Shown here: in pieces, positions 1-64,000 of the stretch
Position numbering within the stretch: position 1 is the stretch's first letter
Layout of the letters: each line of letters starts with the position of its first letter
NCBI GenBank assembly: GCA_038061225.1
Contig: JBBTZT010000002.1
Coordinates: 12,655 to 76,654 of the forward strand
Length of the DNA: 64,000 nucleotides
Source: Patescibacteria group bacterium
Lineage (GTDB): Bacteria > Patescibacteriota > Microgenomatia > UBA8517
Reading direction: 5' to 3'
Made by a program: the position numbers and the translations under genes
The notes under the pieces: generated by a model
What the model saw: the letters and a program-made list of their open reading frames with translations, nothing else
What the model was told of the DNA's origin: nothing
Database searches by the model: none

Positions 1-128
1 TTCTGAAATTAAACTCGTTGAAAGCAAATTAAATTCCAAGGGTTATAAACTAGCCCTAAAGAAAATGGAGACTGAAGAATGGGCAAACAAGTGGTCAGAG
101 ATAATTAAAAAGGTGGTAAAATAGCCAT

Positions 129-1517
129 ATGAATAAAAAATATTATGTAACCACGGCAATTGATTACACTAATGATGTAATTCACATTGGCCATGCATAT
201 CAAAAAATATTGGCGGATGTTTTAGCTCGTTATCATCGGCAAATTGGTGATAAAACATACTTTTTGACAGGTACGGATGAGCACGGGCAAAAAGTAGAAA
301 GTAGTGCGAAAGAAAAAGGTATTAACCCTAAAGATTTTGTTGACAAAATTGCAAAAGAAGATAAAAAACAATGGGATAAATTAAATATTTCTTATGATCG
401 ATTTATTAGAACCACGGATGCAGATCATGTTAAATTTTCACAAGAATTTTATCTAAAAGCAAAAGCCAATGGTGATATTTATAAAGCAAAGTATAAAGGA
501 TTTTATTGTGAAGGCTGTGAGTCGTTTAAAGAAGCTTCTGAATTAAATGAAGAAAAATGTGAATTCCATCCAACAAAAAAGATACAAAAAATAGAAGAGC
601 AAAATTATTTTTTTGCTCTCTCCAAATATCAAAAGTTTTTATTAAATCACATCAAAAAACACCCAGAATTTATCTGGCCAGAATCAAGAAGGAACGAAAT
701 TCTATCATTTATAAAATCAGGATTAAAAGATTTTTCGATCAGTCGCCAAAATGTAACTTGGGGTATTTCAGTTCCAGACGATCCGACACACACAATCTAT
801 GTCTGGTTTGACGCTTTGATCAATTATTTAACTTATGGCGATTCAATGAAATGTTGGCCTGCGGATATTCACATACTGGGCAAGGACAATCAAAGATTTC
901 ATGCTATATATTGGCCAGCAATGTTAAAATCTGCAGGATACAAATTACCAAAAACGATATTGGTTCACGATTTTATTTCACTAGATGGTCAAAAAGTTAG
1001 TAAATCTCTAGGAAACGTAATTTTACCGAGCGAACTTATTAAAAAGTTTGGAGTTGATGGAGTAAGGTACTTCTTTTTAAGACACGGCCCACTCGCTAAC
1101 GATATTGATATAACTTTGGATAAAATCCAAAATGTATACAATTCAGATCTTGCAAATGGGCTTGGTAATTTAGTTTCCAGAGTTGCGAAACTCTGTGAAA
1201 AGTCTGGTTTTGTTTTTAAATCAAAACAAACAAAATTATATCCTGAGGTAGTAAAATCGCTAGAAGAATTTAGGTTTGATGAGGCATTAAAAATAATCTG
1301 GAACAAAATTACTCAAGTTGATCAAGAAATAAACAAAACAGAACCTTGGAAATTAGAGGGTAAAAAATTAAAAAAGTTTTTAGAAAATACTATCTCATCT
1401 ATACAGCACATAACATATAGCTTAAAGCCTTTTCTTCCTGAAACTGCAGAAAAAATTACAAAAATATTTAAAGGACCTAAAATAAAAGCACCTGAACCAT
1501 TATTCCCCCGTATATGA
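129..1517 (+). CDS. metG: Methionyl-tRNA synthetase, minimal form without the C-terminal tRNA-binding domain
   Basis: Class I aaRS HIGH motif (VIHIGHAYQ), KMSKS motif (KVSKSLGN) and a Cys knuckle (CEGCESF...CEFH). The 462-aa length fits a core-only MetRS. Confidence 0.85.
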   Translation: MNKKYYVTTAIDYTNDVIHIGHAYQKILADVLARYHRQIGDKTYFLTGTDEHGQKVESSAKEKGINPKDFVDKIAKEDKKQWDKLNISYDRFIRTTDADHVKFSQEFYLKAKANGDIYKAKYKGFYCEGCESFKEASELNEEKCEFHPTKKIQKIEEQNYFFALSKYQKFLLNHIKKHPEFIWPESRRNEILSFIKSGLKDFSISRQNVTWGISVPDDPTHTIYVWFDALINYLTYGDSMKCWPADIHILGKDNQRFHAIYWPAMLKSAGYKLPKTILVHDFISLDGQKVSKSLGNVILPSELIKKFGVDGVRYFFLRHGPLANDIDITLDKIQNVYNSDLANGLGNLVSRVAKLCEKSGFVFKSKQTKLYPEVVKSLEEFRFDEALKIIWNKITQVDQEINKTEPWKLEGKKLKKFLENTISSIQHITYSLKPFLPETAEKITKIFKGPKIKAPEPLFPRI

Positions 1518-3004
1518 GAAGTTTTATAATTAGACATGACAAGCAGGTTTTAAGAGCCTTTGAAATTCTTCCAGGATTTTTTTCTTGGAACATGATTTTA
1601 CTTCCCTACTGGGGAATTTTTGTTTTTCCTAACTTTGTTGCCTACTTTGTACTTTTATTTAACGTTTACTGGTTTTATCAGTCTTTTTTAATTGCTATCA
1701 CATCAGTTATCTCTCACACAAAAATTCAAGCAGCAATTAATTATGACTGGGTTGGTGATTTAAAAACATTTCCAGATTGGGACAAAGTACATAATGTTGT
1801 AATTATTCCTACATATAAAGAACCATTACATATTTTGGAAAGAACAATAAATTCATTAAAAAACCAAACTCTTCCAACAAGGATGATTACTGTAATTCTT
1901 GCCATGGAAGAGAAAGAATCCAGAGAAGATAGAGATGAAAAATGGAAAGCATTAACATATAAATTTGAAGGGGTTTTTGGAAATTTTTTAAGAACTAATC
2001 ATAAATTAGTAGTGGGTGAGGTTGTGGGCAAAGCTTCAAATGAAAAATTTGCGGCTGTTTGGTACAAGAAGAACTTTATTGACCTCACAAAAATGGATAT
2101 AAATTACATTACTGTAACTAGTTGTGATGCAGACCATAAATATCACCCTAACCATTTTGCCTGTCTTTCATTTAAGTTTCTTGATTGCCCAACAAGATAT
2201 AGACACTTTTGGCAACCAGCAGTTATGTTTTATAACAACATCTGGGAACTCCCTGCAATTACAAGGGTTCCAAATACTTTTGGATCAATTTGGAATTTAT
2301 CACAGCTTTCAAGAAAAGACAGACTTATAAATGCCCAAAACTATTCACTTTCATTTAAATTGCTTGACGAAGTTGGATACTGGGATGCAGATAAAATTCC
2401 TGAAGATTGGGGTATATTTTTTAAAGCATACTACAGGGTTAAAGGTGGGCTTGAAGTTGAACCTATTTATCTTCCATTACATGCCGATGCTGCTCAGTCT
2501 ACAACAACATGGAAAACAATGAAAAGTCAATATGAACAATATAAAAGATGGGCATGGGGAACATCAGACGATTCATGGATAATTAGAAATTATTTAATTG
2601 ATAAAGATATTCCTTTTTGGGACAAAACAACAAGGCTGGGATTTGTATTGTGGGCTCATTTTATGTGGCCAGTCAATTGGTTCATTATAACTATTGGACT
2701 TACATTACCAACACTTATTAATCCTGCCTTTGGTAGAACAGTATTAGGGTTTATGGTTCCAAAATTATCATCCATTATCTTGACTCTTTCTCTTGGTTTC
2801 TTTTTCGTTTTGTTTTTCATAGATAATGTATACAAACCAAAAAGACCTATTGGAATGTCAGTTTGGAGATCAATATTAATGCCTTTTGAATTTATTTTAA
2901 TGCCTGTTGCAGGATTTTTCTTTTCAGCCCTCCCAGGTCTTGACGCCCACACAAGACTGATGCTTGGAAAATATATACAGTACAAAGTTACCGAAAAGGT
3001 TTAA
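1514..3004 (+). CDS. Processive family-2 glycosyltransferase (cellulose/chitin-synthase-like) with C-terminal TM helices
   Basis: N-terminal TM, GT-A-like region (VVIIPTYKEP; TSCDAD) and a QxxRW motif (QYKRWAWG), followed by several hydrophobic helices. The start overlaps the metG stop by 4 bp. Confidence 0.65.
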   Translation: MRSFIIRHDKQVLRAFEILPGFFSWNMILLPYWGIFVFPNFVAYFVLLFNVYWFYQSFLIAITSVISHTKIQAAINYDWVGDLKTFPDWDKVHNVVIIPTYKEPLHILERTINSLKNQTLPTRMITVILAMEEKESREDRDEKWKALTYKFEGVFGNFLRTNHKLVVGEVVGKASNEKFAAVWYKKNFIDLTKMDINYITVTSCDADHKYHPNHFACLSFKFLDCPTRYRHFWQPAVMFYNNIWELPAITRVPNTFGSIWNLSQLSRKDRLINAQNYSLSFKLLDEVGYWDADKIPEDWGIFFKAYYRVKGGLEVEPIYLPLHADAAQSTTTWKTMKSQYEQYKRWAWGTSDDSWIIRNYLIDKDIPFWDKTTRLGFVLWAHFMWPVNWFIITIGLTLPTLINPAFGRTVLGFMVPKLSSIILTLSLGFFFVLFFIDNVYKPKRPIGMSVWRSILMPFEFILMPVAGFFFSALPGLDAHTRLMLGKYIQYKVTEKV

Positions 3005-3948
3005 AACGATTTGTAATATTTAATTGTTTTTTGAAGACCCTCTTTAAGTTCTACTTTTGGCTCCCAATTTAATGTTTTTCTTGCTTTCGTAATATCTGGA
3101 CACCTTTGCATTGGGTCGTCTGGTCTAAATTTGCCAGAATAAACAACTTTAGATTTACTATTTGTCAATTTAATTACTATTTCTGCTAGTTCCTTAATTG
3201 CAAATTCATCCGGATTTCCGAGATTAAATATTTCACCCTTTGTTTTATTAGTAAACATTGCCTTTTTAATTCCATCAACTAAGTCTGATACATAACAAAA
3301 TGACCTTGTTTGACTTCCATCACCATCTATTTTGATATCTTCATTTTTTAAAGCCCAGTTTATAAAGTTACTAACTACCCTACCATCATCTTTTTGCATC
3401 TGGGGGCCATAAGTGTTAAATATTCTAATTATTCTTGCATCAATATCATATTTATTTAAATACACATAAGTTGCTGTTTCAGCGAATCTTTTACTTTCGT
3501 CATAACATGCACGTGGTCCAAATGTATTAACATTACCACAATATGTCTCTTTTTGTGGATGTTCTAATGGATCACCATAAACCTCAGATGTTGAGGCTAT
3601 AAGAATTTTGGCTTTTAAGTCTTTAGCCAGAGCTAGCATATTGACGGTACCCTTAGAGTTAACAAGAAGCGTTTCAAGTGGAAAATTCTGATAATCTATT
3701 GGGGAGGCGGGTGACGCTAAGTGAAAAATAAAATTTGCTGAAGTATTGATTAATTGATTTATTGAATTACTAGTTATATCTGCTTTTATGAAGCTAAAGT
3801 TAGAATTTGTAAGTAAATCTTCTATATTTTTTGAGCTTCCTGTAATTAGATTGTCAAGACACATTACTTCATACCCATCACTTAAAAGAGATTTACATAA
3901 ATGTGAACCAATGAATCCTGCACCACCAGTGACTAATACTTTTTTCAT
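3001..3948 (-). CDS. UDP-glucuronate decarboxylase / UDP-xylose synthase-type SDR epimerase-dehydratase
   Basis: Rossmann motif GGAGFIGSHL and catalytic YDESK (YxxxK). End-to-end similarity to the UXS/ArnA-decarboxylase family (VLVTGGAGFIGSHLC...DNL.TG). Confidence 0.75.
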   Translation of the reverse strand: MKKVLVTGGAGFIGSHLCKSLLSDGYEVMCLDNLITGSSKNIEDLLTNSNFSFIKADITSNSINQLINTSANFIFHLASPASPIDYQNFPLETLLVNSKGTVNMLALAKDLKAKILIASTSEVYGDPLEHPQKETYCGNVNTFGPRACYDESKRFAETATYVYLNKYDIDARIIRIFNTYGPQMQKDDGRVVSNFINWALKNEDIKIDGDGSQTRSFCYVSDLVDGIKKAMFTNKTKGEIFNLGNPDEFAIKELAEIVIKLTNSKSKVVYSGKFRPDDPMQRCPDITKARKTLNWEPKVELKEGLQKTIKYYKSF

Positions 3949-3967
3949 ATGGTAGAATTATAACAGC

Positions 3968-5452
3968 ATGAAGCTTTGGAAGAAACTAATAACTATCATT
4001 GATACCCCACTTTGGCTTGAGATTTTCTTATGTCTACTTCTAGTTTTGAGGATTCCTTCGTTTTTTGAACCATATTATTATGGTGATGAAATGATCTACC
4101 TAGCTCTTGGCCAAGGTCTTAGACAAGGAATCCCTCTTTATTTAGGATTGCATGATAATAAACCACCTCTTCTTTATTTAATTGCTGCCCTAGCCGGAAA
4201 TTTGTTTTTATTTAAAGTAATATTGGCTTTTTGGAGTTTAGCTACAATTTATGTTTTTTGGAAATTAGTTAAACATCTCTTCCCAAAACAAGTAAGACTT
4301 CAAAACATATCTACTATCATCTTTGGCATACTAACCACAATTCCACTTTTTGAAGGCAATACAGTAAACGCTGAGTTGTTTATGATTGGTCCTGTAATTT
4401 TAGCTTTTCTAATTTTATTATCCAAAAAGAACAATCTTAAAAACTTATTAATTTCTGGCTCTTTAATTTCAATTGCAGCCCTTTTCAAAATTCCAGCAGC
4501 TTTTGATATTTTAGGAATAATTGCTTTTTGGTTAATATATTTAAAATTTAAAGATGTTAAAGAGTTTGTTGTTAAATCAATTTATTTATTTTTAGGTTTT
4601 ATAATCCCGATAGGTTTAACTTTTGTTTGGTATTATTTTGCGGGTGGTTTTAAGGAATATTTAGTTGCAGTATTTTTACAAAACTTTGGCTATGTTAGTA
4701 GTTGGAGACCAAGTCCTGTAGAGCTTTCATTTATAGAAAAAAATAGTCCATTACTAATTAGGACCGGTGTTATGTTTTTAGGGTTTATCGGACTTTTTAT
4801 ATCAAGAAAAAAACTTTCAAAAGAATTTGTTTTTGTTTCAGCTTGGTTATTGGCAACACTTTTTGCTGTTACATTATCAGAACGTCCTTATCCTCATTAT
4901 TTTGTTCAATCTCTTGCCCCTCTATCAATACTATTGGGGATGTTATTTAGTTTAAAAACAGTAGAACAAAGTTTGACTGTAATTCCATTAACAATTGCAT
5001 TTTTTGTCCCCTTTTATTACAAATTTTGGTATTATCCAACAGCTTCTTATTACACAAGGTTTATTAAATTTGTTACTAAACAAACAACAAAACAGGAATA
5101 TTTTAAAAGTTTCTCTCCCAATGTTACATTAAATTATGAAATTGCTGATTTTCTTGCTAAATCCTCTACAAAAAATGATAGAATCTTTGTTTGGAGCAAT
5201 GATTCATCTGCAATTTACTCTTTGTCAAGAAGACTCCCACCTATAAAATATGTTGCTGATTATCACTTTAGGGATTTTTCAAATCCTAACGAGGTCATAA
5301 ACATCCTTACTAAAACAATGCCAAAGTTTATAGTTATTACTTCAAGCTCTTTTCCTTTTCCTGAGCTTAATACTTTTGTAAATGAAAATTATTATATAAT
5401 TTCTGAGATCGGCACAAGTCAAATATGGCTTTACATAAATCAAGGTGAATAA
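3968..5452 (+). CDS. GT-C family glycosyltransferase (ArnT/PMT-like, polyprenyl-phosphate-sugar dependent)
   Basis: A polytopic membrane protein. The first extracytoplasmic loop carries YYYGDEMIY, the DE motif of ArnT/PMT GT-C enzymes. There are about 11 predicted helices and a C-terminal soluble domain. Confidence 0.6.
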   Translation: MKLWKKLITIIDTPLWLEIFLCLLLVLRIPSFFEPYYYGDEMIYLALGQGLRQGIPLYLGLHDNKPPLLYLIAALAGNLFLFKVILAFWSLATIYVFWKLVKHLFPKQVRLQNISTIIFGILTTIPLFEGNTVNAELFMIGPVILAFLILLSKKNNLKNLLISGSLISIAALFKIPAAFDILGIIAFWLIYLKFKDVKEFVVKSIYLFLGFIIPIGLTFVWYYFAGGFKEYLVAVFLQNFGYVSSWRPSPVELSFIEKNSPLLIRTGVMFLGFIGLFISRKKLSKEFVFVSAWLLATLFAVTLSERPYPHYFVQSLAPLSILLGMLFSLKTVEQSLTVIPLTIAFFVPFYYKFWYYPTASYYTRFIKFVTKQTTKQEYFKSFSPNVTLNYEIADFLAKSSTKNDRIFVWSNDSSAIYSLSRRLPPIKYVADYHFRDFSNPNEVINILTKTMPKFIVITSSSFPFPELNTFVNENYYIISEIGTSQIWLYINQGE

Positions 5453-5460
5453 ATTTCATT

Positions 5461-5853
5461 ATGAATATGAATAAATTTCATTTCAAATTAAAAAAGGTTC
5501 CTGTAATCAAAATTGACCCGCGTTTTGAAAAATTACCATTAAGACATCTTTTTATAATTTCTCTTGTTATTAATTGTGTTTTAATTCTGTCAGGACTTTT
5601 TGCAAAATTTGTCTTACCTCCAGAAATACCTTTATATTATGGGCTTCCTAAGAATGAAGACCAACTTGCCAATTCAATTTATATTATTTTACCGGCCTTA
5701 ATGTCAATTTTAGTTACAATTATTAATGCAGCGCTATCTGTTATTTCAAATAGTGTTTACCTTAAAAAAACTCTTGCTTTTGCTTCTATTTTAGTAACAA
5801 TTTTAAGTATTGTTGCAACTTACAAAATAATATTTTTAGTTGGTTCATTTTAA
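5461..5853 (+). CDS. Small integral membrane protein, hypothetical
   Basis: Three to four hydrophobic helices with no recognisable motif. Co-directional with the glycan cluster. Confidence 0.3.
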   Translation: MNMNKFHFKLKKVPVIKIDPRFEKLPLRHLFIISLVINCVLILSGLFAKFVLPPEIPLYYGLPKNEDQLANSIYIILPALMSILVTIINAALSVISNSVYLKKTLAFASILVTILSIVATYKIIFLVGSF

Positions 5854-6883
5854 TAAAATGTTAAAAATAACAAATCTTTTATTTATTCCTTTATTTATAG
5901 CATTTTTAGTTTCGTATTTTATTACTCCTGTTGTTATTAAATACGCAAAAATATTAAAAATCATGGACGATCCAAAGAAAAATAGACATCCAAAAGTAAT
6001 ACATACTACGCCAATTCCCAGAGGCGGCGGAATACCTGTTTTTCTCTCAATTTTAGTGGCTTCATTAATTTTTATACCTGTTGATAAACATTTAATATCA
6101 ATTTTACTGGGCGCATTTGTGATATTTATAATGGGATTTTTAGATGATAGATATAATCTAAACCCTTATTTAAGAATAGGTCTTGGATTTTTAGCAGCCA
6201 TTATTCCAATCGCTTCAGGTATTGGGATAGCTTTTTTAACCAATCCTTTTGGAGGTATCTTTGACCTTTCAAATCCAATTATTTCTGATATTTTTGCTCT
6301 AGTTTGGATTGTCTTTATGATGAATATGCTAAACATGGGGGCCAAAGGAATTGATGGTCAGCTTTCAGGTGTTACAATCATTTCAGCTCTAACAATCACT
6401 GCTCTTTCCTTTTACTATTCCTCAGATATCACACAATGGCCAGTGATATTAATAACAGGAATAACTGCTGGCGCATTTTTAGGTTTTCTTCCATGGCACA
6501 AGTATCCTCAAAAAATTATGCCAGGCTATGGAGGTGCAACATTAGCGGGTTATATGCTTGCAATTGCCTCAATACTTTCAACCACCAAAGTGGGAACGTT
6601 AATTGTAGTTTTAGGCATCCCTTTAATAGATACGGGGTATACTATCATTAGAAGAATTCTGTCAGGTAAATCCCCCGTCTGGGGTGACAGAGGGCATCTA
6701 CATCATAAATTACTAGACTCTGGTCTTTCAAAAAAACAAGTGTCCCAAATTTATTGGTCACTGACTGCAATACTTGGGATTTTAGCTCTTAATTTGAATA
6801 GTACATATAAGTTATATACAATCATAGGAGTATCGTTAGTTTTAGGAGGTTTAATACTATGGTTGACTTACCGATCCAGATAA
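5840..6883 (+). CDS. MraY/WecA-family polyprenyl-phosphate N-acetylhexosamine-1-phosphate transferase (GT4 family)
   Basis: Ten or so TM helices and a DDxxN-type motif (FLDDRYNLNPYLRIGLGF). The overall family pattern includes MNMLNMGAKGIDG. Confidence 0.7.
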   Translation: MVHFNKMLKITNLLFIPLFIAFLVSYFITPVVIKYAKILKIMDDPKKNRHPKVIHTTPIPRGGGIPVFLSILVASLIFIPVDKHLISILLGAFVIFIMGFLDDRYNLNPYLRIGLGFLAAIIPIASGIGIAFLTNPFGGIFDLSNPIISDIFALVWIVFMMNMLNMGAKGIDGQLSGVTIISALTITALSFYYSSDITQWPVILITGITAGAFLGFLPWHKYPQKIMPGYGGATLAGYMLAIASILSTTKVGTLIVVLGIPLIDTGYTIIRRILSGKSPVWGDRGHLHHKLLDSGLSKKQVSQIYWSLTAILGILALNLNSTYKLYTIIGVSLVLGGLILWLTYRSR

Positions 6884-7818
6884 GCGAGCTTGTTTTGCAA
6901 ATAATTCGTGTGGCAAGACCCATTCATTGGGTTAAGAATCTTGCCCTTTTTGGGGCATTACTTTTAACAGGAACTCTTTATGAAACAGGTCTTTTTAAAG
7001 ATGTTCTTTTGGCTTTCTTTTCTTTTTCTTTTGCTACTTCTGCAACTTATATTTTTAATGACATATTAGATTCAAAATCAGATAGACTTCATCCTGTCAA
7101 AAAAAACAGACCGATCGCTTCAAGTAAATTACCTTTTTCAATTGCTGTATTTGAACTATTAGGCTTTATATTCATGTCGTTAGTTTTGGCCATACCCTTA
7201 AATCAAATATTTACTATTTTAATTTTGATATATATAGGATTGCAGATTTTGTATAGTTTAGGTCTTAAAAATATACCTGTTATTGATATTTTAATTATTG
7301 CTACAGGTTTTATTTTAAGAGTCTACGGCGGAGCCGTTGTAATTAATGCTCACCTTTCAGTTTGGTTTCTACTTTGTGTGGTTTCTGCCTCATTATTTTT
7401 AGCCGCAGGGAAAAGAAGGGCTGAAATAAATTTGCTTGAAGCTGTTGATGGAGGGACAAGAAAAAGCCTTACTAAATACTCAAAAGAGTTATTAAATAGC
7501 TATGTTACAATGTTTGGTAATGCTACTTGGATGAGTTGGAGCCTTTATACTTTTTTTGAATCCCCAAAAGCATCCTTAAACTTTTGGTTAGTCTTGGCTG
7601 AAGTTTCAAGGGCCACAACTATTAATAAACTAATGATGTTAACAATTCCTGTTGTAATTTTTGGAATTATGCGATATGAAGCTTTAATTTTTGAAGGCAA
7701 ATCAGAAGCTCCTGAAAAACTTTTGTTAACAGATAAAGCACTCTTAACTGCTGTTATCCTTTGGATATCAATTGTTTATTGGATTATTTATTCTGGAGTA
7801 TCTGTTAGCGGAATATAG
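6859..7818 (+). CDS. UbiA-family prenyltransferase, decaprenyl-phosphate phosphoribosyltransferase (DPPR synthase)-like
   Basis: First Asp-rich motif NDILDSKSDRLHPVKKNRPIASSKL (NDxxDxxxD) and polytopic topology. The 4-bp-coupled start overlaps the end of the upstream gene. Confidence 0.65.
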   Translation: MVDLPIQISELVLQIIRVARPIHWVKNLALFGALLLTGTLYETGLFKDVLLAFFSFSFATSATYIFNDILDSKSDRLHPVKKNRPIASSKLPFSIAVFELLGFIFMSLVLAIPLNQIFTILILIYIGLQILYSLGLKNIPVIDILIIATGFILRVYGGAVVINAHLSVWFLLCVVSASLFLAAGKRRAEINLLEAVDGGTRKSLTKYSKELLNSYVTMFGNATWMSWSLYTFFESPKASLNFWLVLAEVSRATTINKLMMLTIPVVIFGIMRYEALIFEGKSEAPEKLLLTDKALLTAVILWISIVYWIIYSGVSVSGI

Positions 7819-8687
7819 ATTTTTGTTACATATTCACCACTTACCCACCCTTCTACCGGTGCAGCCGGCCAAGCTTCGCTTATCTCTCCTATTTTTATTT
7901 TAAACCAACTGCTATCTTCATTTTCTTCAATCACTTCATATTCTTCGCCTGGTTTAACTTCTGCTACTTCAGGAAAATTTACTCCCGCTCCCTGTCTAAC
8001 TCTTAAAAAACCTATGTCTGTTTTGTTTATAACGATAGTTGGAAGCATTTTCACTCTTGTTTTTATTTCAGTTGGTTTAAGTAATTCTTTTCCATCAGTT
8101 GCTGGTGTTTCGTTTGATTTTGCTAATTTTACTGAAGCTGTTAATTTATAACCTGCATAGACTTTAATAGGAAGAGATTTTTCTAAATATTTATCAGCAG
8201 AAACAATTAAATTATGATCTCCAGCAGGAACTTTTACACGGAGTGGTGTATATCCATATATTTTATTATCAATTAAAACTTGTGCATTATCAGGAACTGA
8301 CACAACAGTAATATATGATTCTTTACCACCCAGTTTTTCAAAAGATACAACTACTCCACTTGAGCTTTCTTCTGTTTCTCTAAAAACTCTTTTAACAATT
8401 GTCCTAATTCCTGAAACCAAATTTATTTTAGTTTCATAATCATCTAAAATAATATTATTAACACTATCTGGTTTTATTCTTAAAAGAATTTCTCCAGGAT
8501 TTCTATTTACTTCATATGGAGTTTTACCAACTTCTTGATTATTTATATAAACAGTTGAAATAGGGTCTGCTTCTACTAAAATTCCAGCTTCTTGGACATT
8601 AAAAAAATCGAGTAATAATAAAACCAATAAACCTAGGACAATGATTCCAGTCAAGACCAAAACAATTTTGACAATTTTCTTTTTCAT
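7788..8687 (-). CDS. PEGA-domain membrane-anchored protein
   Basis: N-terminal TM anchor. Two PEGA-like beta motifs (VYINNQEVGKTPYEV; VLIDNKIYGYTPLRVKV) and a C-terminal SH3-like segment. Confidence 0.5.
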   Translation of the reverse strand: MKKKIVKIVLVLTGIIVLGLLVLLLLDFFNVQEAGILVEADPISTVYINNQEVGKTPYEVNRNPGEILLRIKPDSVNNIILDDYETKINLVSGIRTIVKRVFRETEESSSGVVVSFEKLGGKESYITVVSVPDNAQVLIDNKIYGYTPLRVKVPAGDHNLIVSADKYLEKSLPIKVYAGYKLTASVKLAKSNETPATDGKELLKPTEIKTRVKMLPTIVINKTDIGFLRVRQGAGVNFPEVAEVKPGEEYEVIEENEDSSWFKIKIGEISEAWPAAPVEGWVSGEYVTKIYIPLTDTPE

Positions 8688-8754
8688 ATGTTCTTTAGTG
8701 TATCAGATTTTAAAAAAAATCCTTTGAGTATTCATATGTTACAATATGGCTATT

Positions 8755-8828
8755 GATCCGGTGCTAGAGTGGCCATAGGGCGGTCTGCAAAACCGTTTAC
8801 ATGGGTTCAAATCCCATCCGGATCTCCC
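8755..8828 (+). tRNA. tRNA-Cys (anticodon GCA)
   Basis: Cloverleaf read by hand. The acceptor is GATCCGG/CCGGATC. The anticodon stem is GCGGT/ACCGT with loop CTGCAAA. The T arm is ATGGG-TTCAAAT-CCCAT and the discriminator is U. Confidence 0.75.
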
Positions 8829-8864
8829 AGCTCCGATTTGAATTTATATTATCGTTTTTTATTA

Positions 8865-9452
8865 TCAACAAGATTGTTCCACTTTGCCCACAAAGGTAAC
8901 ATCTTTACCCCAATCATAATCTTCACTCCCAGGTAAACTCTCATCGAATTTATATTTTCCCCAAAATTCTTTTTTAATCAATGAGTTAGTATTTGATATC
9001 CAAGGAGTATAATCCTCTCGCTTTTTAAAAAATGGAAAATATAAAAAGACAATGTTTCCTAAAAACCTAGACCAATAACCCACTATAAAGTCTGAATAAT
9101 AGCCACTAAGTCCTGCAAGAGTTTTTTCTTTCATCAAGACATTAACTCCACTTGCAAGCCAATTGTTAGAAATCGGAATAGAATGGCCACTCAGAATACA
9201 AATGTATTTGCCCTTTGCTTTGTTTATACCGTAATTGAGTGAATATCCGTAAGTAAAATCTTTTTGACTAATTTTATATAAACGGATTGGAAACTTTTTA
9301 ACAATTTCGAGCGTCTGATCAGTTGATCCCGAATCAACAATTATAATTTCAAAATTTTTGAAAGTTTGTTTTAAAAGTAGATTTAAAACTTTACCTAAAT
9401 ATTTAGCCTCATTTTTAGTTCTTATAACAATACTTACAAGTGGATTTTCCAT
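8865..9452 (-). CDS. Family-2 glycosyltransferase (short)
   Basis: N-terminal GT-A signature VSIVIRTKNEAKYL...IIIVDSGSTDQT. Confidence 0.6.
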   Translation of the reverse strand: MENPLVSIVIRTKNEAKYLGKVLNLLLKQTFKNFEIIIVDSGSTDQTLEIVKKFPIRLYKISQKDFTYGYSLNYGINKAKGKYICILSGHSIPISNNWLASGVNVLMKEKTLAGLSGYYSDFIVGYWSRFLGNIVFLYFPFFKKREDYTPWISNTNSLIKKEFWGKYKFDESLPGSEDYDWGKDVTFVGKVEQSC

Positions 9453-9582
9453 AATTAAGAAACTATATAACTCATTACTTAATGATTATTTCCAGTAACT
9501 CAGGAAATTTGTCTGTTTTCATATCAGTTTCTATTTTATCATCTTTAAAGCAATTAATTCTAGAATGATTTAAAATATAGAC

Positions 9583-9810
9583 ATGATAAGAAGTGTTGCA
9601 TATTCTCAAAATCTACTAGTTGATGACAACTTGGTCGAAAAACTTGTTTCGTCATCTCATATTAACAATGGTGATACAGTTTTAGAAATTGGTGCTGGAA
9701 AAGGAATAATAACTAAAGAGCTTTTAAAAAAGGCAGGTAATGTTGTGGTTTTTGAAATTGATCAAGAACTTGTAAATTCGTGGCAGTTACGATTGTATCC
9801 CATAATTTGA
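9583..9810 (+). pseudogene. Truncated N-terminal fragment (75 aa) of a KsgA/RsmA/Erm-type rRNA adenine dimethyltransferase
   Basis: QNLLVDDNLVEKL...VLEIGAGKGIITKELLKKAGNVVVFEIDQELV matches the SAM-binding N-terminus of the family. The ORF stops after about 75 of the expected 260 aa. Confidence 0.5.
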
Positions 9811-9813
9811 CTT

Positions 9814-10551
9814 TTGATACTTTTATATGATAGAATCAACCATCTCGCAAGTAATTGCGGGATTTTTGTTATCGCGGAGCGTCAAGCTTTGCTTATGAAA
9901 CATCTAACTATACATCTGCCAAAGTATCGCCTTGTTATGCAATTCAAACTTGCAAAAAGGCGAAAATCACTTTTGGACGAACCTATTATCCCTACCAAAA
10001 AGAGATTGAATCTCAAGTATCGCGTAGGGGGTTTAACTCGTAAATTTTTTAGATATGTTTTTGAACACAAAGCTGCAAAAAAACTATTAGGTACAAACAT
10101 TGCATTAATGTTAATTGCTTCATCCTTTGTTCCCAATAACACACTTGGTAGTACTGGTGTTGCTGAAATAATTAGTGTTGATGGTGCAGAAACTCCAATT
10201 CATACCAACATAGTTATTCAAAATCCAGTAGATAAGATGATAATTACCCAAGGGTATAAACTTTTCCATCCTGGATTAGACATAGATGGTATAACTGGAG
10301 ATACTATTAAATCTATTAAAAAGGGTAGAGTTGAAACAGTTGAATTTTCAAATATTGGCTATGGAAAAAGCATAATCATTAACCATGGTAATAACTTAAA
10401 ATCTCTCTATGCCCATTTATCAAAAATATATGTAAAAGAGGGCGATGAGATTGATACAAATATAGTTTTAGGTGAAATGGGTTCTACAGGTCGTTCTTTT
10501 GGAGATCATTTGCATTTAGAGATTAGGGATCATGGAATTCCTATAAATCCT

Positions 10552-10569
<18 letters not shown>
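9814..10569 (+). CDS. M23-family (LytM-type) metallopeptidase with N-terminal basic region and a TM anchor. The true start is probably the internal Met near 9898 or 9940.
   Basis: C-terminal GYGKSIIINHGNNLKSLYAHL...GSTGRSFGDHLHLEI (HxxxD...HxH M23 signature). TM segment LLGTNIALMLIASSF. Confidence 0.75.
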
Positions 10570-12752
<2,183 letters not shown>

Positions 12753-13040
12753 TTATTCTTGCACCGCCAAAACATCTTCAAATTTTACAATGATATATTC
12801 TTTATTTTCAATTTTAATTTCATTTCCACCCCATTTTTTATAAAGAACGGTTTCACCTTTTTTTGCGGGGGACTCCACTTCATGACAGTCAACATATGTT
12901 TTTGATCCAACTGCAATTACTTTTCCTTTTTGTGGTTTTTCTCCTGCGTTATCTGGAAGATAAATACCTGAAGCAGTCTTAACCTCTTTTTCTAGGGGCT
13001 CAATAAGTAAATATCCAGCTGTTGGTTTTAAATTTGGCAT
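12753..13040 (-). CDS. groES: Co-chaperonin GroES (Cpn10)
   Basis: A 95-aa protein with the mobile loop IYLPDNAGEKPQKGKVIAVG. Located immediately upstream of groEL. Confidence 0.9.
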   Translation of the reverse strand: MPNLKPTAGYLLIEPLEKEVKTASGIYLPDNAGEKPQKGKVIAVGSKTYVDCHEVESPAKKGETVLYKKWGGNEIKIENKEYIIVKFEDVLAVQE

Positions 13041-13083
13041 TGTTAGTTGATGAGTGCTATTTTACGCATGAGATAATCACCTG

Positions 13084-13872
13084 TCAAGAGGAAAGTTTTT
13101 TAATTATAACCTTTCCCCAGTCGTTGGGGTGGAAGATAGCGCGAGTGGGCGTGACTATTTCACGAGAAATCTTTGACTTCATGTAAAGATATTGTAATCT
13201 GTAGGTTACATTTTCTAACAGTCTGGATGTAAGATGTAGGATATAGGATATAGGATTTTTTTTAGCTTCATACATCTTAGATCCTAAATCCTTGATCTTT
13301 ACCGAGTTAGGCCAATATAACAATATCCATTTGTTTAAATACAAAAACTTCTCATAAACATTGTCTTTATTTATAAGTGGTACAATTTGTGCAATTTCAT
13401 GAGCTGTATAAATATTTCTGTCTTTTTTGTCCCAAACTAAATCGTTTTCATCAAACCACATATTAAGGCATAAGGAATCCCTCTCGTCTATGACTCGAGG
13501 TCTTCGTAGGATGTAGGATGTAGGATGTAGGATGCAATAAACACACAGACGCGTCAGCCAAAGAGTATTATTTTTTGTAATTATCATTAAATCAATATCA
13601 CCATCTTTGTTTGCATTATTCATAGCAAGTGCACCAGTAATTCCAATAAATTTCACCATAGCAATTTTACTAATTAACTTGGAGGCATTTTTTGCAATTA
13701 CAACTTTTGCTTGTGAATATTTTTCTCTTTGGAGTCTATTTTTGTTTTTTGTACCACTTACTTTTTCTTCTACGTTTTTGTACTGCCACTTGAGAAGTTC
13801 TTCTTTAGTTAATTTAAAATCAAAGATATTATGGTATCTGACTGAGGTAAATTTATTGGATTTTAATTCCAT
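13084..13872 (-). CDS. Hypothetical protein with Pol-beta-type nucleotidyltransferase motif
   Basis: GITGALAMNNANKDGDIDLMII resembles the GSxAxG...DxD NTase motif. Two GGATGTA-type heptamer repeat clusters lie inside the ORF. Confidence 0.4.
   Translation of the reverse strand: MELKSNKFTSVRYHNIFDFKLTKEELLKWQYKNVEEKVSGTKNKNRLQREKYSQAKVVIAKNASKLISKIAMVKFIGITGALAMNNANKDGDIDLMIITKNNTLWLTRLCVYCILHPTSYILRRPRVIDERDSLCLNMWFDENDLVWDKKDRNIYTAHEIAQIVPLINKDNVYEKFLYLNKWILLYWPNSVKIKDLGSKMYEAKKNPISYILHLTSRLLENVTYRLQYLYMKSKISREIVTPTRAIFHPNDWGKVIIKKLSS
13225..13291. repeat. GGAT(G/A)TA heptamer repeats that form an imperfect inverted repeat around a T8 run
   Basis: GGATGTAAGATGTAGGATATAGGATATAGGAT, then TTTTTTTT, then CATACATCTTAGATCCTAAATCC, the last being a partial reverse complement. 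Confidence 0.6.
13506..13533. repeat. Perfect (GTAGGAT)x4 tandem heptamer repeat inside a CDS
   Basis: GTAGGATGTAGGATGTAGGATGTAGGAT read directly. The flanks are GC-richer than the surroundings. Confidence 0.8.
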
Positions 13873-15238
13873 ACTGAGATAATACTTGAATTACTCCCGC
13901 CGCAACAGGTTCTAATGCAACTTTAGCCTCTTTTCCAGTATTAACCAAATTAATTGCATCTTCAAAATATTTGTTTATTTGGGAATTAATTCCTGTTGGT
14001 CCATCCCAAGTTCTACTTTGCAAAAACCAAGTTTGTGCAGTTTTTGCACCATAGATAGTTGTACCTATAATTGGATGGTCTTTTAATAAAATTTCCATTT
14101 CTTGCCTTGGATATGGCTCACCAAACATTCTGGTCTTTGATGCTTGATTATATAGTTTTTCTAAAACCTCTTTGTTTGATAAATACTTCAAAAAATTCCA
14201 AGCCTCTTCTTTATTTTTAGATCTTGCCCAAACACCCTCAGCCCAGTACATTGCGTACGTTACATCTCTCTCGTTAGCTTCGGTTTTAGGTAGTTGTGGT
14301 ACTGGAATGGTTCTAAACCTTAGGTTTGGATTTTGCAATCTTACCTCAAAAGCACGCCAGCTGGGTCCAAAATACATTGCCAATTTTCCTCCAGCAAAGG
14401 CAACTGTTGAAGAAGGAAGAGTTGCATCCCAAACTCCATCATTAATTGAAAATATTGTATAAAAATCTAAGGCGTCCTCTGCTAATTTTCCAGTTGGATG
14501 AGTTAAATCAACTCCGTTTTGAAGCATCATGAGAGCTAAAATTTCTGGCCAATGATCAACATTGGAAGTAACGCCAAGGGCTACACCAGCTTGTGTAATT
14601 GCCCCTGTTTCATCAGTAATTGTTAATTCTCTGGCAATTTGTCTTAATTCGTTCCAAGTTGTTGGCATCTCTTTCCCAGTTTTTTCAAAAATTTCCTCAT
14701 TTATATATAAGGATAAACCATCATATTCAAGAGGTACTCCAACCAAATTTGCACCCACTGTTAAATCAGATACTGCTACAGGATAAAATGCAATTGAAAA
14801 ATCTGAAACTGTAAATATATTTGCAGGAACTTTATCAAGTTCAGATTTAAACATTGGAACCCATGTATTATGAAATCTAAAAATATCAGGTCCTGTTCCT
14901 TTGGCTAGAGCGCTCGTTAATCTTTCTCTATAATCCTCTTTTGACTGTCTAACATATTTTATTTTTACTTTAGGATTATTTGCTTCATATTCTGAAATCG
15001 CAGATGAAACAATATTTTCATCTTCCCACAAACCCCACCAAACAATTTCAGATGTAGTGCTTGGTTTTGATCCATTTGAAAAAAATCTAAAAGCAAAAAA
15101 GACTATTAATAATAAAACTACTATACCCACCACAATTCCTATTATTTTAAATGGAATCTGTTTTTTTGTTATTGCTGCTGTTGCTGTTGATGTTTGCGAT
15201 TGGATTGGATTTTGAATCACTGTCTGGTTTGTTTCCAT
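13853..15238 (-). CDS. ABC transporter extracellular solute-binding protein (family 1, sugar/maltodextrin-type) with N-terminal TM anchor
   Basis: TM anchor followed by a family-1 SBP pattern (WWGLWEDEN...; LAMYFGPSWRA; WNFLKYLS). Confidence 0.6.
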   Translation of the reverse strand: METNQTVIQNPIQSQTSTATAAITKKQIPFKIIGIVVGIVVLLLIVFFAFRFFSNGSKPSTTSEIVWWGLWEDENIVSSAISEYEANNPKVKIKYVRQSKEDYRERLTSALAKGTGPDIFRFHNTWVPMFKSELDKVPANIFTVSDFSIAFYPVAVSDLTVGANLVGVPLEYDGLSLYINEEIFEKTGKEMPTTWNELRQIARELTITDETGAITQAGVALGVTSNVDHWPEILALMMLQNGVDLTHPTGKLAEDALDFYTIFSINDGVWDATLPSSTVAFAGGKLAMYFGPSWRAFEVRLQNPNLRFRTIPVPQLPKTEANERDVTYAMYWAEGVWARSKNKEEAWNFLKYLSNKEVLEKLYNQASKTRMFGEPYPRQEMEILLKDHPIIGTTIYGAKTAQTWFLQSRTWDGPTGINSQINKYFEDAINLVNTGKEAKVALEPVAAGVIQVLSQYGIKIQ

Positions 15239-15264
15239 ACATAAATGATATCATATAATAAATA

Positions 15265-16971
15265 ATGGTGAAACAAGTTTTAATAGCAGTTATAGTGATA
15301 TTATTTTTTATAATAATAATCAATCTTCCATTCTTGGGTAAAATCTACCCAAATATTTACATTGCCAATCTTTACGTCGGAGATAAAGATAAAACTTCTG
15401 CCATTAATTTAATTTCCAATACCTCAATCCCCTCAAAAATAACTTTAAATATAAAGGGTGTTGAAAAAGAGATATTATCATCAGAAATAGTCAAAAAAAT
15501 TGATTATGAAAAAAGCGTAAACAGGGCATATACATACACCCATACAGGAAATTTTGTTCTAGATTTCTATACAAAGATAAAACTTATCTTTAAACCCTTA
15601 AAAGCTGGTCTAGAGATAGAATTTGATCAAGTAAAACTTGAAGAATTATTGCTTATTCTGTCTTCAAAGGAGGGGTCAGTCCCCATAAGTCCCTCTGTAA
15701 AAATTATAAATAGTGAAGCGATAGTTGATTCAGGAAAAAACGGAGTTCAAATAGATATTGATGATATTTCCACTAAAATTAAATCTTCTATTATCTTTCT
15801 TGATAATAATAAAATTGATATTAATTTAATTGAAACAAAAGATGAATTGAGTAAAGACCAAGTAATAGTTTACAAATCTAAGGTTGAAAAAATTATTAAT
15901 AAAAAATTAGAACTTAAATTAGATTTTGACACAATAGAGATAAATGACAAACAATTAGCACTTTTTTTTGATTCAAGAAATGATTTTAATGAAACTCAAA
16001 TAAAACTAAAGATCGCAGATGTTTCAAGAAAAATTAATAGAAATCCCCAAAATTCAGTTTTTATCATAGAAAATGGTAATGTTACTGAATTTACTCCATC
16101 TCAAGATGGTATAACTGTTGATGAAGATAAATTAGTAGAAGAAATAAAAAATTATGTTATTAAACTTTCAAATGAAGATCAAAAAACATTTACTTTTAAC
16201 ATCCCCGTTATTAAATCGGCTGCCAAAATCAAGAATGAGGATGTAAATGATTTAGGTATTAACACTCTTCTTGGAAAAGGAGTCTCATATTTCAAAGGAT
16301 CAATACAAAACAGAATCTACAATATTAATTTAGCTCAATCAAAATTTAAGGGTGTTTTGGTTCCACCAAATGAAATCTTTTCTTTCAATGAAGTTTTGGG
16401 TGATGTTTCTTCTTATACTGGTTATAAAGCAGCTTATGTCATTATGGAGGGTAAAACAGTTCTTGGAGATGGTGGAGGAGTTTGCCAGGTATCAACAACT
16501 CTTTTTAGAGCAGTTCTTTCTGCTGGCTTGCCAATTATGGAAAGAAGGGCCCATGCCTATAGGGTTGGTTATTATGAACAAGGTTCATCTGTGGGTTTAG
16601 ATGCAACAGTCTATTCCCCAACTACTGATTTTAAATTCAAAAACGACACAGCAAACTATTTACTCATCCAGCCTACAATCGATAATAATAATTATTCACT
16701 TATCTTTGAAATTTATGGAACAAGTGATGGACGTGTTGCAACCACAACAAAACCCATTATTAGTTCCCAAATTGCACCAGCTGACGATTTATATATAGAT
16801 GATCCAACATTGCCCCTGGGCAATGTAAAACAAACTGAACATAAAGCTTGGGGTGCAAAAGTATCATTTAACTATCATGTCGAGCGCGATGGACAAGTTT
16901 TAATTGATCAAAAATTTTCATCTAACTATCGTCCTTGGCAAGCAGTTTATCTTCGTGGATCAGGTCAATAA
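15265..16971 (+). CDS. VanW-family protein with N-terminal TM
   Basis: VanW core GKTVLGDGGGVCQVSTTLFRAVLSAGLPIMERRAHAYRVGYY. Confidence 0.7.
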   Translation: MVKQVLIAVIVILFFIIIINLPFLGKIYPNIYIANLYVGDKDKTSAINLISNTSIPSKITLNIKGVEKEILSSEIVKKIDYEKSVNRAYTYTHTGNFVLDFYTKIKLIFKPLKAGLEIEFDQVKLEELLLILSSKEGSVPISPSVKIINSEAIVDSGKNGVQIDIDDISTKIKSSIIFLDNNKIDINLIETKDELSKDQVIVYKSKVEKIINKKLELKLDFDTIEINDKQLALFFDSRNDFNETQIKLKIADVSRKINRNPQNSVFIIENGNVTEFTPSQDGITVDEDKLVEEIKNYVIKLSNEDQKTFTFNIPVIKSAAKIKNEDVNDLGINTLLGKGVSYFKGSIQNRIYNINLAQSKFKGVLVPPNEIFSFNEVLGDVSSYTGYKAAYVIMEGKTVLGDGGGVCQVSTTLFRAVLSAGLPIMERRAHAYRVGYYEQGSSVGLDATVYSPTTDFKFKNDTANYLLIQPTIDNNNYSLIFEIYGTSDGRVATTTKPIISSQIAPADDLYIDDPTLPLGNVKQTEHKAWGAKVSFNYHVERDGQVLIDQKFSSNYRPWQAVYLRGSGQ

Positions 16972-17143
16972 TTTCAATGTCACCTTTCAAAAAGGCTATC
17001 AGTTCACTGTCAGTAAAATCATCTGAGCAACTTATTCTAATTTTATTTATGTCTAATTCTTTTGGTAATTGAATATTAAAAAATTTATATAATTCATGTG
17101 TACCTTGGGACAAAATCTCTACCATAATATATAATACTAATAA

Positions 17144-17767
17144 ATGGACATAATAAAAACACTTGATTTGATTAGAATATTGTTTGAAGAGTGGGGTTAC
17201 CCAATTATTTTTTTTACAAGTTTAGTTGAAATAACTCCACTGGGTTGGGCTGTTCCTGGTGGGGCAATTTTAGTTATAGCTGGATATCTTTCAAATGGTA
17301 ATCTAAACCTACCCCTTATCTCAGTAATTATTTGGGGTACACTTGGAACTTGGGTTGCGTTTTTACTTGCCTATCTTTTAGGAAGCAAAACTGGTATGTG
17401 GCTAGTTGAAAAACTAAAACAACAAAAAAATGCTAGATTTGCAAAATCGTTGCTTCAAAAAAATGGTGGAGCAATTTTAACAACTTCCATGCTTGCCAAT
17501 TTGACGCGGTTCTGGATAAGTTATATTGCTGGTGTAGACAAATACAGTTTTTTTAAATTTAACCTATACGCATTTGTTGCATCATTAAGTTGGGTATCAC
17601 TAATGACATTAATTGGTTTTTTTGCAGGTTTTGAAAAAGAAAATTTTAAAACAATAGTAAATGGTGTTGGTGTACTGGCTTGGATATTTTTAATTATAGC
17701 TATTTTTATAATTTATAAATCTATTAGAAAAGAATATAAACATTTTGTAGAAGATGAAATCCACTAA
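17144..17767 (+). CDS. DedA/VTT-domain membrane protein
   Basis: GYPIIFFTSLVEITPLGWAVPGGAILVIAGYL matches the DedA signature. Confidence 0.6.
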   Translation: MDIIKTLDLIRILFEEWGYPIIFFTSLVEITPLGWAVPGGAILVIAGYLSNGNLNLPLISVIIWGTLGTWVAFLLAYLLGSKTGMWLVEKLKQQKNARFAKSLLQKNGGAILTTSMLANLTRFWISYIAGVDKYSFFKFNLYAFVASLSWVSLMTLIGFFAGFEKENFKTIVNGVGVLAWIFLIIAIFIIYKSIRKEYKHFVEDEIH

Positions 17768-18821
17768 AGAATCCAGTAAAGTAATTGATGTTGCAATTAA
17801 AGCTTTAGAAAGAGGCCAACTTGTTTTTATGGCAACTGAAACTGTTTACATTGCGGCTGTTGATGCAACAAACGAAAACGCAGTTAAAAAACTTATAGCA
17901 TTTAAAAATCGCCCCTTTGGGAAACCTTTTTCTGTTGGAGTAACTGATATTAAAATGGCAGAGAAATATGTAATATTAAATGAAACTGCAAGAAATTTGT
18001 ATAAAAGATTTCTCCCTGGTCCAGTAACTATTATTTCAACAGGAAAACATAATTTAGCAAAAGGAGTTGAAGCAGAAAATGGAACTTTAGGTATTAGAAT
18101 TCCTGATTATCATTTTTTTCAAGAAGTATGCAAAAAATTAGATAAACCTATAACGGCCACTTCTGCAAATGCTAGTTATCAAAAAAGGCCATATAAACTT
18201 GCTGATATTTTAGACAATATTTCAGAAAAACAAAAAAAATTAGTTGATTTAATGATTGATGCAGGAGAGCTCCCGCACAATGAACCATCAACAGTAATCG
18301 ATACTACTCTTGACGATCAACCTGTAATTTTAAGGCAGGGAGAAATAAAATTAAAAAAGAAAAATGAAGTACTTTCAAGAAGTGAAGAAAATACACAAAA
18401 TATAGCTAAAGAACTCTGGCAAAAATATGATAGTTTTGTGGGTAAACGCGCAATAATCTTTGCCCTAGAGGGTAAAATGGGCGTGGGCAAAACTCAATTT
18501 GTAAAAGGGTTAGCTAAAGCAATGGGAATTAAAGAAGAAGTTACTTCACCATCATATGATTTATTAAATTCATATGATTTATTAACACACATTGACACAT
18601 GGAGGATGTTAAACCCAAATAAAGAATTAGAGGATATAGGTATGAAAGATCTAATTCATGACAAATCTGTTCTTGCAATTGAATGGGCTGATAGAACAGT
18701 TACTGAAATCAGAAAATATTCTGAGGAAGCAATAATTATTTGGATAAAAATTAAGTATCCTTCGGATAACTCAGCACAAGCAAACGAGAACTATAGGTTA
18801 ATTAGTTGGGGAAATATATAA
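17754..18821 (+). CDS. Fused TsaC(YrdC/Sua5)-TsaE(YjeE), for the threonylcarbamoyl-AMP synthase and t6A ATPase components
   Basis: The N-terminal half carries YrdC motifs (ATETVYIAAVDATNENAVKKLIAFKNRP; PGPVTII; TSANASYQ; STVID). The C-terminal half carries the TsaE P-loop (LEGKMGVGKTQFVKG) and SPSYDLLNSY...HIDTWRM. Confidence 0.7.
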   Translation: MKSTKESSKVIDVAIKALERGQLVFMATETVYIAAVDATNENAVKKLIAFKNRPFGKPFSVGVTDIKMAEKYVILNETARNLYKRFLPGPVTIISTGKHNLAKGVEAENGTLGIRIPDYHFFQEVCKKLDKPITATSANASYQKRPYKLADILDNISEKQKKLVDLMIDAGELPHNEPSTVIDTTLDDQPVILRQGEIKLKKKNEVLSRSEENTQNIAKELWQKYDSFVGKRAIIFALEGKMGVGKTQFVKGLAKAMGIKEEVTSPSYDLLNSYDLLTHIDTWRMLNPNKELEDIGMKDLIHDKSVLAIEWADRTVTEIRKYSEEAIIIWIKIKYPSDNSAQANENYRLISWGNI

Positions 18822-19864
18822 TTATGCTTATTTTAGCCATAGATACGTCATGTGATGAGACTGCTGTGGCTATAAACTCAAATATTCAAATACTTTCGAG
18901 TGCGGTTTGGTCGCAGTCCACGCTCCATGCCAGCTTCGGAGGAGTATTACCCAGCCTCGCTCAAAGACAACATCAAGCTCGAATCGATTGGATTGTAAAC
19001 AAAGCACTTGTAAATTGTAAATTGAAAATTGAAAATTGTGACTGTATCGCAGTTACCATTGGTCCAGGCTTGGCAATTGCTTTAGAAGTAGGCATAAACA
19101 AAGCTAAAGAATTAGCAGTTAAATACAAAAAACCTCTAATTCCTGTTAACCATGTTGAAGCACACTTGCTCAGTCCACTCGCAGTTCCTAGATCTAGGAT
19201 CTTGGATCTTAGATCTATGAAGTTTCCATGCTTTGGGTTAATACTTTCGGGTGGAACAACTGTTTTGTGTTTAGTAAAAGCTATTGGAGATTATGAAATA
19301 CTGGCTGAAACAGCGGATGATGCTTTAGGTGAAGCTCTTGATAAAGCAGCCAGACTCGTAGGCCTAGGTTACCCTGGGGGGGCAATTTTAGAAAAATTTG
19401 CAAAAACTGGTGATCCAAAAAAATATAGGCTTCCCCTACCCTTGCAAAATGATGTAATTAAAAACAGATTTAGTTATTCAGGATTAAAAACTGCTTTTGT
19501 AAGATTGTTTGAGACTATCAAAAAACCAACAAAACAAGATATTGCAGATTTAGCAGCAAGCTTTCAATCAACAGCCTTTGATCATATTCTTAAGGTTTTG
19601 GAATTTCAAATTATTAATTCTTCTTTCTTAACTCATAATTTGCTCTTTGGAGGTGGTGTTGCAAACAATATTGAATTAAAAAAACGCTTAAGAAAACTTT
19701 GTAAAAAATATGGTATTAAACTTCTTGTTCCATACACAAAAAAGCTTAATGGGGATAATGCAGCAATGATTGGAGTTTGTGCATATCTTAAATACAAAAA
19801 CAGTAATTTAAAGGATTTTTTTGACTATAATTCTGTAGATCGAAATCCAAAACTAAAAATTTAA
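18806..19864 (+). CDS. tsaD: tRNA N6-adenosine threonylcarbamoyltransferase TsaD (Kae1/Qri7 family)
   Basis: ILAIDTSCDETAVAI, metal-binding VNHVEAHLLSP and GPGL motifs. The start is probably MLILAIDTS at about 18824. Confidence 0.8.
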   Translation: MGKYIIMLILAIDTSCDETAVAINSNIQILSSAVWSQSTLHASFGGVLPSLAQRQHQARIDWIVNKALVNCKLKIENCDCIAVTIGPGLAIALEVGINKAKELAVKYKKPLIPVNHVEAHLLSPLAVPRSRILDLRSMKFPCFGLILSGGTTVLCLVKAIGDYEILAETADDALGEALDKAARLVGLGYPGGAILEKFAKTGDPKKYRLPLPLQNDVIKNRFSYSGLKTAFVRLFETIKKPTKQDIADLAASFQSTAFDHILKVLEFQIINSSFLTHNLLFGGGVANNIELKKRLRKLCKKYGIKLLVPYTKKLNGDNAAMIGVCAYLKYKNSNLKDFFDYNSVDRNPKLKI

Positions 19865-19960
19865 ATTTCATCTGTTAATTTTTCTTGCTCAAAATTTGTT
19901 TGAGTTGCTCCTGTTGCTATTGACAACAACTGATTTTTGCGATATTTTGTGAATTAATAT

Positions 19961-20206
19961 ATGTCAAATAACGTAGAAAGAGTGTATTCTGGCGGATTAC
20001 AGAAACACCTAGAATCTGAGGTTCGTTTCCTAAGAGAGGTTAAGGAAAGTGGGGGTGTGACGATAATTCAAGCTCTAGAAATGGTTCCAAAAATTGATTT
20101 TGGAACAGGAATTGACGGGATTGATCTTATTACTAAATTTCTGAACTTGGGGTTTATAGAATATCAAAGCAACATAAATAAATTTGTTGCTGTAAAACTG
20201 GAGTAA
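19961..20206 (+). CDS. Hypothetical 81-aa protein
   Basis: An ORF with no recognisable motif. It sits between tsaD and a degenerate duplicate of the tsaD 3' end. Confidence 0.3.
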   Translation: MSNNVERVYSGGLQKHLESEVRFLREVKESGGVTIIQALEMVPKIDFGTGIDGIDLITKFLNLGFIEYQSNINKFVAVKLE

Positions 20207-20590
20207 AGATAAAGTCTTGCGTATTGTTTCGGATAGAATTGCTTTTGTTTATAATAATTTTAGGAAAATATCTAAATTTCAGCAAGCACAACGACTTTAT
20301 ACAAAAAATGTAATTGTATCAATTGACCGAAACCCAAAGTTAAAACTTTAGTTCGGATTTATAAGCGAAGCTTGTGGCGTTTCAGTAGTTTTTTGTTCTA
20401 CAGCTGGTTTTTCAGGAAAATCAACAACCATCTCAGTTTGCTCTACCTTAACCACACGACCATTATTATATTCATCACCAGTTTTATACTGTCCGATTGT
20501 CAATGGCGTCAACACAACAACTTTTTCAGTCATGGTTATAATTTACTCTCTCTCTCTGACAAAAAATCAAATTTGATGTAAAATCATAAC

Positions 20591-22678
20591 ATGGACAAGA
20601 CATATAATCACAAACTATACGAAGAAAAAATATACAAACAATGGGAAGATTCTGGTACATTTACTCCTGTAATTAATAATAAGAAAAAGCCTTTTACAAT
20701 AATTATGCCACCTCCAAACGCAAGTGACCCCTTGCACATTGGTCATGCAAGAGAAGTGTCAACACAAGACATACTGACGAGGTTCCATAGAATGATTGGA
20801 GATCCAACTCTTTGGCTTCCTGGCGCCGACCATGCGGGGATAGAAACACAATTTGTTTTTGAGCGAAAATTAAGAGAAAAAGGGCAAAGCCGTTTTGATT
20901 TTGACCGAGACACACTTTACCAAATGATTTGGGACGATGTTCAAAAAAATAAAGGTACGATGGAAAATCAGCTTAGGAGATTGGGTGCATCATGCGATTG
21001 GTCACGAAACAAATTCACACTAGACCCTGACATTGTCAAAATTGTCTATCAAACATTTAAAAATCTTTATGACGACAAGCTTATCTATAGAGGGAAAGGA
21101 CTTGTTAATTATTGTACTAAATGTGGGACGGGTTACTCTGAACTTGAAGTAGAACATATAGAGGAAACTGCAAAACTTTACTACATTAAATATGGTCCGT
21201 TTGTTCTAGCAACTACTCGCCCTGAAACTAAATTTGCAGATTCTGCTGTAGCCGTTCATCCAAAAGATAAAAGATACAAAAAATATATAGGCCAAGAAAT
21301 TGAAGTTGAAGGCTTATTGAGTAAATTTAAACTTAAAGTAATAAGTGACACTTATGTCGATCCTAAATTTGGAACTGGAGTTGTAAAAATTACCCCTTAC
21401 CACGATTTCAATGATTTTGAAGTTTGGGAAAGGCATAAAGATGAAATGCCAGAACCACGAGAGGTTATTGACAAACAAGGAAGACTAACAGAAATTGCTG
21501 GTAAATATGCCGGTATGAAAATTAAGGTAGCAAGAGAACTAATTGAAAATGATTTGAGGGAAAAAGGACTTTTAGAAAAAGTAATAGAAAACTACCCACA
21601 TACTGTGGGAGTTTGTTACAGGTGTAAAACAGTTTTAGAACCAATACCTTCTGAGCAGTGGTATATAAGTGTCAAATCTCTTACTACAAAGGCTTTAAAA
21701 TCTATAAAGAGTAAAAAAATAAAATTTGTTGCAAAAAAGTATGAAAAGATTGCAAATCATTGGCTTAGAAATTTAAAAGACTGGAATATAAGTCGTCAGA
21801 TAGTATGGGGAATAAGGATTCCGGCATGGCAAAATAAAAACAATGATGAATGGCTAATAACTAATGGTGAGGAGCCAAAAGGAAAAGAATGGATTCAAGA
21901 TATTGATACTTTTGATACATGGTTCTCCTCAAGTCAGTGGCCATTTGCAACACTTCAAACAACAAAGACTGGTGATTTTGATTATTTTTATCCGACTTCA
22001 GTTATGGATCCTTCATATGATATCTTGCCATTTTGGGTTATAAGAATGATAATGCTAGGGCTTTACAAAACAAAAAATGTGCCATTTACTGATGTACTTT
22101 TACATGGCCTAGTAAGAGATAAAAATGGGGTAAAAATCAGTAAGTCTAAAGGCAATGTTATTGATCCGATTGAAATGGTTGATAAATATGGTGCGGATGC
22201 TCTTAGAGTTGCCTTAGTTAGAGGGGTACAAGTAGAAAATGATAATTCACTTTCAGAAGAAAGTATAAACGGCCAAAAAAAATTCTCTAATAAGATCTGG
22301 AATGCTACAAGATTTGTAAAAGAATTCGCCAATGATTGTAAGGACGACAAAGAATTTAATAAATATTATTTGCAAGAATTACCAAAACAGATTACAAATT
22401 TACTTGAAAAATATAAAATTGGTTTAGCCACTGAAGAACTTTATAATACTTTTTGGCACAAATTTTGCGATATTGAAATAGAAAGAGCAAAAAAAGGAGA
22501 GATAAGTTCAAAACAATTAAAAATTGCATTACAGACATTGCTTAAACTTCTTCATCCTTTTATGCCTTTTGTAACTGAGGTTTGTTGGAAAGAACTAGGA
22601 AATGAGGATTTACTAATCACTAGTAAATGGCCTAGTATTAGTAATGCAAAAGGAGTTAAACAATCTTCTCATTATTAA
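20591..22678 (+). CDS. valS: Valyl-tRNA synthetase, C-terminally minimal (695 aa)
   Basis: PPPNASDPLHIGHA (HIGH), KISKSKGN (KMSKS) and DWNISRQIVWGIRIPAW, which resembles the ValRS WCISRQ...WGHRIPAW motif. Confidence 0.8.
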   Translation: MDKTYNHKLYEEKIYKQWEDSGTFTPVINNKKKPFTIIMPPPNASDPLHIGHAREVSTQDILTRFHRMIGDPTLWLPGADHAGIETQFVFERKLREKGQSRFDFDRDTLYQMIWDDVQKNKGTMENQLRRLGASCDWSRNKFTLDPDIVKIVYQTFKNLYDDKLIYRGKGLVNYCTKCGTGYSELEVEHIEETAKLYYIKYGPFVLATTRPETKFADSAVAVHPKDKRYKKYIGQEIEVEGLLSKFKLKVISDTYVDPKFGTGVVKITPYHDFNDFEVWERHKDEMPEPREVIDKQGRLTEIAGKYAGMKIKVARELIENDLREKGLLEKVIENYPHTVGVCYRCKTVLEPIPSEQWYISVKSLTTKALKSIKSKKIKFVAKKYEKIANHWLRNLKDWNISRQIVWGIRIPAWQNKNNDEWLITNGEEPKGKEWIQDIDTFDTWFSSSQWPFATLQTTKTGDFDYFYPTSVMDPSYDILPFWVIRMIMLGLYKTKNVPFTDVLLHGLVRDKNGVKISKSKGNVIDPIEMVDKYGADALRVALVRGVQVENDNSLSEESINGQKKFSNKIWNATRFVKEFANDCKDDKEFNKYYLQELPKQITNLLEKYKIGLATEELYNTFWHKFCDIEIERAKKGEISSKQLKIALQTLLKLLHPFMPFVTEVCWKELGNEDLLITSKWPSISNAKGVKQSSHY

Positions 22679-22845
22679 TTTAGTAATAATTGTTTTACTT
22701 CTCTCAATTTTTAATCTTCAATCACTTAAGAAAAATGAAATTAAAGTTCTTGGAACAACAATAGACAATTCTTTTTGGGAGGAAATGATCAAAAATCACC
22801 CAACTTATAGAGACGCTTGGGTCGAACTTGGAAGAATGGATATGG

Positions 22846-23508
22846 TTAGGCAGATTGATCCGAATTACCATCAGCTTCCTTAACTTCTTCTCCATCAGCA
22901 GGTTTTTCACCTTCAACAGGGGCTTCACCTTCAGCTGGTACTTCTGCAGTTACTTCTACTACCTCTTCTTTAGTTGGTGGTTCAACTTTAATAACAATTG
23001 ATTCTAAATCGGTTTTAATCGCTACTTTTTTGTCTACCTTTAAATCTTTGACATAAATAGCTTGATCAACTTCCACTAAAATACTTGCATCTACTATAAT
23101 TTTTTCAGGCAAATCTGTTGGGAGCGCTTCAACTTCTATCTCATGTATTTGTTGTACAACGGTACCTAAATTTTGTTTCTCTGCAGGTGATTCACCTTCT
23201 ATTTCAATTGGAACCATGGCTTCGATTTTTTCTGTTAAGTCAACTTGTCTAAAATCAACATGGAGATATTCAGCAGATATTGGATCAACTTGTGTGTTAC
23301 TAACCAAAACAGGTTTACCTGTCAAATCTATAATTTGGGTTTCACCTGCTTTTTCAAAAACTTCAATGAATTCTTTATTGTCAACACTAATGGCTTCAGA
23401 TTTAATTTTTTTTCCAAAAATATTTGCAGGTATCTTACCCGCTTTTCTAAGTCTTTTGACTTTTCTTCCAAACAACTCCCTTTTTTCTGATTTAAGTGTA
23501 ATTTTCAT
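22846..23508 (-). CDS. rplY: Ribosomal protein L25/Ctc with acidic C-terminal extension
   Basis: N-terminus MKITLKSEKRELFGRKVKRLRKAGKIPANIFG, followed by an E/A-rich tail. Confidence 0.75.
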   Translation of the reverse strand: MKITLKSEKRELFGRKVKRLRKAGKIPANIFGKKIKSEAISVDNKEFIEVFEKAGETQIIDLTGKPVLVSNTQVDPISAEYLHVDFRQVDLTEKIEAMVPIEIEGESPAEKQNLGTVVQQIHEIEVEALPTDLPEKIIVDASILVEVDQAIYVKDLKVDKKVAIKTDLESIVIKVEPPTKEEVVEVTAEVPAEGEAPVEGEKPADGEEVKEADGNSDQSA

Positions 23509-23523
23509 GGCGTTAGCTGAATC

Positions 23524-26058
23524 TTATTTAAAAAATAGTCTAGCCCTAAAATTCTTGGCTAGTGTTGTATTATAGACCGAAAGGTTTCTTCCCGTCAATA
23601 CAAGATTTGTTGTCTTTATATTTATTGTTAAATTGTCCTCTTCTGTACCTGCTTGTTTTATTATATTTAGGTTGTATTCTCCACCTTGAGAAAATTTATT
23701 ATCAAAAATACTCCACACAATTTGTATTCTCTTTTGAGTACCAGGTAATATCTCAAATAAAAACCCTACTTCAACTCTTGTTTCCATATTATTAATATCA
23801 TACTCAAGTTCTTTATATGTACCATTGGTTTCATATATTCTAACCCCAGCCAATTTAGTATTTAAGGGTAACAAAATTCTAGCGTAGTTTTTATAAACAC
23901 CCGATTTTCCAACAGCAGGACTGGCGGAGTTTTCATAAGTAACAAATAATTCATGACTTATAATTTCCTTTGAAACAGAAAGGTTTAATTCCTGTGACCT
24001 CTTGATGAAAAGGTTTGATTTGTTTACCCCTAAATTTGCATCTATCAAAGAATAACCATCTTTTAAACATCGTTGACCGCAAGTGGTATCTAAATTTATT
24101 TCTCCAGAATAGCCTAAGTTTGAGATTGCTTCTTGAGCATTAACATCGTGCAAATAAATTTGTAAATGTTTTCTATCCAAGCTTTGATAGATTTTTCTGA
24201 AAAGGTTTAGGTGTTTGTCACTTTTTAAATTTTCTATTTCAGAAATAATATTTCTTGAAAGAGAGGTTAAGATGCTTGCTTTTTTGATTGAACCTGGGAA
24301 AAAATCATCTTCTACTTCTGATTGAACAGTCTGATATAAATTGTTTGAATCAATTGTCAAGCCAAAATCAGATAAATTTATTGGTCCAGTTACTTCAAGT
24401 AAATTTTTTACAAAATTTAGGTCTATTGCAATTACACCATCAAATTTTTCATTTAATTCTTTATCCAAAAACCATTCTGCTTTGACAGCAGAGACAGAAA
24501 AATCTGGATCCCAATTGGAATCACGTAAAAACCAACCACCTTCTCCTAAATACTTTCTTATTGGCTCAGGTGGATCTACATGACCTTTTAACTGTCCATC
24601 TGCAGTATAAACATCGTTTACTACAATTTCTGCCAACCTTCCTTTATCAAAAGTCATTATGGCATAAGAACCAATAAATCCTCCTGTGGGACGTAGTTCC
24701 ATGTTATTTTGGAAAAGGAATAGATATTTTTGTGGTTTTTCATTACCTAATAAAATCGAAATTCTTGAGAAAAAGTTCTTAAGAGAATATATTTTGCTTT
24801 TGTATTCACCTATGTCTATGTTTCTATTTGATAAATTGTTTCTTAAAAGTTTTCCCAAAAATCCATCGAGTTCTATTACATCACTTTGAAGAAAACTTAT
24901 TTCTGTGTGAATTTTATCTAAACTTGCTGAGATATTGTTTGAATAAGATGATAAATCATAAATCTCATCTCCTGTAATTTTATTTACAAAATCATCAGTT
25001 GTACTAATTAATATTTGTGCTTCTCTTCCGAGTAATGATAATTTATAGGTAATGTTTGAGGTATCATATATAAAATTGTTTCCAAAACTTAAATTTTTAG
25101 CCATATTTGAGATTTCTGAACTTTGTTTAATCAAAATCTTTGATAGTTTATTATTACTAAACATTGTTTTTGTTGAAACAAAAAGTAAAAATGATGAAAG
25201 AGCAGTTAAAACAAAAGGTATTAAATAAATAGATATTAAAAGAATACTTATTTTTAACATTTTTTTGTATTTTATCGAAGGAGTTTTTTTTACAGATTTT
25301 TTTGACAGCTCAATTTCAGGAATTATCAAACTCTTTTTAACAATAGTGTCGGTGGTGGAAGCAAAATATTTTTTTGTATTATTAACAGCCAAACTTAATG
25401 AATAATCAACATCTATTGAAGCAGAATAATATAACTCCACCAAATCTGATTCTTCTGGTGTTTCAATTATATTTAAGTTTTCAACTCCCAAGTATTTAGT
25501 AACAAAAATTCTTTTACTCTTTTTGGGACCATTAAGTACAATTATTTGTCCTGATACTCCAAATGAAAAGGTATCTCTTACTATTCTCTCTACAAGTTTA
25601 TTAATAGAAACGGTGTTTATTAAAAAATTATCTTTCTTAATTTTTACCCTTTCACTTAAAATAGATTGCATTATTAAATCGTGAGATAAACAGTCTGGAT
25701 TATTTTTTACGTTGTTTCCTAAAACATCTGGAACAAGAAGGACTCCAAGGTTTTGGTTTGATTCAATTAGTTTTAAAATTTCAGAATCTGAAACAAATTT
25801 TTGATTCTTTCTTACAAAGAGTGGATGTAAAACTAATATTTTACATTCTAAATCTTTTATATTTTGATAGATACTTGATAATTTATCATTTAAATCAAGT
25901 AAGTTAATAATCAGATAATTAAAACTCGAAGTGTTAATATTTTCAAAATCATTAAAAATTTTTACATCTAAATATTTCTCTCTAAATTTTTCTTCAAGTT
26001 TTAAGGATAAAGCATTTTTTTGAGAATATATTCCAACTATTCCATCGTAATCCTTCAT
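23524..26058 (-). CDS. Large membrane-anchored protein with DUF4012-like C-terminal domain
   Basis: Central TM. The segment QNNMELRPTGGFIGSYAIMTFDKGRLAEIVVNDVYTADGQL resembles DUF4012 proteins, which are found in polysaccharide loci. Confidence 0.4.
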   Translation of the reverse strand: MKDYDGIVGIYSQKNALSLKLEEKFREKYLDVKIFNDFENINTSSFNYLIINLLDLNDKLSSIYQNIKDLECKILVLHPLFVRKNQKFVSDSEILKLIESNQNLGVLLVPDVLGNNVKNNPDCLSHDLIMQSILSERVKIKKDNFLINTVSINKLVERIVRDTFSFGVSGQIIVLNGPKKSKRIFVTKYLGVENLNIIETPEESDLVELYYSASIDVDYSLSLAVNNTKKYFASTTDTIVKKSLIIPEIELSKKSVKKTPSIKYKKMLKISILLISIYLIPFVLTALSSFLLFVSTKTMFSNNKLSKILIKQSSEISNMAKNLSFGNNFIYDTSNITYKLSLLGREAQILISTTDDFVNKITGDEIYDLSSYSNNISASLDKIHTEISFLQSDVIELDGFLGKLLRNNLSNRNIDIGEYKSKIYSLKNFFSRISILLGNEKPQKYLFLFQNNMELRPTGGFIGSYAIMTFDKGRLAEIVVNDVYTADGQLKGHVDPPEPIRKYLGEGGWFLRDSNWDPDFSVSAVKAEWFLDKELNEKFDGVIAIDLNFVKNLLEVTGPINLSDFGLTIDSNNLYQTVQSEVEDDFFPGSIKKASILTSLSRNIISEIENLKSDKHLNLFRKIYQSLDRKHLQIYLHDVNAQEAISNLGYSGEINLDTTCGQRCLKDGYSLIDANLGVNKSNLFIKRSQELNLSVSKEIISHELFVTYENSASPAVGKSGVYKNYARILLPLNTKLAGVRIYETNGTYKELEYDINNMETRVEVGFLFEILPGTQKRIQIVWSIFDNKFSQGGEYNLNIIKQAGTEEDNLTINIKTTNLVLTGRNLSVYNTTLAKNFRARLFFK

Positions 26059-26125
26059 ATTATATTCATTGTAGTTCAGAATAGAAAGTCATGCAATTTT
26101 TTACCGCAGCGATTAAAAACTGTTA

Positions 26126-26554
26126 TCAAAAATTGTTTTCTATTTTCCCGTTGAGGTCTAATTCTTCATTCACCAAATCATCAGCCAAAGTGTTCTTGGT
26201 TCTATAATCCCACTGAAACTTAATTGATAAAGAAGAATTAAGAATTAAGAATTTTATTTGATTAAATAAAATTTTTAATTTTGGGTTTTTAACTTTATAA
26301 AAACCTTTAAGCTGTCTTTCAATAAGTTGAGAGTCAAGATTAATAACGACAGGCGAAAAGTGATTAGTGGTTGGTGATTGGTGAGTAAGCCATTCAATCG
26401 CCATTAACACTGCTGTGTATTCAGCAACGTTGTTTGTCTCCATACCTAAAAACTTACTTTCTTTGTAAATTGTTTTTCCATTTTCAGTCACAACAATGGC
26501 TGAAGCTGCAGGTCCTGGATTACCTCTTGAACCACCATCGCAATATATAATCAT
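26126..26554 (-). CDS. rnhA: Ribonuclease HI
   Basis: IIYCDGGSRGNPGPAASAIVV...ETNNVAEYTAVLMAIEW and a C-terminal D...D. Confidence 0.8.
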   Translation of the reverse strand: MIIYCDGGSRGNPGPAASAIVVTENGKTIYKESKFLGMETNNVAEYTAVLMAIEWLTHQSPTTNHFSPVVINLDSQLIERQLKGFYKVKNPKLKILFNQIKFLILNSSLSIKFQWDYRTKNTLADDLVNEELDLNGKIENNF

Positions 26555-26568
26555 AATTTGCTATAGAA

Positions 26569-27666
26569 TTATATATGATTTTTTTTGTTTTTTCTTGCTA
26601 TTATTAGAGTGAAAACAAACAATAAAATGTTTTGTTGAAGTGTAAGCCAATAATGATCTGACATTCCAGTTATTAAAATTGCAATTAGTGGGTAATTTAG
26701 AATTGTTAAATTTTTAATTATTATAAGTAAAAACATTAGAAACCCAATTATTCCAGTTTCTGAAAAAAGAAGTAAAAAAATATTATGAACGGGTTGAAGT
26801 TCCCAAGAATTAAGATAAGTATTACTAACTTTAACTAAGTTGGGAATAAAATTATTAAGTCCTACTCCATACCAAAAATTCTCCTTTATCATTATGAGAG
26901 CGGATTTTATTAATTCCAAACGGTGAACAATATATCTCGCATTAAAATCTATTAGAATCAATGACAAACTTTTTACTTTATTAAATTTAATTAACAAAAG
27001 CATCGCAATTGTTATATAGACATTTAACGAACTAGTTAAAATTAAATTTATAATGACTAAAATAAAAAGAGTCCAAAAATATTTCTGCCTAAATTTTTTC
27101 TTAAATTCTAATAAAAATATTGAAAAAACAAGCAAGAATCCTGCAAAAGAATTTGGGTGAGAGAAAAAAGAATAAGGGTAAGAAGCTATGTTTGGTGCTC
27201 CAAAAGCAAAGGCTCTTTCACCAAAATAATAAAAAAATCCTCCTATCGAACCACCTTTTAAAAACTGTAATATCCCTAAAATAGATGCTATAAAAACTGA
27301 ATAGGAGAGTGGTTTAACAAAATTTCTAAAAACATCAAATTTTTTAGTGTTAATAATAACCAAACCTAAAACTATCATCTCAGTAACCCTAATCCAGCGA
27401 TAGGCACTCGGCACTAGATAACTAGAGATTAGTATATTTGAAACCGCAAATCCTATATACAAAATACAATATACAATATGTTTTCGATTAAATTTAATAT
27501 TTTTAAACCCTAAAACAATTATTAATAAAACAACAATGTCTGTTAAATATAGGGTTGGAATTAAATAATCTATTCTAAAGCCGTAGACCACAGATGACAA
27601 GCTATTGACATGTAAGGCAAGTTGCGTAGGGAGTAAAAAAGATAATAATGATATTAATGTCAGCAC
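26569..27666 (-). CDS. Polytopic membrane protein, possibly O-antigen ligase/Wzy-like
   Basis: About 10 hydrophobic helices and one larger loop. No diagnostic motif. Confidence 0.35.
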   Translation of the reverse strand: MLTLISLLSFLLPTQLALHVNSLSSVVYGFRIDYLIPTLYLTDIVVLLIIVLGFKNIKFNRKHIVYCILYIGFAVSNILISSYLVPSAYRWIRVTEMIVLGLVIINTKKFDVFRNFVKPLSYSVFIASILGILQFLKGGSIGGFFYYFGERAFAFGAPNIASYPYSFFSHPNSFAGFLLVFSIFLLEFKKKFRQKYFWTLFILVIINLILTSSLNVYITIAMLLLIKFNKVKSLSLILIDFNARYIVHRLELIKSALIMIKENFWYGVGLNNFIPNLVKVSNTYLNSWELQPVHNIFLLLFSETGIIGFLMFLLIIIKNLTILNYPLIAILITGMSDHYWLTLQQNILLFVFTLIIARKNKKNHI

Positions 27667-27667
27667 A

Positions 27668-28114
27668 TTACTTAGGTTTGATTACTAGATATCTTTCAGG
27701 TTCAAGACCACTAGATTCTGTCGTTACGTCGTTTCGGTCTGCGAGATGCATATGAACAGCACGCCTTTGGCCTGCCGTCAAATTATAAATGGGTTGGGGT
27801 TCTTTGGTTTCAATTGCCCTATCCGCTGATTGATTAGCAAGCTCTTTTAGTTTTTCTTCTTGTTTTTCTCTATAATCTCCAACATTAACAATTAGTCTGT
27901 ACCACTCTCCTGTTTGGCCTTTAAGCATTATTCCTAACACTGTTTGGATAGCATTTATATTCTCACCCCTAAAACCAATTAAAAGTCCTGTTTCGTCTTC
28001 TGTAGAAAGGTTGACTTCATAAGTAGATTCACCCAAATCAACCACTTCAATTTCAGCGGTTATACCTGCAAGTGTTAGAAGTTTTTCAGTTAATATTTTT
28101 ATTTGATCATTCAC
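27668..28114 (-). CDS. jag: Jag/KhpB-like KH + R3H RNA-binding protein
   Basis: R3H element LTAGQRRAVHMHLA. Located directly downstream of yidC. Confidence 0.7.
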   Translation of the reverse strand: MNDQIKILTEKLLTLAGITAEIEVVDLGESTYEVNLSTEDETGLLIGFRGENINAIQTVLGIMLKGQTGEWYRLIVNVGDYREKQEEKLKELANQSADRAIETKEPQPIYNLTAGQRRAVHMHLADRNDVTTESSGLEPERYLVIKPK

Positions 28115-28121
28115 AGGGTGA

Positions 28122-28934
28122 TTATATCAAACCTAAGCGAGTAACAAAAGGGGTAAGACCTCCCCATCCTGAAGATTTATATTGTTGATACATTTGAAAA
28201 ATAGAAAAAAGCAGCCAATACAAAGCAAGCCCTGATGGGAAACTAACGCCAAAAAATATAGTCATTAGAGGAAAGGTATAAACCATTGAAGACTGCATGG
28301 CAACGGCAACATCGTCTGCATGACCTTTTGTTTCTTTTGCAACTTTTTCTTCTTTCTTAACTAACGGTGCCATCATCTTAGCTGATAAAAACTGTAAAAG
28401 TCCAGCAAGTAAAATCATTGGTCCAGGGATTGGAAAAGGAATTCCATTAATATTAAAAATATCAGGCTTTCTTATGTCTAAATATAAAAACCTAGCATTA
28501 AGACTTGCATTTTCAGAAAACTTTAATGGAGTATATAAAATTTCGTTAAGTCTAAACATGGCGTCTCCATTTTGAGAAAGCACGTGGGTAAAAACATTAA
28601 ACAAGGCAATCATTATAACTATGTTTAGTATATATGGCAGGCAACCCGCAGAAGGATTAATTCCTTTCTGTTTATACAATTCTGTTTGGGCGACCACCAT
28701 TCCTTTTTGATCGTCTTTATGTTTTAATTTCAGTTTTTTAATCAAAGGTTCTACTTCTTTTATCTTCTTCATTGAAGCCATATATGGCTTTGTTAAAGGA
28801 TTTGTGGCAAACCGTAAAAATAAACTGAAGCCAATTATAGCAAGTCCCATGTTTTGCCATAACAAATTATAAAAAAATATCAACCCATTAGTTAAAGGTT
28901 GAATTAGTAATGTTGTAAAAATGTTCACCTGCAA
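28122..28934 (-). CDS. yidC: Membrane protein insertase YidC (short form)
   Basis: YidC/Oxa1 core GCLPYILNIVIMIALFNVF plus C-terminal helices. Conserved origin-region position. Confidence 0.8.
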   Translation of the reverse strand: MQVNIFTTLLIQPLTNGLIFFYNLLWQNMGLAIIGFSLFLRFATNPLTKPYMASMKKIKEVEPLIKKLKLKHKDDQKGMVVAQTELYKQKGINPSAGCLPYILNIVIMIALFNVFTHVLSQNGDAMFRLNEILYTPLKFSENASLNARFLYLDIRKPDIFNINGIPFPIPGPMILLAGLLQFLSAKMMAPLVKKEEKVAKETKGHADDVAVAMQSSMVYTFPLMTIFFGVSFPSGLALYWLLFSIFQMYQQYKSSGWGGLTPFVTRLGLI

Positions 28935-29104
28935 CTTATTATTCTTCTAACGGCCATTGGCACGCCTTTTATAATACCATACTTCTCAATTACATCTACA
29001 GTGTATTCAGAACATGTTGGGTTATATCTACATCCTCCTCCAGCAAACATAAATTTAAGAATTGGAGATAATGTTATTTTGTAAATTTTTAATAATAATT
29101 TCAT
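28925..29104 (-). CDS. yidD: Membrane protein insertion efficiency factor YidD (59 aa). It is absent from the ORF track and overlaps the rnpA 3' end.
   Basis: Hand translation of the minus strand gives MKLLLKIYKITLSPILKFMFAGGGCRYNPTCSEYTVDVIEKYGIIKGVPMAVRRIISCR*, with the CRYxPTCSxY signature. It lies between rnpA and yidC as in most bacteria. Confidence 0.7.
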   Translation of the reverse strand: MKLLLKIYKITLSPILKFMFAGGGCRYNPTCSEYTVDVIEKYGIIKGVPMAVRRIISCR

Positions 29105-29414
29105 ATGTTTCCCTTTCTAATGTTTCTTTTTCTATTTTAACAATTGAGGGCTTAATTAGAAACAACACATCGTGGCCATTTTTTAATTTTTCTAAATTTT
29201 TTCTAATTACATCTGACATTATCCTTTTAATTTTGTTTCTAACTACAGCAAGTTTGCTTATCTTTGTTGAAATTACAAAACCAAATTGAGAAGGATCTCC
29301 ATCTTTTCTATTGTAAACACCCATTCCAAAAGATTTTGATTGATGCATAGCACCATCTATCTCAATTCTAGCAAAATTTACTTTTTTCTTTAATCTATAT
29401 TTGGAACTAAGCAT
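29055..29414 (-). CDS. rnpA: RNase P protein component
   Basis: A basic 119-aa protein (RLKKKVNFARI...VVRNKIKR). Located downstream of rpmH. Confidence 0.8.
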   Translation of the reverse strand: MLSSKYRLKKKVNFARIEIDGAMHQSKSFGMGVYNRKDGDPSQFGFVISTKISKLAVVRNKIKRIMSDVIRKNLEKLKNGHDVLFLIKPSIVKIEKETLERETYEIIIKNLQNNIISNS

Positions 29415-29428
29415 GAATAAAATTATTC

Positions 29429-29572
29429 TTAGGCATTTACAAGATTTTTTCTTCCTTTTAATCTTCTTCTTTTTAAAACTTTCCTACCATCAGTAGAAGA
29501 ATTTCTTTTCATAAATCCAAATTTTTTAATTCTTTTTAGTTTGTGTGGTTGATATGTTCTTTTTGTCGCCAT
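29429..29572 (-). CDS. rpmH: Ribosomal protein L34 (47 aa). It is absent from the ORF track.
   Basis: Hand translation gives [47 protein letters not shown]. This is the classical L34 directly upstream of rnpA. Confidence 0.8.
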
Positions 29573-29608
29573 GCGATTATTTTACCATACTTTTTGACTA
29601 TTGCATAT

Positions 29609-29662
29609 TGTGGATAACTTTCATAATATGGAGATTCTTCTGCCCTAGATATTTTATCCATG
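29609..29662. promoter_or_regulatory. DnaA boxes in the rpmH-dnaA intergenic region (dnaA promoter / autoregulation)
   Basis: A perfect TGTGGATAA (reverse complement of TTATCCACA) at 29609-29617. A TTATCCATG overlaps the dnaA start codon at 29654-29662. Confidence 0.6.
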
Positions 29663-31030
29663 GAAAAACAAAACTACGACAAAACTTGGAGAGATGTTTT
29701 AGAAACATTAAAAATATCTGTTTCTGATGCTGCTTTTAAAACATATTTATCTCATACACATTTAGTTGATATAAAAGAAATAGGAGAAAGAGTTATTGCC
29801 CAAGTTGGTTGTGAATCTATCTTTATCAAACAACAGGTTGAACAAAGATATTCAGGAATACTACAAGACACATTAACAAAACAATTTGAAAAAATAGTTG
29901 ATATTGTTTTTATAGTAAAAGCATCTCACCAATCACCAATCACTAGCCACAAAACACCTTCACCATTGTTTGACCAACCAAAAATAAACCAGGAGGAAAT
30001 AAACGAGGCTGTTAAAAAAGCCCATCTTAGGCTTCCTTTCACTTTTGACAAATTTGCAGTTTCTGGGTCTAATCAAATGGCCTATGCAGCTGCCCAAGCT
30101 GTTGCAGAAAAACCAGGATCTTCATATAACCCTTTGTTTATTTGGGGTGGGGTGGGGGTAGGAAAAACTCATTTAATGCACGCTGTGGGACATGAAATGA
30201 TTGTTAAAAAAACTGGTTCAAAAATTTTAGCTTGCACAGCAGAGGATTTTACAAATGACATTGTTGATGGAATAAGAAACAAGTCAACAGCAGAAGTTAG
30301 AAAAAAGTACAGAAAACTTGATGCTTTGTTTGTTGACGATATTCAGTTTATTGCAGGTAAAGATACTGCTCAAGAAGAGTTTTTTCACACCTTTAATGCT
30401 GTTACTTCTGCGGGGGGGCAGGTAATACTTACCTCAGACAAAAAGCCAACTGAAATTTCAAAACTAGAAGATAGATTAAAAACCAGATTTCAAGCAGGAT
30501 TAATTGTCGATGTGTCCCCACCAGATTTTGAACTTAGGTCTGCAATAGTACAAATTAAATCAGAGGAAAGAGGAATAATTCTTACCAACGAAATGGTTTC
30601 AATGATTGCTGGAAACATTGATTCAGCCAGAGGAATACAAGGATATTTAGTAAAGCTGTTTACCGAAGTAAATTTTAACAAAAAGGAAGTAACAAATGAA
30701 TTAATAGAATATCTTTTGGGTAAAACAAATGAAGCAGATTATGAAAAAATTAAAATAAACCCAGAAGACTTGATAAATAAAATTGCTAAATATTATTCAC
30801 TGGGGAAAAGACAGCTATTAGGAGACTCAAGAGCCCTGCCTGTAGTAAGACCGAGACAAATTTTAATGTATCTTTTAAGAAAACAGGTTGGGCTACCTCT
30901 TCAAGAGGTTGGTAGGGTGGTAGGGAGAGACCATTCTACGGTAATGAGTGCTGTGGAAAAAATAACTAATTTACTCTCAACTAATGTGGATATTCAAGAG
31001 GATATTATGGGGATAAAAAAATCCCTTTGA
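29660..31030 (+). CDS. dnaA: Chromosomal replication initiator DnaA
   Basis: AAA+ Walker A GGVGVGKTHL, Walker B LFVDDIQF, and a C-terminal DNA-binding helix (VGRDHSTVMSAVEKI). Confidence 0.95.
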   Translation: MEKQNYDKTWRDVLETLKISVSDAAFKTYLSHTHLVDIKEIGERVIAQVGCESIFIKQQVEQRYSGILQDTLTKQFEKIVDIVFIVKASHQSPITSHKTPSPLFDQPKINQEEINEAVKKAHLRLPFTFDKFAVSGSNQMAYAAAQAVAEKPGSSYNPLFIWGGVGVGKTHLMHAVGHEMIVKKTGSKILACTAEDFTNDIVDGIRNKSTAEVRKKYRKLDALFVDDIQFIAGKDTAQEEFFHTFNAVTSAGGQVILTSDKKPTEISKLEDRLKTRFQAGLIVDVSPPDFELRSAIVQIKSEERGIILTNEMVSMIAGNIDSARGIQGYLVKLFTEVNFNKKEVTNELIEYLLGKTNEADYEKIKINPEDLINKIAKYYSLGKRQLLGDSRALPVVRPRQILMYLLRKQVGLPLQEVGRVVGRDHSTVMSAVEKITNLLSTNVDIQEDIMGIKKSL

Positions 31031-31054
31031 TGATAATTCTTTAAAGTTGTCAAC

Positions 31055-40109: not shown

Positions 40110-40490
40110 TCACATTTTTTCTGCACAAGTCTGGCAAATTCCTTTGTGAATATGCTCCGCGCATGTCCATTTGTTACACTTAGTGCATTTCCAAAGATCG
40201 GCTGGAGTATTCCAGTCGGTTTGCATTGAAAAACCAGAATCATCGGTGAAAGGTTCTCTTGTACCAATATTGTATTGTCTGGGTTCGGTTGCTGGTGTTT
40301 TGCAGATGTGGCAAACAAATTTCGCTTGAAAATTACGCAGTTTTTGCGATTCGTTAGCCTCTTGCGTGGCAAGTTGTCTTGTTTTTTGTTCTGCTTCACG
40401 GCGCTCGCGATCACGCTTTTCAGTTTCTTCCTGATCATCAATTTTTTTCTTCCAGTTAAACATGTCACACCTCCTTAGTGTGTAAGTCAA
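40110..40490 (-). CDS. Cys-rich zinc-ribbon protein with a charged coiled-coil N-terminus, in a GC-richer island
   Basis: Four CxxC pairs (CHIC, CTKC, CAEH..C, CQTC). Local GC is visibly higher than the flanks. The overlapping alternative frame 40085..40468 was judged less likely. Confidence 0.4.
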   Translation of the reverse strand: MTYTLRRCDMFNWKKKIDDQEETEKRDRERREAEQKTRQLATQEANESQKLRNFQAKFVCHICKTPATEPRQYNIGTREPFTDDSGFSMQTDWNTPADLWKCTKCNKWTCAEHIHKGICQTCAEKM

Positions 40491-40637
40491 AATTAATTTT
40501 TTTATGTGCTAGTTAAACTTTATAAAATTTTTGCCGCTTATGGCTAAATCTTATCCCATAATTATATCATTGATTTATAAAAAATCAAATTTATCAATTT
40601 ATATCAAAAATTTTTTATTTTATGATACAATTCAATC

Positions 40638-41027
40638 ATGCCCGACGGAACAATGATGACACCAGAAAATTCATACAACCAATTTAAAATTGGTGAGTCA
40701 ACACAATCTATTGGTGGGGAAATGAGTTTAACTCCACAGTTTGGTGCAAAAGCAGATCTCCCTAAATCAAAAACGCCTGACATTGACCAAGATAAAATTG
40801 GCCCAGACGAAGGGCATCAAATGAGAGTTGGTGGGGAAATTAAAAACCAAGGAGATTCTGCAGAAGAATTGGCTGCACAAGTTGCTGAACAAGTAGCAAG
40901 ACATCTTATGGATGAAAGAGAAGGAAGCAGCTCTGCGTTTTATGCATTAACGGATATTTTAAATAAAGAAAGAATTCCACAAAAAGAAAAATTAAGTCAA
41001 CTTTCGAGAGAAAGATTGCATTTTTGA
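40638..41027 (+). CDS. Hypothetical 129-aa protein
   Basis: An ORF with no motif. Confidence 0.3.
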   Translation: MPDGTMMTPENSYNQFKIGESTQSIGGEMSLTPQFGAKADLPKSKTPDIDQDKIGPDEGHQMRVGGEIKNQGDSAEELAAQVAEQVARHLMDEREGSSSAFYALTDILNKERIPQKEKLSQLSRERLHF

Positions 41028-41852
41028 TCTAGTATCTTCAGAAACCATTTTAATATTTAAACTATTTAATTCATTTGGCATAATTTGTTTTAAAATATCT
41101 AATCTAGAACCATGATTTGAATCAAATGACTGAAATATTGGAAGAATAGGTAAATTTAAATTTTTAGCTATAACAAAAGACCCTGTATGAAAAATATCTA
41201 GATCGTATGGATTACCATCGTTTCTTTTCCCTGAGGTACCTCCTTCAGGGTACATTATTATTAGTGAATTTGGTTCAGTACTAATTAAACTATTAATTTT
41301 AGATTGAAGCAACTTAGTTTTGCCTTCCCCTCTAGCAGGTATTGTTATGACACCGCTTTGATTTTGTATGTTCAAAAAAGGTTGAGGAAGTTCAATCGCG
41401 CATTCGTGGAGATTTAGTGATAATTTTTGTGCAATTAAACTAATTGGGGCTACTCTGACAGGAAAGGGCTCAATTTCTTCAAGTGGGTAATTATTTATAT
41501 TAATGATATTAGTTTTAATTCTTGAAATCTTGGCTGTTCCAAGATGATTTGTAATTACAATTAGTGGACCACTGTGTATTTCTAGCAGGTTGTCTATTCC
41601 ACTTTTAATTTCAGTTTTACCTTTACTACTTATTTCTTCAACCAAATCTAGATAAAGGTTTCTAACTGATAAGGTCGAGGGTGTTTTATTAATGCTATTT
41701 CTAAAAAATTCAACTTGTTTATTTTTAACAATTTCAAAAAACGATTTTGACCATTCAGTATTATTTATCAGATCAAGTTTTTCTCTAATAGCTTTTTCTC
41801 TTGGATCATCCTTATTAGGTTGGCCAATTAATCTATCGTCTTTCATTTCCAT
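40992..41852 (-). CDS. Possible lysophospholipid acyltransferase (PlsC-like) family protein
   Basis: ITNHLGTAKI (degenerate NHxxxxD) and MYPEGGTSGKRN (FPEGTR-like motif III). A weak call. Confidence 0.3.
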   Translation of the reverse strand: MEMKDDRLIGQPNKDDPREKAIREKLDLINNTEWSKSFFEIVKNKQVEFFRNSINKTPSTLSVRNLYLDLVEEISSKGKTEIKSGIDNLLEIHSGPLIVITNHLGTAKISRIKTNIININNYPLEEIEPFPVRVAPISLIAQKLSLNLHECAIELPQPFLNIQNQSGVITIPARGEGKTKLLQSKINSLISTEPNSLIIMYPEGGTSGKRNDGNPYDLDIFHTGSFVIAKNLNLPILPIFQSFDSNHGSRLDILKQIMPNELNSLNIKMVSEDTRSKMQSFSRKLT

Positions 41853-41922
41853 TTAAGTTTCTTGTTTTAACATTATACATGTTTTGTTTTACCAATAAAG
41901 TTTAAAATGCTATAATCAGAAT

Positions 41923-44028
41923 ATGTCTGAAATACCACTATCAGTTGAACCACAAAAAAACAGCAGAAGTTTTACAGAAATACAAGAGGATCTTTATTCA
42001 TTTAAAAATTCACCAAATCCTGAGAAAGAGAGAGAATTAAGAATAGAGAGAGCAAGACTTATAAATGAAGCTAAAGAAGTTGGAATTTTTGTTTCAATGA
42101 AACATCATCTTTTAGATATTCAAACAAACAATCCTTCAATAACAACATCTGCACCACTAATTAACTCAATTAATGTACAAAGGTTAGAAGATGAAGCAAA
42201 AGGCTTAAGTGGTTGGGATGATAAGTTTGATGGATTGCTTCAAGCTTATAAGGAGGGAGCTCTTAGAAATATGAGTCTTGCTTTTTTAAAAAAAACTAAC
42301 GGCAGTGTCTTAGAGGTGGCAGATATCGAAAAAGAAATTGATTTATTAAATTGGGGTACTCCACCGGCCTTGGTGAATTCAATGCCGATTCAGCCAGAAC
42401 TAGCTACACAAAATGGTGGAATGGATCCTCATGAATTTGCTCGTGCAATGGCGGAAGCACAGGGTTTACAGACACCAGAAAAATATTTACAGGATGCGTT
42501 GGATACAGAGGAATATTTAAAAACAGCCTTTCAAATCGTTCCCGGAGCTGAGCCAAGATTTTGGCCAATTCTTACAGAAGAACAAAAAGCAGAATGGCAA
42601 GTTAGAGCAACTTTATTAATTGCAGCTTATAAGAAAAACAATGCAGATGGCACTGATAAGTTATATATGGGAGAAAGAAAGGAAATGGCTGTTGATTTGG
42701 GAAAACTAGCGCAACAGAGAATTTTTAAGAAACCTGGGGTCTTAGCGACCGTTGGAGTATATGGAACAGTAATAGGTGATAAAAAATTCAGAGATTGGCA
42801 AAAATTAGAGGATGTCGAGTATGAAGAAGATGTCAAAAACAAGGATGGAAGTATTAGACACAAAAAGGGAGACATCAAACATAAAGGTCTTTATAATGCA
42901 GACGGCACTCCGTCCGATATAAATCTAAAGAAAGTTTTTTGCGAAGTATTAAAGAATGACGATATTAAAAAATCCTTGATAAATGATTATGGTAAGGATT
43001 TACTTCATAAATTATTAGCATCAGAGATTAAATTACAGGAAGGTTGTGCAGATAGTTTTTATCCGCACAAAGATAAAATACAAGGAACGCCAATTGACGA
43101 AAAGTCATTTAGAGAGACAAGAAAATCAGTAAGACATTGGTTATTAACGAAAGGACGAGATTTGTTGTTGTCTGAGGATGAATTAGCAAATAGAGATGAG
43201 TTTTTTGATACCAGATTTAGTTCAAAAGAAGACTTGTTTAAAGAAATGTCACTCCGTGCTCGCGAAGCAGAGCAGATTGCGTGGAATTATATCTATATAA
43301 CTGACTTAATCGAAAATTTTGATAGTCGAGAATATAGACCTGAAGGGACAGGAAGATTATTTCCAAGCTCTTTCTGGCAACTTTTTCAATGGGTTCCTAT
43401 GCATCCCCAAGAAAGATTTGAAGCTAAAATTAGAAGAGATCTAGATCCGAAAGAACATTGGTCATCCTTAGGTACTTGGGGAGTTTATCAAATTACCCAT
43501 GGAGGATTAAGAGATGAAAAAGGAAACTTTAAAGTACCTGATTCCTTAAAAGTTTTGCCAGACACTTTAATAAGAAGTCCTCTTTTACCACAAAGATTCA
43601 AAAAAGGAAAAGGTGAGGAGGAATCCCTTTTTACTATTTTTAATGGAATAGGCAACAATGTTTTATCAGGTGATATTTCGACTATTTCAAATACTGAATT
43701 GTTTAATAGAATTAATTGGGAAAAGATGGATGATGGTCCATTTGTACCATATGTTTACGATGAAATGAGATGGGCTGATGTTGTTACAAATGTATTTAAA
43801 AAAGGTGGGAAAAGAGAAAGTAAGGTTAGTGGAGAGGATTTGAGCGAGGCAGTATATAATCTTGGGCTTAACAGAAGACAGAGAGAATTACTGCTTTTAT
43901 CTTATTTGAATCGTGTAGGAATAGATCCAATGGCTAGTACATTAAAACCAGCAGTTAATTTAATTGCCTTTAAGGGCGCCATGGATGGTTTTTTACATGA
44001 TAATCCAAATTATTTTTACGGCGTTTAA
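41923..44028 (+). CDS. Hypothetical large soluble protein (701 aa)
   Basis: A long, charged ORF with no TM and no known motif. Confidence 0.4.
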   Translation: MSEIPLSVEPQKNSRSFTEIQEDLYSFKNSPNPEKERELRIERARLINEAKEVGIFVSMKHHLLDIQTNNPSITTSAPLINSINVQRLEDEAKGLSGWDDKFDGLLQAYKEGALRNMSLAFLKKTNGSVLEVADIEKEIDLLNWGTPPALVNSMPIQPELATQNGGMDPHEFARAMAEAQGLQTPEKYLQDALDTEEYLKTAFQIVPGAEPRFWPILTEEQKAEWQVRATLLIAAYKKNNADGTDKLYMGERKEMAVDLGKLAQQRIFKKPGVLATVGVYGTVIGDKKFRDWQKLEDVEYEEDVKNKDGSIRHKKGDIKHKGLYNADGTPSDINLKKVFCEVLKNDDIKKSLINDYGKDLLHKLLASEIKLQEGCADSFYPHKDKIQGTPIDEKSFRETRKSVRHWLLTKGRDLLLSEDELANRDEFFDTRFSSKEDLFKEMSLRAREAEQIAWNYIYITDLIENFDSREYRPEGTGRLFPSSFWQLFQWVPMHPQERFEAKIRRDLDPKEHWSSLGTWGVYQITHGGLRDEKGNFKVPDSLKVLPDTLIRSPLLPQRFKKGKGEEESLFTIFNGIGNNVLSGDISTISNTELFNRINWEKMDDGPFVPYVYDEMRWADVVTNVFKKGGKRESKVSGEDLSEAVYNLGLNRRQRELLLLSYLNRVGIDPMASTLKPAVNLIAFKGAMDGFLHDNPNYFYGV

Positions 44029-44043
44029 GATAATATTACAAGA

Positions 44044-45579
44044 CTAATGTTTAGATAGAAGGGATTTGAGTGATTGTAGAAAAGTAGAAGTCTGATAAGC
44101 GGCTTGGTTCTCAGTTCGATAATTTTCATATGTATCAATTCCTTTTGATGCACCGAGCTTACCAAGTGCAACAATAGATCCAACTGTTTCTCCAATTGAG
44201 CTCCCATAAGCAAAAGGCTTTCCTGTTATCAATCCTTGTATAATTTCTACTACTTTAGTAGCTTGACTGAAAATAACAAAACTTACAACAATCCAGATAA
44301 TATTATCTGTATATATTTCACCTAGAAAGGGTATTGGCCATGCATTGTTACCAATAATATCATGTTTTGGGTTTCCGAATATAGTTTTAGCAGTAATACC
44401 TGACATAAAACCTGACGACCCTTGTACCAAGAAAAAGAATGAAAAAAAGAATATCATTCCAAGTAATGGATAAACAGCCAGATATGATATCAGCTTTTTA
44501 AGCCAGCCTCCGAAGGTTGACTTTCCCGTAAAAGCACCCATTAATATTTCAAGTGGTCCGATCGCAATTGTTAGTACAACCATAGCAAAATTTTTAAGAA
44601 TAACATAAATAATTTTTATCGACCAAAATATTATAAATAAAATTGAGAGGAAGGCAAATATAATTAATAGCAAAGAGATTTCAAAGGAGGATGTAAATAA
44701 TGTAAGAAATGCATTATAAAAAAAGGCGACCCAATAGGAATACATTAATCCAAAAGCGCTATGGTTTGTTGTAAGTTCATCAAATAAATCTTTGAAATCG
44801 TGGCCGCTAAAACCACTAGTTATCAATAAACTTGTAATGAGCCCTATCACAACATACATCAAATCAATTGCAAAACCTGCAATTGCGTAAGAAAAAGTAA
44901 TTAATATGGTTGTAAAGATTATATTTGGTAAGGCTGATTGAACTGAAATTACCAATTGAGGAGAAATTTTCATCCTAAACATTATCATAAAAGAAATAAC
45001 TATAACTGCCAAGACAAGTAAAGCGTAACTAATATCCCTAGTGGCCTGCCACAGTTTTTTGATAGAATCTGCACCAGTATTAAATCCAAAACCCTGTGCA
45101 TTGACTTCGGTAACGGGGTTAAATTTATTAATCAGATTTTTTACATAGCCAATACCGGATATTGGATTTTGGCCAATTGCGTTTAAAACTGGATTATTTG
45201 AAGCTATGTTTTGAGTAGAAGTGTCTGTAAGTGCATCGAGTGTTTCCTTAACACTTTTAAGACAATCAAGAGTTGGATGTTTTCCTATAAGACAAGTAGC
45301 TGTTTTAGGGTTTCCTGGAACTAAATTTAACACCATTGAAAATAAAGAATAAAAAATCCACTGTACTTGAGCTGCAGTGTATCTTTCTCCAAAAATTTCA
45401 CTTGGTGGAGAAGATTCATCATCATATACTTTTAAATACCAATCGAAAGGGCCTTGGTTGTACCAAGTGCTTGGGGCGGGGTCTGCTGCAAGGGCAACTG
45501 CAAAAGGCATGGCCATAGAATTAAGAAATAATAATGAAGAGAGAAGAATTAAACTGATTTTTTTGGTTAAATTTGACAT
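44044..45579 (-). CDS. Secreted polytopic membrane protein, possibly VirB6/TrbL-like
   Basis: Signal peptide ending AVALAADPAPSTWYNQG, an extracellular domain of about 150 aa, then 6 or more TM helices. Its N-terminal 70 aa are duplicated at 46157..46378. Confidence 0.4.
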   Translation of the reverse strand: MSNLTKKISLILLSSLLFLNSMAMPFAVALAADPAPSTWYNQGPFDWYLKVYDDESSPPSEIFGERYTAAQVQWIFYSLFSMVLNLVPGNPKTATCLIGKHPTLDCLKSVKETLDALTDTSTQNIASNNPVLNAIGQNPISGIGYVKNLINKFNPVTEVNAQGFGFNTGADSIKKLWQATRDISYALLVLAVIVISFMIMFRMKISPQLVISVQSALPNIIFTTILITFSYAIAGFAIDLMYVVIGLITSLLITSGFSGHDFKDLFDELTTNHSAFGLMYSYWVAFFYNAFLTLFTSSFEISLLLIIFAFLSILFIIFWSIKIIYVILKNFAMVVLTIAIGPLEILMGAFTGKSTFGGWLKKLISYLAVYPLLGMIFFFSFFFLVQGSSGFMSGITAKTIFGNPKHDIIGNNAWPIPFLGEIYTDNIIWIVVSFVIFSQATKVVEIIQGLITGKPFAYGSSIGETVGSIVALGKLGASKGIDTYENYRTENQAAYQTSTFLQSLKSLLSKH

Positions 45580-45617
45580 TTGTATGTATTTATATTATCA
45601 TAATAATCAAATTGGCG

Positions 45618-46124
45618 TTAGCCACGACCTTCTTGCTTAGGCAGGAAGGGTAAAATAAAAAATTTAGAAATTTCTTCATTAACTTTCAGAAAATCTCCAT
45701 CATCAATTACAGCTAATTTGTACCAAATTCGTTTGCTACTAAAAACTCTAATCTGCGAAGTCATTGCTGAGACGATTTCGTCTTTGACTGAAATTCGAAT
45801 ATAATATTTGTTATCTTTTAGTTTTGTACTCAATGGTACGCCTAAAAACAATTCTCTGTTGAACTTTTTGACTACTAAAACAGGACGAATAAATATATCG
45901 TTCTTTCCATCTTCTTCAAAACCAACATTTACACCAATTGATGTCCACCATATATCGCGTTCGTTAAATTGTGGAGAAGCAGTAACTTTATTGTTTATTT
46001 CCTTTTTCTTTTCTATCCATTTATCAAAGTTCTTAACATGAATATTATTAGACGAAGTAAGTACAGATTGAGAAGCGATTTTAGCAATTGAATCTTCTAT
46101 CGTTTTATCTATTTTGGCAGGCAT
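45618..46124 (-). CDS. MazF/PemK-family toxin-like protein with a 55-aa N-terminal extension and no cognate antitoxin seen
   Basis: RDIWWTSIGVNVGFEEDGKNDIFIRPVLVVKKFNRELFLGVPLSTKLKDNKYYIRI. This matches the family pattern GDIW.V...G.E..G.RPVLVV...N.....VP.TS. Confidence 0.5.
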   Translation of the reverse strand: MPAKIDKTIEDSIAKIASQSVLTSSNNIHVKNFDKWIEKKKEINNKVTASPQFNERDIWWTSIGVNVGFEEDGKNDIFIRPVLVVKKFNRELFLGVPLSTKLKDNKYYIRISVKDEIVSAMTSQIRVFSSKRIWYKLAVIDDGDFLKVNEEISKFFILPFLPKQEGRG

Positions 46125-46156
46125 GAAGAAATTATAACATTTATATTCTGAGAATA

Positions 46157-46378
46157 TTAGCCAAAGATTTCAGATGGGGGGGATTCGTCGCCGTAGACCT
46201 TTGCATACCAATCAGTAAAACCTTGGTTGTACCAAGTGCTTGGGGCGGGGTCTGCTGCAAGGGCAACTGCAAATGGCATGAAGAGGGAATTTAAAAACAG
46301 TAAGGTGGAAAGAAAAATTAAGCAAAGCTTGCCACTTCGTGGTAAACTGATTTTTTTGGTTAAGCTTGACAAGTTCAT
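46157..46378 (-). pseudogene. Duplicated 5' fragment (73 codons) of the 44044..45579 gene, with its own leader copy
   Basis: MNLSSLTKKISL...FMPFAVALAADPAPSTWYNQGFTDWYAKVYGDESPPSEIFG* compared with MSNLTKKISL...AMPFAVALAADPAPSTWYNQGPFDWYLKVYDDESSPPSEIFGERY.... The two copies share about 53 identical nt. A C7 homopolymer lies inside the fragment. Confidence 0.6.
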
Positions 46379-46410
46379 GATTTATTATATGATATCTTTA
46401 TCGCTATTAC

Positions 46411-46440
46411 CTCGGGGAAACCCGAGGCTTTTTTTGTTTT
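46411..46440 (+). terminator. GC hairpin plus T-tract (intrinsic-terminator-like), present only in the copy-B leader
   Basis: CCTCGGGGAAACCCGAGG followed by CTTTTTTTGTTTTTT. Confidence 0.4.
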
Positions 46441-46531
46441 TTAATTTTGAAAATAGATTTTCCATTTGAGTAATGTTTAACATAAATACAATTTAATCAT
46501 ATCATATATTCAAATTGGCACTAGCCACGGG

Positions 46532-47497
46532 TTAAACTTCACTGATTACATCAAAGCCTTTAAAACTCCCAACTATTGCTAAACCATAAATTTTCCCTGT
46601 GCAAATTCCTCTTCTTTTGATTTGTAAAGCCGTTTCGTTTAGGGTTGATCCTGAACCTACCGCATCATCAATCAAAAGTATGTTTTTGTGTTTATTGTTG
46701 TCGTCAACAATGATGGTATTTCTTGCATTTTGTATTCTATCTTCTATCTTGGTTAGTGTTTTTTGGGGAACAGCCACGTCTGTTTTTGCCTTTGTGATAG
46801 ATATTAGTTTTGAATCTAAATTTAAATGTTTTTGAATAACCTTCATTAATTGGAACTCTCTTTTAACAGTTGGAGGGATAAACCCAACACTAGTAATCTT
46901 ATTTTTTTTGATTAATTTAATAATTTTAGACTTTATTTGTAGAGAGATCTCTTTCATAAGTTTTTTGTTTTGGCTTTGTTTAGCATACAAAAGTAGTTGT
47001 CCGAGTTTTGTTTTTCCAAATTTCTCGATTGAATAAAAATCCAGATAATACACACTGTCAAGACCAATTGTAGAAAATGTATTTACTAATTTAAGTGTTC
47101 CGTCAATAAAATCATTCTTTTTGTATTTTTTATATATATTAAATGTTTTTATGTATTCTAATGCGGTCTTTTCAATTGGTTGTTTAGTTTTGTTGCACCA
47201 TGCAACAAAACCACTTACTCCATCAACTTTTTCTCCATCAGGTGAAATATATAAATAATTTTTATTGACAAAATCAGAGACCTTTTTTTTTAAATCGTAG
47301 CTTTGAATACTTTTTTCTCTAGAAATATAGTAGAAAACTTTTGGGGGTATACCAATTTTTGAAACAATTCCTCGTTTTAGCAATGTAGATAATTGCTTCC
47401 TTACAGCTCTATCAGTTATATCGAAAACATCAGAAAGTTCTTTTCCTGTAACTTTTTCGTGCTTGTTTAGATACTCAATTAATAAATTCATAGCCAT
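46532..47497 (-). CDS. N-terminal winged-HTH + C-terminal phosphoribosyltransferase-domain protein (ComF/PRTase-like)
   Basis: HTH GKELSDVFDITDRAVRKQLSTLLKRGIV. PRPP-binding ILLIDDAVGSGSTLNET. Confidence 0.5.
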   Translation of the reverse strand: MAMNLLIEYLNKHEKVTGKELSDVFDITDRAVRKQLSTLLKRGIVSKIGIPPKVFYYISREKSIQSYDLKKKVSDFVNKNYLYISPDGEKVDGVSGFVAWCNKTKQPIEKTALEYIKTFNIYKKYKKNDFIDGTLKLVNTFSTIGLDSVYYLDFYSIEKFGKTKLGQLLLYAKQSQNKKLMKEISLQIKSKIIKLIKKNKITSVGFIPPTVKREFQLMKVIQKHLNLDSKLISITKAKTDVAVPQKTLTKIEDRIQNARNTIIVDDNNKHKNILLIDDAVGSGSTLNETALQIKRRGICTGKIYGLAIVGSFKGFDVISEV

Positions 47498-47541
47498 ATT
47501 GTATATAGTTCCTAGTTCCTAGTGTACTAGGAACTGTAAAT

Positions 47542-49131
47542 TTGTCAAGACCTTGTAATCAAAAACTGTTTGTAGCATACTTTTGTTTAGTGTTAACTAA
47601 AATTCTATCCGCTTCACATTTTGGTTTGGAACCAAATTTAATAGAAGTTGAAGTAAATGTTTTTAAAAAAGGATTTCCTGGATTTTCGATAATTGGCCTT
47701 CCTAATAAATCAATTGAAGAGGCAAAAGAAAGAGTAAAAACTGCGCTATTAAATTCTAATATCAATTTTCCAAATCAAAAAATTGTAGTAAATTTAGCTC
47801 CCGCCGATATCCCTAAAGAAGGATCTTTGTATGATTTACCTATCGCTATTGGAATTTTAGCTTCTATGGAACTTATCAAATTGCCAACGGAAAAATCATT
47901 TTTTTACGGTGAATTATCATTGGATGGAGGCCTTCGTCATACCAAAGGGGTTTTTCTTTTAGGACTCGCTGCAAAACAAAAAGGAATCAAAAATATTTTT
48001 GTACCATCAGATTCTGCCAACGAAGCCGCTGTTTTATCAAGTATTGATGTTTACCCTGTTTTTTCTTTAAAAGAATTAATTGCACATCTAAATGGTGTAA
48101 AGAAAATAGAAAAATTATCCTACTCCGCCAAAGGCTTCGCGGGACCACATTCAGAAGATCTGAATGTGGAGTTTGATTTCTCAGAGATAATTGGTCAAGA
48201 GTCAGCCAAAAGGGCAATGACAATTGCTGCTGCAGGAGGTCATAATATTTTTTTAATTGGAACACCAGGGGCTGGAAAAACAATGCTTGCAAGAGCTACA
48301 GCGGGCATTTTACCGCCACTAAATGAAGAAGAGGCTTTGGAGGTTACCAAAATTTATTCTGTATCTGGATTAATTCCTGCAGGTGAGGGGTTAATTAGAA
48401 GTAGGCCTTTTAGAACAGCACACCACACAACAAGCCTTATTGGTTTAATAGGAGGTGGAACAAATCCTCATCCTGGAGAAATTTCACTTGCTCACAATGG
48501 TGTTTTATTTCTGGATGAATTTCCAGAATTTTCAAGGGGAACACTTGAGGCTTTGAGGCAACCTTTAGAAGATAGAAAAGTTTCCATAACCAGAATTGCA
48601 GGAAGCGCAGAATTTCCCGCTAGCTTTATGTTAATCGCAGCTGCAAATCCCTGTCCCTGTGGATATCTAGGAGATCCAAAAAGAGAATGTAAATGCACAC
48701 CAAGAATGGTTATGAATTATCAATCAAGACTTTCTGGCCCTTTAATGGATAGAATTGATTTACATTTAAATGTTCCAGCGGTGGATGTTAATAAACTTAT
48801 GACTAATAACTCATCACTCGTAACCCGTAACTCCAAAACAATTCGTGAACAAGTAATTAAGGCAAGAAATATACAAAATAAAAGGTTTAAAGGATTATCA
48901 GTTTTTGTAAATGCCAATATGAAAAATAAACATATTAAAGAATTTGTAGAAATAACACCTGAATCACTACTTTTACTTAAGCAAGCAGTAAATACATATA
49001 ATTTATCTGCTAGAACTTATTTTAGATTAATTAAAGTAGGTCAAACAATTGCAGACTTGGCAGATTCCACGAGTATACTTCCAAATCATGTCGCCGAAGC
49101 ACTTCAATACAGAGTAAGAACAAATGACTAA
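47542..49131 (+). CDS. comM: ComM/YifB Mg-chelatase-like AAA+ ATPase. The true start is probably an internal GTG/TTG.
   Basis: ChlI-type N-terminal LEPNLIEVEVNV...GFPGFSIIGLP, Walker A LIGTPGAGKTMLA, Walker B VLFLDEFPEF, and a C-terminal Mg-chelatase domain. Confidence 0.8.
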   Translation: MSRPCNQKLFVAYFCLVLTKILSASHFGLEPNLIEVEVNVFKKGFPGFSIIGLPNKSIEEAKERVKTALLNSNINFPNQKIVVNLAPADIPKEGSLYDLPIAIGILASMELIKLPTEKSFFYGELSLDGGLRHTKGVFLLGLAAKQKGIKNIFVPSDSANEAAVLSSIDVYPVFSLKELIAHLNGVKKIEKLSYSAKGFAGPHSEDLNVEFDFSEIIGQESAKRAMTIAAAGGHNIFLIGTPGAGKTMLARATAGILPPLNEEEALEVTKIYSVSGLIPAGEGLIRSRPFRTAHHTTSLIGLIGGGTNPHPGEISLAHNGVLFLDEFPEFSRGTLEALRQPLEDRKVSITRIAGSAEFPASFMLIAAANPCPCGYLGDPKRECKCTPRMVMNYQSRLSGPLMDRIDLHLNVPAVDVNKLMTNNSSLVTRNSKTIREQVIKARNIQNKRFKGLSVFVNANMKNKHIKEFVEITPESLLLLKQAVNTYNLSARTYFRLIKVGQTIADLADSTSILPNHVAEALQYRVRTND

Positions 49132-49489
49132 GCAATTTAACAGAATTAAAGGAAAAGATGGAGAGGAGATGGCTGCAAAGTGGTTGAAAGATCGAGGATA
49201 TAAGATTATAGATAAAAACAATTCAACAAAATTCGGAGAATTAGATATTATTGCTAGTAAAAACGATATATTAATTTTTGTTGAAGTAAAATTTAAACAA
49301 ACAGAAAACTTTGGAACGCCTGAAGAAATGATTGGAAAAAATAAATTAATGCAGGTTAGAAGAACGGCAGAATTATATTTATTAAATAACCCTGATATTG
49401 CAAAATTTTATGATAGATATCAAATAGATGCAGTTTGTATAGTAGAGGATACGGGTAGAATATCACATTATGAAAATCTTACATTTTAG
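49124..49489 (+). CDS. yraN: YraN-family (UPF0102) endonuclease
   Basis: GKDGEEMAAKWLKDRGYKIIDKN...GELDIIASKNDILIFVEVKFKQ. Confidence 0.7.
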   Translation: MTKQFNRIKGKDGEEMAAKWLKDRGYKIIDKNNSTKFGELDIIASKNDILIFVEVKFKQTENFGTPEEMIGKNKLMQVRRTAELYLLNNPDIAKFYDRYQIDAVCIVEDTGRISHYENLTF

Positions 49490-50261
49490 AGGAGTAGATC
49501 CTAATTCTATTAACAAAAAGTCTATTGCAGTTGTTGGTAGTCGTCAAATGACAAGGTATGGTAGAGATGTGGTTGATAAATTCGTGTGCGATTTTGTTGC
49601 TAATGGAGTAACAACAATCTCTGGTTTTATGTATGGCGTGGATACTGAAGTTGCAAAGAAAACACTTGAATATGGAGGAAAACACATTGCAATTTTTGGC
49701 TGTGGTCTGGACCATATTTATCCACCTGAAAACAAAAAGTTATATGAAGAGATTTTAAAAAGTGGAGGATCAATTGTTTCTGAGTATGAAGATTCGGCAA
49801 AACCAAGTATCTGGAAATTCCCACAAAGAAACAAAATTGTAGCTAGCCTCGCCTCACTTGGGGTTCTTGTTATTGAGGCGGGTAGCGGGAGTGGATCACT
49901 TGTAACTGCCAAAATTGCAAAAAAAATGGGCAAGAAAGTTTGGGCAGTACCTGGGCCTATAAATTCAAGAGTTTCTGTTGGATGTAATGAATTAATAAAA
50001 TCAGGCGACGCCCAAATGGCCATTTGTGTGAGAGATATTATTAAGATTAAAACTACAGAAATTCAGAACTCAAGAATTCCAGATAATCTAAATACAGAAG
50101 AACAAAAAATATTTAAAATACTTCAACTAGAGCCTATGGAAATTGATGAGATTGCACAGAAATTAGAAGAAAATGTTGTAGAAGTTGGATCTACACTATC
50201 AATAATGGGGATTAAAGGGTTAGTTACGGAGAGTGGCGGAAAATATTTTTTAGTACGGTAG
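49470..50261 (+). CDS. dprA: DNA processing protein DprA/Smf (Rossmann core + C-terminal wH, no SAM domain)
   Basis: IAVVGSRQMTRYGRDVV...TISGFMYGVDTEVAKKTLEYGGKHIAIFGCGLDHIYPPEN. Located downstream of comM and yraN. Confidence 0.8.
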   Translation: MKILHFRGVDPNSINKKSIAVVGSRQMTRYGRDVVDKFVCDFVANGVTTISGFMYGVDTEVAKKTLEYGGKHIAIFGCGLDHIYPPENKKLYEEILKSGGSIVSEYEDSAKPSIWKFPQRNKIVASLASLGVLVIEAGSGSGSLVTAKIAKKMGKKVWAVPGPINSRVSVGCNELIKSGDAQMAICVRDIIKIKTTEIQNSRIPDNLNTEEQKIFKILQLEPMEIDEIAQKLEENVVEVGSTLSIMGIKGLVTESGGKYFLVR

Positions 50262-52706
50262 TGTTGGTGAGCTTGGACAAAAAATTGGAGCCTTTGAAGC
50301 ATACGCAGCTCTCCAGTCAGTGTTATTAAGATTAGTAATAAGTTGTGAGGTATTGAATCCTGATCCGAAAAGTGGTGGTGGATATACACCACCAGGGTCC
50401 AATACTGTAATTGGCCACAGTACATAACCAGGTAAATATCCATACTCTTGAAGTGTCGCCTCATCTGTTTTGCCGGCAGCACAATCGTTTCTGAGTGTGT
50501 TAACCATGCAGTCAATTTTCTCATCGATTGATTGAACTTGTGAAACATTGCATCCAAAATGTGAACTTGATGATCCATCTGCCATATCTGTCATCAAACC
50601 ACCATTTTCATTAAGTCCGATTCCAATAGCCCAAAAAGGGTTAAGAGATTTGCCGTTACATTTCGTAGACGCTGCTTTTGCGATTACTTTGTTGTAAACA
50701 TTTTCATCAAGAAGCCATTGTTTACATGCTCCAGTCTCAGGTTCTTCTGTTGGTTTACAATTTCCATCAGCAATTGGTTCGCCGTAACCTTTAGGGCGAA
50801 GGGCAGTTTGAATTCCTTTTAAAAAGTATTCATAGACTGAACCTATGTGTGGGAAAGTTAATTCTGGTTTATCACCACCCCCATCTTCTGGAATTTTTTT
50901 AACACCAAATTCTAAAGACCCACCTCTTGGGGTTTCACTTTCCTCAGCATTATAAGTAACCCCAGTAACTGTTGGAATATCTGCAATACAACTAACTGGC
51001 GCACCTTCCTCGACTTTTGGAAATATTTTTCTAAAAGTACTTCCAGAGTCAGCTACAGTAGTTGAAAATATTTCATCTGCATTTGGAACTTTAACATCTG
51101 TTGGAACAACTATTGTAACTTCTGCGTTACAATGATGGGAATATGTAGTTTCCCAGGAACCTCCTTTTTTAGGGGGAAGGTTAGGAACCCAGATGGTTGT
51201 TTTAGTAACTTTACACAAAACTTGATCAATATTGTAGGTCACTTTTGGAATGACCATTTCTTTAGTGTCTCCAGGTGATCTATCTCCTGGGAATAAATTA
51301 TCACCTTTGTTTGTCCTGACATTTACTGCGCTACAGTCGAGACCGTTTACTTTTGGAAGAGTTTCTGTTGTTTCTGGAACCTTTTCACTTTTATATCCTT
51401 GTGGCAGATAGGTTTTATTTAATAATTCTGACGATTCTTTAACTTCCTCCGTATGTGCAAAATAAAGAGGAGCGTTTTTCTGATTTGCCTCGTCATATTT
51501 TTCACCTGAAATTACTGTTGTTCCGATTGAAGGTTTAAACTGAACATCTAGAATTCTCTCCGCACCTTTTTTGTCAGTAGTATTTGAAAGGGGAATATAT
51601 TGATATAAATCCGCCCATTTATTTGGTACGAATGGATTATCTATACACAAAAGAAGGTCAACAAAAGGAATTTTCGCGCAAGAATCACCTCGCCATTCGT
51701 TATATGCTTTTTGATATGCCTGTTGGCTTTCAAATGGGTCTCCATTTTTATCTGCCCAAGGAAGTGGCGGAGTCCTTTTGTTCCATATATCAGTTCCAAT
51801 TCTGTTAAACAATCCATTAAAATCTGACAAATCTCCTCCGTACCACCCCTGATCGCCCACTATACCTATACTTTTATCTATTAATCTAAATTTTTCATCT
51901 CCTCCATAGCAAGGGACAGGCGTAATTTTTCCGATATTAAGAAGGCCTCCAAACCAACCAAAGTTGCTATCTCCACAAACCACAATTTGATTATGATTTT
52001 GAGGTTCGGTAGTGTCACCAACTTCCTCATCGACATAGTTTGTGATTGCCGAAGCAGAGGCAATGGTGGAAATTCTTTGAGCATCTTGAATCACAGATGG
52101 TAAAAGTTTTTGGATTGGGCCTGAGAAATTAACAACTCGACTATCTGTATTTTCTTCATATTCAGCACGATTGTTTACTCCACTTAAATACCAACTTGCA
52201 TATTCATTTACTTTCTGTGCATCAGAAAATTCATCATTTTTTTTATCATAATTTTTTACTTGTTCAGTGTTCCCTAAAATTGGAAACATGGAATCTGTAA
52301 GCTCAACATAAAGATTATGAGGATCAATATAACCATCTTTGGGTTTACACCAGAAATCACTTGTATTTTTTCCCAAATCACATTGACTAGTTAAGTCAAA
52401 AGATTCAATAAATTTTAATTCATTGCTACAAAACAAAGCTTTATTGGCATCTCCACAGGCAGCGGCTTGATAAGGACGAAGGGAGTGAAATTCAGGATCC
52501 TTTACATCGTTACAAGGAAAACCCACTCTTGGAAAAGCCTCAACCTCGGCTTTTGCCGACGGAATTAAGAGTGAATAATTAATTATTAATAATAAAAACA
52601 AAGAGAAAGAAAACAGAATGAATTTAGACAATATTTTCATTTGACATTTAATATTATGGTTTAAAGATTGTAAAGTTTGTAACATCAGCACCTGTAAAGG
52701 TTCCAA
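50250..52706 (-). CDS. Large Cys-rich secreted protein (about 800 aa), terminal gene of the pilin-array operon. The probable start is MKILSKFILF at about 52640.
   Basis: Signal/TM anchor FILFSFSLFLLLIINYSLLIPSAKA. More than 30 Cys, no TM after the anchor, and no catalytic motif recognised. Confidence 0.45.
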   Translation of the reverse strand: MEPLQVLMLQTLQSLNHNIKCQMKILSKFILFSFSLFLLLIINYSLLIPSAKAEVEAFPRVGFPCNDVKDPEFHSLRPYQAAACGDANKALFCSNELKFIESFDLTSQCDLGKNTSDFWCKPKDGYIDPHNLYVELTDSMFPILGNTEQVKNYDKKNDEFSDAQKVNEYASWYLSGVNNRAEYEENTDSRVVNFSGPIQKLLPSVIQDAQRISTIASASAITNYVDEEVGDTTEPQNHNQIVVCGDSNFGWFGGLLNIGKITPVPCYGGDEKFRLIDKSIGIVGDQGWYGGDLSDFNGLFNRIGTDIWNKRTPPLPWADKNGDPFESQQAYQKAYNEWRGDSCAKIPFVDLLLCIDNPFVPNKWADLYQYIPLSNTTDKKGAERILDVQFKPSIGTTVISGEKYDEANQKNAPLYFAHTEEVKESSELLNKTYLPQGYKSEKVPETTETLPKVNGLDCSAVNVRTNKGDNLFPGDRSPGDTKEMVIPKVTYNIDQVLCKVTKTTIWVPNLPPKKGGSWETTYSHHCNAEVTIVVPTDVKVPNADEIFSTTVADSGSTFRKIFPKVEEGAPVSCIADIPTVTGVTYNAEESETPRGGSLEFGVKKIPEDGGGDKPELTFPHIGSVYEYFLKGIQTALRPKGYGEPIADGNCKPTEEPETGACKQWLLDENVYNKVIAKAASTKCNGKSLNPFWAIGIGLNENGGLMTDMADGSSSSHFGCNVSQVQSIDEKIDCMVNTLRNDCAAGKTDEATLQEYGYLPGYVLWPITVLDPGGVYPPPLFGSGFNTSQLITNLNNTDWRAAYASKAPIFCPSSPTLPY

Positions 52707-52938
52707 TAATAAGTAGAATCAAATATGAGAAGGCTAATAGAACAAAACCACCAATTGCATAGGTTAAGGTGTTTTTTGCCCCTTCTACTGCTTTTGGATC
52801 ACCTCCAGATGTTAAATATTTAAAACCAGAAGATAAAAGCGTTAAAAAAAGACCAATACCACCAAGAGCTAGAAGTGCTTTAACTACATTTTCAAAAACG
52901 TCTTCAAGTTGTGATAATTCTGCAGGTGCTGCTGCCAT
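52654..52938 (-). CDS. Pilin-like small two-TM protein, paralog 8 (T4SS/VirB2-like pilin candidate)
   Basis: TM1, then TSGGDPKAVEGAKNTLTYAIGGFVLLAFSYLILLIIG, then TM2. Confidence 0.5.
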   Translation of the reverse strand: MAAAPAELSQLEDVFENVVKALLALGGIGLFLTLLSSGFKYLTSGGDPKAVEGAKNTLTYAIGGFVLLAFSYLILLIIGTFTGADVTNFTIFKP

Positions 52939-52987
52939 ATAAAAATAAGTTTAGCTTATTCAAGAAAATTGAGCAAGAGAAGATTGG

Positions 52988-53326
52988 TTAACCAGCTTTT
53001 GGAAGATCTAACTTTAATATATTAACCCCAAAGAATGTATTTATTAGTTGAATTATTGCCCAAGCTGAAAAGACTATAACCAAACCAACAAGAGCTGCAG
53101 TAATTTGATTTCTTGCACCTTCTGTATGAGCTTTATCTCCACCCGAGAGTATCCATTTAATGCCTCCAATGACTAGAATAAAAAAGAATGCCAAACCTGC
53201 AATCACTAAAACTAATCTAATAAAACCAGACACCATACCTTCGATCGTAAGATCGGTAGCGCCTTGAAAAGCACTGCCTAAATTTTTATCTAACTCAATT
53301 GCCGCTAAATAAAAAACATCGTTCAT
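52988..53326 (-). CDS. Pilin-like small two-TM protein, paralog 7
   Basis: LSGGDKAHTEGARNQITAALVGLVIVFSAWAIIQLINTFFGVNIL. Confidence 0.5.
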   Translation of the reverse strand: MNDVFYLAAIELDKNLGSAFQGATDLTIEGMVSGFIRLVLVIAGLAFFFILVIGGIKWILSGGDKAHTEGARNQITAALVGLVIVFSAWAIIQLINTFFGVNILKLDLPKAG

Positions 53327-53334
53327 ATTAGGTA

Positions 53335-53712
53335 TTATTGAATAACCAATGGGCCTATGTCAATAGACAAAATATCTATCCCAAAGAAAGTTTCAATCAG
53401 CTTAACAATTGCAAAAGTTCCAATAAGTAATACAAAACCTACAATTGCATTTGTAATTCTACCCTTTGCTGACTCAAGACCTGCTTTATCTCCACCAGAC
53501 AATATCCAACTGATTGCCCCCCAAAGAAGCATGAAGAAAAAAGCCAAAGCACCAATTACAAATAAAAGACCAATTACCCTGCTGATTAAATCGCCAAAAA
53601 AGAATTCTGGTAAATTTAGGAGCATCTGATTAAGCGTGTTTCCGATGGCAGGGTTTGAAATTTTTCCATCTCCTGTAGTTCCTGCTCCAGCTAATAGTGT
53701 ATTTATTTGCAT
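53335..53712 (-). CDS. Pilin-like small two-TM protein, paralog 6
   Basis: LSGGDKAGLESAKGRITNAIVGFVLLIGTFAIVKLIETFFGIDIL. Confidence 0.5.
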   Translation of the reverse strand: MQINTLLAGAGTTGDGKISNPAIGNTLNQMLLNLPEFFFGDLISRVIGLLFVIGALAFFFMLLWGAISWILSGGDKAGLESAKGRITNAIVGFVLLIGTFAIVKLIETFFGIDILSIDIGPLVIQ

Positions 53713-53713
53713 A

Positions 53714-54205
53714 TTAATTTAGTGATTTAAAAAGCGTTGCAATGTCTAGGATATTTGGCAAACCTAATAATTTCCCGATAAAGCTTAAAATAAAGAGAGA
53801 TGAAACAAGCACTACTAGTCCAATTACTCCATTTGTAATCTTTTTTCTTGCCCCCTCTAGAGCTTGTTTGTCTCCACTTGAAGAAATGATACTAACAGCG
53901 CCTGTCACAATTATAAATACCATCCAAATAATTCCAATTATTGTAATAAGACCAACCGCTGAGGAAAGAAATGTTGCAAAAACTGATATACCACTTTGAC
54001 CCTGTTCTAATCCAAGTGGTCCAAAGCCCTTATACCCCTCTCCTTCAAATAATTTAATTTGTGCGATTTTGTTCATGGTGTAGGTATTGATGGTTGTAAT
54101 AAAAATAATGGATTTTTGAATATCAATTGCCCTATTATAGCTGCAAGTACAAAAGATCCTGCAGAAAAAGCAAGCCCCATTAAAGTTTGATAAATTTTTG
54201 CCCAT
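53714..54205 (-). CDS. Pilin-like small two-TM protein, paralog 5. The likely start is MNKIAQIK at about 54076.
   Basis: SSSGDKQALEGARKKITNGVIGLVVLVSSLFILSFIGKLLGL. Confidence 0.45.
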   Translation of the reverse strand: MGKNLSNFNGACFFCRIFCTCSYNRAIDIQKSIIFITTINTYTMNKIAQIKLFEGEGYKGFGPLGLEQGQSGISVFATFLSSAVGLITIIGIIWMVFIIVTGAVSIISSSGDKQALEGARKKITNGVIGLVVLVSSLFILSFIGKLLGLPNILDIATLFKSLN

Positions 54206-54489
54206 GCACTTGCAACCTTTTTACTATCATCTCCTGCAGACATAAAAGCATAACCAGCAAGAACAAGATTAAACAAAGCATAAATACCTGCACCAACTAC
54301 TAATGCTCGTAGTCCAAACTGAATTAATTTTCCAAAAGCAGGACCGGCTTCAGCTCCATAAATACTATTTAGTTTATCAGGAACTTCTACAGTTCCAAAT
54401 GGATTTTGCGCAAGTAAATTCATATATAAATCTATTATACTAATAATTGTCACCAACACAAGCACTTGACAGACCTCATATAATCCCAT
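54073..54489 (-). CDS. Pilin-like small two-TM protein, paralog 4. The likely start is MNLLAQNPFG at about 54423.
   Basis: MSAGDDSKKVASAWAKIYQTLMGLAFSAGSFVLAAIIGQLIF. Confidence 0.45.
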   Translation of the reverse strand: MGLYEVCQVLVLVTIISIIDLYMNLLAQNPFGTVEVPDKLNSIYGAEAGPAFGKLIQFGLRALVVGAGIYALFNLVLAGYAFMSAGDDSKKVASAWAKIYQTLMGLAFSAGSFVLAAIIGQLIFKNPLFLLQPSIPTP

Positions 54490-55562
54490 ATAATCTCATA
54501 TATATGAATGACAAGTTCAACATAAGGTTTAATAATGTATCACACGAGATATGGCTAAAAATTACACAAATAGAAAGTTTAAAAGGTAAATGGGATGGAA
54601 GTACCAAACTTAGCCCACAAATTCTTGGAAGATTAAAAAAATCCGTATTGGTTACCTCAACAGGTGCTTCTACTCGTATTGAAGGTTCAAAACTAACAGA
54701 TGAAACAGTTGAAAAAATGATGAAAGGGATTTCAATCCAAAAATTTAGTAATCGAGATGAACAAGAAGTAATGGGATATTATGAACTTCTTCAAAATATT
54801 TTTAATTCTTGGGAGTCAATAACATTTAGCGAAAGTGCAATATTACATTTTCATAAAGAATTGTTGAAATATGTTGGAAAAGACGAAACCCATAGAGGTG
54901 AGTATAAGAAAAAAGAAAATGCAGTACATATGGTTAATGAAAAAGGGAAATCAGTGGGAATTCTTTTTGAAACTACCAAGGCATATTTAACTCCAAAGGA
55001 AATGTATGAGCTCATTGATTGGACAAAAACAGCATTAAATCAAAATACCTATCATCCACTTTTAATTATTTCAAATTTTATAGTTGAATTTTTAAATATT
55101 CACCCTTTTTCTGACGGAAACGGCAGATTATCAAGAATTTTAACTAATTTATTGCTATTAAAAGCGGGTTATTTATATATACCATATGTATCACACGAAA
55201 AATTAATTGAAGATAATAAACCAGAATATTATTTAGCCTTACGCCGTAGCCAAAATACATTAAGAACCAAAAAACCAGATGTTTCGTTTTGGACCAATTT
55301 CTTTTTAGATATATTATTTACTCAATCTGAAATTGCCATAAAACAGTTAACAGAAACAAATATTGAATCAGTGTTATCACCAAAACAATTATTGGTTTGG
55401 GATTATTTAGAAAAAAATGATGAAGTGACTCCCATGGAAATTTCTAAAAAAGCTGGAGTTACTAGACCTACAGTTACTCAAGTTCTTGTTAAATTATTAG
55501 ATCTAAAAATGATTGAGAAAATTGGCCAAGGATCAGCAACAAGATATCGAAAACTAAAGTGA
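54447..55562 (+). CDS. fic: Fic-family protein (AMPylase-type) with C-terminal winged helix. The likely start is MNDKFNIRF at about 54504.
   Basis: Canonical Fic motif HPFSDGNGRLSRIL. A C-terminal wH runs QLLVWDYLEKNDEVTPMEISKKAGVTRPTVTQVLVKL. Confidence 0.8.
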   Translation: MSPTQALDRPHIIPYNLIYMNDKFNIRFNNVSHEIWLKITQIESLKGKWDGSTKLSPQILGRLKKSVLVTSTGASTRIEGSKLTDETVEKMMKGISIQKFSNRDEQEVMGYYELLQNIFNSWESITFSESAILHFHKELLKYVGKDETHRGEYKKKENAVHMVNEKGKSVGILFETTKAYLTPKEMYELIDWTKTALNQNTYHPLLIISNFIVEFLNIHPFSDGNGRLSRILTNLLLLKAGYLYIPYVSHEKLIEDNKPEYYLALRRSQNTLRTKKPDVSFWTNFFLDILFTQSEIAIKQLTETNIESVLSPKQLLVWDYLEKNDEVTPMEISKKAGVTRPTVTQVLVKLLDLKMIEKIGQGSATRYRKLK

Positions 55563-55874
55563 AATAAGTGATAAGCCTGTGATTGTTTCTATGAGTTTTA
55601 CTATCCAATATGCAGAAAATACAACTATGAAGCCAATTAGCGCTGAAGTTGCAGCCTTTTTACCCTTTTCAACTGTTTGGGGATCTGATTTTCCAGCACC
55701 CGCAATCATTCCAATTCCACCCCCAATTAAAAGAAAAAGTAAAAATATTCCTGCTATTGAAATAGCACCTGTAATAATTGCAGAAACATACCTACTTATA
55801 CTATCAACTCTGTATAAATCTCCACGTGTATCACCTAAGAAAGTTGTACCAATGTTAATTGCTAATTTATTCAT
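55554..55874 (-). CDS. Pilin-like small two-TM protein, paralog 3
   Basis: GAGKSDPQTVEKGKKAATSALIGFIVVFSAYWIVKLIETITGLSL. Confidence 0.5.
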   Translation of the reverse strand: MNKLAINIGTTFLGDTRGDLYRVDSISRYVSAIITGAISIAGIFLLFLLIGGGIGMIAGAGKSDPQTVEKGKKAATSALIGFIVVFSAYWIVKLIETITGLSLISL

Positions 55875-55876
55875 AT

Positions 55877-56191
55877 TTAATTAAATAAAATTGTCTCTAT
55901 ACCCAAAAATTTCATTATAAGCATAACTATCCAAAATGATACAAATAAAATTGATATTCCAATTACAGATGTTGTAAGTTTAGCTTGTGCTGCCTGCATT
56001 ACTTTTGGATCTCCTGTAGACGTCATCATTTTAAAACCTGATGTAATAATATTTAAAAGCAGAATTATTCCTGCAATTCCAAAGATATATGGAAGAGCTA
56101 AATTGATAAAACCCGATGGTTCAAGTAAAACGTTCCAAGCAGGCAACCCTGCGTTATTTTGTATTGAAGTAAAAGTTGCCGTGTCAAACAT
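55877..56191 (-). CDS. Pilin-like small two-TM protein, paralog 2
   Basis: TSTGDPKVMQAAQAKLTTSVIGISILFVSFWIVMLIMKFLGIETIL. Confidence 0.5.
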   Translation of the reverse strand: MFDTATFTSIQNNAGLPAWNVLLEPSGFINLALPYIFGIAGIILLLNIITSGFKMMTSTGDPKVMQAAQAKLTTSVIGISILFVSFWIVMLIMKFLGIETILFN

Positions 56192-56193
56192 AT

Positions 56194-56574
56194 TTATAAT
56201 TTATCCAATCCCAGTATATCAATTCCTATGAATTTTAGTATAAAGACACTAAAAATTAACATAATTAAACCTGAAATGGCTGATGTTAGTAGTTCTTGCC
56301 CTGCTTTTAATCTGTCTGGAACTCCTTGAGAAGTCATTATCATAAAACTAGCATAGACAATCAATAAAAATGCAATTCCACCACCAACCCCAACAGCCCA
56401 ACCCAATATCCACCCCATGAATTGATTTGTATCAGAAACTGGTATACAGCCAATAGCTGTATCAATTCCACAATCTTCAAGCTGAGCAAATACTGGTTTG
56501 ATTGAATAACTAATTAAAGTTAAAAATAAAAATATTGCAGGGATTATTTTTTTCATAGCGTAGCTGGATTTCAT
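56194..56574 (-). CDS. Pilin-like small protein, paralog 1, with a clear signal peptide
   Basis: Signal peptide MKKIIPAIFLFLTLISYSIKPVFAQ, then two TMs flanking TSQGVPDRLKAGQELLTSAISGL. C-terminal KFIGIDILGL. Confidence 0.5.
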   Translation of the reverse strand: MKSSYAMKKIIPAIFLFLTLISYSIKPVFAQLEDCGIDTAIGCIPVSDTNQFMGWILGWAVGVGGGIAFLLIVYASFMIMTSQGVPDRLKAGQELLTSAISGLIMLIFSVFILKFIGIDILGLDKL

Positions 56575-56597
56575 TATGTTTACTATTCTAGCAAATT

Positions 56598-56879
56598 TTG
56601 TTAAACTTATACATCATGCAAACAAAATTATTAAATTATAGAGTTATTGTTGAGCCAGAAACCTATCCAAATGGTGATAAAGTTTATAATGCCTATTGTC
56701 CAACACTTGGGATAACAGATTACGGAGACACAATAGAAGAAGCGTTGGAAAGTTTAAAAGATGGTATTGGACTAGCTGTTGAAATGTTATCTAAAGAGAA
56801 AGCAGAAATTCCATCAGACGATTTAAATACCCAGATTGTTACTCAAACACAAATTCAATATCCGATAGCTTTTGCCTAA
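56598..56879 (+). CDS. hicB: HicB-family antitoxin
   Basis: YRVIVEPETYPNGDKVYNAYCPTLGITDYGDTIEEALESLKDGI matches the HicB/UPF0150 N-terminal fold. Confidence 0.65.
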   Translation: MLNLYIMQTKLLNYRVIVEPETYPNGDKVYNAYCPTLGITDYGDTIEEALESLKDGIGLAVEMLSKEKAEIPSDDLNTQIVTQTQIQYPIAFA

Positions 56880-57099
56880 GAAAATGCCCAAACTGCCAAG
56901 AAATATAAAACCGAAAATATTACTTAAAATTCTTAAATCAAAAGGTTTTGTCGAAGTTGGGGGAAAAGGGTCTCATGTTCGATTAAAGCATCAAGATGGT
57001 AGATGGACACAAGTTGCCATTCATCCCAAGCCAATTCCACAAGGAACTTTGAGAAAAATCTTGAGTCAAGTTAAACTTCAGATAGAGGATGTAAAATGA
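56872..57099 (+). CDS. hicA: HicA-family mRNA interferase toxin
   Basis: LLKILKSKGFVEVGGKGSHVRLKHQDGRWTQVAIHP matches the HicA signature. It overlaps hicB by 8 bp. Confidence 0.7.
   Translation: MPKKMPKLPRNIKPKILLKILKSKGFVEVGGKGSHVRLKHQDGRWTQVAIHPKPIPQGTLRKILSQVKLQIEDVK

Positions 57100-64000: not shown

What the first reader, a model, noticed from the sequence alone, without database searches (positions are those of the whole stretch)
1514..9452. Envelope glycan cluster combining a UbiA-type phosphoribosyl/prenyl transferase, a GT-C transferase and UDP-xylose synthase
The cluster encodes the following. The last four combine as in the mycobacterial decaprenyl-phospho-arabinose route:
- a processive GT2 with QxxRW;
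- a UDP-glucuronate decarboxylase, which makes UDP-xylose;
- an ArnT/PMT-like GT-C, which uses lipid-phosphate-sugar donors;
- a MraY/WecA-type initiating transferase;
- a UbiA-family enzyme with NDxxDxxxD that resembles decaprenyl-phosphate 5-phosphoribosyltransferase.

The cluster also carries PEGA and GT2 genes. This combination predicts a lipid-linked pentose (ribose, arabinose or xylose) glycopolymer on the cell surface. That would be unexpected for a reduced-genome organism.
Basis: partly seen in the sequence, partly recalled or inferred. Interest (0 to 1): 0.55.

Follow-up and report, generated by a model that had tools for sequence, protein, structure and literature searches.

The report
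Woesebacteria lipid-linked pentose envelope glycan operon
A tiny-genome Woesebacteria bacterium carries a strongly conserved operon that should load a five-carbon sugar (probably ribose) from PRPP onto a membrane lipid and attach it to a surface glycan outside the cell, a known strategy seen here in a new gene arrangement and lineage.

Summary

**Organism.** It is a Candidatus Woesebacteria (Patescibacteria). NCBI already names the identical UbiA-type protein "decaprenyl-phosphate phosphoribosyltransferase".

**The UbiA homologue is a PRPP-dependent polyprenyl-phosphate phosphoribosyltransferase (PPPRS).**
- It scores 218.6 bits against an NCBIfam equivalog with a cut-off of 207.
- It aligns over its full length with Rv3806c (PDB 8j8j, E 2e-37).
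- Twelve of 13 Mg/PRPP-site and motif residues checked are identical; the thirteenth is a known Tyr-to-Phe variant.
- It groups with PPPRSs against E. coli UbiA, MenA and CyoE in 100 of 100 bootstraps.

**The conserved core.** In 79 non-redundant related genome loci the core is GT2 synthase, GT-C, a new 3-TM protein, a WecA-like transferase and PPPRS, followed by a convergent PEGA/SH3 gene.

**Accessory genes.** UXS is a genuine UDP-xylose synthase, but it sits in a variable slot and occurs in only 28-32 loci. The 195-aa GT2 is strain-specific.

**Genes not found.** No DprE1/DprE2, phosphatase or known flippase lies in the window or within about 10 kb of the PPPRS gene in any related locus. 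The arabinose (DPA) reading is therefore unsupported, and lipid-linked ribofuranose is the parsimonious donor.

**Closest known system.** It is the PPPRS plus GT-C pentofuranose system of Kelly et al. 2024.

**Verdict.** New variant of a known kind, of moderate interest.

The parts
1514..3004 (+). Membrane GT2 of the processive-synthase type (496 aa; DxD, ED and QxxRW motifs). It is probably the first gene of the glycan operon, and its start overlaps the MetRS stop by 4 bp.
   Evidence: Pfam Glyco_trans_2_3 3.6e-7. Motifs are invariant. More than 4480 homologues exist, and the top 120 are at least 70% identical. It directly abuts the GT-C gene (6-35 bp) in 10 of 51 loci. The AlphaFold model is poor (pLDDT 58); its best Foldseek hits are BcsA and hyaluronan synthase at low TM-score.
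3001..3948 (-). UDP-glucuronate decarboxylase (UDP-xylose synthase). It is an accessory gene in a variable slot.
   Evidence: Human UXS1 (4gll) 2.9e-95. The GGAGFIGS, ASTSEVYGDP and YDESK motifs are conserved. It occurs in 28-32 of 79-81 related loci, and in 22 of the 51 slots that could be scored.
3968..5452 (+). GT-C-fold glycosyltransferase of a lineage-specific family, with an invariant D40-E41 after TM1 and a C-terminal alpha/beta domain predicted to lie outside the membrane.
   Evidence: AlphaFold pLDDT 82.6, pTM 0.85. Foldseek finds ArnT 5f15 at 2.5e-6 (TMq 0.57), then AglB/STT3, DPY19, ALG9, AftD and PimE. Invariant residues are listed. It is present in 75-77 of 79-81 loci.
5461..5853 (+). 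Small three-helix membrane protein of unknown family, with the conserved loop motif LPPxVPLFYGxPxGExQL. It is a candidate GT-C partner or lipid-sugar translocation factor.
   Evidence: It is present in 73-76 of 79-81 loci. The motif is shown. It has no Pfam or PDB match. There are 433 representative clusters at E<=0.001; the best 150 listed are all 79-169 aa, with no fusions.
5840..6883 (+). Polyprenyl-phosphate sugar-1-phosphate transferase (PNPT), closer to WecA/TagO than to MraY. It is the predicted initiating enzyme.
   Evidence: Pfam Glycos_transf_4 1.9e-24. WecA model 102.7 bits against MraY 47.4 bits, both below their cut-offs. PDB MraY 5jnq 1.1e-11. It is present in 77-79 of 79-81 loci, with a median gap to the PPPRS gene of -31 bp.
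6859..7818 (+). Polyprenyl-phosphate 5-phosphoribosyltransferase (PPPRS; DPPR-synthase family within the UbiA superfamily).
   Evidence: NCBIfam NF008978 218.6 bits against a cut-off of 207. 8j8j 2.1e-37 over residues 9-306. Twelve of 13 Mg/PRPP-site and motif residues are identical, and Y157 is F (residues from PMC10994848). The clade is supported in 100 of 100 bootstraps.
7788..8687 (-). Membrane-anchored PEGA + SH3_3 surface protein, convergent with the PPPRS gene. It is a conserved neighbour; whether it is an acceptor, a scaffold or unrelated is unknown.
   Evidence: PEGA 1.8e-15 and SH3_3 5.4e-8. One N-terminal TM helix. It is present in 75 of 79 loci, with a median gap of -4 bp.
8755..8827 (+). 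tRNA-Cys(GCA), a conserved landmark that bounds a strain-specific insertion.
8865..9452 (-). Short GT2 (195 aa). It is strain-specific, probably an accessory gene or a remnant, and is not part of the conserved system.
   Evidence: Glycos_transf_2 4.2e-24. There is only one weak match (29% identity) in the 81 related loci. It lies next to a truncated rRNA adenine dimethylase fragment at 9583-9810.

Best explanation
This is a conserved Woesebacteria cell-envelope glycan operon: GT2 synthase, GT-C, a small 3-TM protein, a WecA-like PNPT and PPPRS.

**Shown by sequence and structure comparison**
- The last gene encodes a membrane phosphoribosyltransferase with the complete PRPP/Mg site of M. tuberculosis Rv3806c.
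- The second gene encodes a GT-C-fold enzyme, a class that uses polyprenyl-phosphate-linked sugars outside the membrane.

**Inferred**
1. On the cytoplasmic face, PPPRS transfers 5-phosphoribose from PRPP to polyprenyl phosphate.
2. The product is dephosphorylated by an unidentified phosphatase and flipped across the membrane. The conserved 3-TM protein is the only candidate in the operon for flipping or for helping the GT-C.
3. The GT-C transfers the pentofuranose onto an acceptor outside the cell.
4. The acceptor is most likely a glycan started on polyprenyl phosphate by the WecA-like enzyme and extended by the GT2 synthase.

No epimerase accompanies the operon in any related locus, so the sugar is most simply ribofuranose.

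The slot between the GT2 and GT-C genes holds strain-variable accessory genes: UXS here, and a second GT-C, a GT2, a sugar transferase or transporters elsewhere. These would diversify the glycan. In this genome UXS would supply UDP-xylose for a cytoplasmic transferase.
For: **PPPRS assignment**
- NCBIfam equivalog score above its cut-off.
- Full-length match to Rv3806c, the only PDB chains found.
- R22, K28, Y70, N73, D74, D77, D81, K87, R90, Q135, Y138 and K143 are all identical, and Y157 is F. The residue roles come from PMC10994848.
- It is monophyletic with seven PPPRSs, to the exclusion of E. coli UbiA, MenA and CyoE, in 100 of 100 bootstraps.

**GT-C fold.** ArnT is the best match and all top hits are GT-C enzymes. 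An invariant DE follows TM1.

**Operon structure**
- The core genes are present in 73-79 of 79 loci.
- Median gaps are 1 bp (3-TM protein to GT4) and -31 bp (GT4 to PPPRS).
- The GT2 gene abuts the GT-C gene in 10 of 51 loci.

**Purifying selection.** Median identity to the window across 31 complete loci is 70% for the GT2, 63% for PPPRS and 63% for GT4, against 48% for MetRS.

**Precedent**
- PPPRS + GT-C systems add ribofuranose when no epimerase is present (PMC11127046).
- A Legionella replicon listed in the plasmid collection carries a bare PPPRS + GT39 pair.
- A Lactococcus plasmid carries a candidate GT-C (annotated hypothetical, 533 aa) + PPPRS + HAD + GtrA.

**No epimerase, phosphatase or flippase.** None is found in the window or within about 10 kb of the PPPRS gene in 81 related loci.
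Against: - No phosphatase, epimerase or recognised flippase was found nearby, so three steps have no assigned protein.
- Whole genomes could not be searched. DprE1/DprE2 could be encoded elsewhere, as they are in mycobacteria.
- All 80 related loci come from one class whose wider neighbourhood (M23, HhH-GPD, GroEL) is also syntenic. Part of the linkage may therefore be inherited gene order rather than function.
- The GT-C shows no membrane-domain sequence similarity to the GT-C partners of other PPPRS loci. Its donor cannot be read from sequence.
- The acceptor is unknown.
- The GT2 model is low confidence.
- No UDP-glucose dehydrogenase, which would feed UXS, lies in the window.
Confidence: 0.55

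Rival explanations
1. This is a true DPA-like arabinose route. PPPRS makes polyprenyl-phosphoribose, DprE1/DprE2-type enzymes encoded elsewhere in the genome epimerise it to polyprenyl-phospho-arabinofuranose, and the GT-C is an arabinofuranosyltransferase, as in mycobacteria or in P. aeruginosa pilin glycosylation.
For: PPPRS is the committed enzyme of that route. Per PMC11127046, DprE1/DprE2 follow the PPPRS step. From my own knowledge, in M. tuberculosis they are encoded away from ubiA, so absence within about 10 kb is not decisive. AftD and EmbB appear among the weaker structural matches of the GT-C. The C-terminal domain of the GT-C resembles that of a GT39 in the Chondrinema PPPRS + DprE1-like + DprE2-like locus (E 1.8e-6).
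Against: tblastn with the Chondrinema DprE1-like and DprE2-like proteins found nothing in the 64-kb window or in 81 related loci. No FAD_binding_4 or extra SDR family recurs among the neighbours. In the non-actinobacterial arabinose systems seen here and in PMC11127046, the epimerase genes are clustered with the PPPRS gene.
Confidence: 0.17
2. The genes are neighbours by inherited gene order but serve separate pathways. For example, the GT-C might use a polyprenyl-phosphate hexose made by another enzyme to glycosylate proteins or peptidoglycan. The PPPRS product might then feed an unrelated process, and the WecA-like enzyme and GT2 might build an independent polymer.
For: The whole region from MetRS to GroEL is syntenic across the 80 loci. 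The GT-C family is unrelated in sequence to the other PPPRS-associated GT-Cs. No flippase or phosphatase ties the steps together.
Against: The core genes overlap or are separated by a few bases and stay contiguous even in the most divergent loci (56-58% identity). The flanking genes, in contrast, drift by kilobases. Every characterised PPPRS feeds a GT-C (PMC11127046). Unrelated taxa independently pair a PPPRS with a GT-C.
Confidence: 0.15
3. The SDR at 3001-3948 is not a UDP-xylose synthase. Instead it is the lipid-linked pentose epimerase (like ORF13 of C. youngae O2) that converts polyprenyl-P-ribofuranose to polyprenyl-P-xylofuranose, so this strain would add xylofuranose.
For: ORF13 is an SDR of the GalE type and alone determines xylofuranose versus ribofuranose (PMC11127046). 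A haloarchaeal PPPRS locus has a divergently placed SDR. The window SDR is divergently adjacent to the GT-C gene, 19 bp away.
Against: The protein matches human UXS1 at 2.9e-95 over its full length and keeps the UXS catalytic residues. The haloarchaeal SDR is only 24% identical to it and is not UXS-like. The gene is absent from most related loci.
Confidence: 0.05
4. The UbiA homologue is an ordinary aromatic or lipid prenyltransferase (MenA, UbiA or archaeal-lipid type), and there is no pentose chemistry.
For: It carries the Pfam UbiA domain and the generic NDxxDxxxD motif. JGI's automatic name is "4-hydroxybenzoate polyprenyltransferase".
Against: The next-best NCBIfam models other than the PPPRS models and the 152-bit PRK08238 "UbiA family prenyltransferase" model score at most 47 bits, against 218. 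No other UbiA-family structure is matched in the PDB. The phosphoribose-binding residues, which PMC10994848 says are not conserved in prenyltransferases, are all present. Identity to E. coli UbiA, MenA and CyoE is 18-21%, and the separation holds in 100 of 100 bootstraps.
Confidence: 0.02

Closest known systems
Three-component extracytoplasmic pentofuranose glycosylation systems (C. youngae O1/O2 ORF15 PPPRS + MATE flippase + GT136 GT-C; Kelly et al., PNAS 2024, PMC11127046)
   Same: A PRPP-dependent UbiA-type PPPRS is encoded beside a GT-C-fold transferase whose nearest solved relative is ArnT. No DprE1/E2 is present, which in that framework predicts ribofuranose. Accessory genes vary between strains.
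   Different: - The PPPRS has no fused HAD phosphatase domain (319 aa), and no separate phosphatase is nearby.
- There is no MATE, GtrA or SMR flippase. An uncharacterised 3-TM protein is conserved in that position instead.
- The PPPRS gene overlaps a WecA-like PNPT gene.
- The GT-C belongs to a lineage-specific family. Membership of GT136 could not be tested.
- The host is a probably Gram-positive-type Patescibacterium, not an LPS producer.
Mycobacterial decaprenyl-phospho-arabinose (DPA) pathway (Rv3806c, Rv3807c, DprE1/DprE2, Rv3789, Emb/Aft GT-Cs)
   Same: The first enzyme is the same: 31-33% identity over the full length with an identical PRPP/Mg site. As in arabinogalactan synthesis, a lipid-linked pentose donor would be used by a GT-C enzyme, and a WecA-type initiator is encoded in the same system.
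   Different: No PAP2 phosphatase, DprE1, DprE2 or GtrA-like gene is found in the window or within about 10 kb of the PPPRS gene in 81 related loci. The GT-C is small (494 aa), resembles ArnT and is not an Emb/Aft family member. The sugar is therefore not shown to be arabinose.
ArnT / Arn pathway (undecaprenyl-phosphate-L-Ara4N transfer to lipid A)
   Same: ArnT is the best structural match of the GT-C (5f15, TMq 0.57). In both systems a UDP-glucuronate decarboxylase-type SDR sits in the locus.
   Different: There is no ArnB, ArnC or ArnD, and no lipid A. The SDR here is a plain UXS orthologue and is dispensable across the lineage. The lipid-sugar synthase is a PRPP-dependent UbiA-type enzyme, not an ArnC-type GT2.
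Minimal PPPRS + GT39 gene pairs in other bacteria (for example Legionella adelaidensis NZ_LR134420.1; Lactococcus plasmid pLLF27D with HAD and GtrA)
   Same: A PPPRS is adjacent to a GT-C with no epimerase. The Legionella pair also lacks a local phosphatase and flippase.
   Different: Those GT-Cs share no detectable sequence similarity with the Woesebacteria GT-C. They also lack the coupled WecA-like gene and the 3-TM protein.

Membership tests
Polyprenyl/decaprenyl-phosphate 5-phosphoribosyltransferase (PPPRS / DPPR synthase, UbiA superfamily) | Scores above the curated cut-off of an equivalog HMM | tested here: met
   NF008978 218.6 bits against a cut-off of 207. Two sister models fall below their cut-offs (NF008977 214.7 against 234; NF008976 161.8 against 474). 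The 152-bit PRK08238 "UbiA family prenyltransferase" model comes next, and all other prenyltransferase models score at most 47 bits.
Polyprenyl/decaprenyl-phosphate 5-phosphoribosyltransferase (PPPRS / DPPR synthase, UbiA superfamily) | Mg2+ and PRPP-binding residues of Rv3806c (R22, K28, Y70, N73, D77, K87, R90, Q135, Y138, K143, Y157) | tested here: met
   Ten of these 11 residues are identical, and Y157 is F, a variant the authors report in mycobacteria (residues from PMC10994848).
Polyprenyl/decaprenyl-phosphate 5-phosphoribosyltransferase (PPPRS / DPPR synthase, UbiA superfamily) | Groups with characterised or annotated PPPRSs rather than with UbiA, MenA or CyoE | tested here: met
   Neighbour-joining tree, 100 of 100 bootstraps. 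Identity is 28-34% to PPPRSs and 18-21% to E. coli UbiA, MenA and CyoE.
Polyprenyl/decaprenyl-phosphate 5-phosphoribosyltransferase (PPPRS / DPPR synthase, UbiA superfamily) | Catalyses PRPP + polyprenyl-P to polyprenyl-P-ribose-5-P | not testable with these tools
   Needs the membrane assay of PMC11127046.
Mycobacterial DPA (arabinose) pathway | DprE1 (FAD oxidase) and DprE2 (SDR reductase) epimerase pair | tested here: not met
   No tblastn hit (E<=0.01) with the Chondrinema DprE1-like and DprE2-like proteins in the window or in 81 related loci. No such Pfam family appears among the neighbours. Whole genomes were not searchable.
Mycobacterial DPA (arabinose) pathway | PAP2 phosphatase (Rv3807c) and GtrA-like Rv3789 | tested here: not met
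   No hit with PAP2, HAD, GtrA or EamA reference proteins. The 3-TM protein matches no family.
Mycobacterial DPA (arabinose) pathway | Emb/Aft-type arabinofuranosyltransferase | tested here: not met
   The GT-C fold is present, but the best match is ArnT. AftD reaches only 5.6e-3 and EmbB 0.73.
Three-component pentofuranose system (PMC11127046) | PPPRS adjacent to a GT-C-fold transferase | tested here: met
   They lie in the same operon in 75-77 of 79-81 loci.
Three-component pentofuranose system (PMC11127046) | Phosphoribose phosphatase (HAD PRP domain or equivalent) | tested here: not met
   The PPPRS is 319 aa with no extra domain, and no HAD or PAP2 gene is nearby.
Three-component pentofuranose system (PMC11127046) | Dedicated flippase (MATE, GtrA or SMR) | tested here: not met
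   None is found. One EamA and two ABC transporter genes appear only sporadically in the variable slot.
Three-component pentofuranose system (PMC11127046) | GT-C belongs to CAZy GT136 | not tested
The GT-C is unrelated in sequence to the candidate Lactococcus and the Legionella partner GT-Cs.
UDP-xylose synthase (UDP-glucuronate decarboxylase, extended SDR) | Full-length similarity to characterised UXS, plus the GxxGxxG, T-x-E and Y-x3-K catalytic motifs | tested here: met
   4gll and 2b69 at about 3e-95 (322 bits). GGAGFIGS, ASTSEVYGDP and YDESK align with the same motifs in UXS1.
Processive membrane GT2 synthases (BcsA / hyaluronan synthase / chitin synthase type) | D, DxD, ED and QxxRW signature | tested here: met
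   DAD205-207, E297-D298 and Q342/R345/W346 are invariant.
Processive membrane GT2 synthases (BcsA / hyaluronan synthase / chitin synthase type) | Transmembrane channel-forming architecture | tested here: inconclusive
   Hydropathy finds one N-terminal and three C-terminal hydrophobic peaks. The AlphaFold model is poor (pLDDT 58). BcsA and hyaluronan synthase are the top Foldseek hits, but at TM-scores of 0.27-0.35.
PNPT (MraY/WecA) family | Pfam Glycos_transf_4 domain; equivalog-level assignment to WecA or MraY | tested here: inconclusive
   The domain is met (86.9 bits against a cut-off of 27). The WecA model scores 102.7 against 326 and the MraY model 47.4 against 192, both below their cut-offs. 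The protein is therefore a PNPT nearer to WecA whose substrate is not assigned.

The most novel reading that the evidence does not exclude
The operon may be a complete, minimal and lineage-wide pathway for an essential wall-linked pentofuranose polymer in Woesebacteria, functionally comparable to arabinogalactan or teichoic acid.

In this reading, the WecA-like enzyme makes the lipid-linked primer. One or two lineage-specific GT-Cs then polymerise ribofuranose outside the cell from polyprenyl-P-ribose. Because no phosphatase is present, the unit transferred could instead be 5-phosphoribose, giving an anionic polymer. The conserved 3-TM protein would be a new kind of lipid-sugar flippase or an obligatory GT-C subunit.
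Probability: 0.15. Interest if true: 0.7.

Novelty: new variant of a known kind. Interest (0 to 1): 0.45.

Why it matters
Patescibacteria have tiny genomes and depend on contact with host cells, yet almost nothing is known about their surface chemistry.

This operon takes up about 6 kb of genomes of roughly 0.8-1.1 Mb. Its enzymes are better conserved than methionyl-tRNA synthetase, which points to an important envelope function.

If the prediction holds, it would:
- give the first defined surface-glycan pathway for a whole class of candidate-phyla-radiation bacteria;
- extend lipid-linked pentofuranose glycosylation to a new phylum and a new gene architecture;
- nominate a new small membrane protein family and a new GT-C family for study.

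The hypervariable accessory slot also suggests strain-level surface diversification. That could matter for host or phage recognition.

Tried and rejected
1. **UXS as a lipid-linked pentose epimerase (ORF13-like).** Rejected. It matches human UXS1 at 2.9e-95 with the catalytic residues intact. The SDR of a haloarchaeal PPPRS locus is only 24% identical to it.
2. **The 3-TM protein as GtrA, SMR or GacJ-like.** It has no Pfam or PDB match, even when ten members were scanned. A search of 1.84 billion representatives found only stand-alone proteins of 79-169 aa among the best 150, so no informative fusions.
3. **Sequence link between the Woesebacteria GT-C and the GT-C partners of other PPPRS loci.** None was found. 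The only exception is the C-terminal domain of one Chondrinema GT39.
4. **AlphaFold model of the 496-aa GT2.** Confidence is low (pLDDT 58), so the Foldseek ranking is only suggestive.
5. **Promoter and terminator scan.** The counts were not clearly above shuffled controls, so it was uninformative.
6. **Literature searches** pairing Patescibacteria, Woesebacteria or CPR with decaprenyl, DprE1, UbiA, GT-C or pentofuranose found no paper linking them.
7. **Genome-wide search for DprE1/DprE2, a phosphatase, UDP-glucose dehydrogenase or PRPP synthetase.** This was not possible, because only about 10 kb on each side of the PPPRS gene could be fetched.
8. **Phage collection.** Only one unannotated 6.6-kb record carries a homologue. 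It was not pursued.

Full report
**What is there.** The window is a 31-35% GC bacterial chromosome segment. It contains rnpA, yidC, dnaA, dnaN, groES/EL, several tRNA synthetases and a tmRNA.

The UbiA-type protein at 6859-7818 is identical to a protein that NCBI names [quoted passage not shown]. Its close relatives come from Candidatus Woesebacteria and Microgenomates.

| Coordinates | Strand | Product |
|---|---|---|
| 1514-3004 | + | GT2 with QxxRW |
| 3001-3948 | - | UXS-like SDR |
| 3968-5452 | + | GT-C-like |
| 5840-6883 | + | MraY/WecA family |
| 6859-7818 | + | UbiA family with NDxxDxxxD |
| 7788-8687 | - | PEGA + SH3 |
| 8865-9452 | - | short GT2 |

One is a conserved 130-aa membrane protein at 5461-5853. 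The other is tRNA-Cys at 8755-8827.

**The UbiA homologue is a PRPP-dependent phosphoribosyltransferase.**
- It scores 218.6 bits on the NCBIfam equivalog NF008978 (cut-off 207). Two sister models give 214.7 and 161.8 bits. The PRK08238 "UbiA family prenyltransferase" model gives 152 bits, and the best of the remaining prenyltransferase models reaches only 47 bits.
- In the PDB it matches only M. tuberculosis Rv3806c: 8j8j at 2.1e-37, query residues 9-306 against chain residues 11-295.
- The Rv3806c structure paper lists the Mg2+, ribose, 5'-phosphate and pyrophosphate ligands. It states that the phosphoribose site is not conserved in ordinary UbiA prenyltransferases (PMC10994848).
- Mapping these residues through alignment A1 shows R22, K28, Y70, N73, D74, D77, D81, K87, R90, Q135, Y138 and K143 identical. 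Y157 is replaced by Phe, a substitution the authors note in some mycobacteria.
- A neighbour-joining tree was built with seven PPPRSs from Mycobacterium, Rhodococcus, Lactococcus, Marivivens, Chondrinema, Legionella and Haloterrigena, plus E. coli UbiA, MenA and CyoE. It places the Woesebacteria proteins inside the PPPRS clade in 100 of 100 bootstraps.

**The other enzymes.**
- *The SDR* matches human UDP-xylose synthase at 2.9e-95 over its whole length. GGAGFIGS, ASTSEVYGDP and YDESK are conserved. It is a genuine UXS.
- *The GT-C* has no sequence match in the PDB. A confident AlphaFold model (pLDDT 82.6, pTM 0.85) matches ArnT best (5f15, E 2.5e-6, TMq 0.57). The following matches are only other GT-C enzymes: AglB/STT3, DPY19, ALG9, AftD and PimE. 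An invariant D40-E41 follows the first helix, as in GT-C active sites.
- *The GT4-family protein* is a PNPT closer to WecA (102.7 bits) than to MraY (47.4 bits), but below both cut-offs.
- *The 496-aa GT2* carries invariant DxD, ED and QxxRW motifs. Sources name it cellulose or PNAG-synthase-like. Its structure model is too weak (pLDDT 58) to add much.

**Conservation and anatomy.** A scan of one genome per GTDB species found at least 557 matched stretches that encode a relative of the query. The 80 best loci look like Woesebacteria or Microgenomates and include closed genomes of 0.82-1.08 Mb.

tblastn and ORF clustering gave these results:
- GT-C, the 3-TM protein, the PNPT and PPPRS are present in 73-79 of 79 non-redundant loci. 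They are always contiguous and on one strand.
- Median gaps are 18, 1 and -31 bp.
- The convergent PEGA/SH3 gene follows in 75 loci.
- The GT2 synthase lies upstream wherever the contig reaches that far. In 10 of 51 loci it abuts the GT-C gene directly (6-35 bp).

The ancestral unit is therefore a five-gene operon.

The space between the GT2 and GT-C genes is a variable slot. UXS is there in 22 loci and a second, unrelated GT-C (PMT_2 8.7e-11) in 17. Other loci hold a GT2, a Bac_transf sugar transferase, EamA or ABC transporters, or a beta-helix protein.

UXS is therefore accessory. The 195-aa GT2 at 8865-9452 lies with a truncated rRNA adenine dimethylase fragment at 9583-9810. Together they look like a roughly 1-kb strain-specific insertion 3' of a conserved tRNA-Cys.

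Across 31 loci that carry all markers, median identity to the window is:

| Protein | Median identity |
|---|---|
| GroEL | 82% |
| GT2 | 70% |
| PPPRS | 63% |
| PNPT | 63% |
| GT-C | 54% |
| MetRS | 48% |

This indicates strong constraint on the operon.

**What is missing.** Reference proteins came from annotated PPPRS loci on replicons in the plasmid collection:
- Chondrinema: PPPRS + FAD oxidoreductase + SDR + several GT39;
- Lactococcus: 533-aa hypothetical protein (candidate GT-C) + PPPRS + HAD + GtrA, with an LCP gene nearby;
- Marivivens: EamA + PPPRS + PAP2;
- Rhodococcus: PAP2 + PPPRS;
- Legionella: PPPRS + GT39 only.

tblastn with these proteins gave no hit for DprE1-like, DprE2-like, HAD, PAP2, GtrA, EamA or LCP in the window or in any of the 81 related loci. 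Pfam scans of the window's ORFs and of recurrent or slot-resident neighbours agree. Whole genomes could not be searched, so absence is shown only locally.

**Comparison with what is known.** Kelly et al. (PNAS 2024, PMC11127046) showed that a PPPRS, a flippase and a GT-C form a widespread system for adding pentofuranoses outside the cytoplasm. The sugar is ribofuranose by default, xylofuranose with an SDR epimerase, and arabinofuranose with DprE1/E2.

The Woesebacteria operon works like this kind of system. It differs in four ways:
- it has no phosphatase domain or gene;
- it has no recognised flippase;
- it has an obligatory WecA-like partner that overlaps the PPPRS gene;
- it has a conserved 3-TM protein of unknown family. 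This protein has the motif LPPxVPLFYGxPxGExQL, predicted from charge distribution to face outward. It has no Pfam or PDB match, and there are 433 representative clusters, the best 150 of which are all stand-alone proteins.

Its GT-C is not detectably related in sequence to the other PPPRS-associated GT-Cs.

No paper in the searchable library links Patescibacteria with this chemistry.

The best reading is a conserved envelope-glycan operon. In it, PRPP-derived polyprenyl-phosphate ribofuranose is the donor for an ArnT-like GT-C. The GT-C acts on a glycan started by the WecA-like enzyme and probably built by the GT2 synthase. Strain-variable accessories, such as UXS here, would decorate the glycan.

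| Reading | Confidence |
|---|---|
| Ribofuranose envelope-glycan operon (best) | about 0.55 |
| Arabinose (DPA) version | about 0.17 |
| Neighbours by inherited gene order only | about 0.15 |

This is a new variant of a known kind. The key gene is already named correctly by automatic annotation, so interest is moderate (0.45).

Noticed in passing
window 27668-32297: Chromosomal replication-origin neighbourhood: Jag/KhpB-like, yidC and rnpA on the minus strand, then dnaA (29660-31030) and dnaN (31188-32297) on the plus strand. The glycan operon lies about 22 kb from dnaA.
   Followed up: no
window 23524-27666: An 844-aa DUF4012 protein (23524-26058) and a Wzy_C / O-antigen-ligase-like membrane protein (26569-27666). 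They could belong to the same envelope-glycan biology, as a ligase or polymerase.
   Followed up: no
window 32895-39154 and 52988-56574: Type IV secretion-like genes: an 891-aa protein with no family, a TraG/VirB4-type P-loop ATPase, a PrgI-like protein and four paralogous T4SS_pilin genes. This resembles the Patescibacteria T4SS described in bioRxiv 10.1101/2025.01.22.634366.
   Followed up: partly
window 39189-39623: A small cytidylyltransferase (CTP_transf_like, 144 aa), about the size of glycerol-3-phosphate cytidylyltransferase TagD. It may hint at a teichoic-acid-type precursor.
   Followed up: no
window 8755-9810: A roughly 1-kb strain-specific insertion 3' of tRNA-Cys. It holds a 195-aa GT2 and a 75-aa N-terminal fragment of an rRNA adenine dimethylase (RrnaAD positions 7-70 of 263). 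Relatives keep the tRNA but lack the insertion.
   Followed up: yes
L079:4164-5498 and 32 other related loci: A second GT-C (about 444 aa, PMT_2 8.7e-11, with a WGDEGFSA motif) lies directly upstream of the conserved GT-C in 33 related loci. It is absent from the window and is not detectably related to the first GT-C.
   Followed up: partly
window 3948-3968: Only 19 bp separate the divergent start codons of UXS and the GT-C gene, so both promoters must lie inside coding sequence or the genes are read through from upstream.
   Followed up: no
L091 (Haloterrigena plasmid NZ_CP149788.1): A haloarchaeal locus combines a PPPRS, a PHP-domain protein, a divergent extended SDR and two GT-C genes. This suggests that archaea also use the lipid-linked pentofuranose strategy.
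   Followed up: partly
window 45618-46124 and 54447-55562: A PemK/MazF-type toxin, and a Fic/DOC protein fused to a MarR-type HTH domain.
   Followed up: no
record titles: Many related MAG contigs are titled "uncultured Gammaproteobacteria bacterium", yet they carry Woesebacteria-type synteny and 58-93% identical proteins. These are probably mislabelled third-party assemblies.
   Followed up: no

Follow-up and report, generated by a model that had tools for sequence, protein, structure and literature searches.

A small toxin cassette has very probably been inserted, with a long target duplication, into the 5′ region of a gene for a polytopic membrane protein in the window, i.e., the 64,000-nucleotide stretch of Patescibacteria contig JBBTZT010000002.1 that was analysed here. 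The cassette carries a putative endoribonuclease gene of the MazF fold and, convergent with it and overlapping its 3′ end, a conserved and previously undescribed small-RNA gene. We regard this antisense RNA gene as likely to be real, with a predicted transcript, while its assignment as the antitoxin of the MazF-like toxin is plausible but still tentative. Taken as a whole, the reading that combines cassette insertion, antisense RNA gene and RNA antitoxin is the one we favour, with some reserve.

The locus and its duplicated gene start

The polytopic gene that was hit lies in a cluster of type IV secretion-like and competence genes. It has more than 1000 homologues in Patescibacteria, and its synteny with PrgI-like, TraC-like and VirB4-like genes is conserved. 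Searches in Pfam, NCBIfam, PHROG and PDB sequences gave no match to VirB6/TrbL; the hints that suggest a role of this type are the position in the PrgI/TraC/VirB4-like cluster and the many membrane spans. An insert of ~0.9 kb separates the polytopic gene from the ComF-like gene, which has weak NCBIfam matches to ComF and GntX (Table 1). The sole open reading frames (ORFs) of this insert (45627–46530) are a fragment of the polytopic gene and the MazF-like gene; its neighbours are ComF-like, ComM, YraN, DprA and secretion-system genes. Mobility genes, such as those for a transposase or an integrase, were found neither within the insert nor next to it, and no recombinase gene was noticed among the scanned neighbouring genes.

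Table 1. Coordinates of the features at the insertion locus (window numbering) and long target duplications at further loci
Feature	Position or locus	Strand	Remarks
ComF-like HTH + phosphoribosyltransferase gene, 321 aa	46532–47497	(−)	upstream neighbour; Pfam HTH_11 + Pribosyltran (weak)
Relic RNA 5′ end of older cassette, leader-repeat copy B	46509–46529	(+)	hairpin 2 only, TGGC-ACTA-GCCA
Relic antisense promoter, TTAACA-17-TATCAT	46477–46505	(+)	promoter scan, 10/12; directly upstream of relic hairpin 2
Hairpin CCTCGGGGAAACCCGAGG + T7	46410–46437	(+)	intrinsic-terminator-like; terminator scan
Promoter-like site, TTGACA-16-TATGAT	46366–46393	(+)	promoter scan, 11/12; −35 overlaps fragment codons 3–5
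Copy B, stranded 5′ fragment of polytopic gene	46157–46378	(−)	intact 73-codon ORF; signal peptide + 32 residues
53-nt core, copy B	46221–46273	(−)	identical to copy-A core
C7 run in fragment	46176–46182	(−)	codons GAA TCC CCC CCA TCT
Spacer, 32 nt	46125–46156	(−)	extended −10 element TGTTATAAT at 46131–46139
MazF/PemK-fold gene, 168 aa	45618–46124	(−)	Pfam, PDB profile, structure model, family alignment
Antisense small-RNA module, copy A of leader repeat	45606–45659	(+)	predicted start ~45607–45609
RNA module hairpin 1	45628–45649	(+)	long GC-rich hairpin
RNA module hairpin 2	45613–45624	(+)	short hairpin
Antisense-RNA promoter, TTGACA-17-TATCAT	45573–45601	(+)	promoter scan, 11/12 matches
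53-nt core, copy A	45452–45504	(−)	identical to copy-B core
Polytopic membrane gene, copy A, intact, 511 aa	44044–45579	(−)	insertion target
Long target duplication	L016		74 nt, 92% identity
Long target duplication	L050		73 nt, 88%, malic-enzyme-like gene
Long target duplication	L105		≥94 nt, 90%, ychF
Long target duplication	L047		75 nt, 92%
Long target duplication	L035		34 nt, 91%

A first-pass annotation of this DNA had described a duplicated gene start and leader, and its elements—the repeats, the 53-nt core and the stop directly after PPSEIFG—were all recovered. The core occurs exactly twice in the window, with a chance expectation of none; the wider repeat comprises 147 nt at 78% identity and a further 46 nt at 78%, and the 20-nt motif CGTGGCTANNGCCAATTTGA has two occurrences, at 45607–45626 and 46510–46529 (chance expectation 0.07). 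The stop that ends copy B falls within the most conserved motif of the polytopic family, SEIFG/ERYTAAQVQW, at the position of the slash.

An assembly artefact in the form of a collapsed or chimeric repeat is scarcely credible as the origin of this arrangement. The genome is metagenome-assembled and the coverage of the two supporting contigs is low (~3x by contig names), but contig L002, which stems from a different sample, is 100% identical to window positions 45013–47052 and reproduces the entire structure, and contig L001 covers most of it (99.9% identity to 43868–46246). Moreover, copies that are 78% identical outside the core are not collapsible, and homologous arrangements are present in related strains. 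The assembly error that the first-pass annotation had named as one way in which its finding could fail is, thus, contradicted by an independent assembly, and the duplicated arrangement is real.

Uninserted relatives, recurrence and transfer

In L004, the ComF-like gene lies directly beside the polytopic gene, at a distance of 30 nt, with neither a MazF-like gene nor a duplicate, both of which are also absent from L003 and L005. The leader and 5′ coding region are, accordingly, found twice in the window and once in each of these genomes, which are ~60% identical relatives belonging to other species; direct repeats of more than 30 bp flank the inserted unit and are single-copy in the uninserted relatives. 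The layout of fragment, cassette and intact gene recurs in other lineages and at other targets. Together with the uninserted state in L004, this supports the earlier suggestion of a cassette insertion which displaced and duplicated the gene start.

At least seven lineages have a MazF-like cassette immediately ahead of the polytopic gene (L006, L007, L008, L011, L093/L115, L101/L103 and L129). Two fragment-plus-MazF units, with MazF-like genes of different subtypes, follow each other in L093, and tandem MazF-like cassettes are present in L057, L070 and L120. Long target duplications were also found at unrelated targets (Table 1), with a detectable flanking duplication at only ~10% of loci.

The sister strain L129 contains a 570-bp tract that is ~99.7% identical to the window from 46066 to ~45497; it starts in the MazF-like gene, takes in the RNA module and the leader, and reaches the signal-peptide codons, ending at the edge of the 53-nt core (~45493–45497). 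The flanks of this tract are 60–84% identical to the window and the polytopic allele is a different one. The tract has its left breakpoint within the MazF-like gene, which points to ordinary homologous exchange and not to a defined end of an element. Anatomy, conservation, covariation and strand bias count as shown, and so do the recently transferred tract and the repeated occurrence of long target duplications.

A simple long target duplication predicts identical copies, whereas those in the window are 78% identical outside the core. Nor would neutral decay lead one to expect the intact reading frame of copy B. Copy A and copy B differ by 16 synonymous and 9 non-synonymous codons, which argues that they diverged as working alleles and not as a gene and its decaying local copy. 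With respect to the intact L011 gene, the tail of copy B is 93% and that of copy A 85% identical, while for the signal-peptide part the values are 89% for copy A and 81% for copy B; this mosaic comparison concerns segments of 60–75 nt and is statistically not decisive.

A local partial tandem duplication, followed by divergence and a conversion patch, with the MazF-like gene either arriving separately or already present, is improbable. It would be in line with the perfect 53-nt block in a 78% background, which has the classic look of conversion, and with the tandem cassettes of L057, L070 and L120. Against it stand the synonymous bias of 16 versus 9, indicating that both copies evolved as working genes, the closer similarity of the copy-B tail to the intact L011 gene than to copy A, the different MazF-like subtypes in the serial units of L093, and the L129 tract, in which cassette and leader are seen moving between polytopic alleles. 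The recent partial duplication considered in the first pass is, hence, not the main story; its alternative, gene conversion, or else a crossover at the 53-nt core, is still likely.

The stranded fragment had also been considered as a possible silent 5′ cassette for switching N-termini. Such programmed variation, in which copy B is a spare signal peptide or N-terminus, or in which the fragment is turned on or off by slippage at the C7 run, seems very unlikely indeed. Copy B does have a start of its own, an uninterrupted reading frame and a TATAAT box; the identical 53-nt block would allow reciprocal exchange, and the C7 run is a possible slippage site. However, the fragment terminates within the motif that is best conserved in the family, it is lacking in L129 and L011 and present only in decayed form in L008, it is the single spare copy in 64 kb, and no recombinase gene was noticed among the neighbouring genes that were scanned. 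The C7 tract is present in the fragment as annotated but not specific to it, encoding the same E-S-P-P-S in the intact L011 and L008 genes, and its length shows no variation among independent assemblies, being the same in three assemblies and the two intact orthologues.

The MazF-like gene and its family

The identification of a MazF/PemK-like ORF between the copies was confirmed by a match to Pfam PemK_toxin (PF02452; E 3.6e-9, 37.2 bits at a cut-off of 23.1, residues 57–156), as well as to the PHROG family “MazF-like growth inhibitor” (E 3.5e-19) and, by PDB profile, to EndoA/YdcE (E 2e-3). The AlphaFold model has a pLDDT of 72 overall and of 84–89 in the core; when it was compared with the PDB by Foldseek, all top matches were MazF proteins (E 6e-7 to 3e-5, target TM-score 0.66–0.78). 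According to this model, the protein has the SH3-like barrel fold of the MazF/Kid/CcdB type. Among 35 family members, the catalytic residues, R80 of the RPVLV motif and S99/T100 of the PLST motif, show no or almost no variation. RPVLV is aligned in the profile alignment to 4mdx, the catalytic arginine corresponding to R25 of Bacillus subtilis MazF, and the Ser/Thr of PLST we take to be the equivalent of its T48. By family and fold, the product is a putative toxin with endoribonuclease activity. Of the 55-residue N-terminal extension reported in the first pass, only ~24 residues are lineage-specific, while residues ~28–56 (K-x-F-D-x-W-I-x-K-K-K) are conserved in the family.

The extended −10 element TGTTATAAT, located 6 nt ahead of the MazF-like start codon, is the presumed promoter of the gene, and related loci have CTGNTATACT at the equivalent position; with this spacing, the MazF-like mRNA would be near-leaderless.

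As to a possible protein antitoxin, no conserved ORF family was found within 80 nt upstream of the MazF-like gene in 121 loci or within 250 nt downstream in 112 loci. In the window, the MazF-like gene is bordered by the fragment of the polytopic gene and by the polytopic gene itself. The earlier statement that an adjacent antitoxin gene is lacking, therefore, holds for proteins, but the stretch taken for a leader repeat corresponds to the beginning of a conserved module for a predicted antisense RNA. In a homologue on a Nitratiruptor plasmid, the ORF directly downstream looks ribbon-helix-helix-like by eye only, and some branches may, thus, use a protein antitoxin.

The predicted antisense small-RNA module

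The first-pass annotation had recommended looking for an RNA antisense to the MazF-like gene, and a conserved module predicted to encode one was indeed found at its 3′ end. The predicted RNA would start at CAAAUUGGC, adjoining the MazF-like stop codon, and the module overlaps this codon and the last codons before it, so that the last ~11 codons of the gene are encoded by the RNA hairpins. The 20-nt leader repeat is the 5′ hairpin of this predicted RNA. The copy-A module is recognised by model R2 with 78.9 bits (E 3e-19) and has a fold energy of −20.7 kcal/mol (z −4.2). The −35 box of its promoter shares nucleotides with the polytopic start codon (ATGTCAA), and an antisense promoter with at least 10 of 12 matches at a fixed distance accompanies 76% of 55 unique elements versus 0.7% of shuffles.

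The module is found at the 3′ end of MazF-like family members at ~90 distant loci. Models R1 and R2 gave 41 and 48 matches in ~0.7 Mb, nearly all of them antisense and at a MazF-like 3′ end. In alignment A8, 99.6% of the cells pair and compensatory changes affect 11 of the 12 pairs, values that none of 500 shuffles reached; a sequence-based alignment of class I has 97.4% pairing cells and compensatory changes in six of the nine hairpin-1 pairs. Among the wobble pairs of hairpin 1, 30 are valid on the antisense strand only, compared with 7 on the sense strand only, and in modules located after the stop codon, the antisense strand continues beyond hairpin 1 with a U-rich tail; a terminator is predicted and conserved in most classes. 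The window's own class has no such antisense U-tract, and its hairpins fold on the sense mRNA, too. A duplex test of the RNA against the MazF-like translation start region revealed no general complementarity signal, leaving the overlap at the 3′ end as the only pairing seen.

The palindromic nature of the hairpins, which fold on both strands, and the missing U-tract in the window's class would also suit an element that acts on the sense strand or as DNA, be it a stabiliser or terminator in the 3′-UTR of the toxin mRNA combined with an outward promoter, or an att-like site for a recombinase encoded elsewhere. The motif is present on both sides of the insert in the window, L011 and L007, as att sites would be, and the −10 box is nearly symmetric (TATAAT/ATTATA); as known from work on symmetric promoters, a box of this kind could also start transcription in the direction of the downstream gene. 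We consider this explanation unlikely, given that the full −35/−10 promoter is conserved at a fixed distance on the antisense strand only, that the wobble pairs (30 versus 7) and the U-rich tail of the classes with a non-coding location both favour the antisense strand, that no recombinase gene was noticed in the scanned neighbours, that the left boundary of the duplication is without the motif at other loci, and that the breakpoints of the L129 tract lie within coding sequence.

Probable relics upstream of the fragment

The leader repeat beside copy B appears to be what is left of an older cassette. Model R2 partially matches positions 46509–46555 (27.7 bits, E 7e-5) with the hairpin-1 part being absent, and the geometry of the relic promoter equals that of the antisense promoter throughout the family. 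Closer to copy B, the promoter-like site TTGACA-16-TATGAT corresponds in position, as read from the sequence, to the homologous RNA promoter of copy A; it is directly followed by hairpin CCTCGGGGAAACCCGAGG and its T7 tract (fold energy −14.8 kcal/mol, z −2.9). This hairpin is contained in a ~100-nt stretch which the copy alignment shows to be missing from copy A; it had been annotated as a copy-specific terminator, of which the copy specificity stands, but it is terminator-like on the plus strand only, antisense to all three genes.

Proposed model and its meaning

In the model we propose, small toxin cassettes that inserted into the 5′ end of the polytopic gene would have left a layered scar. 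Such a cassette would comprise (i) a promoter and a gene for a MazF-fold endoribonuclease, (ii) a convergent small-RNA gene, which is preceded by a near-consensus promoter, has a short hairpin before a long GC-rich one and either overlaps the MazF-like stop codon or comes right after it, and (iii), in the lineage of the window, a replacement leader, start codon and signal-peptide stretch for the downstream gene. We infer the production of the RNA, its function and the exact recombination pathway as follows. The cassette would have entered by recombination within the conserved 5′ coding region, with the identical 53-nt core marking a crossover point or a conversion patch; the intact target (copy A) would have been rebuilt downstream of it, and the resident leader with the first 73 codons (copy B) would have been stranded upstream as a truncated ORF. 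Older layers may be preserved upstream of copy B, namely the hairpin-2 motif with its promoter and the second promoter with hairpin and T7. The small RNA would most likely serve as an RNA antitoxin or repressor of the partnerless MazF-like toxin, for which antisense pairing at the 3′ end of the toxin mRNA, transcriptional interference or protein binding are candidate modes.

It is a rather speculative generalisation that the MazF-like gene and its two-hairpin RNA constitute a widespread type of toxin–antitoxin (TA) system, not found described, which travels as a recombinase-less cassette of ~0.5–0.9 kb into 5′ ends of conserved genes, causing long target duplications and rebuilding the start of its target. 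MazF toxins are textbook type II toxins that are neutralised by protein; if the RNA control is true, an RNA-controlled branch would be added to the MazF family and many “orphan MazF” annotations in Patescibacteria genomes would be explained. The cultured host Minisyncoccus archaeiphilus carries a family member, which makes the RNA prediction directly testable. The loci described here offer dozens of small natural examples of long duplications, among them cassettes of successive generations stacked on each other and one or more very recent transfer tracts whose breakpoints are mapped. If the cassette reading is true, they would serve as a compact natural model of the still unsolved way in which selfish gene units bring about such duplications on insertion. 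Furthermore, short ORFs resembling secreted peptides can be the stranded 5′ ends of neighbouring genes.

Comparison with known systems

In the type I TA systems txpA/RatA and bsrG/SR4 of Bacillus subtilis, an antisense RNA overlaps the 3′ end or the 3′ UTR of the toxin mRNA. The system predicted here is similar in its convergent, cis-encoded hairpin RNA with its own promoter and toxin 3′ overlap, and in having no protein antitoxin. Known type I toxins, however, are mostly small membrane peptides, whereas the putative toxin here is a MazF-fold endoribonuclease of 140–170 aa, and the predicted RNA comprises just ~50–60 nt in most classes. With mazEF and pemIK, it shares the toxin fold and the conserved catalytic Arg and Ser/Thr; unlike in these type II systems, there is no MazE/PemI-type neighbour in 112–121 loci, and an extra N-terminal helix and the 3′ RNA module are conserved.

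Type III systems (ToxIN-like) pair an endoribonuclease toxin with a structured RNA encoded alongside. The combination of an endoribonuclease-family toxin with a neighbouring structured RNA is comparable, and covarying hairpins would suit protein binding. In type III systems, the RNA antitoxin consists of tandem repeats, which share the strand of the toxin gene, precede it and are processed by the toxin; the module described here occurs as one unit, which follows the MazF-like gene and is convergent with it. The pemK RNA motif (Rfam RF02913) is likewise a conserved RNA structure associated with pemK genes; an Rfam scan of window positions 43000–48000 and eight element-bearing loci (E up to 1) gave no relevant match, and the module is, thus, not a detectable member of this motif.

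Insertion with long target duplication has been described for restriction-modification units by the Kobayashi laboratory (Furuta et al. 2010, PMC2853133), whose 2010 survey names one of the group's previous genome comparisons as the first description. The units have neither transposase nor integrase; the imperfect direct repeats at their sides measure tens to hundreds of bp and are present as a single copy in the genome without the insertion; most of the reported cases are from naturally competent bacteria (PMC2853133). The window cassette resembles them in being small, of selfish type, devoid of transposase and integrase and flanked by imperfect direct repeats, and its location among ComM, DprA and ComF-like genes is reminiscent of the cases from competent bacteria. 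It differs from restriction-modification units in its cargo, a MazF-like toxin plus an RNA module, in the repeated hits on 5′ ends of conserved genes (the polytopic gene, ychF) with the supply of a new leader and start, and in the serial stacking of the MazF-like cassettes.

The repeated gene start and the insertion

The 5' leader and first codons of the gene for a 511-aa polytopic membrane protein (copy A) are present again 0.8 kb upstream as a 5' fragment (copy B), with a 168-aa ORF matching the PemK/MazF Pfam family located between them. Repeat blocks of 147 nt and 46 nt, each with 78% identity, cover the leader and 5' coding region; a core of 53 nt is identical in both copies, for which the chance expectation is none, and the 20-nt motif CGTGGCTANNGCCAATTTGA (chance expectation 0.07) has its sole sites in the two leaders. 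Copy B is an unbroken 73-codon ORF with its stop after SEIFG. The duplication reported in the first-pass annotation is, thus, borne out by repeats and ORFs, and since the same arrangement is carried by two independently assembled contigs from other samples (100% and 99.9% identity, one covering the whole structure), it is not an assembly artefact of this groundwater Patescibacteria genome, an option which that annotation had kept open. Synonymous changes separate the two copies at 16 codons and non-synonymous changes at 9; hence, the copies diverged as functional alleles.

Some details are to be read differently. The C7 run, taken as a slippage feature linked to the fragment, encodes E-S-P-P-S and has equal length in intact orthologues of two other genomes, which speaks against that reading. 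Regarding the N-terminal "extension" of the MazF-like protein, approximately 24 residues are a lineage-specific insert, but approximately 30 are conserved family-wide, while the "terminator" hairpin followed by T7 is terminator-like on the plus strand, yet this strand is antisense to the genes. Separately, 24 nt inserted in frame into copy B's signal-peptide part give rise to a plus-strand hairpin just ahead of a pre-existing T7 run; this hairpin was rejected as a second terminator, its stability being no better than that of shuffles (z -0.9).

More than 1000 Patescibacteria proteins, none with an annotation, make up the family of the polytopic protein. In the conserved gene order, ComM-like, YraN-like and DprA genes lie to one side; then come a ComF-like gene, which is optional, the polytopic gene itself, a large gene in convergent orientation, and PrgI-like, TraC-like and VirB4-like genes. 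In the related locus L004, the ComF-like gene stops 30 nt ahead of the polytopic start, with neither a MazF-like gene nor a duplicate, and the loci L003 and L005 likewise lack both; therefore, the window holds an insertion of approximately 0.9 kb. These uninserted relatives, together with the recurrence at other loci described below, show that the proposed cassette insertion was the right reading, and no support was found for a silent cassette switching N-termini. The ComM-like, YraN-like, DprA and ComF-like genes beside PrgI-like and VirB4-like genes suggest a role of the type IV secretion-like cluster in DNA uptake, which, if true, would favour cassette spread via recombination.

Features of the window and of compared loci (L-numbers)
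Feature	Position	Strand	Remark
Inverted repeat, 26 nt	26360-26385; 29925-29950		88% complementary, GGTGATTGG-rich; around 3.5-kb gene block
ComM-like, YraN-like, DprA and ComF-like genes beside PrgI-like and VirB4-like genes	47542-50261; 35573-39154
Copy A, polytopic gene	44044-45579	-
53-nt core	45452-45504; 46221-46273
Antisense promoter	45573-45601	+	TTGACA-17-TATCAT, 11/12 matches
20-nt motif	45607-45626; 46510-46529
Predicted transcription start	near 45608	+
Hairpin 2	45613-45624	+	model R2
MazF-like gene	45618-46124	-
Insertion	45627-46530
Hairpin 1	45628-45649	+	model R2
Tract shared with L129	46066 to ~45497		~99.7% identity
Copy B, fragment ORF	46157-46378	-
In-frame insertion in copy B	46322-46345		24 nt
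Hairpin made by it	46329-46345	+
Second antisense promoter, copy B leader	46366-46393
Hairpin and T7 run	46410-46437
Hairpin-2 motif with own antisense promoter	46477-46529		directly past ComF-like stop codon
Non-coding stretch	L008 2540-3330; L129 480-1180		~400-770 nt
RNase P RNA	L030 3545-4000		241 bits
Small ORF	L007 665-1039; L093 2947-3207
13-bp inverted repeat	L011 3833-3875; L008 3447-3489; L129 487-499		half-copy in L129
MazF-like homologue, Nitratiruptor plasmid NZ_AP023062.1	L132 1527-1790
MazF-like homologue, Campylobacter prophage CJIE4-3	L133 1111-1705

The MazF-like protein and its companion

The inserted gene is predicted to encode a MazF fold: a PDB profile search matched EndoA/YdcE (E 2e-3), the core of the AlphaFold model has a pLDDT of 84-89, every top Foldseek match is a MazF structure, and the catalytic Arg and Ser/Thr are kept. 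The earlier statement that an adjacent antitoxin gene is missing holds for proteins, as a search of 121 loci on the upstream side and 112 on the downstream side found no conserved protein-coding partner. What recurs downstream is either a host gene or a further cassette: ychF (at least 13 loci), the polytopic gene, and a second MazF-like cassette (9 loci). The sole conserved companion is a predicted antisense RNA module, and we infer from this conservation that it may control the toxin. Trans pairing of the RNA with the MazF-like translation start region gave no general signal (mean z -0.5), and neither the searched literature nor Rfam yielded a description of a MazF-type toxin paired with an RNA, antisense or other, as antitoxin.

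The GTPase gene ychF (L012, L037, L044, L096, L098, L099, L102, L105, L106, L108-L110) starts 37-62 nt past the MazF-like stop in at least 13 loci, and 162 nt past it in L037; it is a second recurrent landing site besides the polytopic gene.

The family, with roughly 500 or more loci, has a member (locus L026) in Minisyncoccus archaeiphilus PMX.108, near 961-970 kb of NZ_AP038758.1. MazF-like homologues also occur in cultured Campylobacterota, on a Nitratiruptor plasmid and in a Campylobacter prophage. By eye, the former shows hairpin 1, hairpin 2, ATTTAT and an antisense TTGCAT-17-TATAAT promoter, with a downstream ORF resembling, again by eye only, a ribbon-helix-helix protein. The prophage copy stands alone between terminase and portal genes, with an antisense-strand hairpin with a U-tract and a TGATATAAT box. 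In Campylobacter, cjrA/cjpT is a type I system. Phages as main carriers of the family were dismissed because viral contigs hold just two weak homologues.

A predicted convergent small-RNA gene

The "leader repeat" motif is found at or just past the MazF-like stop codon in homologues down to approximately 40% identity, whichever gene lies downstream; judged from these sequences, it is a property of the toxin family rather than of the polytopic gene. On the MazF-like sense strand, a GC-rich hairpin 1 of 7-11 bp comes first, followed by a short linker, hairpin 2 of 3-5 bp (TGGC/GCCA, TGCC/GGCA, GGCC/GGCC, GGC/GCC, GCC/GGC and GGG/CCC variants), and, past it, ATTTG, an A(T/G)TATA box and often TGTCAA. 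Read on the opposite strand, the box and TGTCAA constitute a promoter, TTGACA-16/18-TATAAT, 9-13 nt ahead of hairpin 2. Such an antisense promoter with at least 10/12 matches is present at a fixed position in 76% of 55 unique elements, versus 0.7% of shuffles and 0% of reversed sequences.

When 38 elements of mixed classes were aligned with MAFFT alone, hairpin 1 fell out of register and RNAalifold, for this reason, predicted no structure; two class-specific covariance models (R1 and R2) were used in its place. They yielded 41 and 48 instances, respectively, in approximately 0.7 Mb, nearly all antisense to a MazF-like gene, whose 3' end they occupy unless they are relics a short way upstream. 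Covariation is strong: in alignment A8, whose fitting to the model favours the structure, 99.6% of cells are paired, with double changes in 11 of 12 pairs and none of 500 shuffles reaching the same; when the window's class is aligned by sequence alone, the values are 97.4% and six of nine hairpin-1 pairs. Of the wobble pairs in hairpin 1, 30 suit the antisense strand and 7 the sense strand, and elements past the stop codon carry a U-rich tail after hairpin 1 on the antisense strand. Together, promoter, covariation, wobble bias and U-rich tail describe a predicted convergent small-RNA gene. R1 missed the window's class, and the Campylobacterota homologues escaped both models; the elements shown so far are, therefore, of the Patescibacteria type.

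The window's module scores 78.9 bits with R2 (fold z -4.2). The -35 element of its promoter overlaps the polytopic start codon, and its hairpin 1, which in this class has no U-tract after it on the antisense strand, encodes the C-terminal tail of the MazF-like protein (...LPFLPKQEGRG). The "leader repeat" of the first-pass annotation would be the 5' end of this conserved antisense module. The leader of copy B contains a hairpin-2 motif with its own antisense promoter and, next along, a second antisense promoter with the hairpin and T7 run immediately behind it. These elements fit traces of earlier cassette generations, and the terminator would also keep antisense transcription from running into the ComF-like gene.

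At the element, Rfam returned nothing in the window region, L008/L006/L007, L129 or eight loci that bear it, and ARAGORN found neither tRNA nor tmRNA in L006-L008. Integron attC sites, Xer/dif modules and IS200/IS605 ends, were considered and set aside: the element's two short hairpins are separate, no neighbouring recombinase gene was noticed, and the breakpoints lie inside coding sequence. One arm of the 26-nt inverted repeat in the window holds GTGGCTAGTG, whose likeness to the hairpin-2 motif is probably due to chance.

Mobility of the cassette

In locus L011, MazF-like gene, leader, signal-peptide part, core and tail form one run, the signal-peptide part resembling the window's downstream copy (89%, versus 81% for the upstream copy) and the tail its upstream copy (93% versus 85%). 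Exactly such a mosaic would result from a single crossover in the core if the partners were the resident gene and an incoming cassette that was possibly circular; this is only suggestive because the compared segments are short. Stronger evidence comes from the sister strain L129, where a nearly identical tract spans MazF-like codon ~20, RNA module, leader, start and signal-peptide codons, and ends on the right at the left edge of the core, with flanks of 60-84% identity and a different polytopic allele; on these grounds, cassette and replacement 5' end have moved recently via recombination. In L008, likewise a sister strain, the fragment is reduced to a decayed tail beginning exactly at the core's right edge.

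Several small elements accompany these loci. L008 and L129 share a conserved non-coding stretch from the ComF-like to the MazF-like gene, at copy B's position (88-94% identity in blocks; absent from all other loci), whose minus strand holds a tRNA T-arm-like hairpin, GAGAGTTCGAATCTCTC, and a predicted long-range pairing, with no Rfam or ARAGORN match. The 13-bp inverted repeat AAGGTCAGACCTT...AAGGTCTGACCTT upstream of the MazF-like gene, past the ComF-like stop in L011 and L129 and between fragment remnant and MazF-like gene in L008, may be another small repeat element. In L030, a complete bacterial RNase P RNA ends exactly where the MazF-like homologue match starts, so that an essential RNA gene borders the cassette there. 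In two distant lineages, a small ORF lies between cassette and polytopic gene; it matches Pfam 23S_rRNA_IVP in L007, the likeness in L093 being by eye only.

Insertion with long target duplication

The arrangement recurs in series in L093 (fragment 1, MazF-like gene 1, RNA module, fragment 2, MazF-like gene 2 of a different subtype, RNA module, full polytopic gene). At other targets, repeats comprise the 5' end of a gene without assigned identity (L016; 74 nt, 92%; new start codon and approximately 10 codons from the cassette), the 5' end of a malic-enzyme-like gene, by eye (L050; 73 nt, 88%), ychF (L105; at least 94 nt, 90%), and the upstream gene's 3' end (L047, 75 nt, 92%; L035, 34 nt, 91%). 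By sequence comparison, the duplication is, thus, best described as a long target duplication recurring at other targets. Such apparent spread of the cassette with long target duplications goes beyond the first-pass annotation, as does a predicted, conserved antisense RNA gene in a MazF-like family without a protein antitoxin. "Insertion with long target duplication" is known for restriction-modification units, mostly in competent bacteria and by an unknown mechanism (PMC2853133), and the flanking repeats around MazF-like cassettes match it.

Follow-up and report, generated by a model that had tools for sequence, protein, structure and literature searches.

The genes comM, yraN and dprA of a groundwater ultra-small CPR bacterium (Microgenomates) very probably form a compact operon whose role lies in natural transformation, in the cytoplasmic steps that follow DNA uptake. 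Judged by its predicted products, the trio is an ordinary example of the module of ComM helicase, YraN nuclease and DprA loader, and it is already known in kind because this module has been characterised experimentally and both com genes and comEC-dependent transformation have been documented in CPR bacteria. Coordinates refer to the window, that is, the whole stretch of 64,000 nucleotides that we analysed. The features of the locus are as follows.

47553..47581, + strand: putative promoter-like TTGTAA-N17-CATACT before comM, ending 8 nt before the GTG
47590..49131, + strand: comM (YifB-family AAA+ helicase), 513 aa, from GTG 47590; TIGR00368 and three Pfam domains
49124..49489, + strand: yraN (UPF0102, PD-(D/E)xK nuclease), 121 aa; PF02021, NF009150
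49470..50261, + strand: dprA, 263 aa, Rossmann-fold domain and C-terminal winged helix; PF02481, PF17782
50250..52706, - strand: 818-aa ORF for a secreted protein, last gene of the pilin operon and convergent with dprA; context only

As the initial annotation had described, the three genes lie on one strand and overlap: comM and yraN share 8 bp (ATGACTAA), while yraN and dprA share 20 bp. Its claim that the end of dprA overlaps the 3' end of the pilin operon was likewise confirmed, since the dprA stop codon TAG (50259-50261) and the stop codon of the minus-strand 818-aa ORF (50250-50252), the last gene of that operon, define a 12-bp convergent overlap. The likely start of the 818-aa ORF is ATG 52637, which precedes a signal peptide. 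The ORF (50250..52706) had no match in Pfam, NCBIfam or PADLOC, and a homologue of its product beside dprA was found only in the closest relative (L082).

The identities of the three genes, and the label of a DNA-processing/competence module given to them, were upheld by profile matches and by published experiments. The comM ORF scored 565.7 bits against TIGR00368 (cut-off 362.4) and contains the Pfam domains ChlI (E 3.3e-41), Mg_chelatase (E 1.7e-91) and Mg_chelatase_C (E 2.4e-27). The gene and its AAA+ Mg-chelatase-like family were thus correctly called, but the start at 47542 was not retained. The longest ORF spans 47542-49131 and opens at TTG 47542; because the TIGR00368 match begins only at residue 21 of this ORF, and because ComM of relatives begins MLTKILSAS, at an ATG or a GTG, the true start is most likely GTG 47590, with TTG 47542 lying too early. 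In the translation, Walker A (GTPGAGKT), Walker B (LFLDEFPEF) and the Cys cluster (CPCGYLGDPKRECKC) are intact, and membership of the family predicts that ComM is a hexameric branch-migration helicase. The promoter-like element before comM was missed by the consensus promoter scan and is therefore a weak candidate; L082 has an identical TTGTAA-N17-CATACT before its comM, 9 nt ahead of the start codon. If real, the element would imply a near-leaderless transcript.

YraN matched PF02021 with 84.3 bits (cut-off 23.6, E 7.9e-24) and NF009150 with 81.8 (cut-off 81). Its catalytic residues D41, E54 and K56 are intact, within GELDII...FVEVK, and are also kept in the L002 and L082 orthologues. Previous work established that YraN is an ssDNA endonuclease needed for chromosomal but not plasmid transformation, that it interacts with ComM and acts with it at the transformation D-loop, and that in 34% of the genomes having both, their genes are co-localised (10.1101/2024.02.06.579203). 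Here the coupling seen is genomic, an adjacency kept in nine relatives; physical and functional coupling of this YraN to ComM is predicted.

For DprA, the PF02481 score was 195.4 bits (cut-off 29.6, E 8.6e-58), and the winged-helix domain PF17782 was matched at residues 204-257 (26.3 versus 22.9, E 7.6e-6). The TIGR00732 score of 184.0 bits fell about 7 bits short of the cut-off of 191.15, with the first 34 profile positions unmatched. Among solved DprAs in the PDB the best E was 1.4e-29, and the matches begin at residue 106 (S. pneumoniae DprA) and residue 41 (H. pylori DprA). The protein, earlier described as a minimal DprA, is without the N-terminal SAM domain. The winged helix of DprA is known to bind and recruit ComM, its distribution mirrors that of ComM, and L252 of HpDprA and its equivalents are interface residues (10.1101/2024.10.21.619469); by its domain match, the winged helix encoded here would be of the ComM-recruiting type.

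Comparison with relatives separated the trio from its surroundings. The three genes are syntenic, contiguous or nearly so, in nine relatives (L002-L009 and L082), in which ComM is 61-83% identical to that of the window. In the two closest, L002 and L082, unrelated genes are inserted between comM and yraN, so tight translational coupling is not essential. The eight family-level relatives L002-L009 kept the trio with every flank different, and the flanks seen here (the pilin operon, the 818-aa protein and a gene for an HTH-PRTase) are common to L082 only. The neighbourhood comparison called for by the initial annotation therefore held for the trio but not for the pilin and PRTase flanks. We read the location of the trio, next to the HTH-PRTase gene and the T4SS-pilin operon, as a chance product of gene order in this lineage. 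At 70 more distant loci ComM occurred without DprA, and YraN was nearby in only 4 of them.

By analogy with the characterised proteins, we infer the activities of the trio, the contacts between its proteins and its role in transformation. DprA would use its Rossmann-fold domain to bind incoming ssDNA and load RecA, and its C-terminal winged helix would bring the hexameric ComM helicase to the D-loop. ComM would then extend the heteroduplex, and its partner YraN would nick the displaced chromosomal strand, making integration irreversible. The ssDNA itself would be passed on from the membrane channel by ComFC, encoded 12 kb away.

62161..62757, + strand: comFC-like gene, 198 aa, four-Cys zinc finger and PRTase, from ATG 62161 (ORF from TTG 62131)

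A ComFC-like protein had been placed at 62131..62757. The zinc finger, the PRTase and a full-length ComF profile match were recovered, but the start moves to ATG 62161, as called in public assemblies. ORF 62131-62757 aligned to positions 1-190 of the 190 of TIGR00201 (comF) with an E of 2.6e-29 and 102.5 bits, below the cut-off of 233.55, and its translation carries the motifs CLEC...CNKC and RGFNQ and the PRPP-binding loop LLFDDVYTTGST. The neighbours of the gene are smpB, the tmRNA gene and a tRNA cluster.

We found no genes for ComEC, ComEA, RecA, SSB or type IV pili in about 84 kb, comprising the window ORFs and about 10 kb on each side; among the ORFs scanned, the earlier remark that no ComEC or ComEA is visible in the window was accurate. 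This search combined a domain scan of the window ORFs with precomputed Pfam listings for about 10 kb beyond each end, and 58833-59450, 59625-61013, 62985-63473 and ORFs of less than 90 aa were covered by the precomputed listings or left out. The genes within 10 kb outside the window encode UvrD, an AddA-like UvrD+PDDEXK protein, RmuC, DnaG, RpoD and RNase J.

If the organism takes up no DNA, the trio could instead serve general recombination and repair, rescuing gapped or broken DNA. The lack of uptake genes in the 84 kb would fit such a role, as would the first three of the proteins encoded just beyond the window and the occurrence of DprA in 92.6% of genomes, many of them not known to be transformable (10.1101/2024.02.06.579203). 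However, comM and yraN mutants were specifically defective in transformation recombination in all species tested in that study. Moreover, com genes, including ComEC, are reported to be conserved across CPR bacteria and are functional in Saccharibacteria, where comEC-dependent transformation has been demonstrated (PMC10633639), and the window contains the ComFC-like gene. We therefore consider a pure repair role unlikely and favour the post-uptake role in transformation.

The initial annotation had also joined these genes with the VirB4 operon and the pilin array into a single toolkit. On this reading the trio would act on the cytoplasmic side of a machine that moves DNA and is derived from the neighbouring VirB4/pilin T4SS-like system, by analogy with the ComB system of H. 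pylori. The 12-bp convergent overlap of dprA with the last pilin-operon gene, the VirB4 operon at a distance of 10 kb and the pilin-like genes directly 3' of comM at two other loci (L022 and L024) make the idea attractive, but the adjacency was retained in L082 alone and the eight other relatives with the trio have other flanks. Pilin-like genes lay within 10 kb of comM at 4 of 80 loci, as against 1 of 14 around an unrelated gene, and are thus not enriched near comM. Domain and profile scans also detected no coupling protein or relaxase among the window ORFs or in the 84 kb. The T4SS of Saccharibacteria, also a CPR system without coupling protein or relaxase, is essential, while comEC is dispensable there (PMC10633639), which argues against the link as well. 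Hence the single toolkit was not borne out, given the differing flanks in L002-L009 and the lack of pilin enrichment; a coupling of the trio to a T4SS that transfers DNA, whether conjugative or ComB-like, is not supported by these gene orders, and we regard such a machine as very unlikely.

Divergent from comM lies a second PRTase gene with its own candidate control region.

46532..47497, - strand: gene for a 321-aa fusion of a winged HTH and a ComF-fold PRTase, divergent from comM; HTH_11/DeoR and weak ComF/PRTase matches
47504..47538, no strand assigned: operator-like element, a perfect palindrome with a third half-site
47521..47548, - strand: promoter-like TTGACA-16-TACACT of the HTH-PRTase gene, from the consensus scan, 10/12 matches

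Pfam and NCBIfam profiles assigned the product an HTH_11/DeoR domain and gave weak PRTase and ComF matches. Its AF2 model (mean pLDDT 86.5) had H. pylori ComF (7p0h, E 2e-6) as the best PDB fold match, and ShosT was also among the fold matches; searched by sequence against the PDB, neither PRTase gave anything significant. The previous description of this protein as a ComF-type PRTase with an N-terminal HTH thus holds for the fold, but not for its standing as a competence neighbour: the gene stands alone, with its own operator-like element, at 12 other CPR loci, and within 4 kb no partner gene recurred at three or more of the 14 loci compared. Since the four-Cys zinc finger is absent, we did not class the protein as ComFC. 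Its family is unnamed and highly conserved, with 4221 homologues, of which the best 120 are 55-100% identical; PRTase domain identity across phyla is 55-60%, and among the matches listed the named members are all from CPR bacteria. A literature search with the Pfam name PRTase-CE gave nothing. An origin as a phage or plasmid gene was rejected, as tblastn matches were absent from both collections.

The operator-like element consists of a perfect palindrome, AGTTCCTAGT-GT-ACTAGGAACT, at 47514-47535 and a third, direct copy of the 7-mer half-site at 47507-47513. The window contains a single copy, where 0 would be expected by chance, and the same architecture of palindrome and half-site precedes all 20 of the 20 HTH-PRTase family genes examined. 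The half-site sequence co-varies with the recognition helix, giving at least four operator classes. Here the -10 box of the promoter-like sequence of the HTH-PRTase gene is the palindrome centre, as in L084, L086 and L089; across loci, the element is centred on the -10, lies downstream of it, or lies upstream of an extended -10 (L090). An RNA hairpin in place of a DNA operator is less likely, because the element varies in its position relative to promoter-like boxes and its half-site sequence changes in step with the recognition helix. We infer that HTH-PRTase copies repress their own promoters through the palindrome and the extra half-site. Direct control of comM by the HTH-PRTase is unsupported: the single element spans only the -10/+1 region of the HTH-PRTase gene itself, the putative -35 of comM begins 15 nt beyond it, and no such element is found upstream of comM in L002-L009.

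We also weighed whether a toxin-antitoxin defence pair of the Shosta/PsyrTA type could be made up of the HTH-PRTase as PRTase toxin and the DprA-like protein as antitoxin. In PADLOC, DprA matched ShosA (E 1.6e-45) and PsyrA (E 1.5e-18), and the HTH-PRTase matched the C-terminal half of PsyrT (E 8e-14) and ShosT (E 1.4e-3), the latter also a fold match; the two genes are 2 kb apart, in L082 as well. Genuine DprA models nevertheless scored higher (195 bits for Pfam, 184 bits for TIGR00732), and the comparison of DprA with solved DprAs (1e-29) surpassed that with ShosA (4.6e-17). The two genes are also divergent, with comM and yraN in between; L002-L009 keep dprA with comM-yraN and without the PRTase, and the 12 other HTH-PRTase loci have no DprA-like neighbour. 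A defence pair is, on this evidence, extremely unlikely. For the HTH-PRTase we propose, as a long shot, that it stands for a class of transcription factors or effectors that sense a ligand, one not yet described and so far seen only in CPR bacteria. The probable self-repression, the operator classes that changed in step with the recognition helix and the PRTase identity kept across phyla would support this. Speculatively, the back-to-back promoters in this lineage might couple PRPP/nucleotide status to expression of the comM operon. If true, competence would be switched by nucleotide sensing in organisms unable to make nucleotides.

The trio itself adds little beyond the existence of the DprA-ComM-YraN module in Microgenomates as one overlapping operon, which fits the view of CPR bacteria as naturally transformable. 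Tempting as it is to connect the competence genes with the T4SS-like pilus system of CPR bacteria, synteny gives no support for this. The HTH-PRTase family, large, strongly conserved and unnamed, with a clear cis-element and a predicted protein-DNA specificity code, may offer a tractable way into gene regulation in CPR bacteria, a group with almost no characterised regulators.

Compared with the ComM/YraN pair of Legionella, Acinetobacter and Vibrio, the genes described here encode the same two families, adjacent, on one strand and with intact motifs; they differ in belonging to a CPR bacterium (Microgenomates), in the order comM-yraN-dprA and in their overlapping frames. DprA resembles the H. 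pylori type in its Rossmann fold and C-terminal winged helix, in having no SAM domain and in being encoded alongside ComM. With H. pylori ComFC (PDB 7p0h; PMC9005727) the product of 62161-62757 has in common a PRPP loop, the motif RGFNQ and a zinc finger of four Cys, while scoring under the curated cut-off for the ComF family.

Relative to the same ComFC structure (7p0h), the HTH-PRTase has a winged HTH in place of the zinc finger, together with its own operator-like element. Its architecture also recalls a known regulator.

B. subtilis PurR combines a winged-helix DNA-binding domain with a PRTase-like, PRPP-sensing domain. The HTH-PRTase is similar in its N-terminal wHTH, C-terminal PRTase fold, intact PRPP loop and probable autoregulation; it differs in having a ComF-type PRTase domain and in that the regulon seen is its own promoter only, and no sequence or fold match to PurR was obtained. 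With ShosTA and PsyrTA (PMC11961720, PMC12961424) the locus has in common a PRTase and a DprA-like protein, with weak profile and fold similarity; here, however, the two genes are neither operonic partners nor co-inherited, and DprA behaves like a housekeeping orthologue.

The window represents ordinary chromosomal DNA of a Microgenomates (CPR) bacterium, whose nearest ComM is that of Candidatus Woesebacteria GW2011_GWB1_33_22 (83% identity); Hainich groundwater contigs and assembly GCA_964354885.1 encode proteins identical to its own. It carries rnpA-yidC-jag and dnaA-dnaN at 28-32 kb, together with aminoacyl-tRNA synthetases, groESL, cell-wall genes, tmRNA, smpB, and tRNA genes. Just outside it on the left (L102, a fetched locus, 2046-9332) lies a repair/recombination cluster of UvrD, an AddA-like UvrD+PDDEXK_1 protein of 932 aa, and RmuC. 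The genes considered here are the following.

46532-47497, minus strand: HTH-PRTase, a winged HTH fused to a ComF-fold PRTase, divergent from comM
47590-49131, plus strand: comM
49124-49489, plus strand: yraN
49470-50261, plus strand: dprA
ending at 50250, minus strand: domain-less 818-aa ORF, last of the pilin operon
62131-62757 (called start ATG 62161): ComFC-like gene

Domain and profile matches confirmed comM, yraN, and dprA as named in the initial annotation; what the genes are, which motifs they carry, and how the operon is built can be seen directly in the window, and the catalytic motifs are all intact. The comM ORF contains ChlI, Mg_chelatase, and Mg_chelatase_C domains and scores above the YifB-family cut-off (565.7 versus 362.4 bits). 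Because this match starts at residue 21 of the ORF and the orthologues in L002, L005 (family-level relatives), and L082 (the closest relative) open with MLTKILSAS from a GTG or ATG, we placed the start at GTG 47590 instead of the TTG at 47542 originally proposed. YraN is above the PF02021 and NF009150 thresholds and retains the PD-(D/E)xK residues D41, E54, and K56. DprA has a Rossmann-fold domain and a C-terminal winged helix without a SAM domain, so that the "minimal" protein described earlier is of the H. pylori-type architecture; it is 7 bits short of the TIGR00732 cut-off, since nothing in it matches the first 34 profile positions. The overlaps between comM and yraN (8 bp, ATGACTAA), yraN and dprA (20 bp), and, convergently, dprA and the 818-aa ORF of the pilin operon (12 bp) were read directly in the sequence.

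To compare neighborhoods, 80 ComM loci from genome representatives were searched with all window proteins. All of the eight genomes nearest to the window (L002-L009, 61-83% ComM identity) have the trio, and none of them carries the HTH-PRTase, the 818-aa protein, pilins, or a 511-aa membrane protein near it. L082, a metagenome contig closer than these, keeps the 818-aa protein, dprA, yraN, comM, the HTH-PRTase, and the 511-aa protein. Among 70 more distant ComM loci, none had a DprA neighbor and YraN was near ComM in only four. Tight comM-yraN coupling is dispensable, as one to three unrelated genes separate the two in L002 and L082, the two closest relatives; the window has the compact version, with overlapping reading frames. 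The intervening cargo (L002 11552-13654; L082 3788-4340) has an ORF of 111-153 aa common to both, and in L002 two more ORFs (233 and 219 aa) without annotation.

YraN is an ssDNA endonuclease required in chromosomal, not plasmid, transformation; it interacts and synergizes with ComM, and the two genes are co-localized in 34% of genomes having both (Hardy et al., bioRxiv 10.1101/2024.02.06.579203). The DprA winged helix, a domain that the window DprA has, recruits ComM, and its distribution mirrors that of ComM (10.1101/2024.10.21.619469). ComEC, DprA, and ComFC are reported to be conserved in CPR bacteria, and comEC-dependent transformation has been demonstrated in Saccharibacteria (PMC10633639). 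As the three proteins act together elsewhere, post-uptake processing of DNA is the most likely role of the trio. With activities inferred from other species, DprA would load RecA and recruit ComM, ComM would extend the D-loop, and YraN would nick the displaced strand, making the trio a CPR example of an already known, recently characterized module. The initial annotation had noted no ComEC or ComEA in the window; neither was found among the window ORFs scanned or in public domain listings 10 kb past each end.

Two PRTases had been described as ComF-type. ORF 62131-62757 aligns end to end with the ComF profile (E 2.6e-29, below the curated cut-off) and has a four-Cys finger, an RGFNQ motif, and a PRPP loop, which makes the ComFC-like label fair. 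After this comFC/tRNA region, one Hainich strain variant has large serine recombinase genes (L106 11655-16309) where the other has dnaG-rpoD, a difference pointing to an element that has integrated at the tRNA cluster. In the HTH-PRTase, a winged HTH precedes a C-terminal domain whose matches to ComF, GntX, and PRTase are weak. An AlphaFold model of it, based on 33 sequences, is of good confidence (mean pLDDT 86.5); when PDB folds were compared with the protein, H. pylori ComF came first (7p0h, E 2e-6), before HPRTs, ShosT, and PyrR, so that the ComF-type assignment holds for the PRTase domain. The C-terminal tail ...KGFDVISEV (residues 313-321; 46532-46558) is invariant or nearly so in 33 homologues; residues 314-321 are disordered in the model (pLDDT <50), and the tail may serve as a docking peptide or as a lid over the active site.

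In PADLOC, DprA resembled ShosA or PsyrA, and the PRTases resembled PsyrT or ShosT, as would be expected if HTH-PRTase and DprA formed a Shosta/PsyrTA-type pair, in which a PRTase toxin is paired with a DprA-like antitoxin (PMC11961720). We regard such membership as highly improbable because the window DprA matches models and structures of true DprA more strongly and co-occurs with comM-yraN in relatives, and because the HTH-PRTase is found elsewhere without any DprA-like neighbor. The likeness is best read as common ancestry of domains.

Among 4221 database homologues of the HTH-PRTase, the best 120 are all ~325 aa and 55-100% identical; the named ones among them, labeled only "HTH domain-containing" or hypothetical, are from Collier-, Falkow-, Kuenen-, and Woesebacteria, Saccharimonadales, and Parcubacteria. 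Identity is 55-60% across CPR phyla, and every member that is listed and named belongs to the CPR. The homologue listing shows two copies for one Collierbacteria genome. No recurrent neighbor gene was seen around the family, and no phage or plasmid homologues were found. Between the HTH-PRTase and the 511-aa protein (45618-46378) lies a PemK/MazF-like gene (168 aa), beside which a 73-aa ORF (46157-46378) duplicates the N-terminus of the 511-aa protein; L082 has a 23S_rRNA_IVP-family gene there, and the slot looks like an insertion hot spot.

Between the HTH-PRTase gene and comM, AGTTCCTAGT-GT-ACTAGGAACT forms a perfect palindrome, to which a third, direct half-site is added; this element is present as a single copy in the window (0 expected by chance). 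An element of this design, rc(X)-spacer-X-X with a 7-mer as X, lies upstream of HTH-PRTase family genes at 20/20 loci examined (including window 46532-47538, L082, L084, L086, and L088-L100), against a background of ~13 sporadic, mostly low-complexity matches in the other ~1.4 Mb of fetched DNA. The 7-mer differs by locus, and its class co-varies with the recognition helix of the HTH-PRTase.

Recognition helix of the HTH-PRTase and 7-mer of the upstream element
TDRAVRKQL: AGGAACT
SERAVFKQL: ATGAACT
SR(M/I)AVSK or SRQMIHR: TGTAAAC
SRQALFKHHL: TGTCAAC

The position of the element relative to promoter-like boxes also differs among loci; in the window the palindrome centre is the -10 box of a TTGACA-16-TACACT promoter-like sequence. 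An RNA hairpin is disfavored by both the co-variation and this variable position. Since the element is also conserved, we favor, from sequence comparison, a DNA operator with autorepression as the likely function of the HTH-PRTase. The comM promoter-like sequence TTGTAA-N17-CATACT, which stops 8 nt short of the start codon in the window and 9 nt short of it in L082, is back to back with that of the HTH-PRTase and outside the operator-like element, and the element is absent in relatives whose comM is without an HTH-PRTase neighbor; for these reasons we do not claim control of comM. The part worth pursuing is an unnamed family of apparently autoregulated wHTH-ComF-fold PRTases with a putatively readable operator code.

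While the gene identities of the initial annotation stood, its tie between them and the T4SS did not. The T4SS-like genes comprise an operon directly downstream of dnaN, adjoining the replication origin genes, and eight small proteins of the T4SS_pilin kind (one scanned directly against PF18895, five more assigned by public annotation of identical contigs).

32294-39154: T4SS-like operon encoding a PrgI-like protein, VirB4 of the Gram-positive CD1110 type, and domain-less proteins (891, 228, and 197 aa)

Amid the pilin array lies an antisense Fic + MarR-type HTH gene (54447-55562, plus strand) resembling the defence protein SoFic (PADLOC E 2.9e-40), and immediately upstream of the array is a probable HicB/HicA toxin-antitoxin pair (56598-57099; HicA_toxin from public annotation of an identical contig). 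Pilin-like genes were within 10 kb of comM at 4/80 loci and near the unrelated HTH-PRTase gene at 1/14, so no enrichment was seen. In two other CPR genomes, L022 (12012-12776) and L024 (7689-8294), comM is followed directly, on its own strand, by T4SS_pilin-like genes, which over all loci is not above background. By the criterion that the initial annotation itself set, scattered rather than syntenic genes in relatives, its proposal of a DNA-handling toolkit beside an envelope apparatus fails. The window ORFs scanned include neither a coupling protein nor a relaxase. In lacking both, the T4SS-like system of the window matches the Saccharibacterial T4SS, which is essential to epibiotic growth, comEC being dispensable (PMC10633639).

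Follow-up and report, generated by a model that had tools for sequence, protein, structure and literature searches.

Tandem arrays of VirB2-like pilin genes have been described in the Patescibacteria, 441 arrays of 2-11 genes in all, mostly from Microgenomatia and Saccharimonadia, and have been suggested to provide host-range or antigenic versatility (Quinonero-Coronel et al. 2025, PMC12102498). In Southlakia, pilin genes lie within an essential type IV secretion system (T4SS) cluster (Wang et al. 2023, Cell, PMC10633639; reviewed in PMC12857230). For this system, no Patescibacterium is known to display a pilus or filament, and its function has been called 'completely unknown' (PMC11665869). 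The array described here, from an ultrasmall member of the Patescibacteria of the Woesebacteria/Microgenomatia type, lies in a 64-kb window (the whole stretch of DNA that was analysed; Table 1). It is of a kind already published, to which it adds fixed, non-interchangeable pilin types across dozens of genomes. Its eight products, of the PF18895 'T4SS pilin' type, are probably non-redundant subunits of one extracytoplasmic structure assembled by a VirB4-driven machine.

Table 1. The pilin-like array and its neighbourhood in the window.
Feature	Position	Strand	Description
SpoIID-family gene	57096..58811	+	family annotated as cell-wall hydrolases
hicBA insertion	56598-57099		separates p1 from the SpoIID-family gene here
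p1	56194..56574	-	pilin-like hairpin, cleavable signal peptide (cut between …KPVFA and QLED), short ectodomain; PF18895 23.2 bits, slightly below gathering threshold 26.6
p2	55877..56191	-	pilin-like hairpin, 104 aa; PF18895 24.9 bits; NF045849 E = 3.5e-8
p3	55554..55874	-	pilin-like hairpin, 106 aa; PF18895 40.5 bits
fic insertion	54424..55553	+	1130 bp, lineage-specific
fic CDS	54504-55562	+	class II Fic fused to winged-HTH domain
fic promoter	54466..54494	+	perfect sigma-70 consensus TTGACA, 17 nt, TATAAT (12/12 matches)
p4	54073..54423	-	divergent pilin-like hairpin, 116 aa; no Pfam match; 119.9 bits with local family HMM
p5	53714..54076	-	pilin-like hairpin, 120 aa; PF18895 31.8 bits
p6	53335..53712	-	pilin-like hairpin, 125 aa; PF18895 31.1 bits
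p7	52988..53326	-	pilin-like hairpin, 112 aa; PF18895 34.8 bits; paralog with AlphaFold2 model
Internal promoter (predicted)	52948..52976	-	in 49-nt p7-p8 spacer; conserved (spacer alignment)
p8	52654..52938	-	shortest pilin-like hairpin, 94 aa; top PF18895 score, 42.8 bits
Cys-rich secreted protein	50250..52640	-	796 aa, signal peptide, 20 Cys; begins 13 nt past p8
511-aa protein	44044..45579	-	signal peptide, ~7 TM segments (hydropathy)
Type IV secretion core cluster	32294..39154	-	abuts dnaN; monoderm-type; Pfam, also on orthologues
PrgI/VirB3-like protein	38120-39154	-	with CarboxypepD_reg domain
TraC-like protein	37437-38123	-
VirB4-like ATPase	35573-37405	-	91% identical to orthologue in related locus L001
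891-aa protein	32895-35570	-	4-6 central TM segments (hydropathy)
197-aa protein	32294-32887	-	single TM segment (hydropathy)

A first-pass annotation had proposed eight paralogous minus-strand open reading frames (ORFs) from 56574 to 52654. All are present in the ORF list at those coordinates, and all align across a core of about 80 residues consisting of a first transmembrane segment (TM1), a loop and TM2, with 15-51% identity between cores. The size range then given, 94-163 aa, stands at its lower end (p8) but not for p4 and p5, the starts of which have been corrected: p4 begins with the ATG at 54423 and is not 138 aa long (its orthologues are 112-123 aa, and the start is homologous in the junction alignment), and p5, previously 163 aa, has its start codon at 54076, where the sequence ATGA also contains the stop of p4. 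Junctions in the array are overlapping or 1-8 nt apart, implying co-expression, and no further copy was found in the window with a local family HMM.

PF18895 (T4SS_pilin), a family of small VirB2-like proteins known from CPR/Patescibacteria (PMC12102498), matches seven of the eight paralogs (E = 5.5e-11 to 7e-5; five of the eight above the gathering threshold), in agreement with the family proposed at first pass, and occurs in all 120 matches listed among 2140 homologues of p7. NF045849, a pilin-like family of Mycoplasma ICEs, matches all eight at E <= 1 and six at E <= 0.001 (best 3.5e-8), but no score exceeds 33 bits, so that all remain short of the 40 bits required for membership of the family. 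Judged by the PF18895 matches and by the orthologues that each gene has at its own array position in over 30 further genomes, the resemblance among the paralogs is not due to chance. The eight proteins are homologous hairpins in which an SGGD(P/K)xx(L/V)E(G/A)A(K/R)xxIT turn joins TM1 to TM2. The loop motif claimed for the array recurs as the consensus S-G-G-D-(P/K)-x-x-(L/V)-E-(G/A)-A-(R/K/Q)-x-x-I-T in 256 family members, whereas the claimed tail motif is present in about half of the paralogs and missing from the rest. The hairpins have acidic N-terminal tails and basic loops; conservation is highest in the loop and lowest in the N- and C-terminal tails, the conserved parts being the loop and the transmembrane helices. 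The AlphaFold2 model of p7 is a helical hairpin (helices 28-60 and 65-99, core pLDDT >90). A fold search with the hairpin returned generic helical hairpins only, so the label 'pilin' derives from what the family is called, from the context and from structure-based annotation by others. A hydrophobic N-terminus and a VirB2 topology had been assumed for every copy, and a signal peptide noted in p1; such a topology with a signal peptide applies to p1, of which the N-terminal signal peptide is confirmed as the sole case among the eight, but not to p2-p8, in which TM1 is the first hydrophobic segment and follows an acidic tail of 14-40 residues. That seven of the eight lack a signal peptide, unlike classical T4SS pilins, is a counterpoint to their interpretation as pilins.

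The eight genes are distinct orthologue groups that keep a constant order under purifying selection (dN/dS 0.08-0.29 over all eight), with position-matched orthologues of every gene in more than 30 genomes. Exactly eight array genes are present in 31 related loci, best hits fall at the identical array position in 7925 of 7936 cases (99.9%), a distinct conserved signature marks each position, and position-specific HMMs read even the most divergent loci in order from 1 to 8; gene order shows no turnover, and local duplications are rare. The divergent p4 is itself strongly conserved across genomes, its same-position orthologues averaging 66% identity. Eight divergent copies, thought unusual in the first-pass annotation, are thus the norm in this lineage, arrays of 2-11 genes having already been published (PMC12102498), and the same results speak against the antigenic or functional diversification then envisaged, in the sense of variation. 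According to that interpretation, the array would be a pool of interchangeable filament-subunit versions used alternately on different hosts, for antigenic variation or host-range switching, in keeping with the high divergence within the array, the variability of the N- and C-terminal tails, and the precedent of the Bartonella and Anaplasma VirB2 paralog arrays (cited in PMC12102498). Such a pool is disfavoured and quite improbable, given that positional orthology holds among genomes in which the large Cys-rich protein has diverged to ~30% identity, that order is stable, that every gene is constrained and carries the signature of its position, and that the tight junctions imply co-expression. 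Eight-gene loci, positional orthology and purifying selection instead favour a single T4SS-associated structure in which the eight subunits are not redundant with one another.

Natural fusions of 2-17 pilin modules exist, one eight-module protein among them, and in a Curtissbacteria-type locus a fusion of three modules and five unfused genes likewise add up to eight; these fusions speak for co-assembly of the modules. Long covalent fusions of this sort nevertheless fit poorly with a filament of the classical kind, made of single extracted subunits. They would suit a hetero-oligomer embedded in the cytoplasmic membrane, in which eight hairpins (16 helices) of fixed stoichiometry form a ring or channel-lining bundle belonging to a T4SS translocon or an envelope-spanning stalk, and so would the fixed number and order of the genes, the signal peptides missing from seven products, the conservation of loop and transmembrane helices, and the general absence of pili from Gram-positive T4SSs (PMC12102498). 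This architecture is nevertheless unlikely: some pilin modules of relatives carry a PKD domain fused at the C-terminus and others a signal peptide and then a dockerin-type domain fused at the N-terminus, which points to surface display; copy number varies from 2 to 11 genes (PMC12102498) and from 2 to 17 modules; and the helices of the p7 model, at 33-35 residues, are longer than a bilayer requires.

If the products are instead subunits of one extracytoplasmic structure, as preferred here, each hairpin would be inserted with its termini outside and its basic loop in the cytoplasm, and a VirB4-driven machine would assemble the subunits into a tubular or pilus-like structure in which the eight types occupy non-redundant positions or roles. 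The first gene product, p1, may be the subunit that initiates the structure or forms its tip, on account of its signal peptide, its variable ectodomain (the N-terminal region differs among orthologues, which are 115-260 aa long) and its core, the most conserved of the eight (92-94% identical to related loci L001 and L005). At the other end of the array, p8 and the large Cys-rich protein are served by their own conserved promoter, predicted from a -35 box TTGCTC (52976-52971) and a -10 box TAAACT (52953-52948) separated by 17 nt and followed after 9 nt by the p8 ATG. This pattern is found in 21 of 25 related p7-p8 spacers, compared with 0.64 expected from shuffles, and the boxes are 17 nt apart in 20 of the 21. 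The best candidate for the abundant (major), most highly expressed subunit is p8.

The protein that ends the operon is Cys-rich and secreted as originally described, but its length is 796 aa, from a start at 52640, rather than 818 aa. Its sequence and that of NCBI protein AAB625_00370 agree at every residue (100% identity), and many Cys, Trp and Pro residues are invariant in its family. No Pfam domain was detected in its 447 homologues, no known family or fold matches it, and its predicted model is mediocre. With the array directly upstream of its gene in ~30 loci, it is by gene context a conserved partner of the array, and may act as its extracellular partner, perhaps as the tip or adhesin proposed at first pass.

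The plus-strand fic gene reported to split the array indeed lies between p3 and p4. Its product has Fic (2.9e-15) and MarR_2 (6e-7) Pfam domains; HPFSDGNGRLSR is its Fic motif, and STRIEG its inhibitory motif. The insertion, with a GC content of 0.294 versus 0.31-0.36 in the flanks, is missing from the closest relatives (L050, L051) and from all other arrays compared. The fic ATG is 10 nt downstream of the sigma-70 consensus promoter, and on the minus strand a perfect TATAAT (54439-54434) precedes the ATG of p4 by 10 nt. Comparison of these loci marks fic as a recent lineage-specific insertion that carried in its own predicted promoter.

Adjacency to comM, yraN and dprA was confirmed, as was conserved synteny of the array with a T4SS cluster that contains VirB4. 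Relatives keep the order SpoIID-family gene, array, ~800-aa Cys-rich protein, polytopic membrane protein, and PrgI-like/TraC-like/VirB4-like core near dnaN/dnaA. The polytopic protein, which directly follows the large Cys-rich protein in relatives, corresponds here to the 511-aa protein, a possible VirB6-like channel subunit that has no Pfam match. The array lies outside the core cluster, 13 kb from it in the window and 6-13 kb from virB4 in the lineage, with unrelated genes between, a point against the preferred reading. Neither a relaxase nor a coupling protein was found among the window ORFs scanned, and so the system probably mediates host-cell contact or exchange, not conjugation. The divergent SpoIID-family neighbour of p1, conserved in all related loci, could be taken to mean that the hairpins are small two-TM envelope proteins, holin-like or associated with the cell wall or division, that work with it and are unconnected with type IV secretion. 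In keeping with this, several genes separate the array from the VirB4 cluster, locus L053, of the Curtissbacteria type, showed no such cluster within 10 kb, and the search for VirB2 homology was negative. Such a reading is extremely improbable in view of the Saccharimonadia, where pilin genes are inside the T4SS cluster (PMC10633639), of the 1135 assemblies with a pilin gene near virB4 (PMC12102498), of the weak but repeated matches to the Mycoplasma ICE conjugal-transfer family, and of the holin families, none of which matched any of the eight paralogs in Pfam at E <= 1.

Compared with VirB2/TrbC of MPF_T systems (Agrobacterium T-pilus, PF04956), the array proteins are likewise small, with two hydrophobic helices, a short basic turn, a topology that would place termini outside and loop inside, and genes near VirB3-/VirB4-type genes. 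Homology to this family was not detectable (no Pfam match at E <= 1; hhalign probability 3.3%), the loop region aligns ~7 residues longer, a leader peptide is found in p1 only, there are eight different subunits rather than one, and the host is single-membraned; no gene here was recognised as a homologue of VirB5 or VirB1. The Mbov_0395-family (NF045849) protein of Mycoplasma ICEs, also a two-TM protein (~80 aa) of a monoderm conjugation system, is encoded by one gene per element and not by an array. Type IV pili and type II secretion pseudopili are built from homologous, non-interchangeable, co-encoded subunits, one abundant and others for initiation or the tip. The conserved, separate orthologue groups of the array would be analogous to such sets of major and minor pilins, which differ in their unrelated fold, an N-terminal helix with a globular head, and in an unrelated assembly machine; no prepilin peptidase motif was found in the array proteins. 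Bartonella and Anaplasma loci (cited in PMC12102498) also carry several tandem divergent VirB2-type genes, but those are read as antigenic variation, whereas position-specific orthologues and purifying selection characterize the array. The published arrays of Patescibacteria share PF18895, tandem divergent paralogs (mean identity 25%, maximum 54%), an occasional interrupting non-pilin gene, enrichment in Microgenomatia, and a link to a monoderm-type T4SS near dnaA/dnaN without relaxase; in Southlakia six pilin genes are inside the T4SS cluster, whereas the present array stands apart from the cluster as a block of its own. For those arrays gene counts were given; the fixed order of eight types, the ~800-aa Cys-rich partner, the p8 promoter and the multi-module fusions were not, and these are newly added here, together with purifying selection and the recent fic insertion.

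The minus strand between 56574 and 52654 carries eight consecutive ORFs, designated p1 to p8 with p1 first, which have one plus-strand ORF among them and are followed by a long minus-strand ORF encoding a Cys-rich secreted protein. MAFFT alignments reveal a common core of about 80 residues in p1-p8, made up of a hydrophobic helix, a polar turn and a second hydrophobic helix, with core identities of 15-51% between paralogs, and an HMM built from the eight detects no ninth copy outside the array in the 64-kb window. The array of eight minus-strand genes with a shared architecture proposed in the first-pass annotation is borne out by the ORF list, the alignments and the HMM, as are its eight gene calls; the starts of p4, p5 and the large protein were corrected from the DNA. 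The p4 start is moved to 54423, where the homologous start of its orthologues (112-123 aa) aligns; the p5 start becomes 54076, overlapping the p4 stop codon in the sequence ATGA; and the large protein starts at 52640, which yields a product of 796 aa. With these starts, the successive junctions measure 2, 2, 1130, -4, 1, 8, 49 and 13 nt, the 1130-nt junction being the site of a fic gene. The N-terminal signal peptide noted earlier on p1 is retained and occurs on p1 only among the eight, the tails of p2-p8 being polar and acidic (14-40 residues), so that the long cleavable leader ahead of a two-helix mature pilin, a trait of TrbC/VirB2, is not found as a feature of the array.

Matches to PF18895 (T4SS_pilin) exceed the gathering threshold of 26.6 bits for p3 (40.5 bits), p5 (31.8 bits), p6 (31.1 bits), p7 (34.8 bits) and p8 (42.8 bits), fall just below it for p1 (23.2 bits) and p2 (24.9 bits), and are absent for p4. 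Because all eight can be aligned to one another and to the PF18895 family, the array is assigned to this family, with p4 as a divergent member. These matches of seven of the eight paralogs uphold the earlier proposal of a T4SS-pilin-like family of CPR genomes, and the pilin interpretation as a whole is supported in part; homology to the classical TrbC/VirB2 pilins is not found at the level of sequence, there being no Pfam match of any paralog to TrbC/VirB2 (PF04956) at E <= 1 and a probability of 3.3% when a 256-sequence pilin profile was compared by hhalign with eight MPF_T VirB2/TrbC proteins (sequences taken from plasmid records, the VirB2 query being confirmed by tblastn at 99.2% identity). 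Holins, named in the first-pass annotation as an example of an unrelated family, and other families with two transmembrane segments likewise gave no Pfam matches at E <= 1. A search of PDB sequences with pilin profile A3 returned chance-level matches only (E ~0.3). The Mbov_0395 pilin-like conjugal transfer protein of the Mycoplasma ICE (NF045849, curated cut-off 40 bits) is best matched by p2 (33.0 bits, E = 3.5e-8), with scores of 9.6-25.9 bits for the other paralogs; judged by these profile scores, it represents a family related to the array proteins, without their belonging to it. Precomputed Pfam annotation flags four to five of the eight array genes per genome (related loci L001, L002, L050 and L051) and never the position-4 type, hence surveys based on HMMs or Pfam undercount array sizes, and cryptic pilins such as p4 may be labelled in Pfam-based surveys as "non-pilin" interruptions.

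Exact look-ups of the large protein in its 818-aa and 796-aa forms gave no record; by way of its homologues, context look-ups and a scan in which each species was represented by one genome yielded more than 40 related loci, most of them labelled Candidatus Woesebacteria or Microgenomates. Exactly eight pilin-HMM matches stand directly upstream of the large protein in the 31 loci with enough upstream sequence, so the array is conserved in relatives, the first-pass annotation having taken the lack of such conservation as evidence against its reading. That annotation also entertained antigenic diversification of a filament subunit, and antigenic or host-range versatility is suggested for such arrays by Quinonero-Coronel et al. 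2025 (PMC12102498), an idea repeated in a 2025 review that speculates on a pilus (PMC12857230). An all-against-all BLASTP comparison of 256 proteins (the 31 loci and the window) argues against diversification of this sort: of the 7936 best hits that lie in a different genome, 7925 fall at the same array position, and the paralogs of the window are 50-72% identical to their same-position orthologues, as against 15-51% among themselves. A conserved signature distinguishes each position, and position-specific HMMs order even the most divergent loci from 1 to 8, with occasional local duplications such as the three p1-type genes of L040. Against the two closest relatives, every paralog has a dN/dS of 0.08-0.29 and the large protein a similar 0.16-0.18, with dS near saturation. 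Judged from these comparisons, the eight genes are fixed orthologue groups under purifying selection in Woesebacteria, a fixed-position pattern opposite to that expected of an antigenic-variation pool.

The gene that interrupts the array encodes a fusion of a Fic domain (PF02661, 57.3 bits) with a winged-helix domain; the motif HPFSDGNGRLSR at residue 200 fits HxFx(D/E)GN(G/K)RxxR, and an N-terminal inhibitory motif, STRIEG, is found at residue 56, in agreement with the antisense fic gene recognized earlier. The inserted segment (54424-55553) has a lower G+C content (0.294), and the arrays of the closest relatives, whose large proteins are 77-80% identical, are uninterrupted. Within the insertion, fic is preceded by a perfect TTGACA-17-TATAAT promoter, and on the other strand, 10 nt ahead of the p4 ATG, lies a perfect TATAAT that, from its position, could restore expression of p4-p8. 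Terminal repeats or a target-site duplication were sought at the flanks of the insertion, where there are only short, chance-like AT-rich matches. A perfect inverted repeat of 11 nt (ATTCATATATA / TATATATGAAT, 54418-54509) extends across the oppositely oriented start codons of p4 and fic and encloses a 70-nt region with both -10 boxes; it may be due to chance in AT-rich DNA. Array insertions in four other genomes (L010, L013, L015 and L020), two of them at the same p3/p4 junction, include AAA_14/DUF4143-type ATPases, a HEPN protein and a toxin-antitoxin pair of AbiEii- or nucleotidyltransferase type. The locus gathers small accessory and toxin-type genes, represented in the window by hicBA, MazF/PemK and fic.

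Apart from the fic insertion of the window, the p7-p8 spacer (median 49 nt) is the sole long junction within the array, and it is conserved. It contains a predicted promoter of the form TTGCTC, 17 nt, TA(G/A)A(A/C)T, 6-10 nt, ATG of p8, a pattern found in 21 of the 25 spacers from related loci, where 0.64 would be expected from shuffled sequences. The conserved position of this motif 6-10 nt before the p8 ATG implies a separately promoted, nearly leaderless sub-operon that would comprise p8 and the large protein. A TTG-17-TAnnnT motif is not conserved upstream of p1, and intrinsic terminators in the array do not exceed chance. The 796-aa form of the large protein matches an NCBI protein from a Patescibacteria MAG at 100% identity; it has no match in Pfam or in a PDB sequence search, none of its 447 homologues has a Pfam domain, and Foldseek, run with a mediocre model (pLDDT 66.6), finds nothing in the PDB at E <= 0.001. 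The protein is an orphan, a conserved secreted partner of the array. A lysozyme or transglycosylase (VirB1-like) function of its C-terminal helical region, considered on account of an "LNExGG" motif, was rejected as lacking support from Pfam, PDB or Foldseek.

On the same strand as the array, a monoderm-type type IV secretion core (32.3-39.2 kb; 32294-39154), which directly adjoins the replication-origin genes dnaN and dnaA, comprises a PrgI/VirB3-like protein, a 228-aa protein whose orthologues are TraC-like in Pfam, a VirB4-like ATPase (35573-37405; P-loop_TraG, AAA_10) and an 891-aa protein with central transmembrane segments. Such a position of the core is already reported for Microgenomatia, and the arrays described in PMC12102498 accompany T4SS genes near dnaA/dnaN. 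That study defines an array as at least two PF18895- or PF04956-positive genes in tandem or one non-pilin gene apart, located no more than about 20 coding sequences from a virB4 of the Patescibacteria clade, accompanied by further components of MPF_FATA type and associated with neither a relaxase nor a coupling protein; here there are eight genes with one non-pilin interruption (fic, p3/p4), and the putative VirB4, assigned by Pfam, lies about 14 ORFs from p8 and is adjoined by the PrgI-like and TraC-like genes. Neither a relaxase nor a VirD4/TraG-type coupling protein was found by Pfam among the scanned ORFs of the 64-kb window, and housekeeping genes surround the core and the array; the locus is chromosomal and not an integrative element. 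Its conserved order is smpB ... SpoIID (divergent), p1-p8, the large protein, a polytopic membrane protein of 510-560 aa, ..., PrgI-like, TraC-like, VirB4-like and a protein of about 900 aa. The comM, yraN and dprA genes adjoin the large protein as reported earlier, and some relatives (L005, L050) also have a dprA-yraN-comM block between it and the membrane protein.

The membrane protein of the window (511 aa, 44044-45579), the counterpart of which directly follows the large protein in relatives, has a signal peptide, about seven transmembrane segments and no Pfam match; it may represent the VirB6-like subunit that is "missing" from Microgenomatia. The SpoIID-family gene (57096-58811) is an invariant divergent neighbour of p1 in loci of both the Woesebacteria and the Curtissbacteria type. 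The SpoIID family is annotated as cell-wall hydrolases, and this member might open the wall in the manner of VirB1, a function reportedly missing from these systems. Other features of the window are a fusion of Sua5/YrdC with TsaE in one ORF (17754-18821), a small RNase H / RVT_3-like ORF (26126-26554) and a tmRNA gene directly beside smpB (61308-62123).

Features of the window, and fusion proteins encoded in related loci (L numbers) or found as database proteins with pilin modules (P numbers)
Feature	Window coordinates	Strand	Related loci or proteins	Remark
dnaA	29660-31030
dnaN	31188-32297			directly adjoins the core
MazF/PemK toxin	45618-46124
Predicted sigma-70-type promoter	52939-52987	minus	spacers of L001-L036	p7-p8 spacer
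p4	54073-54423	minus
fic CDS	54504-55562
hicBA pair	56598-57099			between SpoIID and p1
Tandem module fusions			P0241-P0389; L052 9925-12387; L053 6204-7451
Extracytoplasmic-domain fusions / PKD-repeat protein			L052 13152-14303 and 14325-16481; P0390

The AlphaFold2 model of p7 is a confident hairpin (helices 28-60 and 65-99, core pLDDT above 90), a fold too simple to discriminate a specific match to solved T4SS pilins. Family-wide, the N-terminal tails have a net acidic and the loops a net basic character. In every orthologue group, conservation is highest in the loop (58-87% pairwise identity) and lowest in the two tails. Elsewhere in the phylum a pilin module is fused to a C-terminal PKD domain, and another is preceded by a signal peptide and an N-terminal dockerin-type calcium-binding domain; from these fusions to extracytoplasmic domains, we infer that both termini of the hairpin face outward. 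Downstream of the pilins of L052, the place of the Cys-rich protein in Woesebacteria is taken by a 718-aa PKD-repeat protein. Among 1.84 billion representative proteins, a profile search returned 82,787 clusters at E <= 0.001, with top matches that are single polypeptides of 2-17 tandem pilin modules, including one 820-aa protein with eight. The Curtissbacteria-type locus (L053) retains the synteny of SpoIID and the array, and has a three-module fusion that opens with a p1-type module, then five single genes, the last of p8 type, for eight modules in total. Such covalent linkage argues that different modules are neighbours in the assembled structure.

A large part of uncultivated bacterial diversity consists of Patescibacteria. 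The function of their T4SS has been described as completely unknown (PMC11665869), and in the one species tested, Southlakia, the T4SS is essential and its gene cluster includes a series of essential predicted pilins (Wang et al. 2023, PMC10633639). Since Gram-positive-type T4SSs are normally without pilins, pilin arrays are the oddest feature of the patescibacterial T4SS. According to PMC12102498, T4SSs of Gram-positive bacteria generally lack pili; that study reports 441 arrays of 2-11 VirB2-like genes each, which are 25% identical on average and 54% at most, with enrichment in Microgenomatia and Saccharimonadia. The array as such is of this published kind, and the fixed eight-type detail is added here: the word "ortholog" is absent from that paper, and its accessible text was not found to mention the large partner protein, the promoter or the fusions. 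The added detail speaks for a multi-subunit machine rather than a variant pool.

Together, the eight fixed orthologue groups, the internal promoter with its orphan partner and the covalent fusions shift the hypothesis from a variable surface antigen to a part of a multi-subunit machine. Tentatively, and with low confidence, the eight hairpins may be obligatory, position-specific blocks of a single hetero-oligomeric T4SS structure of fixed stoichiometry, with p8 and the protein of about 800 aa as a separately promoted module. Such a hetero-oligomer would take the form either of a ring of 16 helices or of a heteropolymeric pilus or conduit, possibly assembled colinearly with gene order. If so, it would be the first T4SS "pilus" in which numerous distinct VirB2-like subunits are combined, and in Microgenomatia it could serve as the conduit for contact with the host. 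Testable hypotheses follow from the fixed set of eight types, from the orphan partner conserved beside it and from the naturally occurring fusions, and p1, p8 and the 796-aa protein are concrete targets of structural modelling and of genetics in cultivable relatives. In the pili formed by VirB2 and TraA pilins, the lumen is lined by the loop and the surface carries the termini; the termini-out topology proposed for the array proteins would resemble that of VirB2 and TraA and, by analogy, their pilus packing as well.

Follow-up and report, generated by a model that had tools for sequence, protein, structure and literature searches.

A self-contained Fic gene cassette, probably a toxin- or defense-type passenger, in the pilin operon of a Woesebacteria-like CPR bacterium

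INTRODUCTION

Why does a gene for a Fic (AMPylase) protein lie antisense within an array of pilin genes? We address this question for a stretch of 64,000 nucleotides (the window) from an uncultured groundwater bacterium of the Patescibacteria group, in which fic lies on the plus strand between the third and fourth of eight pilin paralogs on the minus strand. A sequence-only reading of the window had offered three answers: a Fic module inserted among the pilin genes, regulatory coupling between the filament genes and fic, or an effector secreted through a T4SS-like apparatus. Our analysis also weighs a fourth, in which fic is an old resident of the array. We favor the first and consider it probable that the locus holds a self-contained, single-gene Fic cassette, a toxin- or defense-type passenger, inserted among the eight genes of a conserved pilin operon in a Woesebacteria-like CPR bacterium.

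RESULTS

The T4SS-type pilin array spans positions 52654 to 56574 on the minus strand in the order pilins 1 to 3, fic, pilins 4 to 8, and an open reading frame for an 818-aa protein (50250 to 52706) lies downstream of it. The pilins are of the PF18895 type, small proteins with two transmembrane segments, and all eight align with one another as paralogs; five score above the PF18895 gathering score, two just below it, and pilin 4 is without any Pfam match. Both neighbors of fic are intact. Pilin 3 (106 aa; 55554 to 55874, minus strand; PF18895, E = 2.9e-10) is 92% identical to pilin 3 of the fic-less relative L011, and both end in SLISL; pilin 4 (116 aa; 54073 to 54423, minus strand) aligns with the other seven paralogs and is 81% identical to its counterpart in L011 and 78% to that in L005. 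A 138-aa gene call for pilin 4, starting at 54489, was replaced by the start at 54423 on the basis of homology to fic-less arrays (MNLLAQNPFG).

The fic gene runs from an ATG at 54504 to 55562 on the plus strand and encodes 352 aa, and an in-frame TTG at 54447 lies 5' of its predicted promoter. The last base of the fic stop codon is 55562, and the stop codon of pilin 3 occupies 55554 to 55556, a convergent overlap of 9 bp in which the last two codons and stop of pilin 3 are the antisense of the last two codons and stop of fic; we looked for terminators between these convergent genes and found none. At the other end, a spacer of 80 bp (54424 to 54503) separates fic from the start of pilin 4 at 54423. 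The sequence-only reading had described this same layout, with fic antisense between paralogs 3 and 4, an overlap of about 9 bp, and a spacer shorter than 100 bp.

The fic product combines a Fic domain with a C-terminal winged helix. The Fic domain is recognized by PF02661 (E = 2.7e-15; 57.4 bits against a cutoff of 24), and the catalytic motif, expected as HxFx(D/E)GNGRxxR, is complete and invariant among 26 aligned close homologs (H200-P-F-S-D-G-N-G-R-L-S-R211; 55101 to 55136, plus strand). The winged helix-turn-helix (aa 291 to 350; 55374 to 55553, plus strand) gives MarR_2 (E = 5.4e-07) and TrmB matches in Pfam at aa 291 to 349, and the AlphaFold2 (AF2) model places there three helices (293 to 304, 310 to 317, and 321 to 333) followed by a beta-hairpin (strands 337 to 340 and 347 to 350). 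This model, built on an alignment of 59 diverse sequences, has a pLDDT of 92.6 and a pTM of 0.84; an earlier run on 26 sequences of 66 to 89% identity (pLDDT 66.7, with the region of the inhibitory helix below 50) was set aside. In Foldseek, the model shows the all-helical Fic fold with its beta-hairpin flap, matching 8uqu, 3cuc, and FICD at E values of 1e-8 or lower, and it also matches class II Fic-winged-helix structures (8uqu, 4rgl, 8cil, 3zcn [SoFic], and 7xux [CccR]). Both the intact catalytic motif and the winged helix had been claimed from the sequence alone, and both hold. The same reading had noted no inhibitory helix and had left auto-inhibition undecided, but S56-T-R-I-E60-G61, of the form (S/T)xxxE(G/N), is present within the Fic protein itself (54669 to 54686, plus strand). 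This stretch is unchanged across the 26 close homologs and aligns with S-N-R-L-E-G of 8uqu. Because the motif lies in the same chain as the catalytic core, the product is a class II Fic protein, predicted to be self-inhibited through its internal helix.

With the 818-aa protein as an anchor, we located 11 related Woesebacteria/Microgenomates genomes in which eight pilins stand in a row with no fic among them, and an HMM built from the eight window pilins recovers eight pilins in each of these relatives. At the corresponding junction of the fic-less arrays, the end of pilin 3 and the beginning of pilin 4 read TAA(0-3 nt)ATG (L010, L011, L013, L014, and L018). Since these relatives have uninterrupted arrays with a junction of 0 to 3 nt, the 1130 bp from the pilin-3 stop codon to the pilin-4 start codon (54424 to 55553) can be read as a 1.13-kb insertion, and the comparison strongly supports a lineage-specific event precisely where pilin 3 stops and pilin 4 starts. 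The segment is confined to the window lineage and L005-L008/L024, and the Fic protein of the L005 lineage is 89% identical to that of the window. Thus, the proposed insertion of a Fic module is strongly supported by synteny, and, with 11 related arrays lacking the gene, fic is not a conserved resident of this position.

An assembly chimera was ruled out by the identical layout on contigs from four independent runs. A search for target-site duplications and terminal inverted repeats around the insertion gave only short repeats at chance level, and we found no transposase or integrase to explain how the fic segment entered the array. A simple, single ancestral gain of fic does not fit the comparison, since along most of the array the fic-less L011 resembles the window more closely than does the fic-bearing L005. 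Between the window and L005, 75 of the 80 spacer nucleotides are identical, with synonymous differences in fic of pS = 0.42, and dS is 0.62 in fic versus 0.85 to 2.0 in the flanking genes, which suggests later exchange. The fic gene is intact and under purifying selection (dN/dS = 0.088 against the L005 copy).

Could fic nevertheless be an ancestral housekeeping gene, an old and vertically inherited regulator of translation or stress that was lost from the fic-less relatives? Its very strong conservation would suit such a role, as would the reversible, regulatory AMPylation and deAMPylation of EF-Tu by SoFic, and the junctions and spacer are common to two lineages that are not each other's closest relatives. 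However, vertical descent would require several clean deletions, each of which restored a stop/ATG junction of 0 to 3 nt; moreover, the low dS of fic relative to its flanks suggests exchange, and in other genomes the gene is found in many different places, in about 11 of 80 cases beside a tRNA gene. We therefore regard an ancestral resident as unlikely.

Other junctions of orthologous arrays are occupied by genes for AbiEii, AAA_14/DUF4143, 23S_rRNA_IVP, and HicAB. The eight-pilin arrays of Woesebacteria/Microgenomates thus serve as landing sites for toxin-antitoxin and defense-type cargo.

The 80-bp spacer contains a predicted fic promoter that matches the consensus at 12 of 12 positions (TTGACA at 54466 to 54471, 17 nt, and TATAAT at 54489 to 54494, plus strand). 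The fic ATG follows 9 nt past the predicted -10 box, so that the fic mRNA is predicted to be leaderless or nearly so. Three 10-bp tandem repeats, CATATAATCC, CATATAATCT, and CATATATATG (54477 to 54506, plus strand), extend over the -10 box and the start codon. The arrangement of -35 box, repeats, and ATG is kept upstream of fic homologs, where similarity stops at the -35 box, and the family repeat AATCTTATATAATCTTATATA, with no more than 4 mismatches allowed, is found upstream of fic at 80 of 81 loci versus 3 matches in 1.29 Mb of background. Thus, fic is accompanied by its promoter and repeats across homologs, and the repeats may be an operator for the Fic winged helix, through which the protein would repress its own gene.

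On the opposite strand, we read a putative promoter for pilins 4 to 8 and the 818-aa gene from the spacer sequence (TTGTGT at 54461 to 54456, 16 nt, and TATAAT at 54439 to 54434; 54434 to 54461, minus strand), with its -10 box 10 nt before the ATG at 54423. Its -35 box is weak (3 of 6 positions) and the site is absent from the list of our consensus scan; both hexamers are the same in L005, and the sequence between them is not identical there.

Two promoters facing away from one spacer invite the reading that the Fic-winged-helix protein was recruited to repress or time pilins 4 to 8 and the 818-aa protein from this shared 80-bp region, possibly making pilus synthesis responsive to stress or to an AMPylation signal. 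Only 4 nt separate the -35 boxes of the two predicted promoters, which stand back to back, the spacer is nearly the same in two lineages despite strong synonymous divergence, the fic arrangement is maintained under purifying selection, and CccR, a protein of the same architecture, affects the expression of many genes. On the other hand, we found no further copy of the operator-like repeat in the 64-kb window besides that at the fic promoter, and the repeats lie on the fic side of the spacer, with 12 nt or more between them and the putative -35 box of pilin 4. The 11 related arrays function without fic, and homologs with the same operator-like repeats occur in unrelated contexts, with 79 of 81 homolog loci lacking a pilin match within the available sequence. 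The regulatory coupling put forward by the sequence-only reading is thus not supported, and we consider it improbable.

The homolog set that underlies these counts comprises 81 loci whose Fic proteins are 63 to 89% identical to the window Fic. Only one of them has fic within a pilin array, and it belongs to the same lineage as L005. Elsewhere, the neighbors are housekeeping genes, integrases, a second Fic gene, or a HepT/MNT toxin-antitoxin pair. About 11 of 80 homologs lie beside a tRNA gene, about threefold over a rough expectation. The clade is 67 to 76% identical across several CPR lineages, and conservation this strong would be atypical for fast-evolving defense genes.

A few homologs lie 1 to 3 kb from PrgI-like, TraC-like, and VirB4-like genes (L029/L030/L104 and L028), which bears on the possibility that the protein is a Fic toxin sent into host or neighbor cells by a T4SS-like apparatus, comparable to Bartonella Bep/VbhT or T6SS-secreted CccR. 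The window itself encodes a VirB4/TraG-type ATPase (35573 to 37405), and CccR, with the same architecture, is secreted. Yet the large majority of homolog loci are without a T4SS-like or pilin gene in the available sequence; such neighbors were seen in about 3 to 4 lineages among about 45 loci with usable flank, against a rough chance expectation of about 2. The loci near T4SS-like genes also carry toxin-antitoxin and IVP cargo and thus fit a hotspot. The only domains that we found in the fic product are Fic and the winged helix, with no BID or other recognizable secretion domain over its whole length. The secreted effector suggested from the sequence alone is thus not supported and, in spite of T4SS-like neighbors of homologs in 2 to 3 other lineages, very unlikely in our view. 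A broader tie of the CPR Fic-winged-helix clade to T4SS-like and pilin machinery, either as a regulator gating pilins 4 to 8 or as cargo or guardian, also seems unlikely to us; if it were true, the 3 to 4 lineages in or near T4SS-like loci (window/L005, L029/L030/L104, L028, and perhaps L090) would represent more than a hotspot.

DISCUSSION

Our results lead us to favor a passenger cassette in the pilin operon that brings together a consensus sigma-70 promoter, 10-bp tandem repeats across its -10 box, a predicted leaderless start, and a gene product of the SoFic/CccR type, with a class II Fic domain and a winged helix. By analogy with characterized relatives, Glu60 in the internal inhibitory helix would keep the AMP-transferase inactive, and the winged helix would bind the repeats and repress its own promoter, as shown by experiment for CccR and suggested for SoFic. 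Upon activation, for example by phage or stress, the enzyme might AMPylate a conserved target such as EF-Tu and thereby arrest growth, and such growth-arresting activity would make it a toxin- or defense-type passenger rather than a partner of the pilins. With the operon split by the insertion, pilins 4 to 8 would be transcribed either from the putative new promoter within the 80-bp spacer or by read-through that runs antisense to fic.

As a single gene, the window fic is ordinary, as class II Fic-winged-helix proteins are among the commonest of their family and already appear in catalogs as SoFic-type defense genes. Its position offers a clean natural before-and-after case, in which a cassette of promoter and open reading frame has entered a densely packed CPR operon between one stop codon and the next start codon. 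A new promoter apparently rescued the operon, and both cassette ends were trimmed to overlap. The clade-wide consensus promoter, 10-bp repeats, and leaderless start suggest that CccR-like autorepression extends to a large, CPR-centered clade, for which the repeats at 54477 to 54506 are a precise candidate operator. That the pilin arrays serve as landing sites is of use for the annotation of these loci and is a caution against inferring function from adjacency.

Among known systems, the class I modules FicT/FicA and VbhT/VbhA and the Bartonella Beps share the Fic catalytic core and a toxin-like logic with the window Fic, and VbhT and the Beps are linked to a T4SS. Class I modules have a separate antitoxin gene, whereas the inhibitory helix of the window Fic is internal. 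A class I toxin-antitoxin module was rejected for this locus, as no second gene fits into the 80 bp upstream or beside the overlapping pilin downstream and no small open reading frame is associated with fic. In contrast to the Bep/VbhT type, the 352 aa of the window Fic contain no BID domain or other recognizable secretion domain in Pfam, and the C terminus is a winged helix.

The closest solved relative by sequence is a Fic family protein of Bordetella bronchiseptica (PDB 8UQU), which a single-sequence search matches at E = 2.2e-32 (aa 27 to 348) and a profile search at 2.3e-40; the match covers aa 23 to 348, including the winged helix. Its structure superimposes on the window model with a TM score of 0.88 and an rmsd of 2.1 Å over the Fic domain at about 26% identity; our literature search found no paper on this structure.

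SoFic (Shewanella oneidensis SO_4266; E. coli EcSofic) has the same order of N-terminal helix, inhibitory motif, Fic core, and C-terminal winged helix, and both it and the window Fic are stand-alone genes for proteins of about 350 to 370 aa. The SoFic model of PADLOC (PDLC03963) matches the window Fic over aa 46 to 344 of a 361-position profile (E = 3.2e-40; 136.6 bits), and the structures agree over their full length (Foldseek TM of about 0.6, about 16% identity). Orthology was rejected, however, as the NCBIfam equivalog NF046030 gives 46.8 bits against a cutoff of 550 and aligns only aa 170 to 281. SoFic acts as a single-gene phage defense (bioRxiv 10.1101/2022.05.11.491447; PMC12249575), binds the 100-bp stretch that precedes its own start codon, and AMPylates EF-Tu reversibly, with deAMPylation as well, an effect that is regulatory rather than lethal (bioRxiv 10.64898/2026.07.09.737422). 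What is known of phage protection and EF-Tu AMPylation is confined to the proteins of E. coli and Shewanella, and the window host is a CPR bacterium. In further difference to SoFic, the window has no room for an AS1-type small antitoxin gene downstream, where the 3' end of fic overlaps pilin 3. Given this non-orthology and the 14 to 19% identity to SoFic and CccR in structural alignments, the target and role that we propose for the window Fic are extrapolations.

The likeness to CccR of Yersinia pseudotuberculosis (PDB 7XUX) includes gene control. CccR, an effector of a T6SS with FtsZ as its target, is 18 to 19% identical to the window Fic in structural alignment and has the inhibitory motif S59-A-R-I-E-G; many genes change expression under it, and it represses its own gene by way of AGATAATCAT repeats of 10 bp close to the -35 and -10 boxes (PMC9755527). 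The CccR repeats are inverted and 26 bp apart, whereas those of the window are direct with a 10-bp period. Nevertheless, the half-site AGATAATCAT and the window unit ATATAATCYY match at 8 of 10 positions, and, as in CccR, a C-terminal winged-helix domain is paired with a repeated sequence at the gene's own -35/-10 region, for which the repeats at 54477 to 54506 would be the counterpart.

Insertion of fic into the pilin array

The fic gene (54504-55562, + strand; 352 codons from its ATG, in a mechanical ORF that stretches up to a TTG at 54447) lies antisense between pilins 3 and 4, just as the sequence-only reading had placed it, and this layout is identical on contigs from four independent sequencing runs, ruling out an assembly artefact. 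The surrounding array encodes small two-TM proteins, all on the minus strand: pilin 1 (56194-56574), pilin 2 (55877-56191), pilin 3 (55554-55874), pilin 4 (54073-54423, start set by homology), pilin 5 (53714-54076), pilin 6 (53335-53712), pilin 7 (52988-53326) and pilin 8 (52654-52938), with the gene for an 818-aa protein lacking any Pfam match downstream of pilin 8 (50250-52706, minus strand). All eight pilins can be aligned as paralogues; five exceed the gathering score of PF18895 (T4SS_pilin), two fall just under it, and pilin 4 is unmatched. The stop end of fic overlaps the stop region of pilin 3 by 9 bp (55554-55562) and, given a pilin-4 start at 54423, a gap of 80 bp separates fic from pilin 4, in agreement with the convergent overlap and the spacer of less than 100 bp first described.

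Orthologous loci were fetched through the 818-aa anchor protein, one genome per species, and searched with an HMM made from the eight window pilins. Eleven Woesebacteria/Microgenomates genomes (L010, L011, L013-L016, L018-L020, L022, and L023) carry exactly eight pilins in the same order on one strand (upstream of position ~10000 in most loci), directly upstream of the anchor gene (a Pfam-less protein of ~820 aa) in 10 of them, and none of these 11 arrays contains fic. At all five junctions read (L010, L011, L013, L014, and L018), the pilin-4 ATG comes 0-3 nt after the pilin-3 stop, as in L014 (...TCAATTTAAAATGAACAATCTATTAGCACAAAATCCATTTGGT). These junctions bound the insert at 54424-55553 (1130 bp) and set the true pilin-4 start at 54423 (MNLLAQNPFG). 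The automatic call makes pilin 4 138 aa long from 54489, compared with 116 aa from the start that fic-less arrays show, and is an extension into inserted DNA, its 22 extra codons crossing the fic promoter. Both flanking pilins are intact in the window (pilin 3, 92% and pilin 4, 81% identity to the fic-less relative L011). Among the readings proposed at the outset, insertion of a Fic module is the one that this comparison of gene order bears out, and we take it to be the right one.

The gene has lost its own stop codon: its end, CTA AAG TGA (the last two codons plus stop), is pilin 3's terminal TCA CTT TAG read in antisense. The sole other insertion-bearing lineage comes from Hainich well H43 (L005-L008 and L024); its Fic is 89% identical, and its fic runs 18 bp into pilin 3 with a different terminus (…YKTKFLTNKF). 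Nothing that would account for the insertion was found: no recombinase, no target-site duplication, and no inverted repeat. Across the 11 genomes, the eight pilin sets resemble orthologues rather than recent duplicates, which points to a multi-subunit filament or complex of fixed make-up.

Across most of the locus, the closest relative of the window is the fic-less L011 rather than the fic-bearing L005, with identities of 92% versus 68% for pilin 3, 83% versus 49% for pilin 5, and 89% versus 59% for a 462-aa protein. Despite this, the insertion, its junctions, and the spacer are common to the window and L005. Between these two, nucleotide identity is ~88% over fic and the spacer versus 48 to 78% in pilin 3, dS is 0.62 in fic and thus lower than in its neighbours (0.85 to 2.0), and the 80-bp spacer has 5 differences even though pS (the proportion of synonymous differences) in fic is 0.42. 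It is possible that fic was gained ancestrally and then cleanly lost, and it is also possible that a fic-bearing allele was exchanged later through recombination in the flanking pilin genes. Relatedness varies in a mosaic fashion along the array (52654-56574). Pilins 2, 3, 5, and 6 are much nearer L011, whereas L005 is the nearer one for the 5' end of pilin 4 and for pilin 7 (86% versus 72%); such a pattern suggests recombination among co-occurring groundwater lineages.

Other cargo in pilin arrays

Orthologous arrays carry different cargo at their stop/start junctions. An AAA_14/DUF4143 ATPase lies between pilins 7 and 8 in L014 (8579-9706). In L019, pilins 1 and 2 are separated by a 23S_rRNA_IVP protein (5944-6309), and pilins 7 and 8 by an AbiEii toxin in antisense orientation together with its small partner ORF of 88 aa (8547-9435). 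L005 has AAA_14/DUF4143 genes at both array ends, and a 65-aa ORF is also among its listed cargo (1366-2505, 5621-5818, and 9469-10626). In the window, a hicB/hicA toxin-antitoxin pair (56598-57099, + strand; HicA PF07927, E=2.8e-15) is squeezed in between the start of pilin 1 (56574) and SpoIID (57096). It is absent from that spot in L005, L011, and L014 and counts, by this comparison, as another lineage-specific insertion of TA type, the second at this array. Since different cargo occupies these junctions, the evidence favours pilin arrays as landing sites for accessory cargo over functional coupling, and this view of them as hotspots is one of the two most useful by-products of our analysis.

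Fic protein and its control region

Residues 108 to 218 match the PF02661 Fic domain (Pfam, E=2.7e-15, 57.4 bits versus a cut-off of 24) and residues 291 to 349 match MarR_2/TrmB-type winged helices; the catalytic motif, H200-P-F-S-D-G-N-G-R-L-S-R211, is intact, so that the domain layout noticed initially holds. What had been missed is the inhibitory helix motif inside the protein itself: S-T-R-I-E-G (residues 56-61; 54669-54686, + strand) is a perfect (S/T)xxxE(G/N) motif that precedes the Fic motif in the chain, is unchanged in 26 homologues of 66 to 89% identity, and pairs in alignment with S-N-R-L-E-G of 8UQU, a Bordetella bronchiseptica Fic that is the closest solved relative (E=2.2e-32 across residues 27-348). 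Structure prediction from a diverse alignment gave a confident model (pLDDT 92.6, pTM 0.84), which matches 8uqu (TM 0.88, rmsd 2.1 A), 4rgl (TM 0.65-0.70 over the full length), and, each at about TM 0.6, Coxiella Fic2 (8cil), SoFic (3zcn, 3eqx), and CccR (7xux); FICD is also among the structures matched. Because of the internal motif and these predicted-structure matches to class II Fics, we assign the protein to class II, as a predicted self-inhibited Fic with a C-terminal winged helix, which answers the question of auto-inhibition that the sequence-only reading had left to a check of the N-terminus. There is no space on either side of fic for a separate antitoxin gene. A dN/dS of 0.088 between the window and L005 indicates that fic is a working gene.

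The fic promoter is a perfect sigma-70 consensus (TTGACA, 17 nt, TATAAT; 54466-54494, + strand), and the ATG lies 9 nt past the -10 box, implying that the mRNA is leaderless or almost so. A tandem array of three 10-bp repeats, CATATAATCC, CATATAATCT, and CATATATATG (54477-54506, + strand), spans the -10 box and start codon, and no further copy of this site was found in the 64-kb window. The upstream regions of homologues share the promoter/repeat layout, with similarity that starts at the -35 box and none further upstream; a 21-nt family consensus, AATCTTATATAATCTTATATA, occurs with up to 4 mismatches in 80 of 81 upstream regions, against 3 matches in the remaining 1.29 Mb of locus sequence, and a looser match (up to 5 mismatches) in L103 apparently precedes a second fic-like gene. 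Distant subgroups have two direct copies and then an inverted third. Given the CccR and SoFic precedents, we infer that the repeats are a candidate operator for the protein's own winged helix. The control region travels with fic. This family-wide promoter/operator signature is the other most useful by-product.

On the opposite strand, TTGTGT (54461-54456) and TATAAT (54439-54434), 16 nt apart and 10 nt ahead of the pilin-4 ATG, form a putative promoter that, with the operon split, may restore expression of pilins 4 to 8 and the 818-aa gene. Both hexamers are unchanged in L005 while the sequence between them differs; TTGTGT makes a weak -35 box, and the site is unlisted by the consensus scan. 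No terminator-like site was found between the convergent fic and pilin 3, so antisense read-through is likely in both directions.

Genomic contexts of homologues

Fic homologues number in the thousands (340 clusters at E<=1e-30, 50% clusters), and the best 120 of them, at 66 to 100% identity, come from Shapirobacteria, Levybacteria, Magasanikbacteria, other Microgenomates, and a Methylomirabilota bin. Among 81 loci with 63 to 89% identical proteins, the H43 lineage is the only one with fic in a pilin array; L090 has one pilin-like ORF, 5.5 kb from fic. A conserved fic-pilin link is therefore absent, and the regulatory coupling to filament genes that had been proposed is unsupported. Sampled contexts include housekeeping surroundings (between aldose epimerase and tRNA-His, or adjoining DnaB), a second Fic gene, integrases, and a HepT/MNT toxin-antitoxin pair. 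In about 11 of 80 loci (L009, L031, L032, L047, L048, L050, L052, L062, L086, L090, and L096), the fic homologue has a tRNA gene no more than 500 bp away, ~3-fold a rough expectation, and this adjacency recalls island integration sites.

Homologues of 73 to 75% identity do occur 1 to 3 kb from PrgI-like, TraC-like, and VirB4-like genes (L104, 6001-13056, also L029/L030; L028, 578-3362), which bears on the further proposal of an effector secreted through the T4SS-like apparatus. Such neighbours were seen in 3 to 4 lineages of ~45 loci with usable flank, ~2-fold a rough chance estimate and not significant; the effector proposal is thus unsupported, and on account of these lineages we keep it and coupling only as improbable readings. 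At these loci, the VirB4/TraG P-loop ATPase carries an interrupting intein, and a HepT/MNT pair and two 23S_rRNA_IVP genes sit between the fic homologue and the T4SS-like genes. About 13 kb separates the pilin array from the window's own T4SS-like core cluster (32895-39623, minus strand), leaving pilins and ATPase non-contiguous. The cluster is made up of a VirB4/TraG P-loop ATPase (35573-37405, minus strand), a Pfam-less 891-aa neighbour, and two proteins, of 228 aa and 344 aa, with homology to the TraC-like and PrgI-like genes of L104.

The catalytic His is kept in the window Fic and all its close relatives. Among 59 sampled family members (alignment A2), it is replaced by R, Q, S, or E in 15 and the inhibitory Glu by Asp in 10, in both cases distant ones, and a subgroup of the family may have turned into pure DNA-binding proteins.

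Comparison with known systems

If it works like the characterised class II Fic-wHTH proteins, the window Fic would be an AMP-transferase kept inactive by Glu60, would dimerise via its N-terminal helix, would hold its own level low through autorepression and, once activated, would block a conserved target. EcSofic is toxic and has been described as abortive-infection defence (PMC12249575), and SoFic has been reported as a single-gene anti-phage system (bioRxiv 10.1101/2022.05.11.491447) and binds specifically, as a dimer, to the 100-bp stretch that precedes its start codon (bioRxiv 10.64898/2026.07.09.737422). The window Fic scores E=3.2e-40 with the SoFic model of PADLOC; SoFic orthology was rejected, with the NCBIfam equivalog model scoring 46.8 bits versus a cut-off of 550. 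In CccR, the Ser and Glu of S59-A-R-I-E-G grip the motif arginine, and the protein represses its own promoter via AGATAATCAT repeats, 10 bp long and located close to the -35 and -10 boxes (PMC9755527). The window S-T-R-I-E-G is nearly equal to the CccR motif and, in our own comparison, the window repeat unit agrees with AGATAATCAT at 8 of 10 positions. The window fic is a SoFic/CccR-like class II Fic-winged-helix cassette, of a kind already known.
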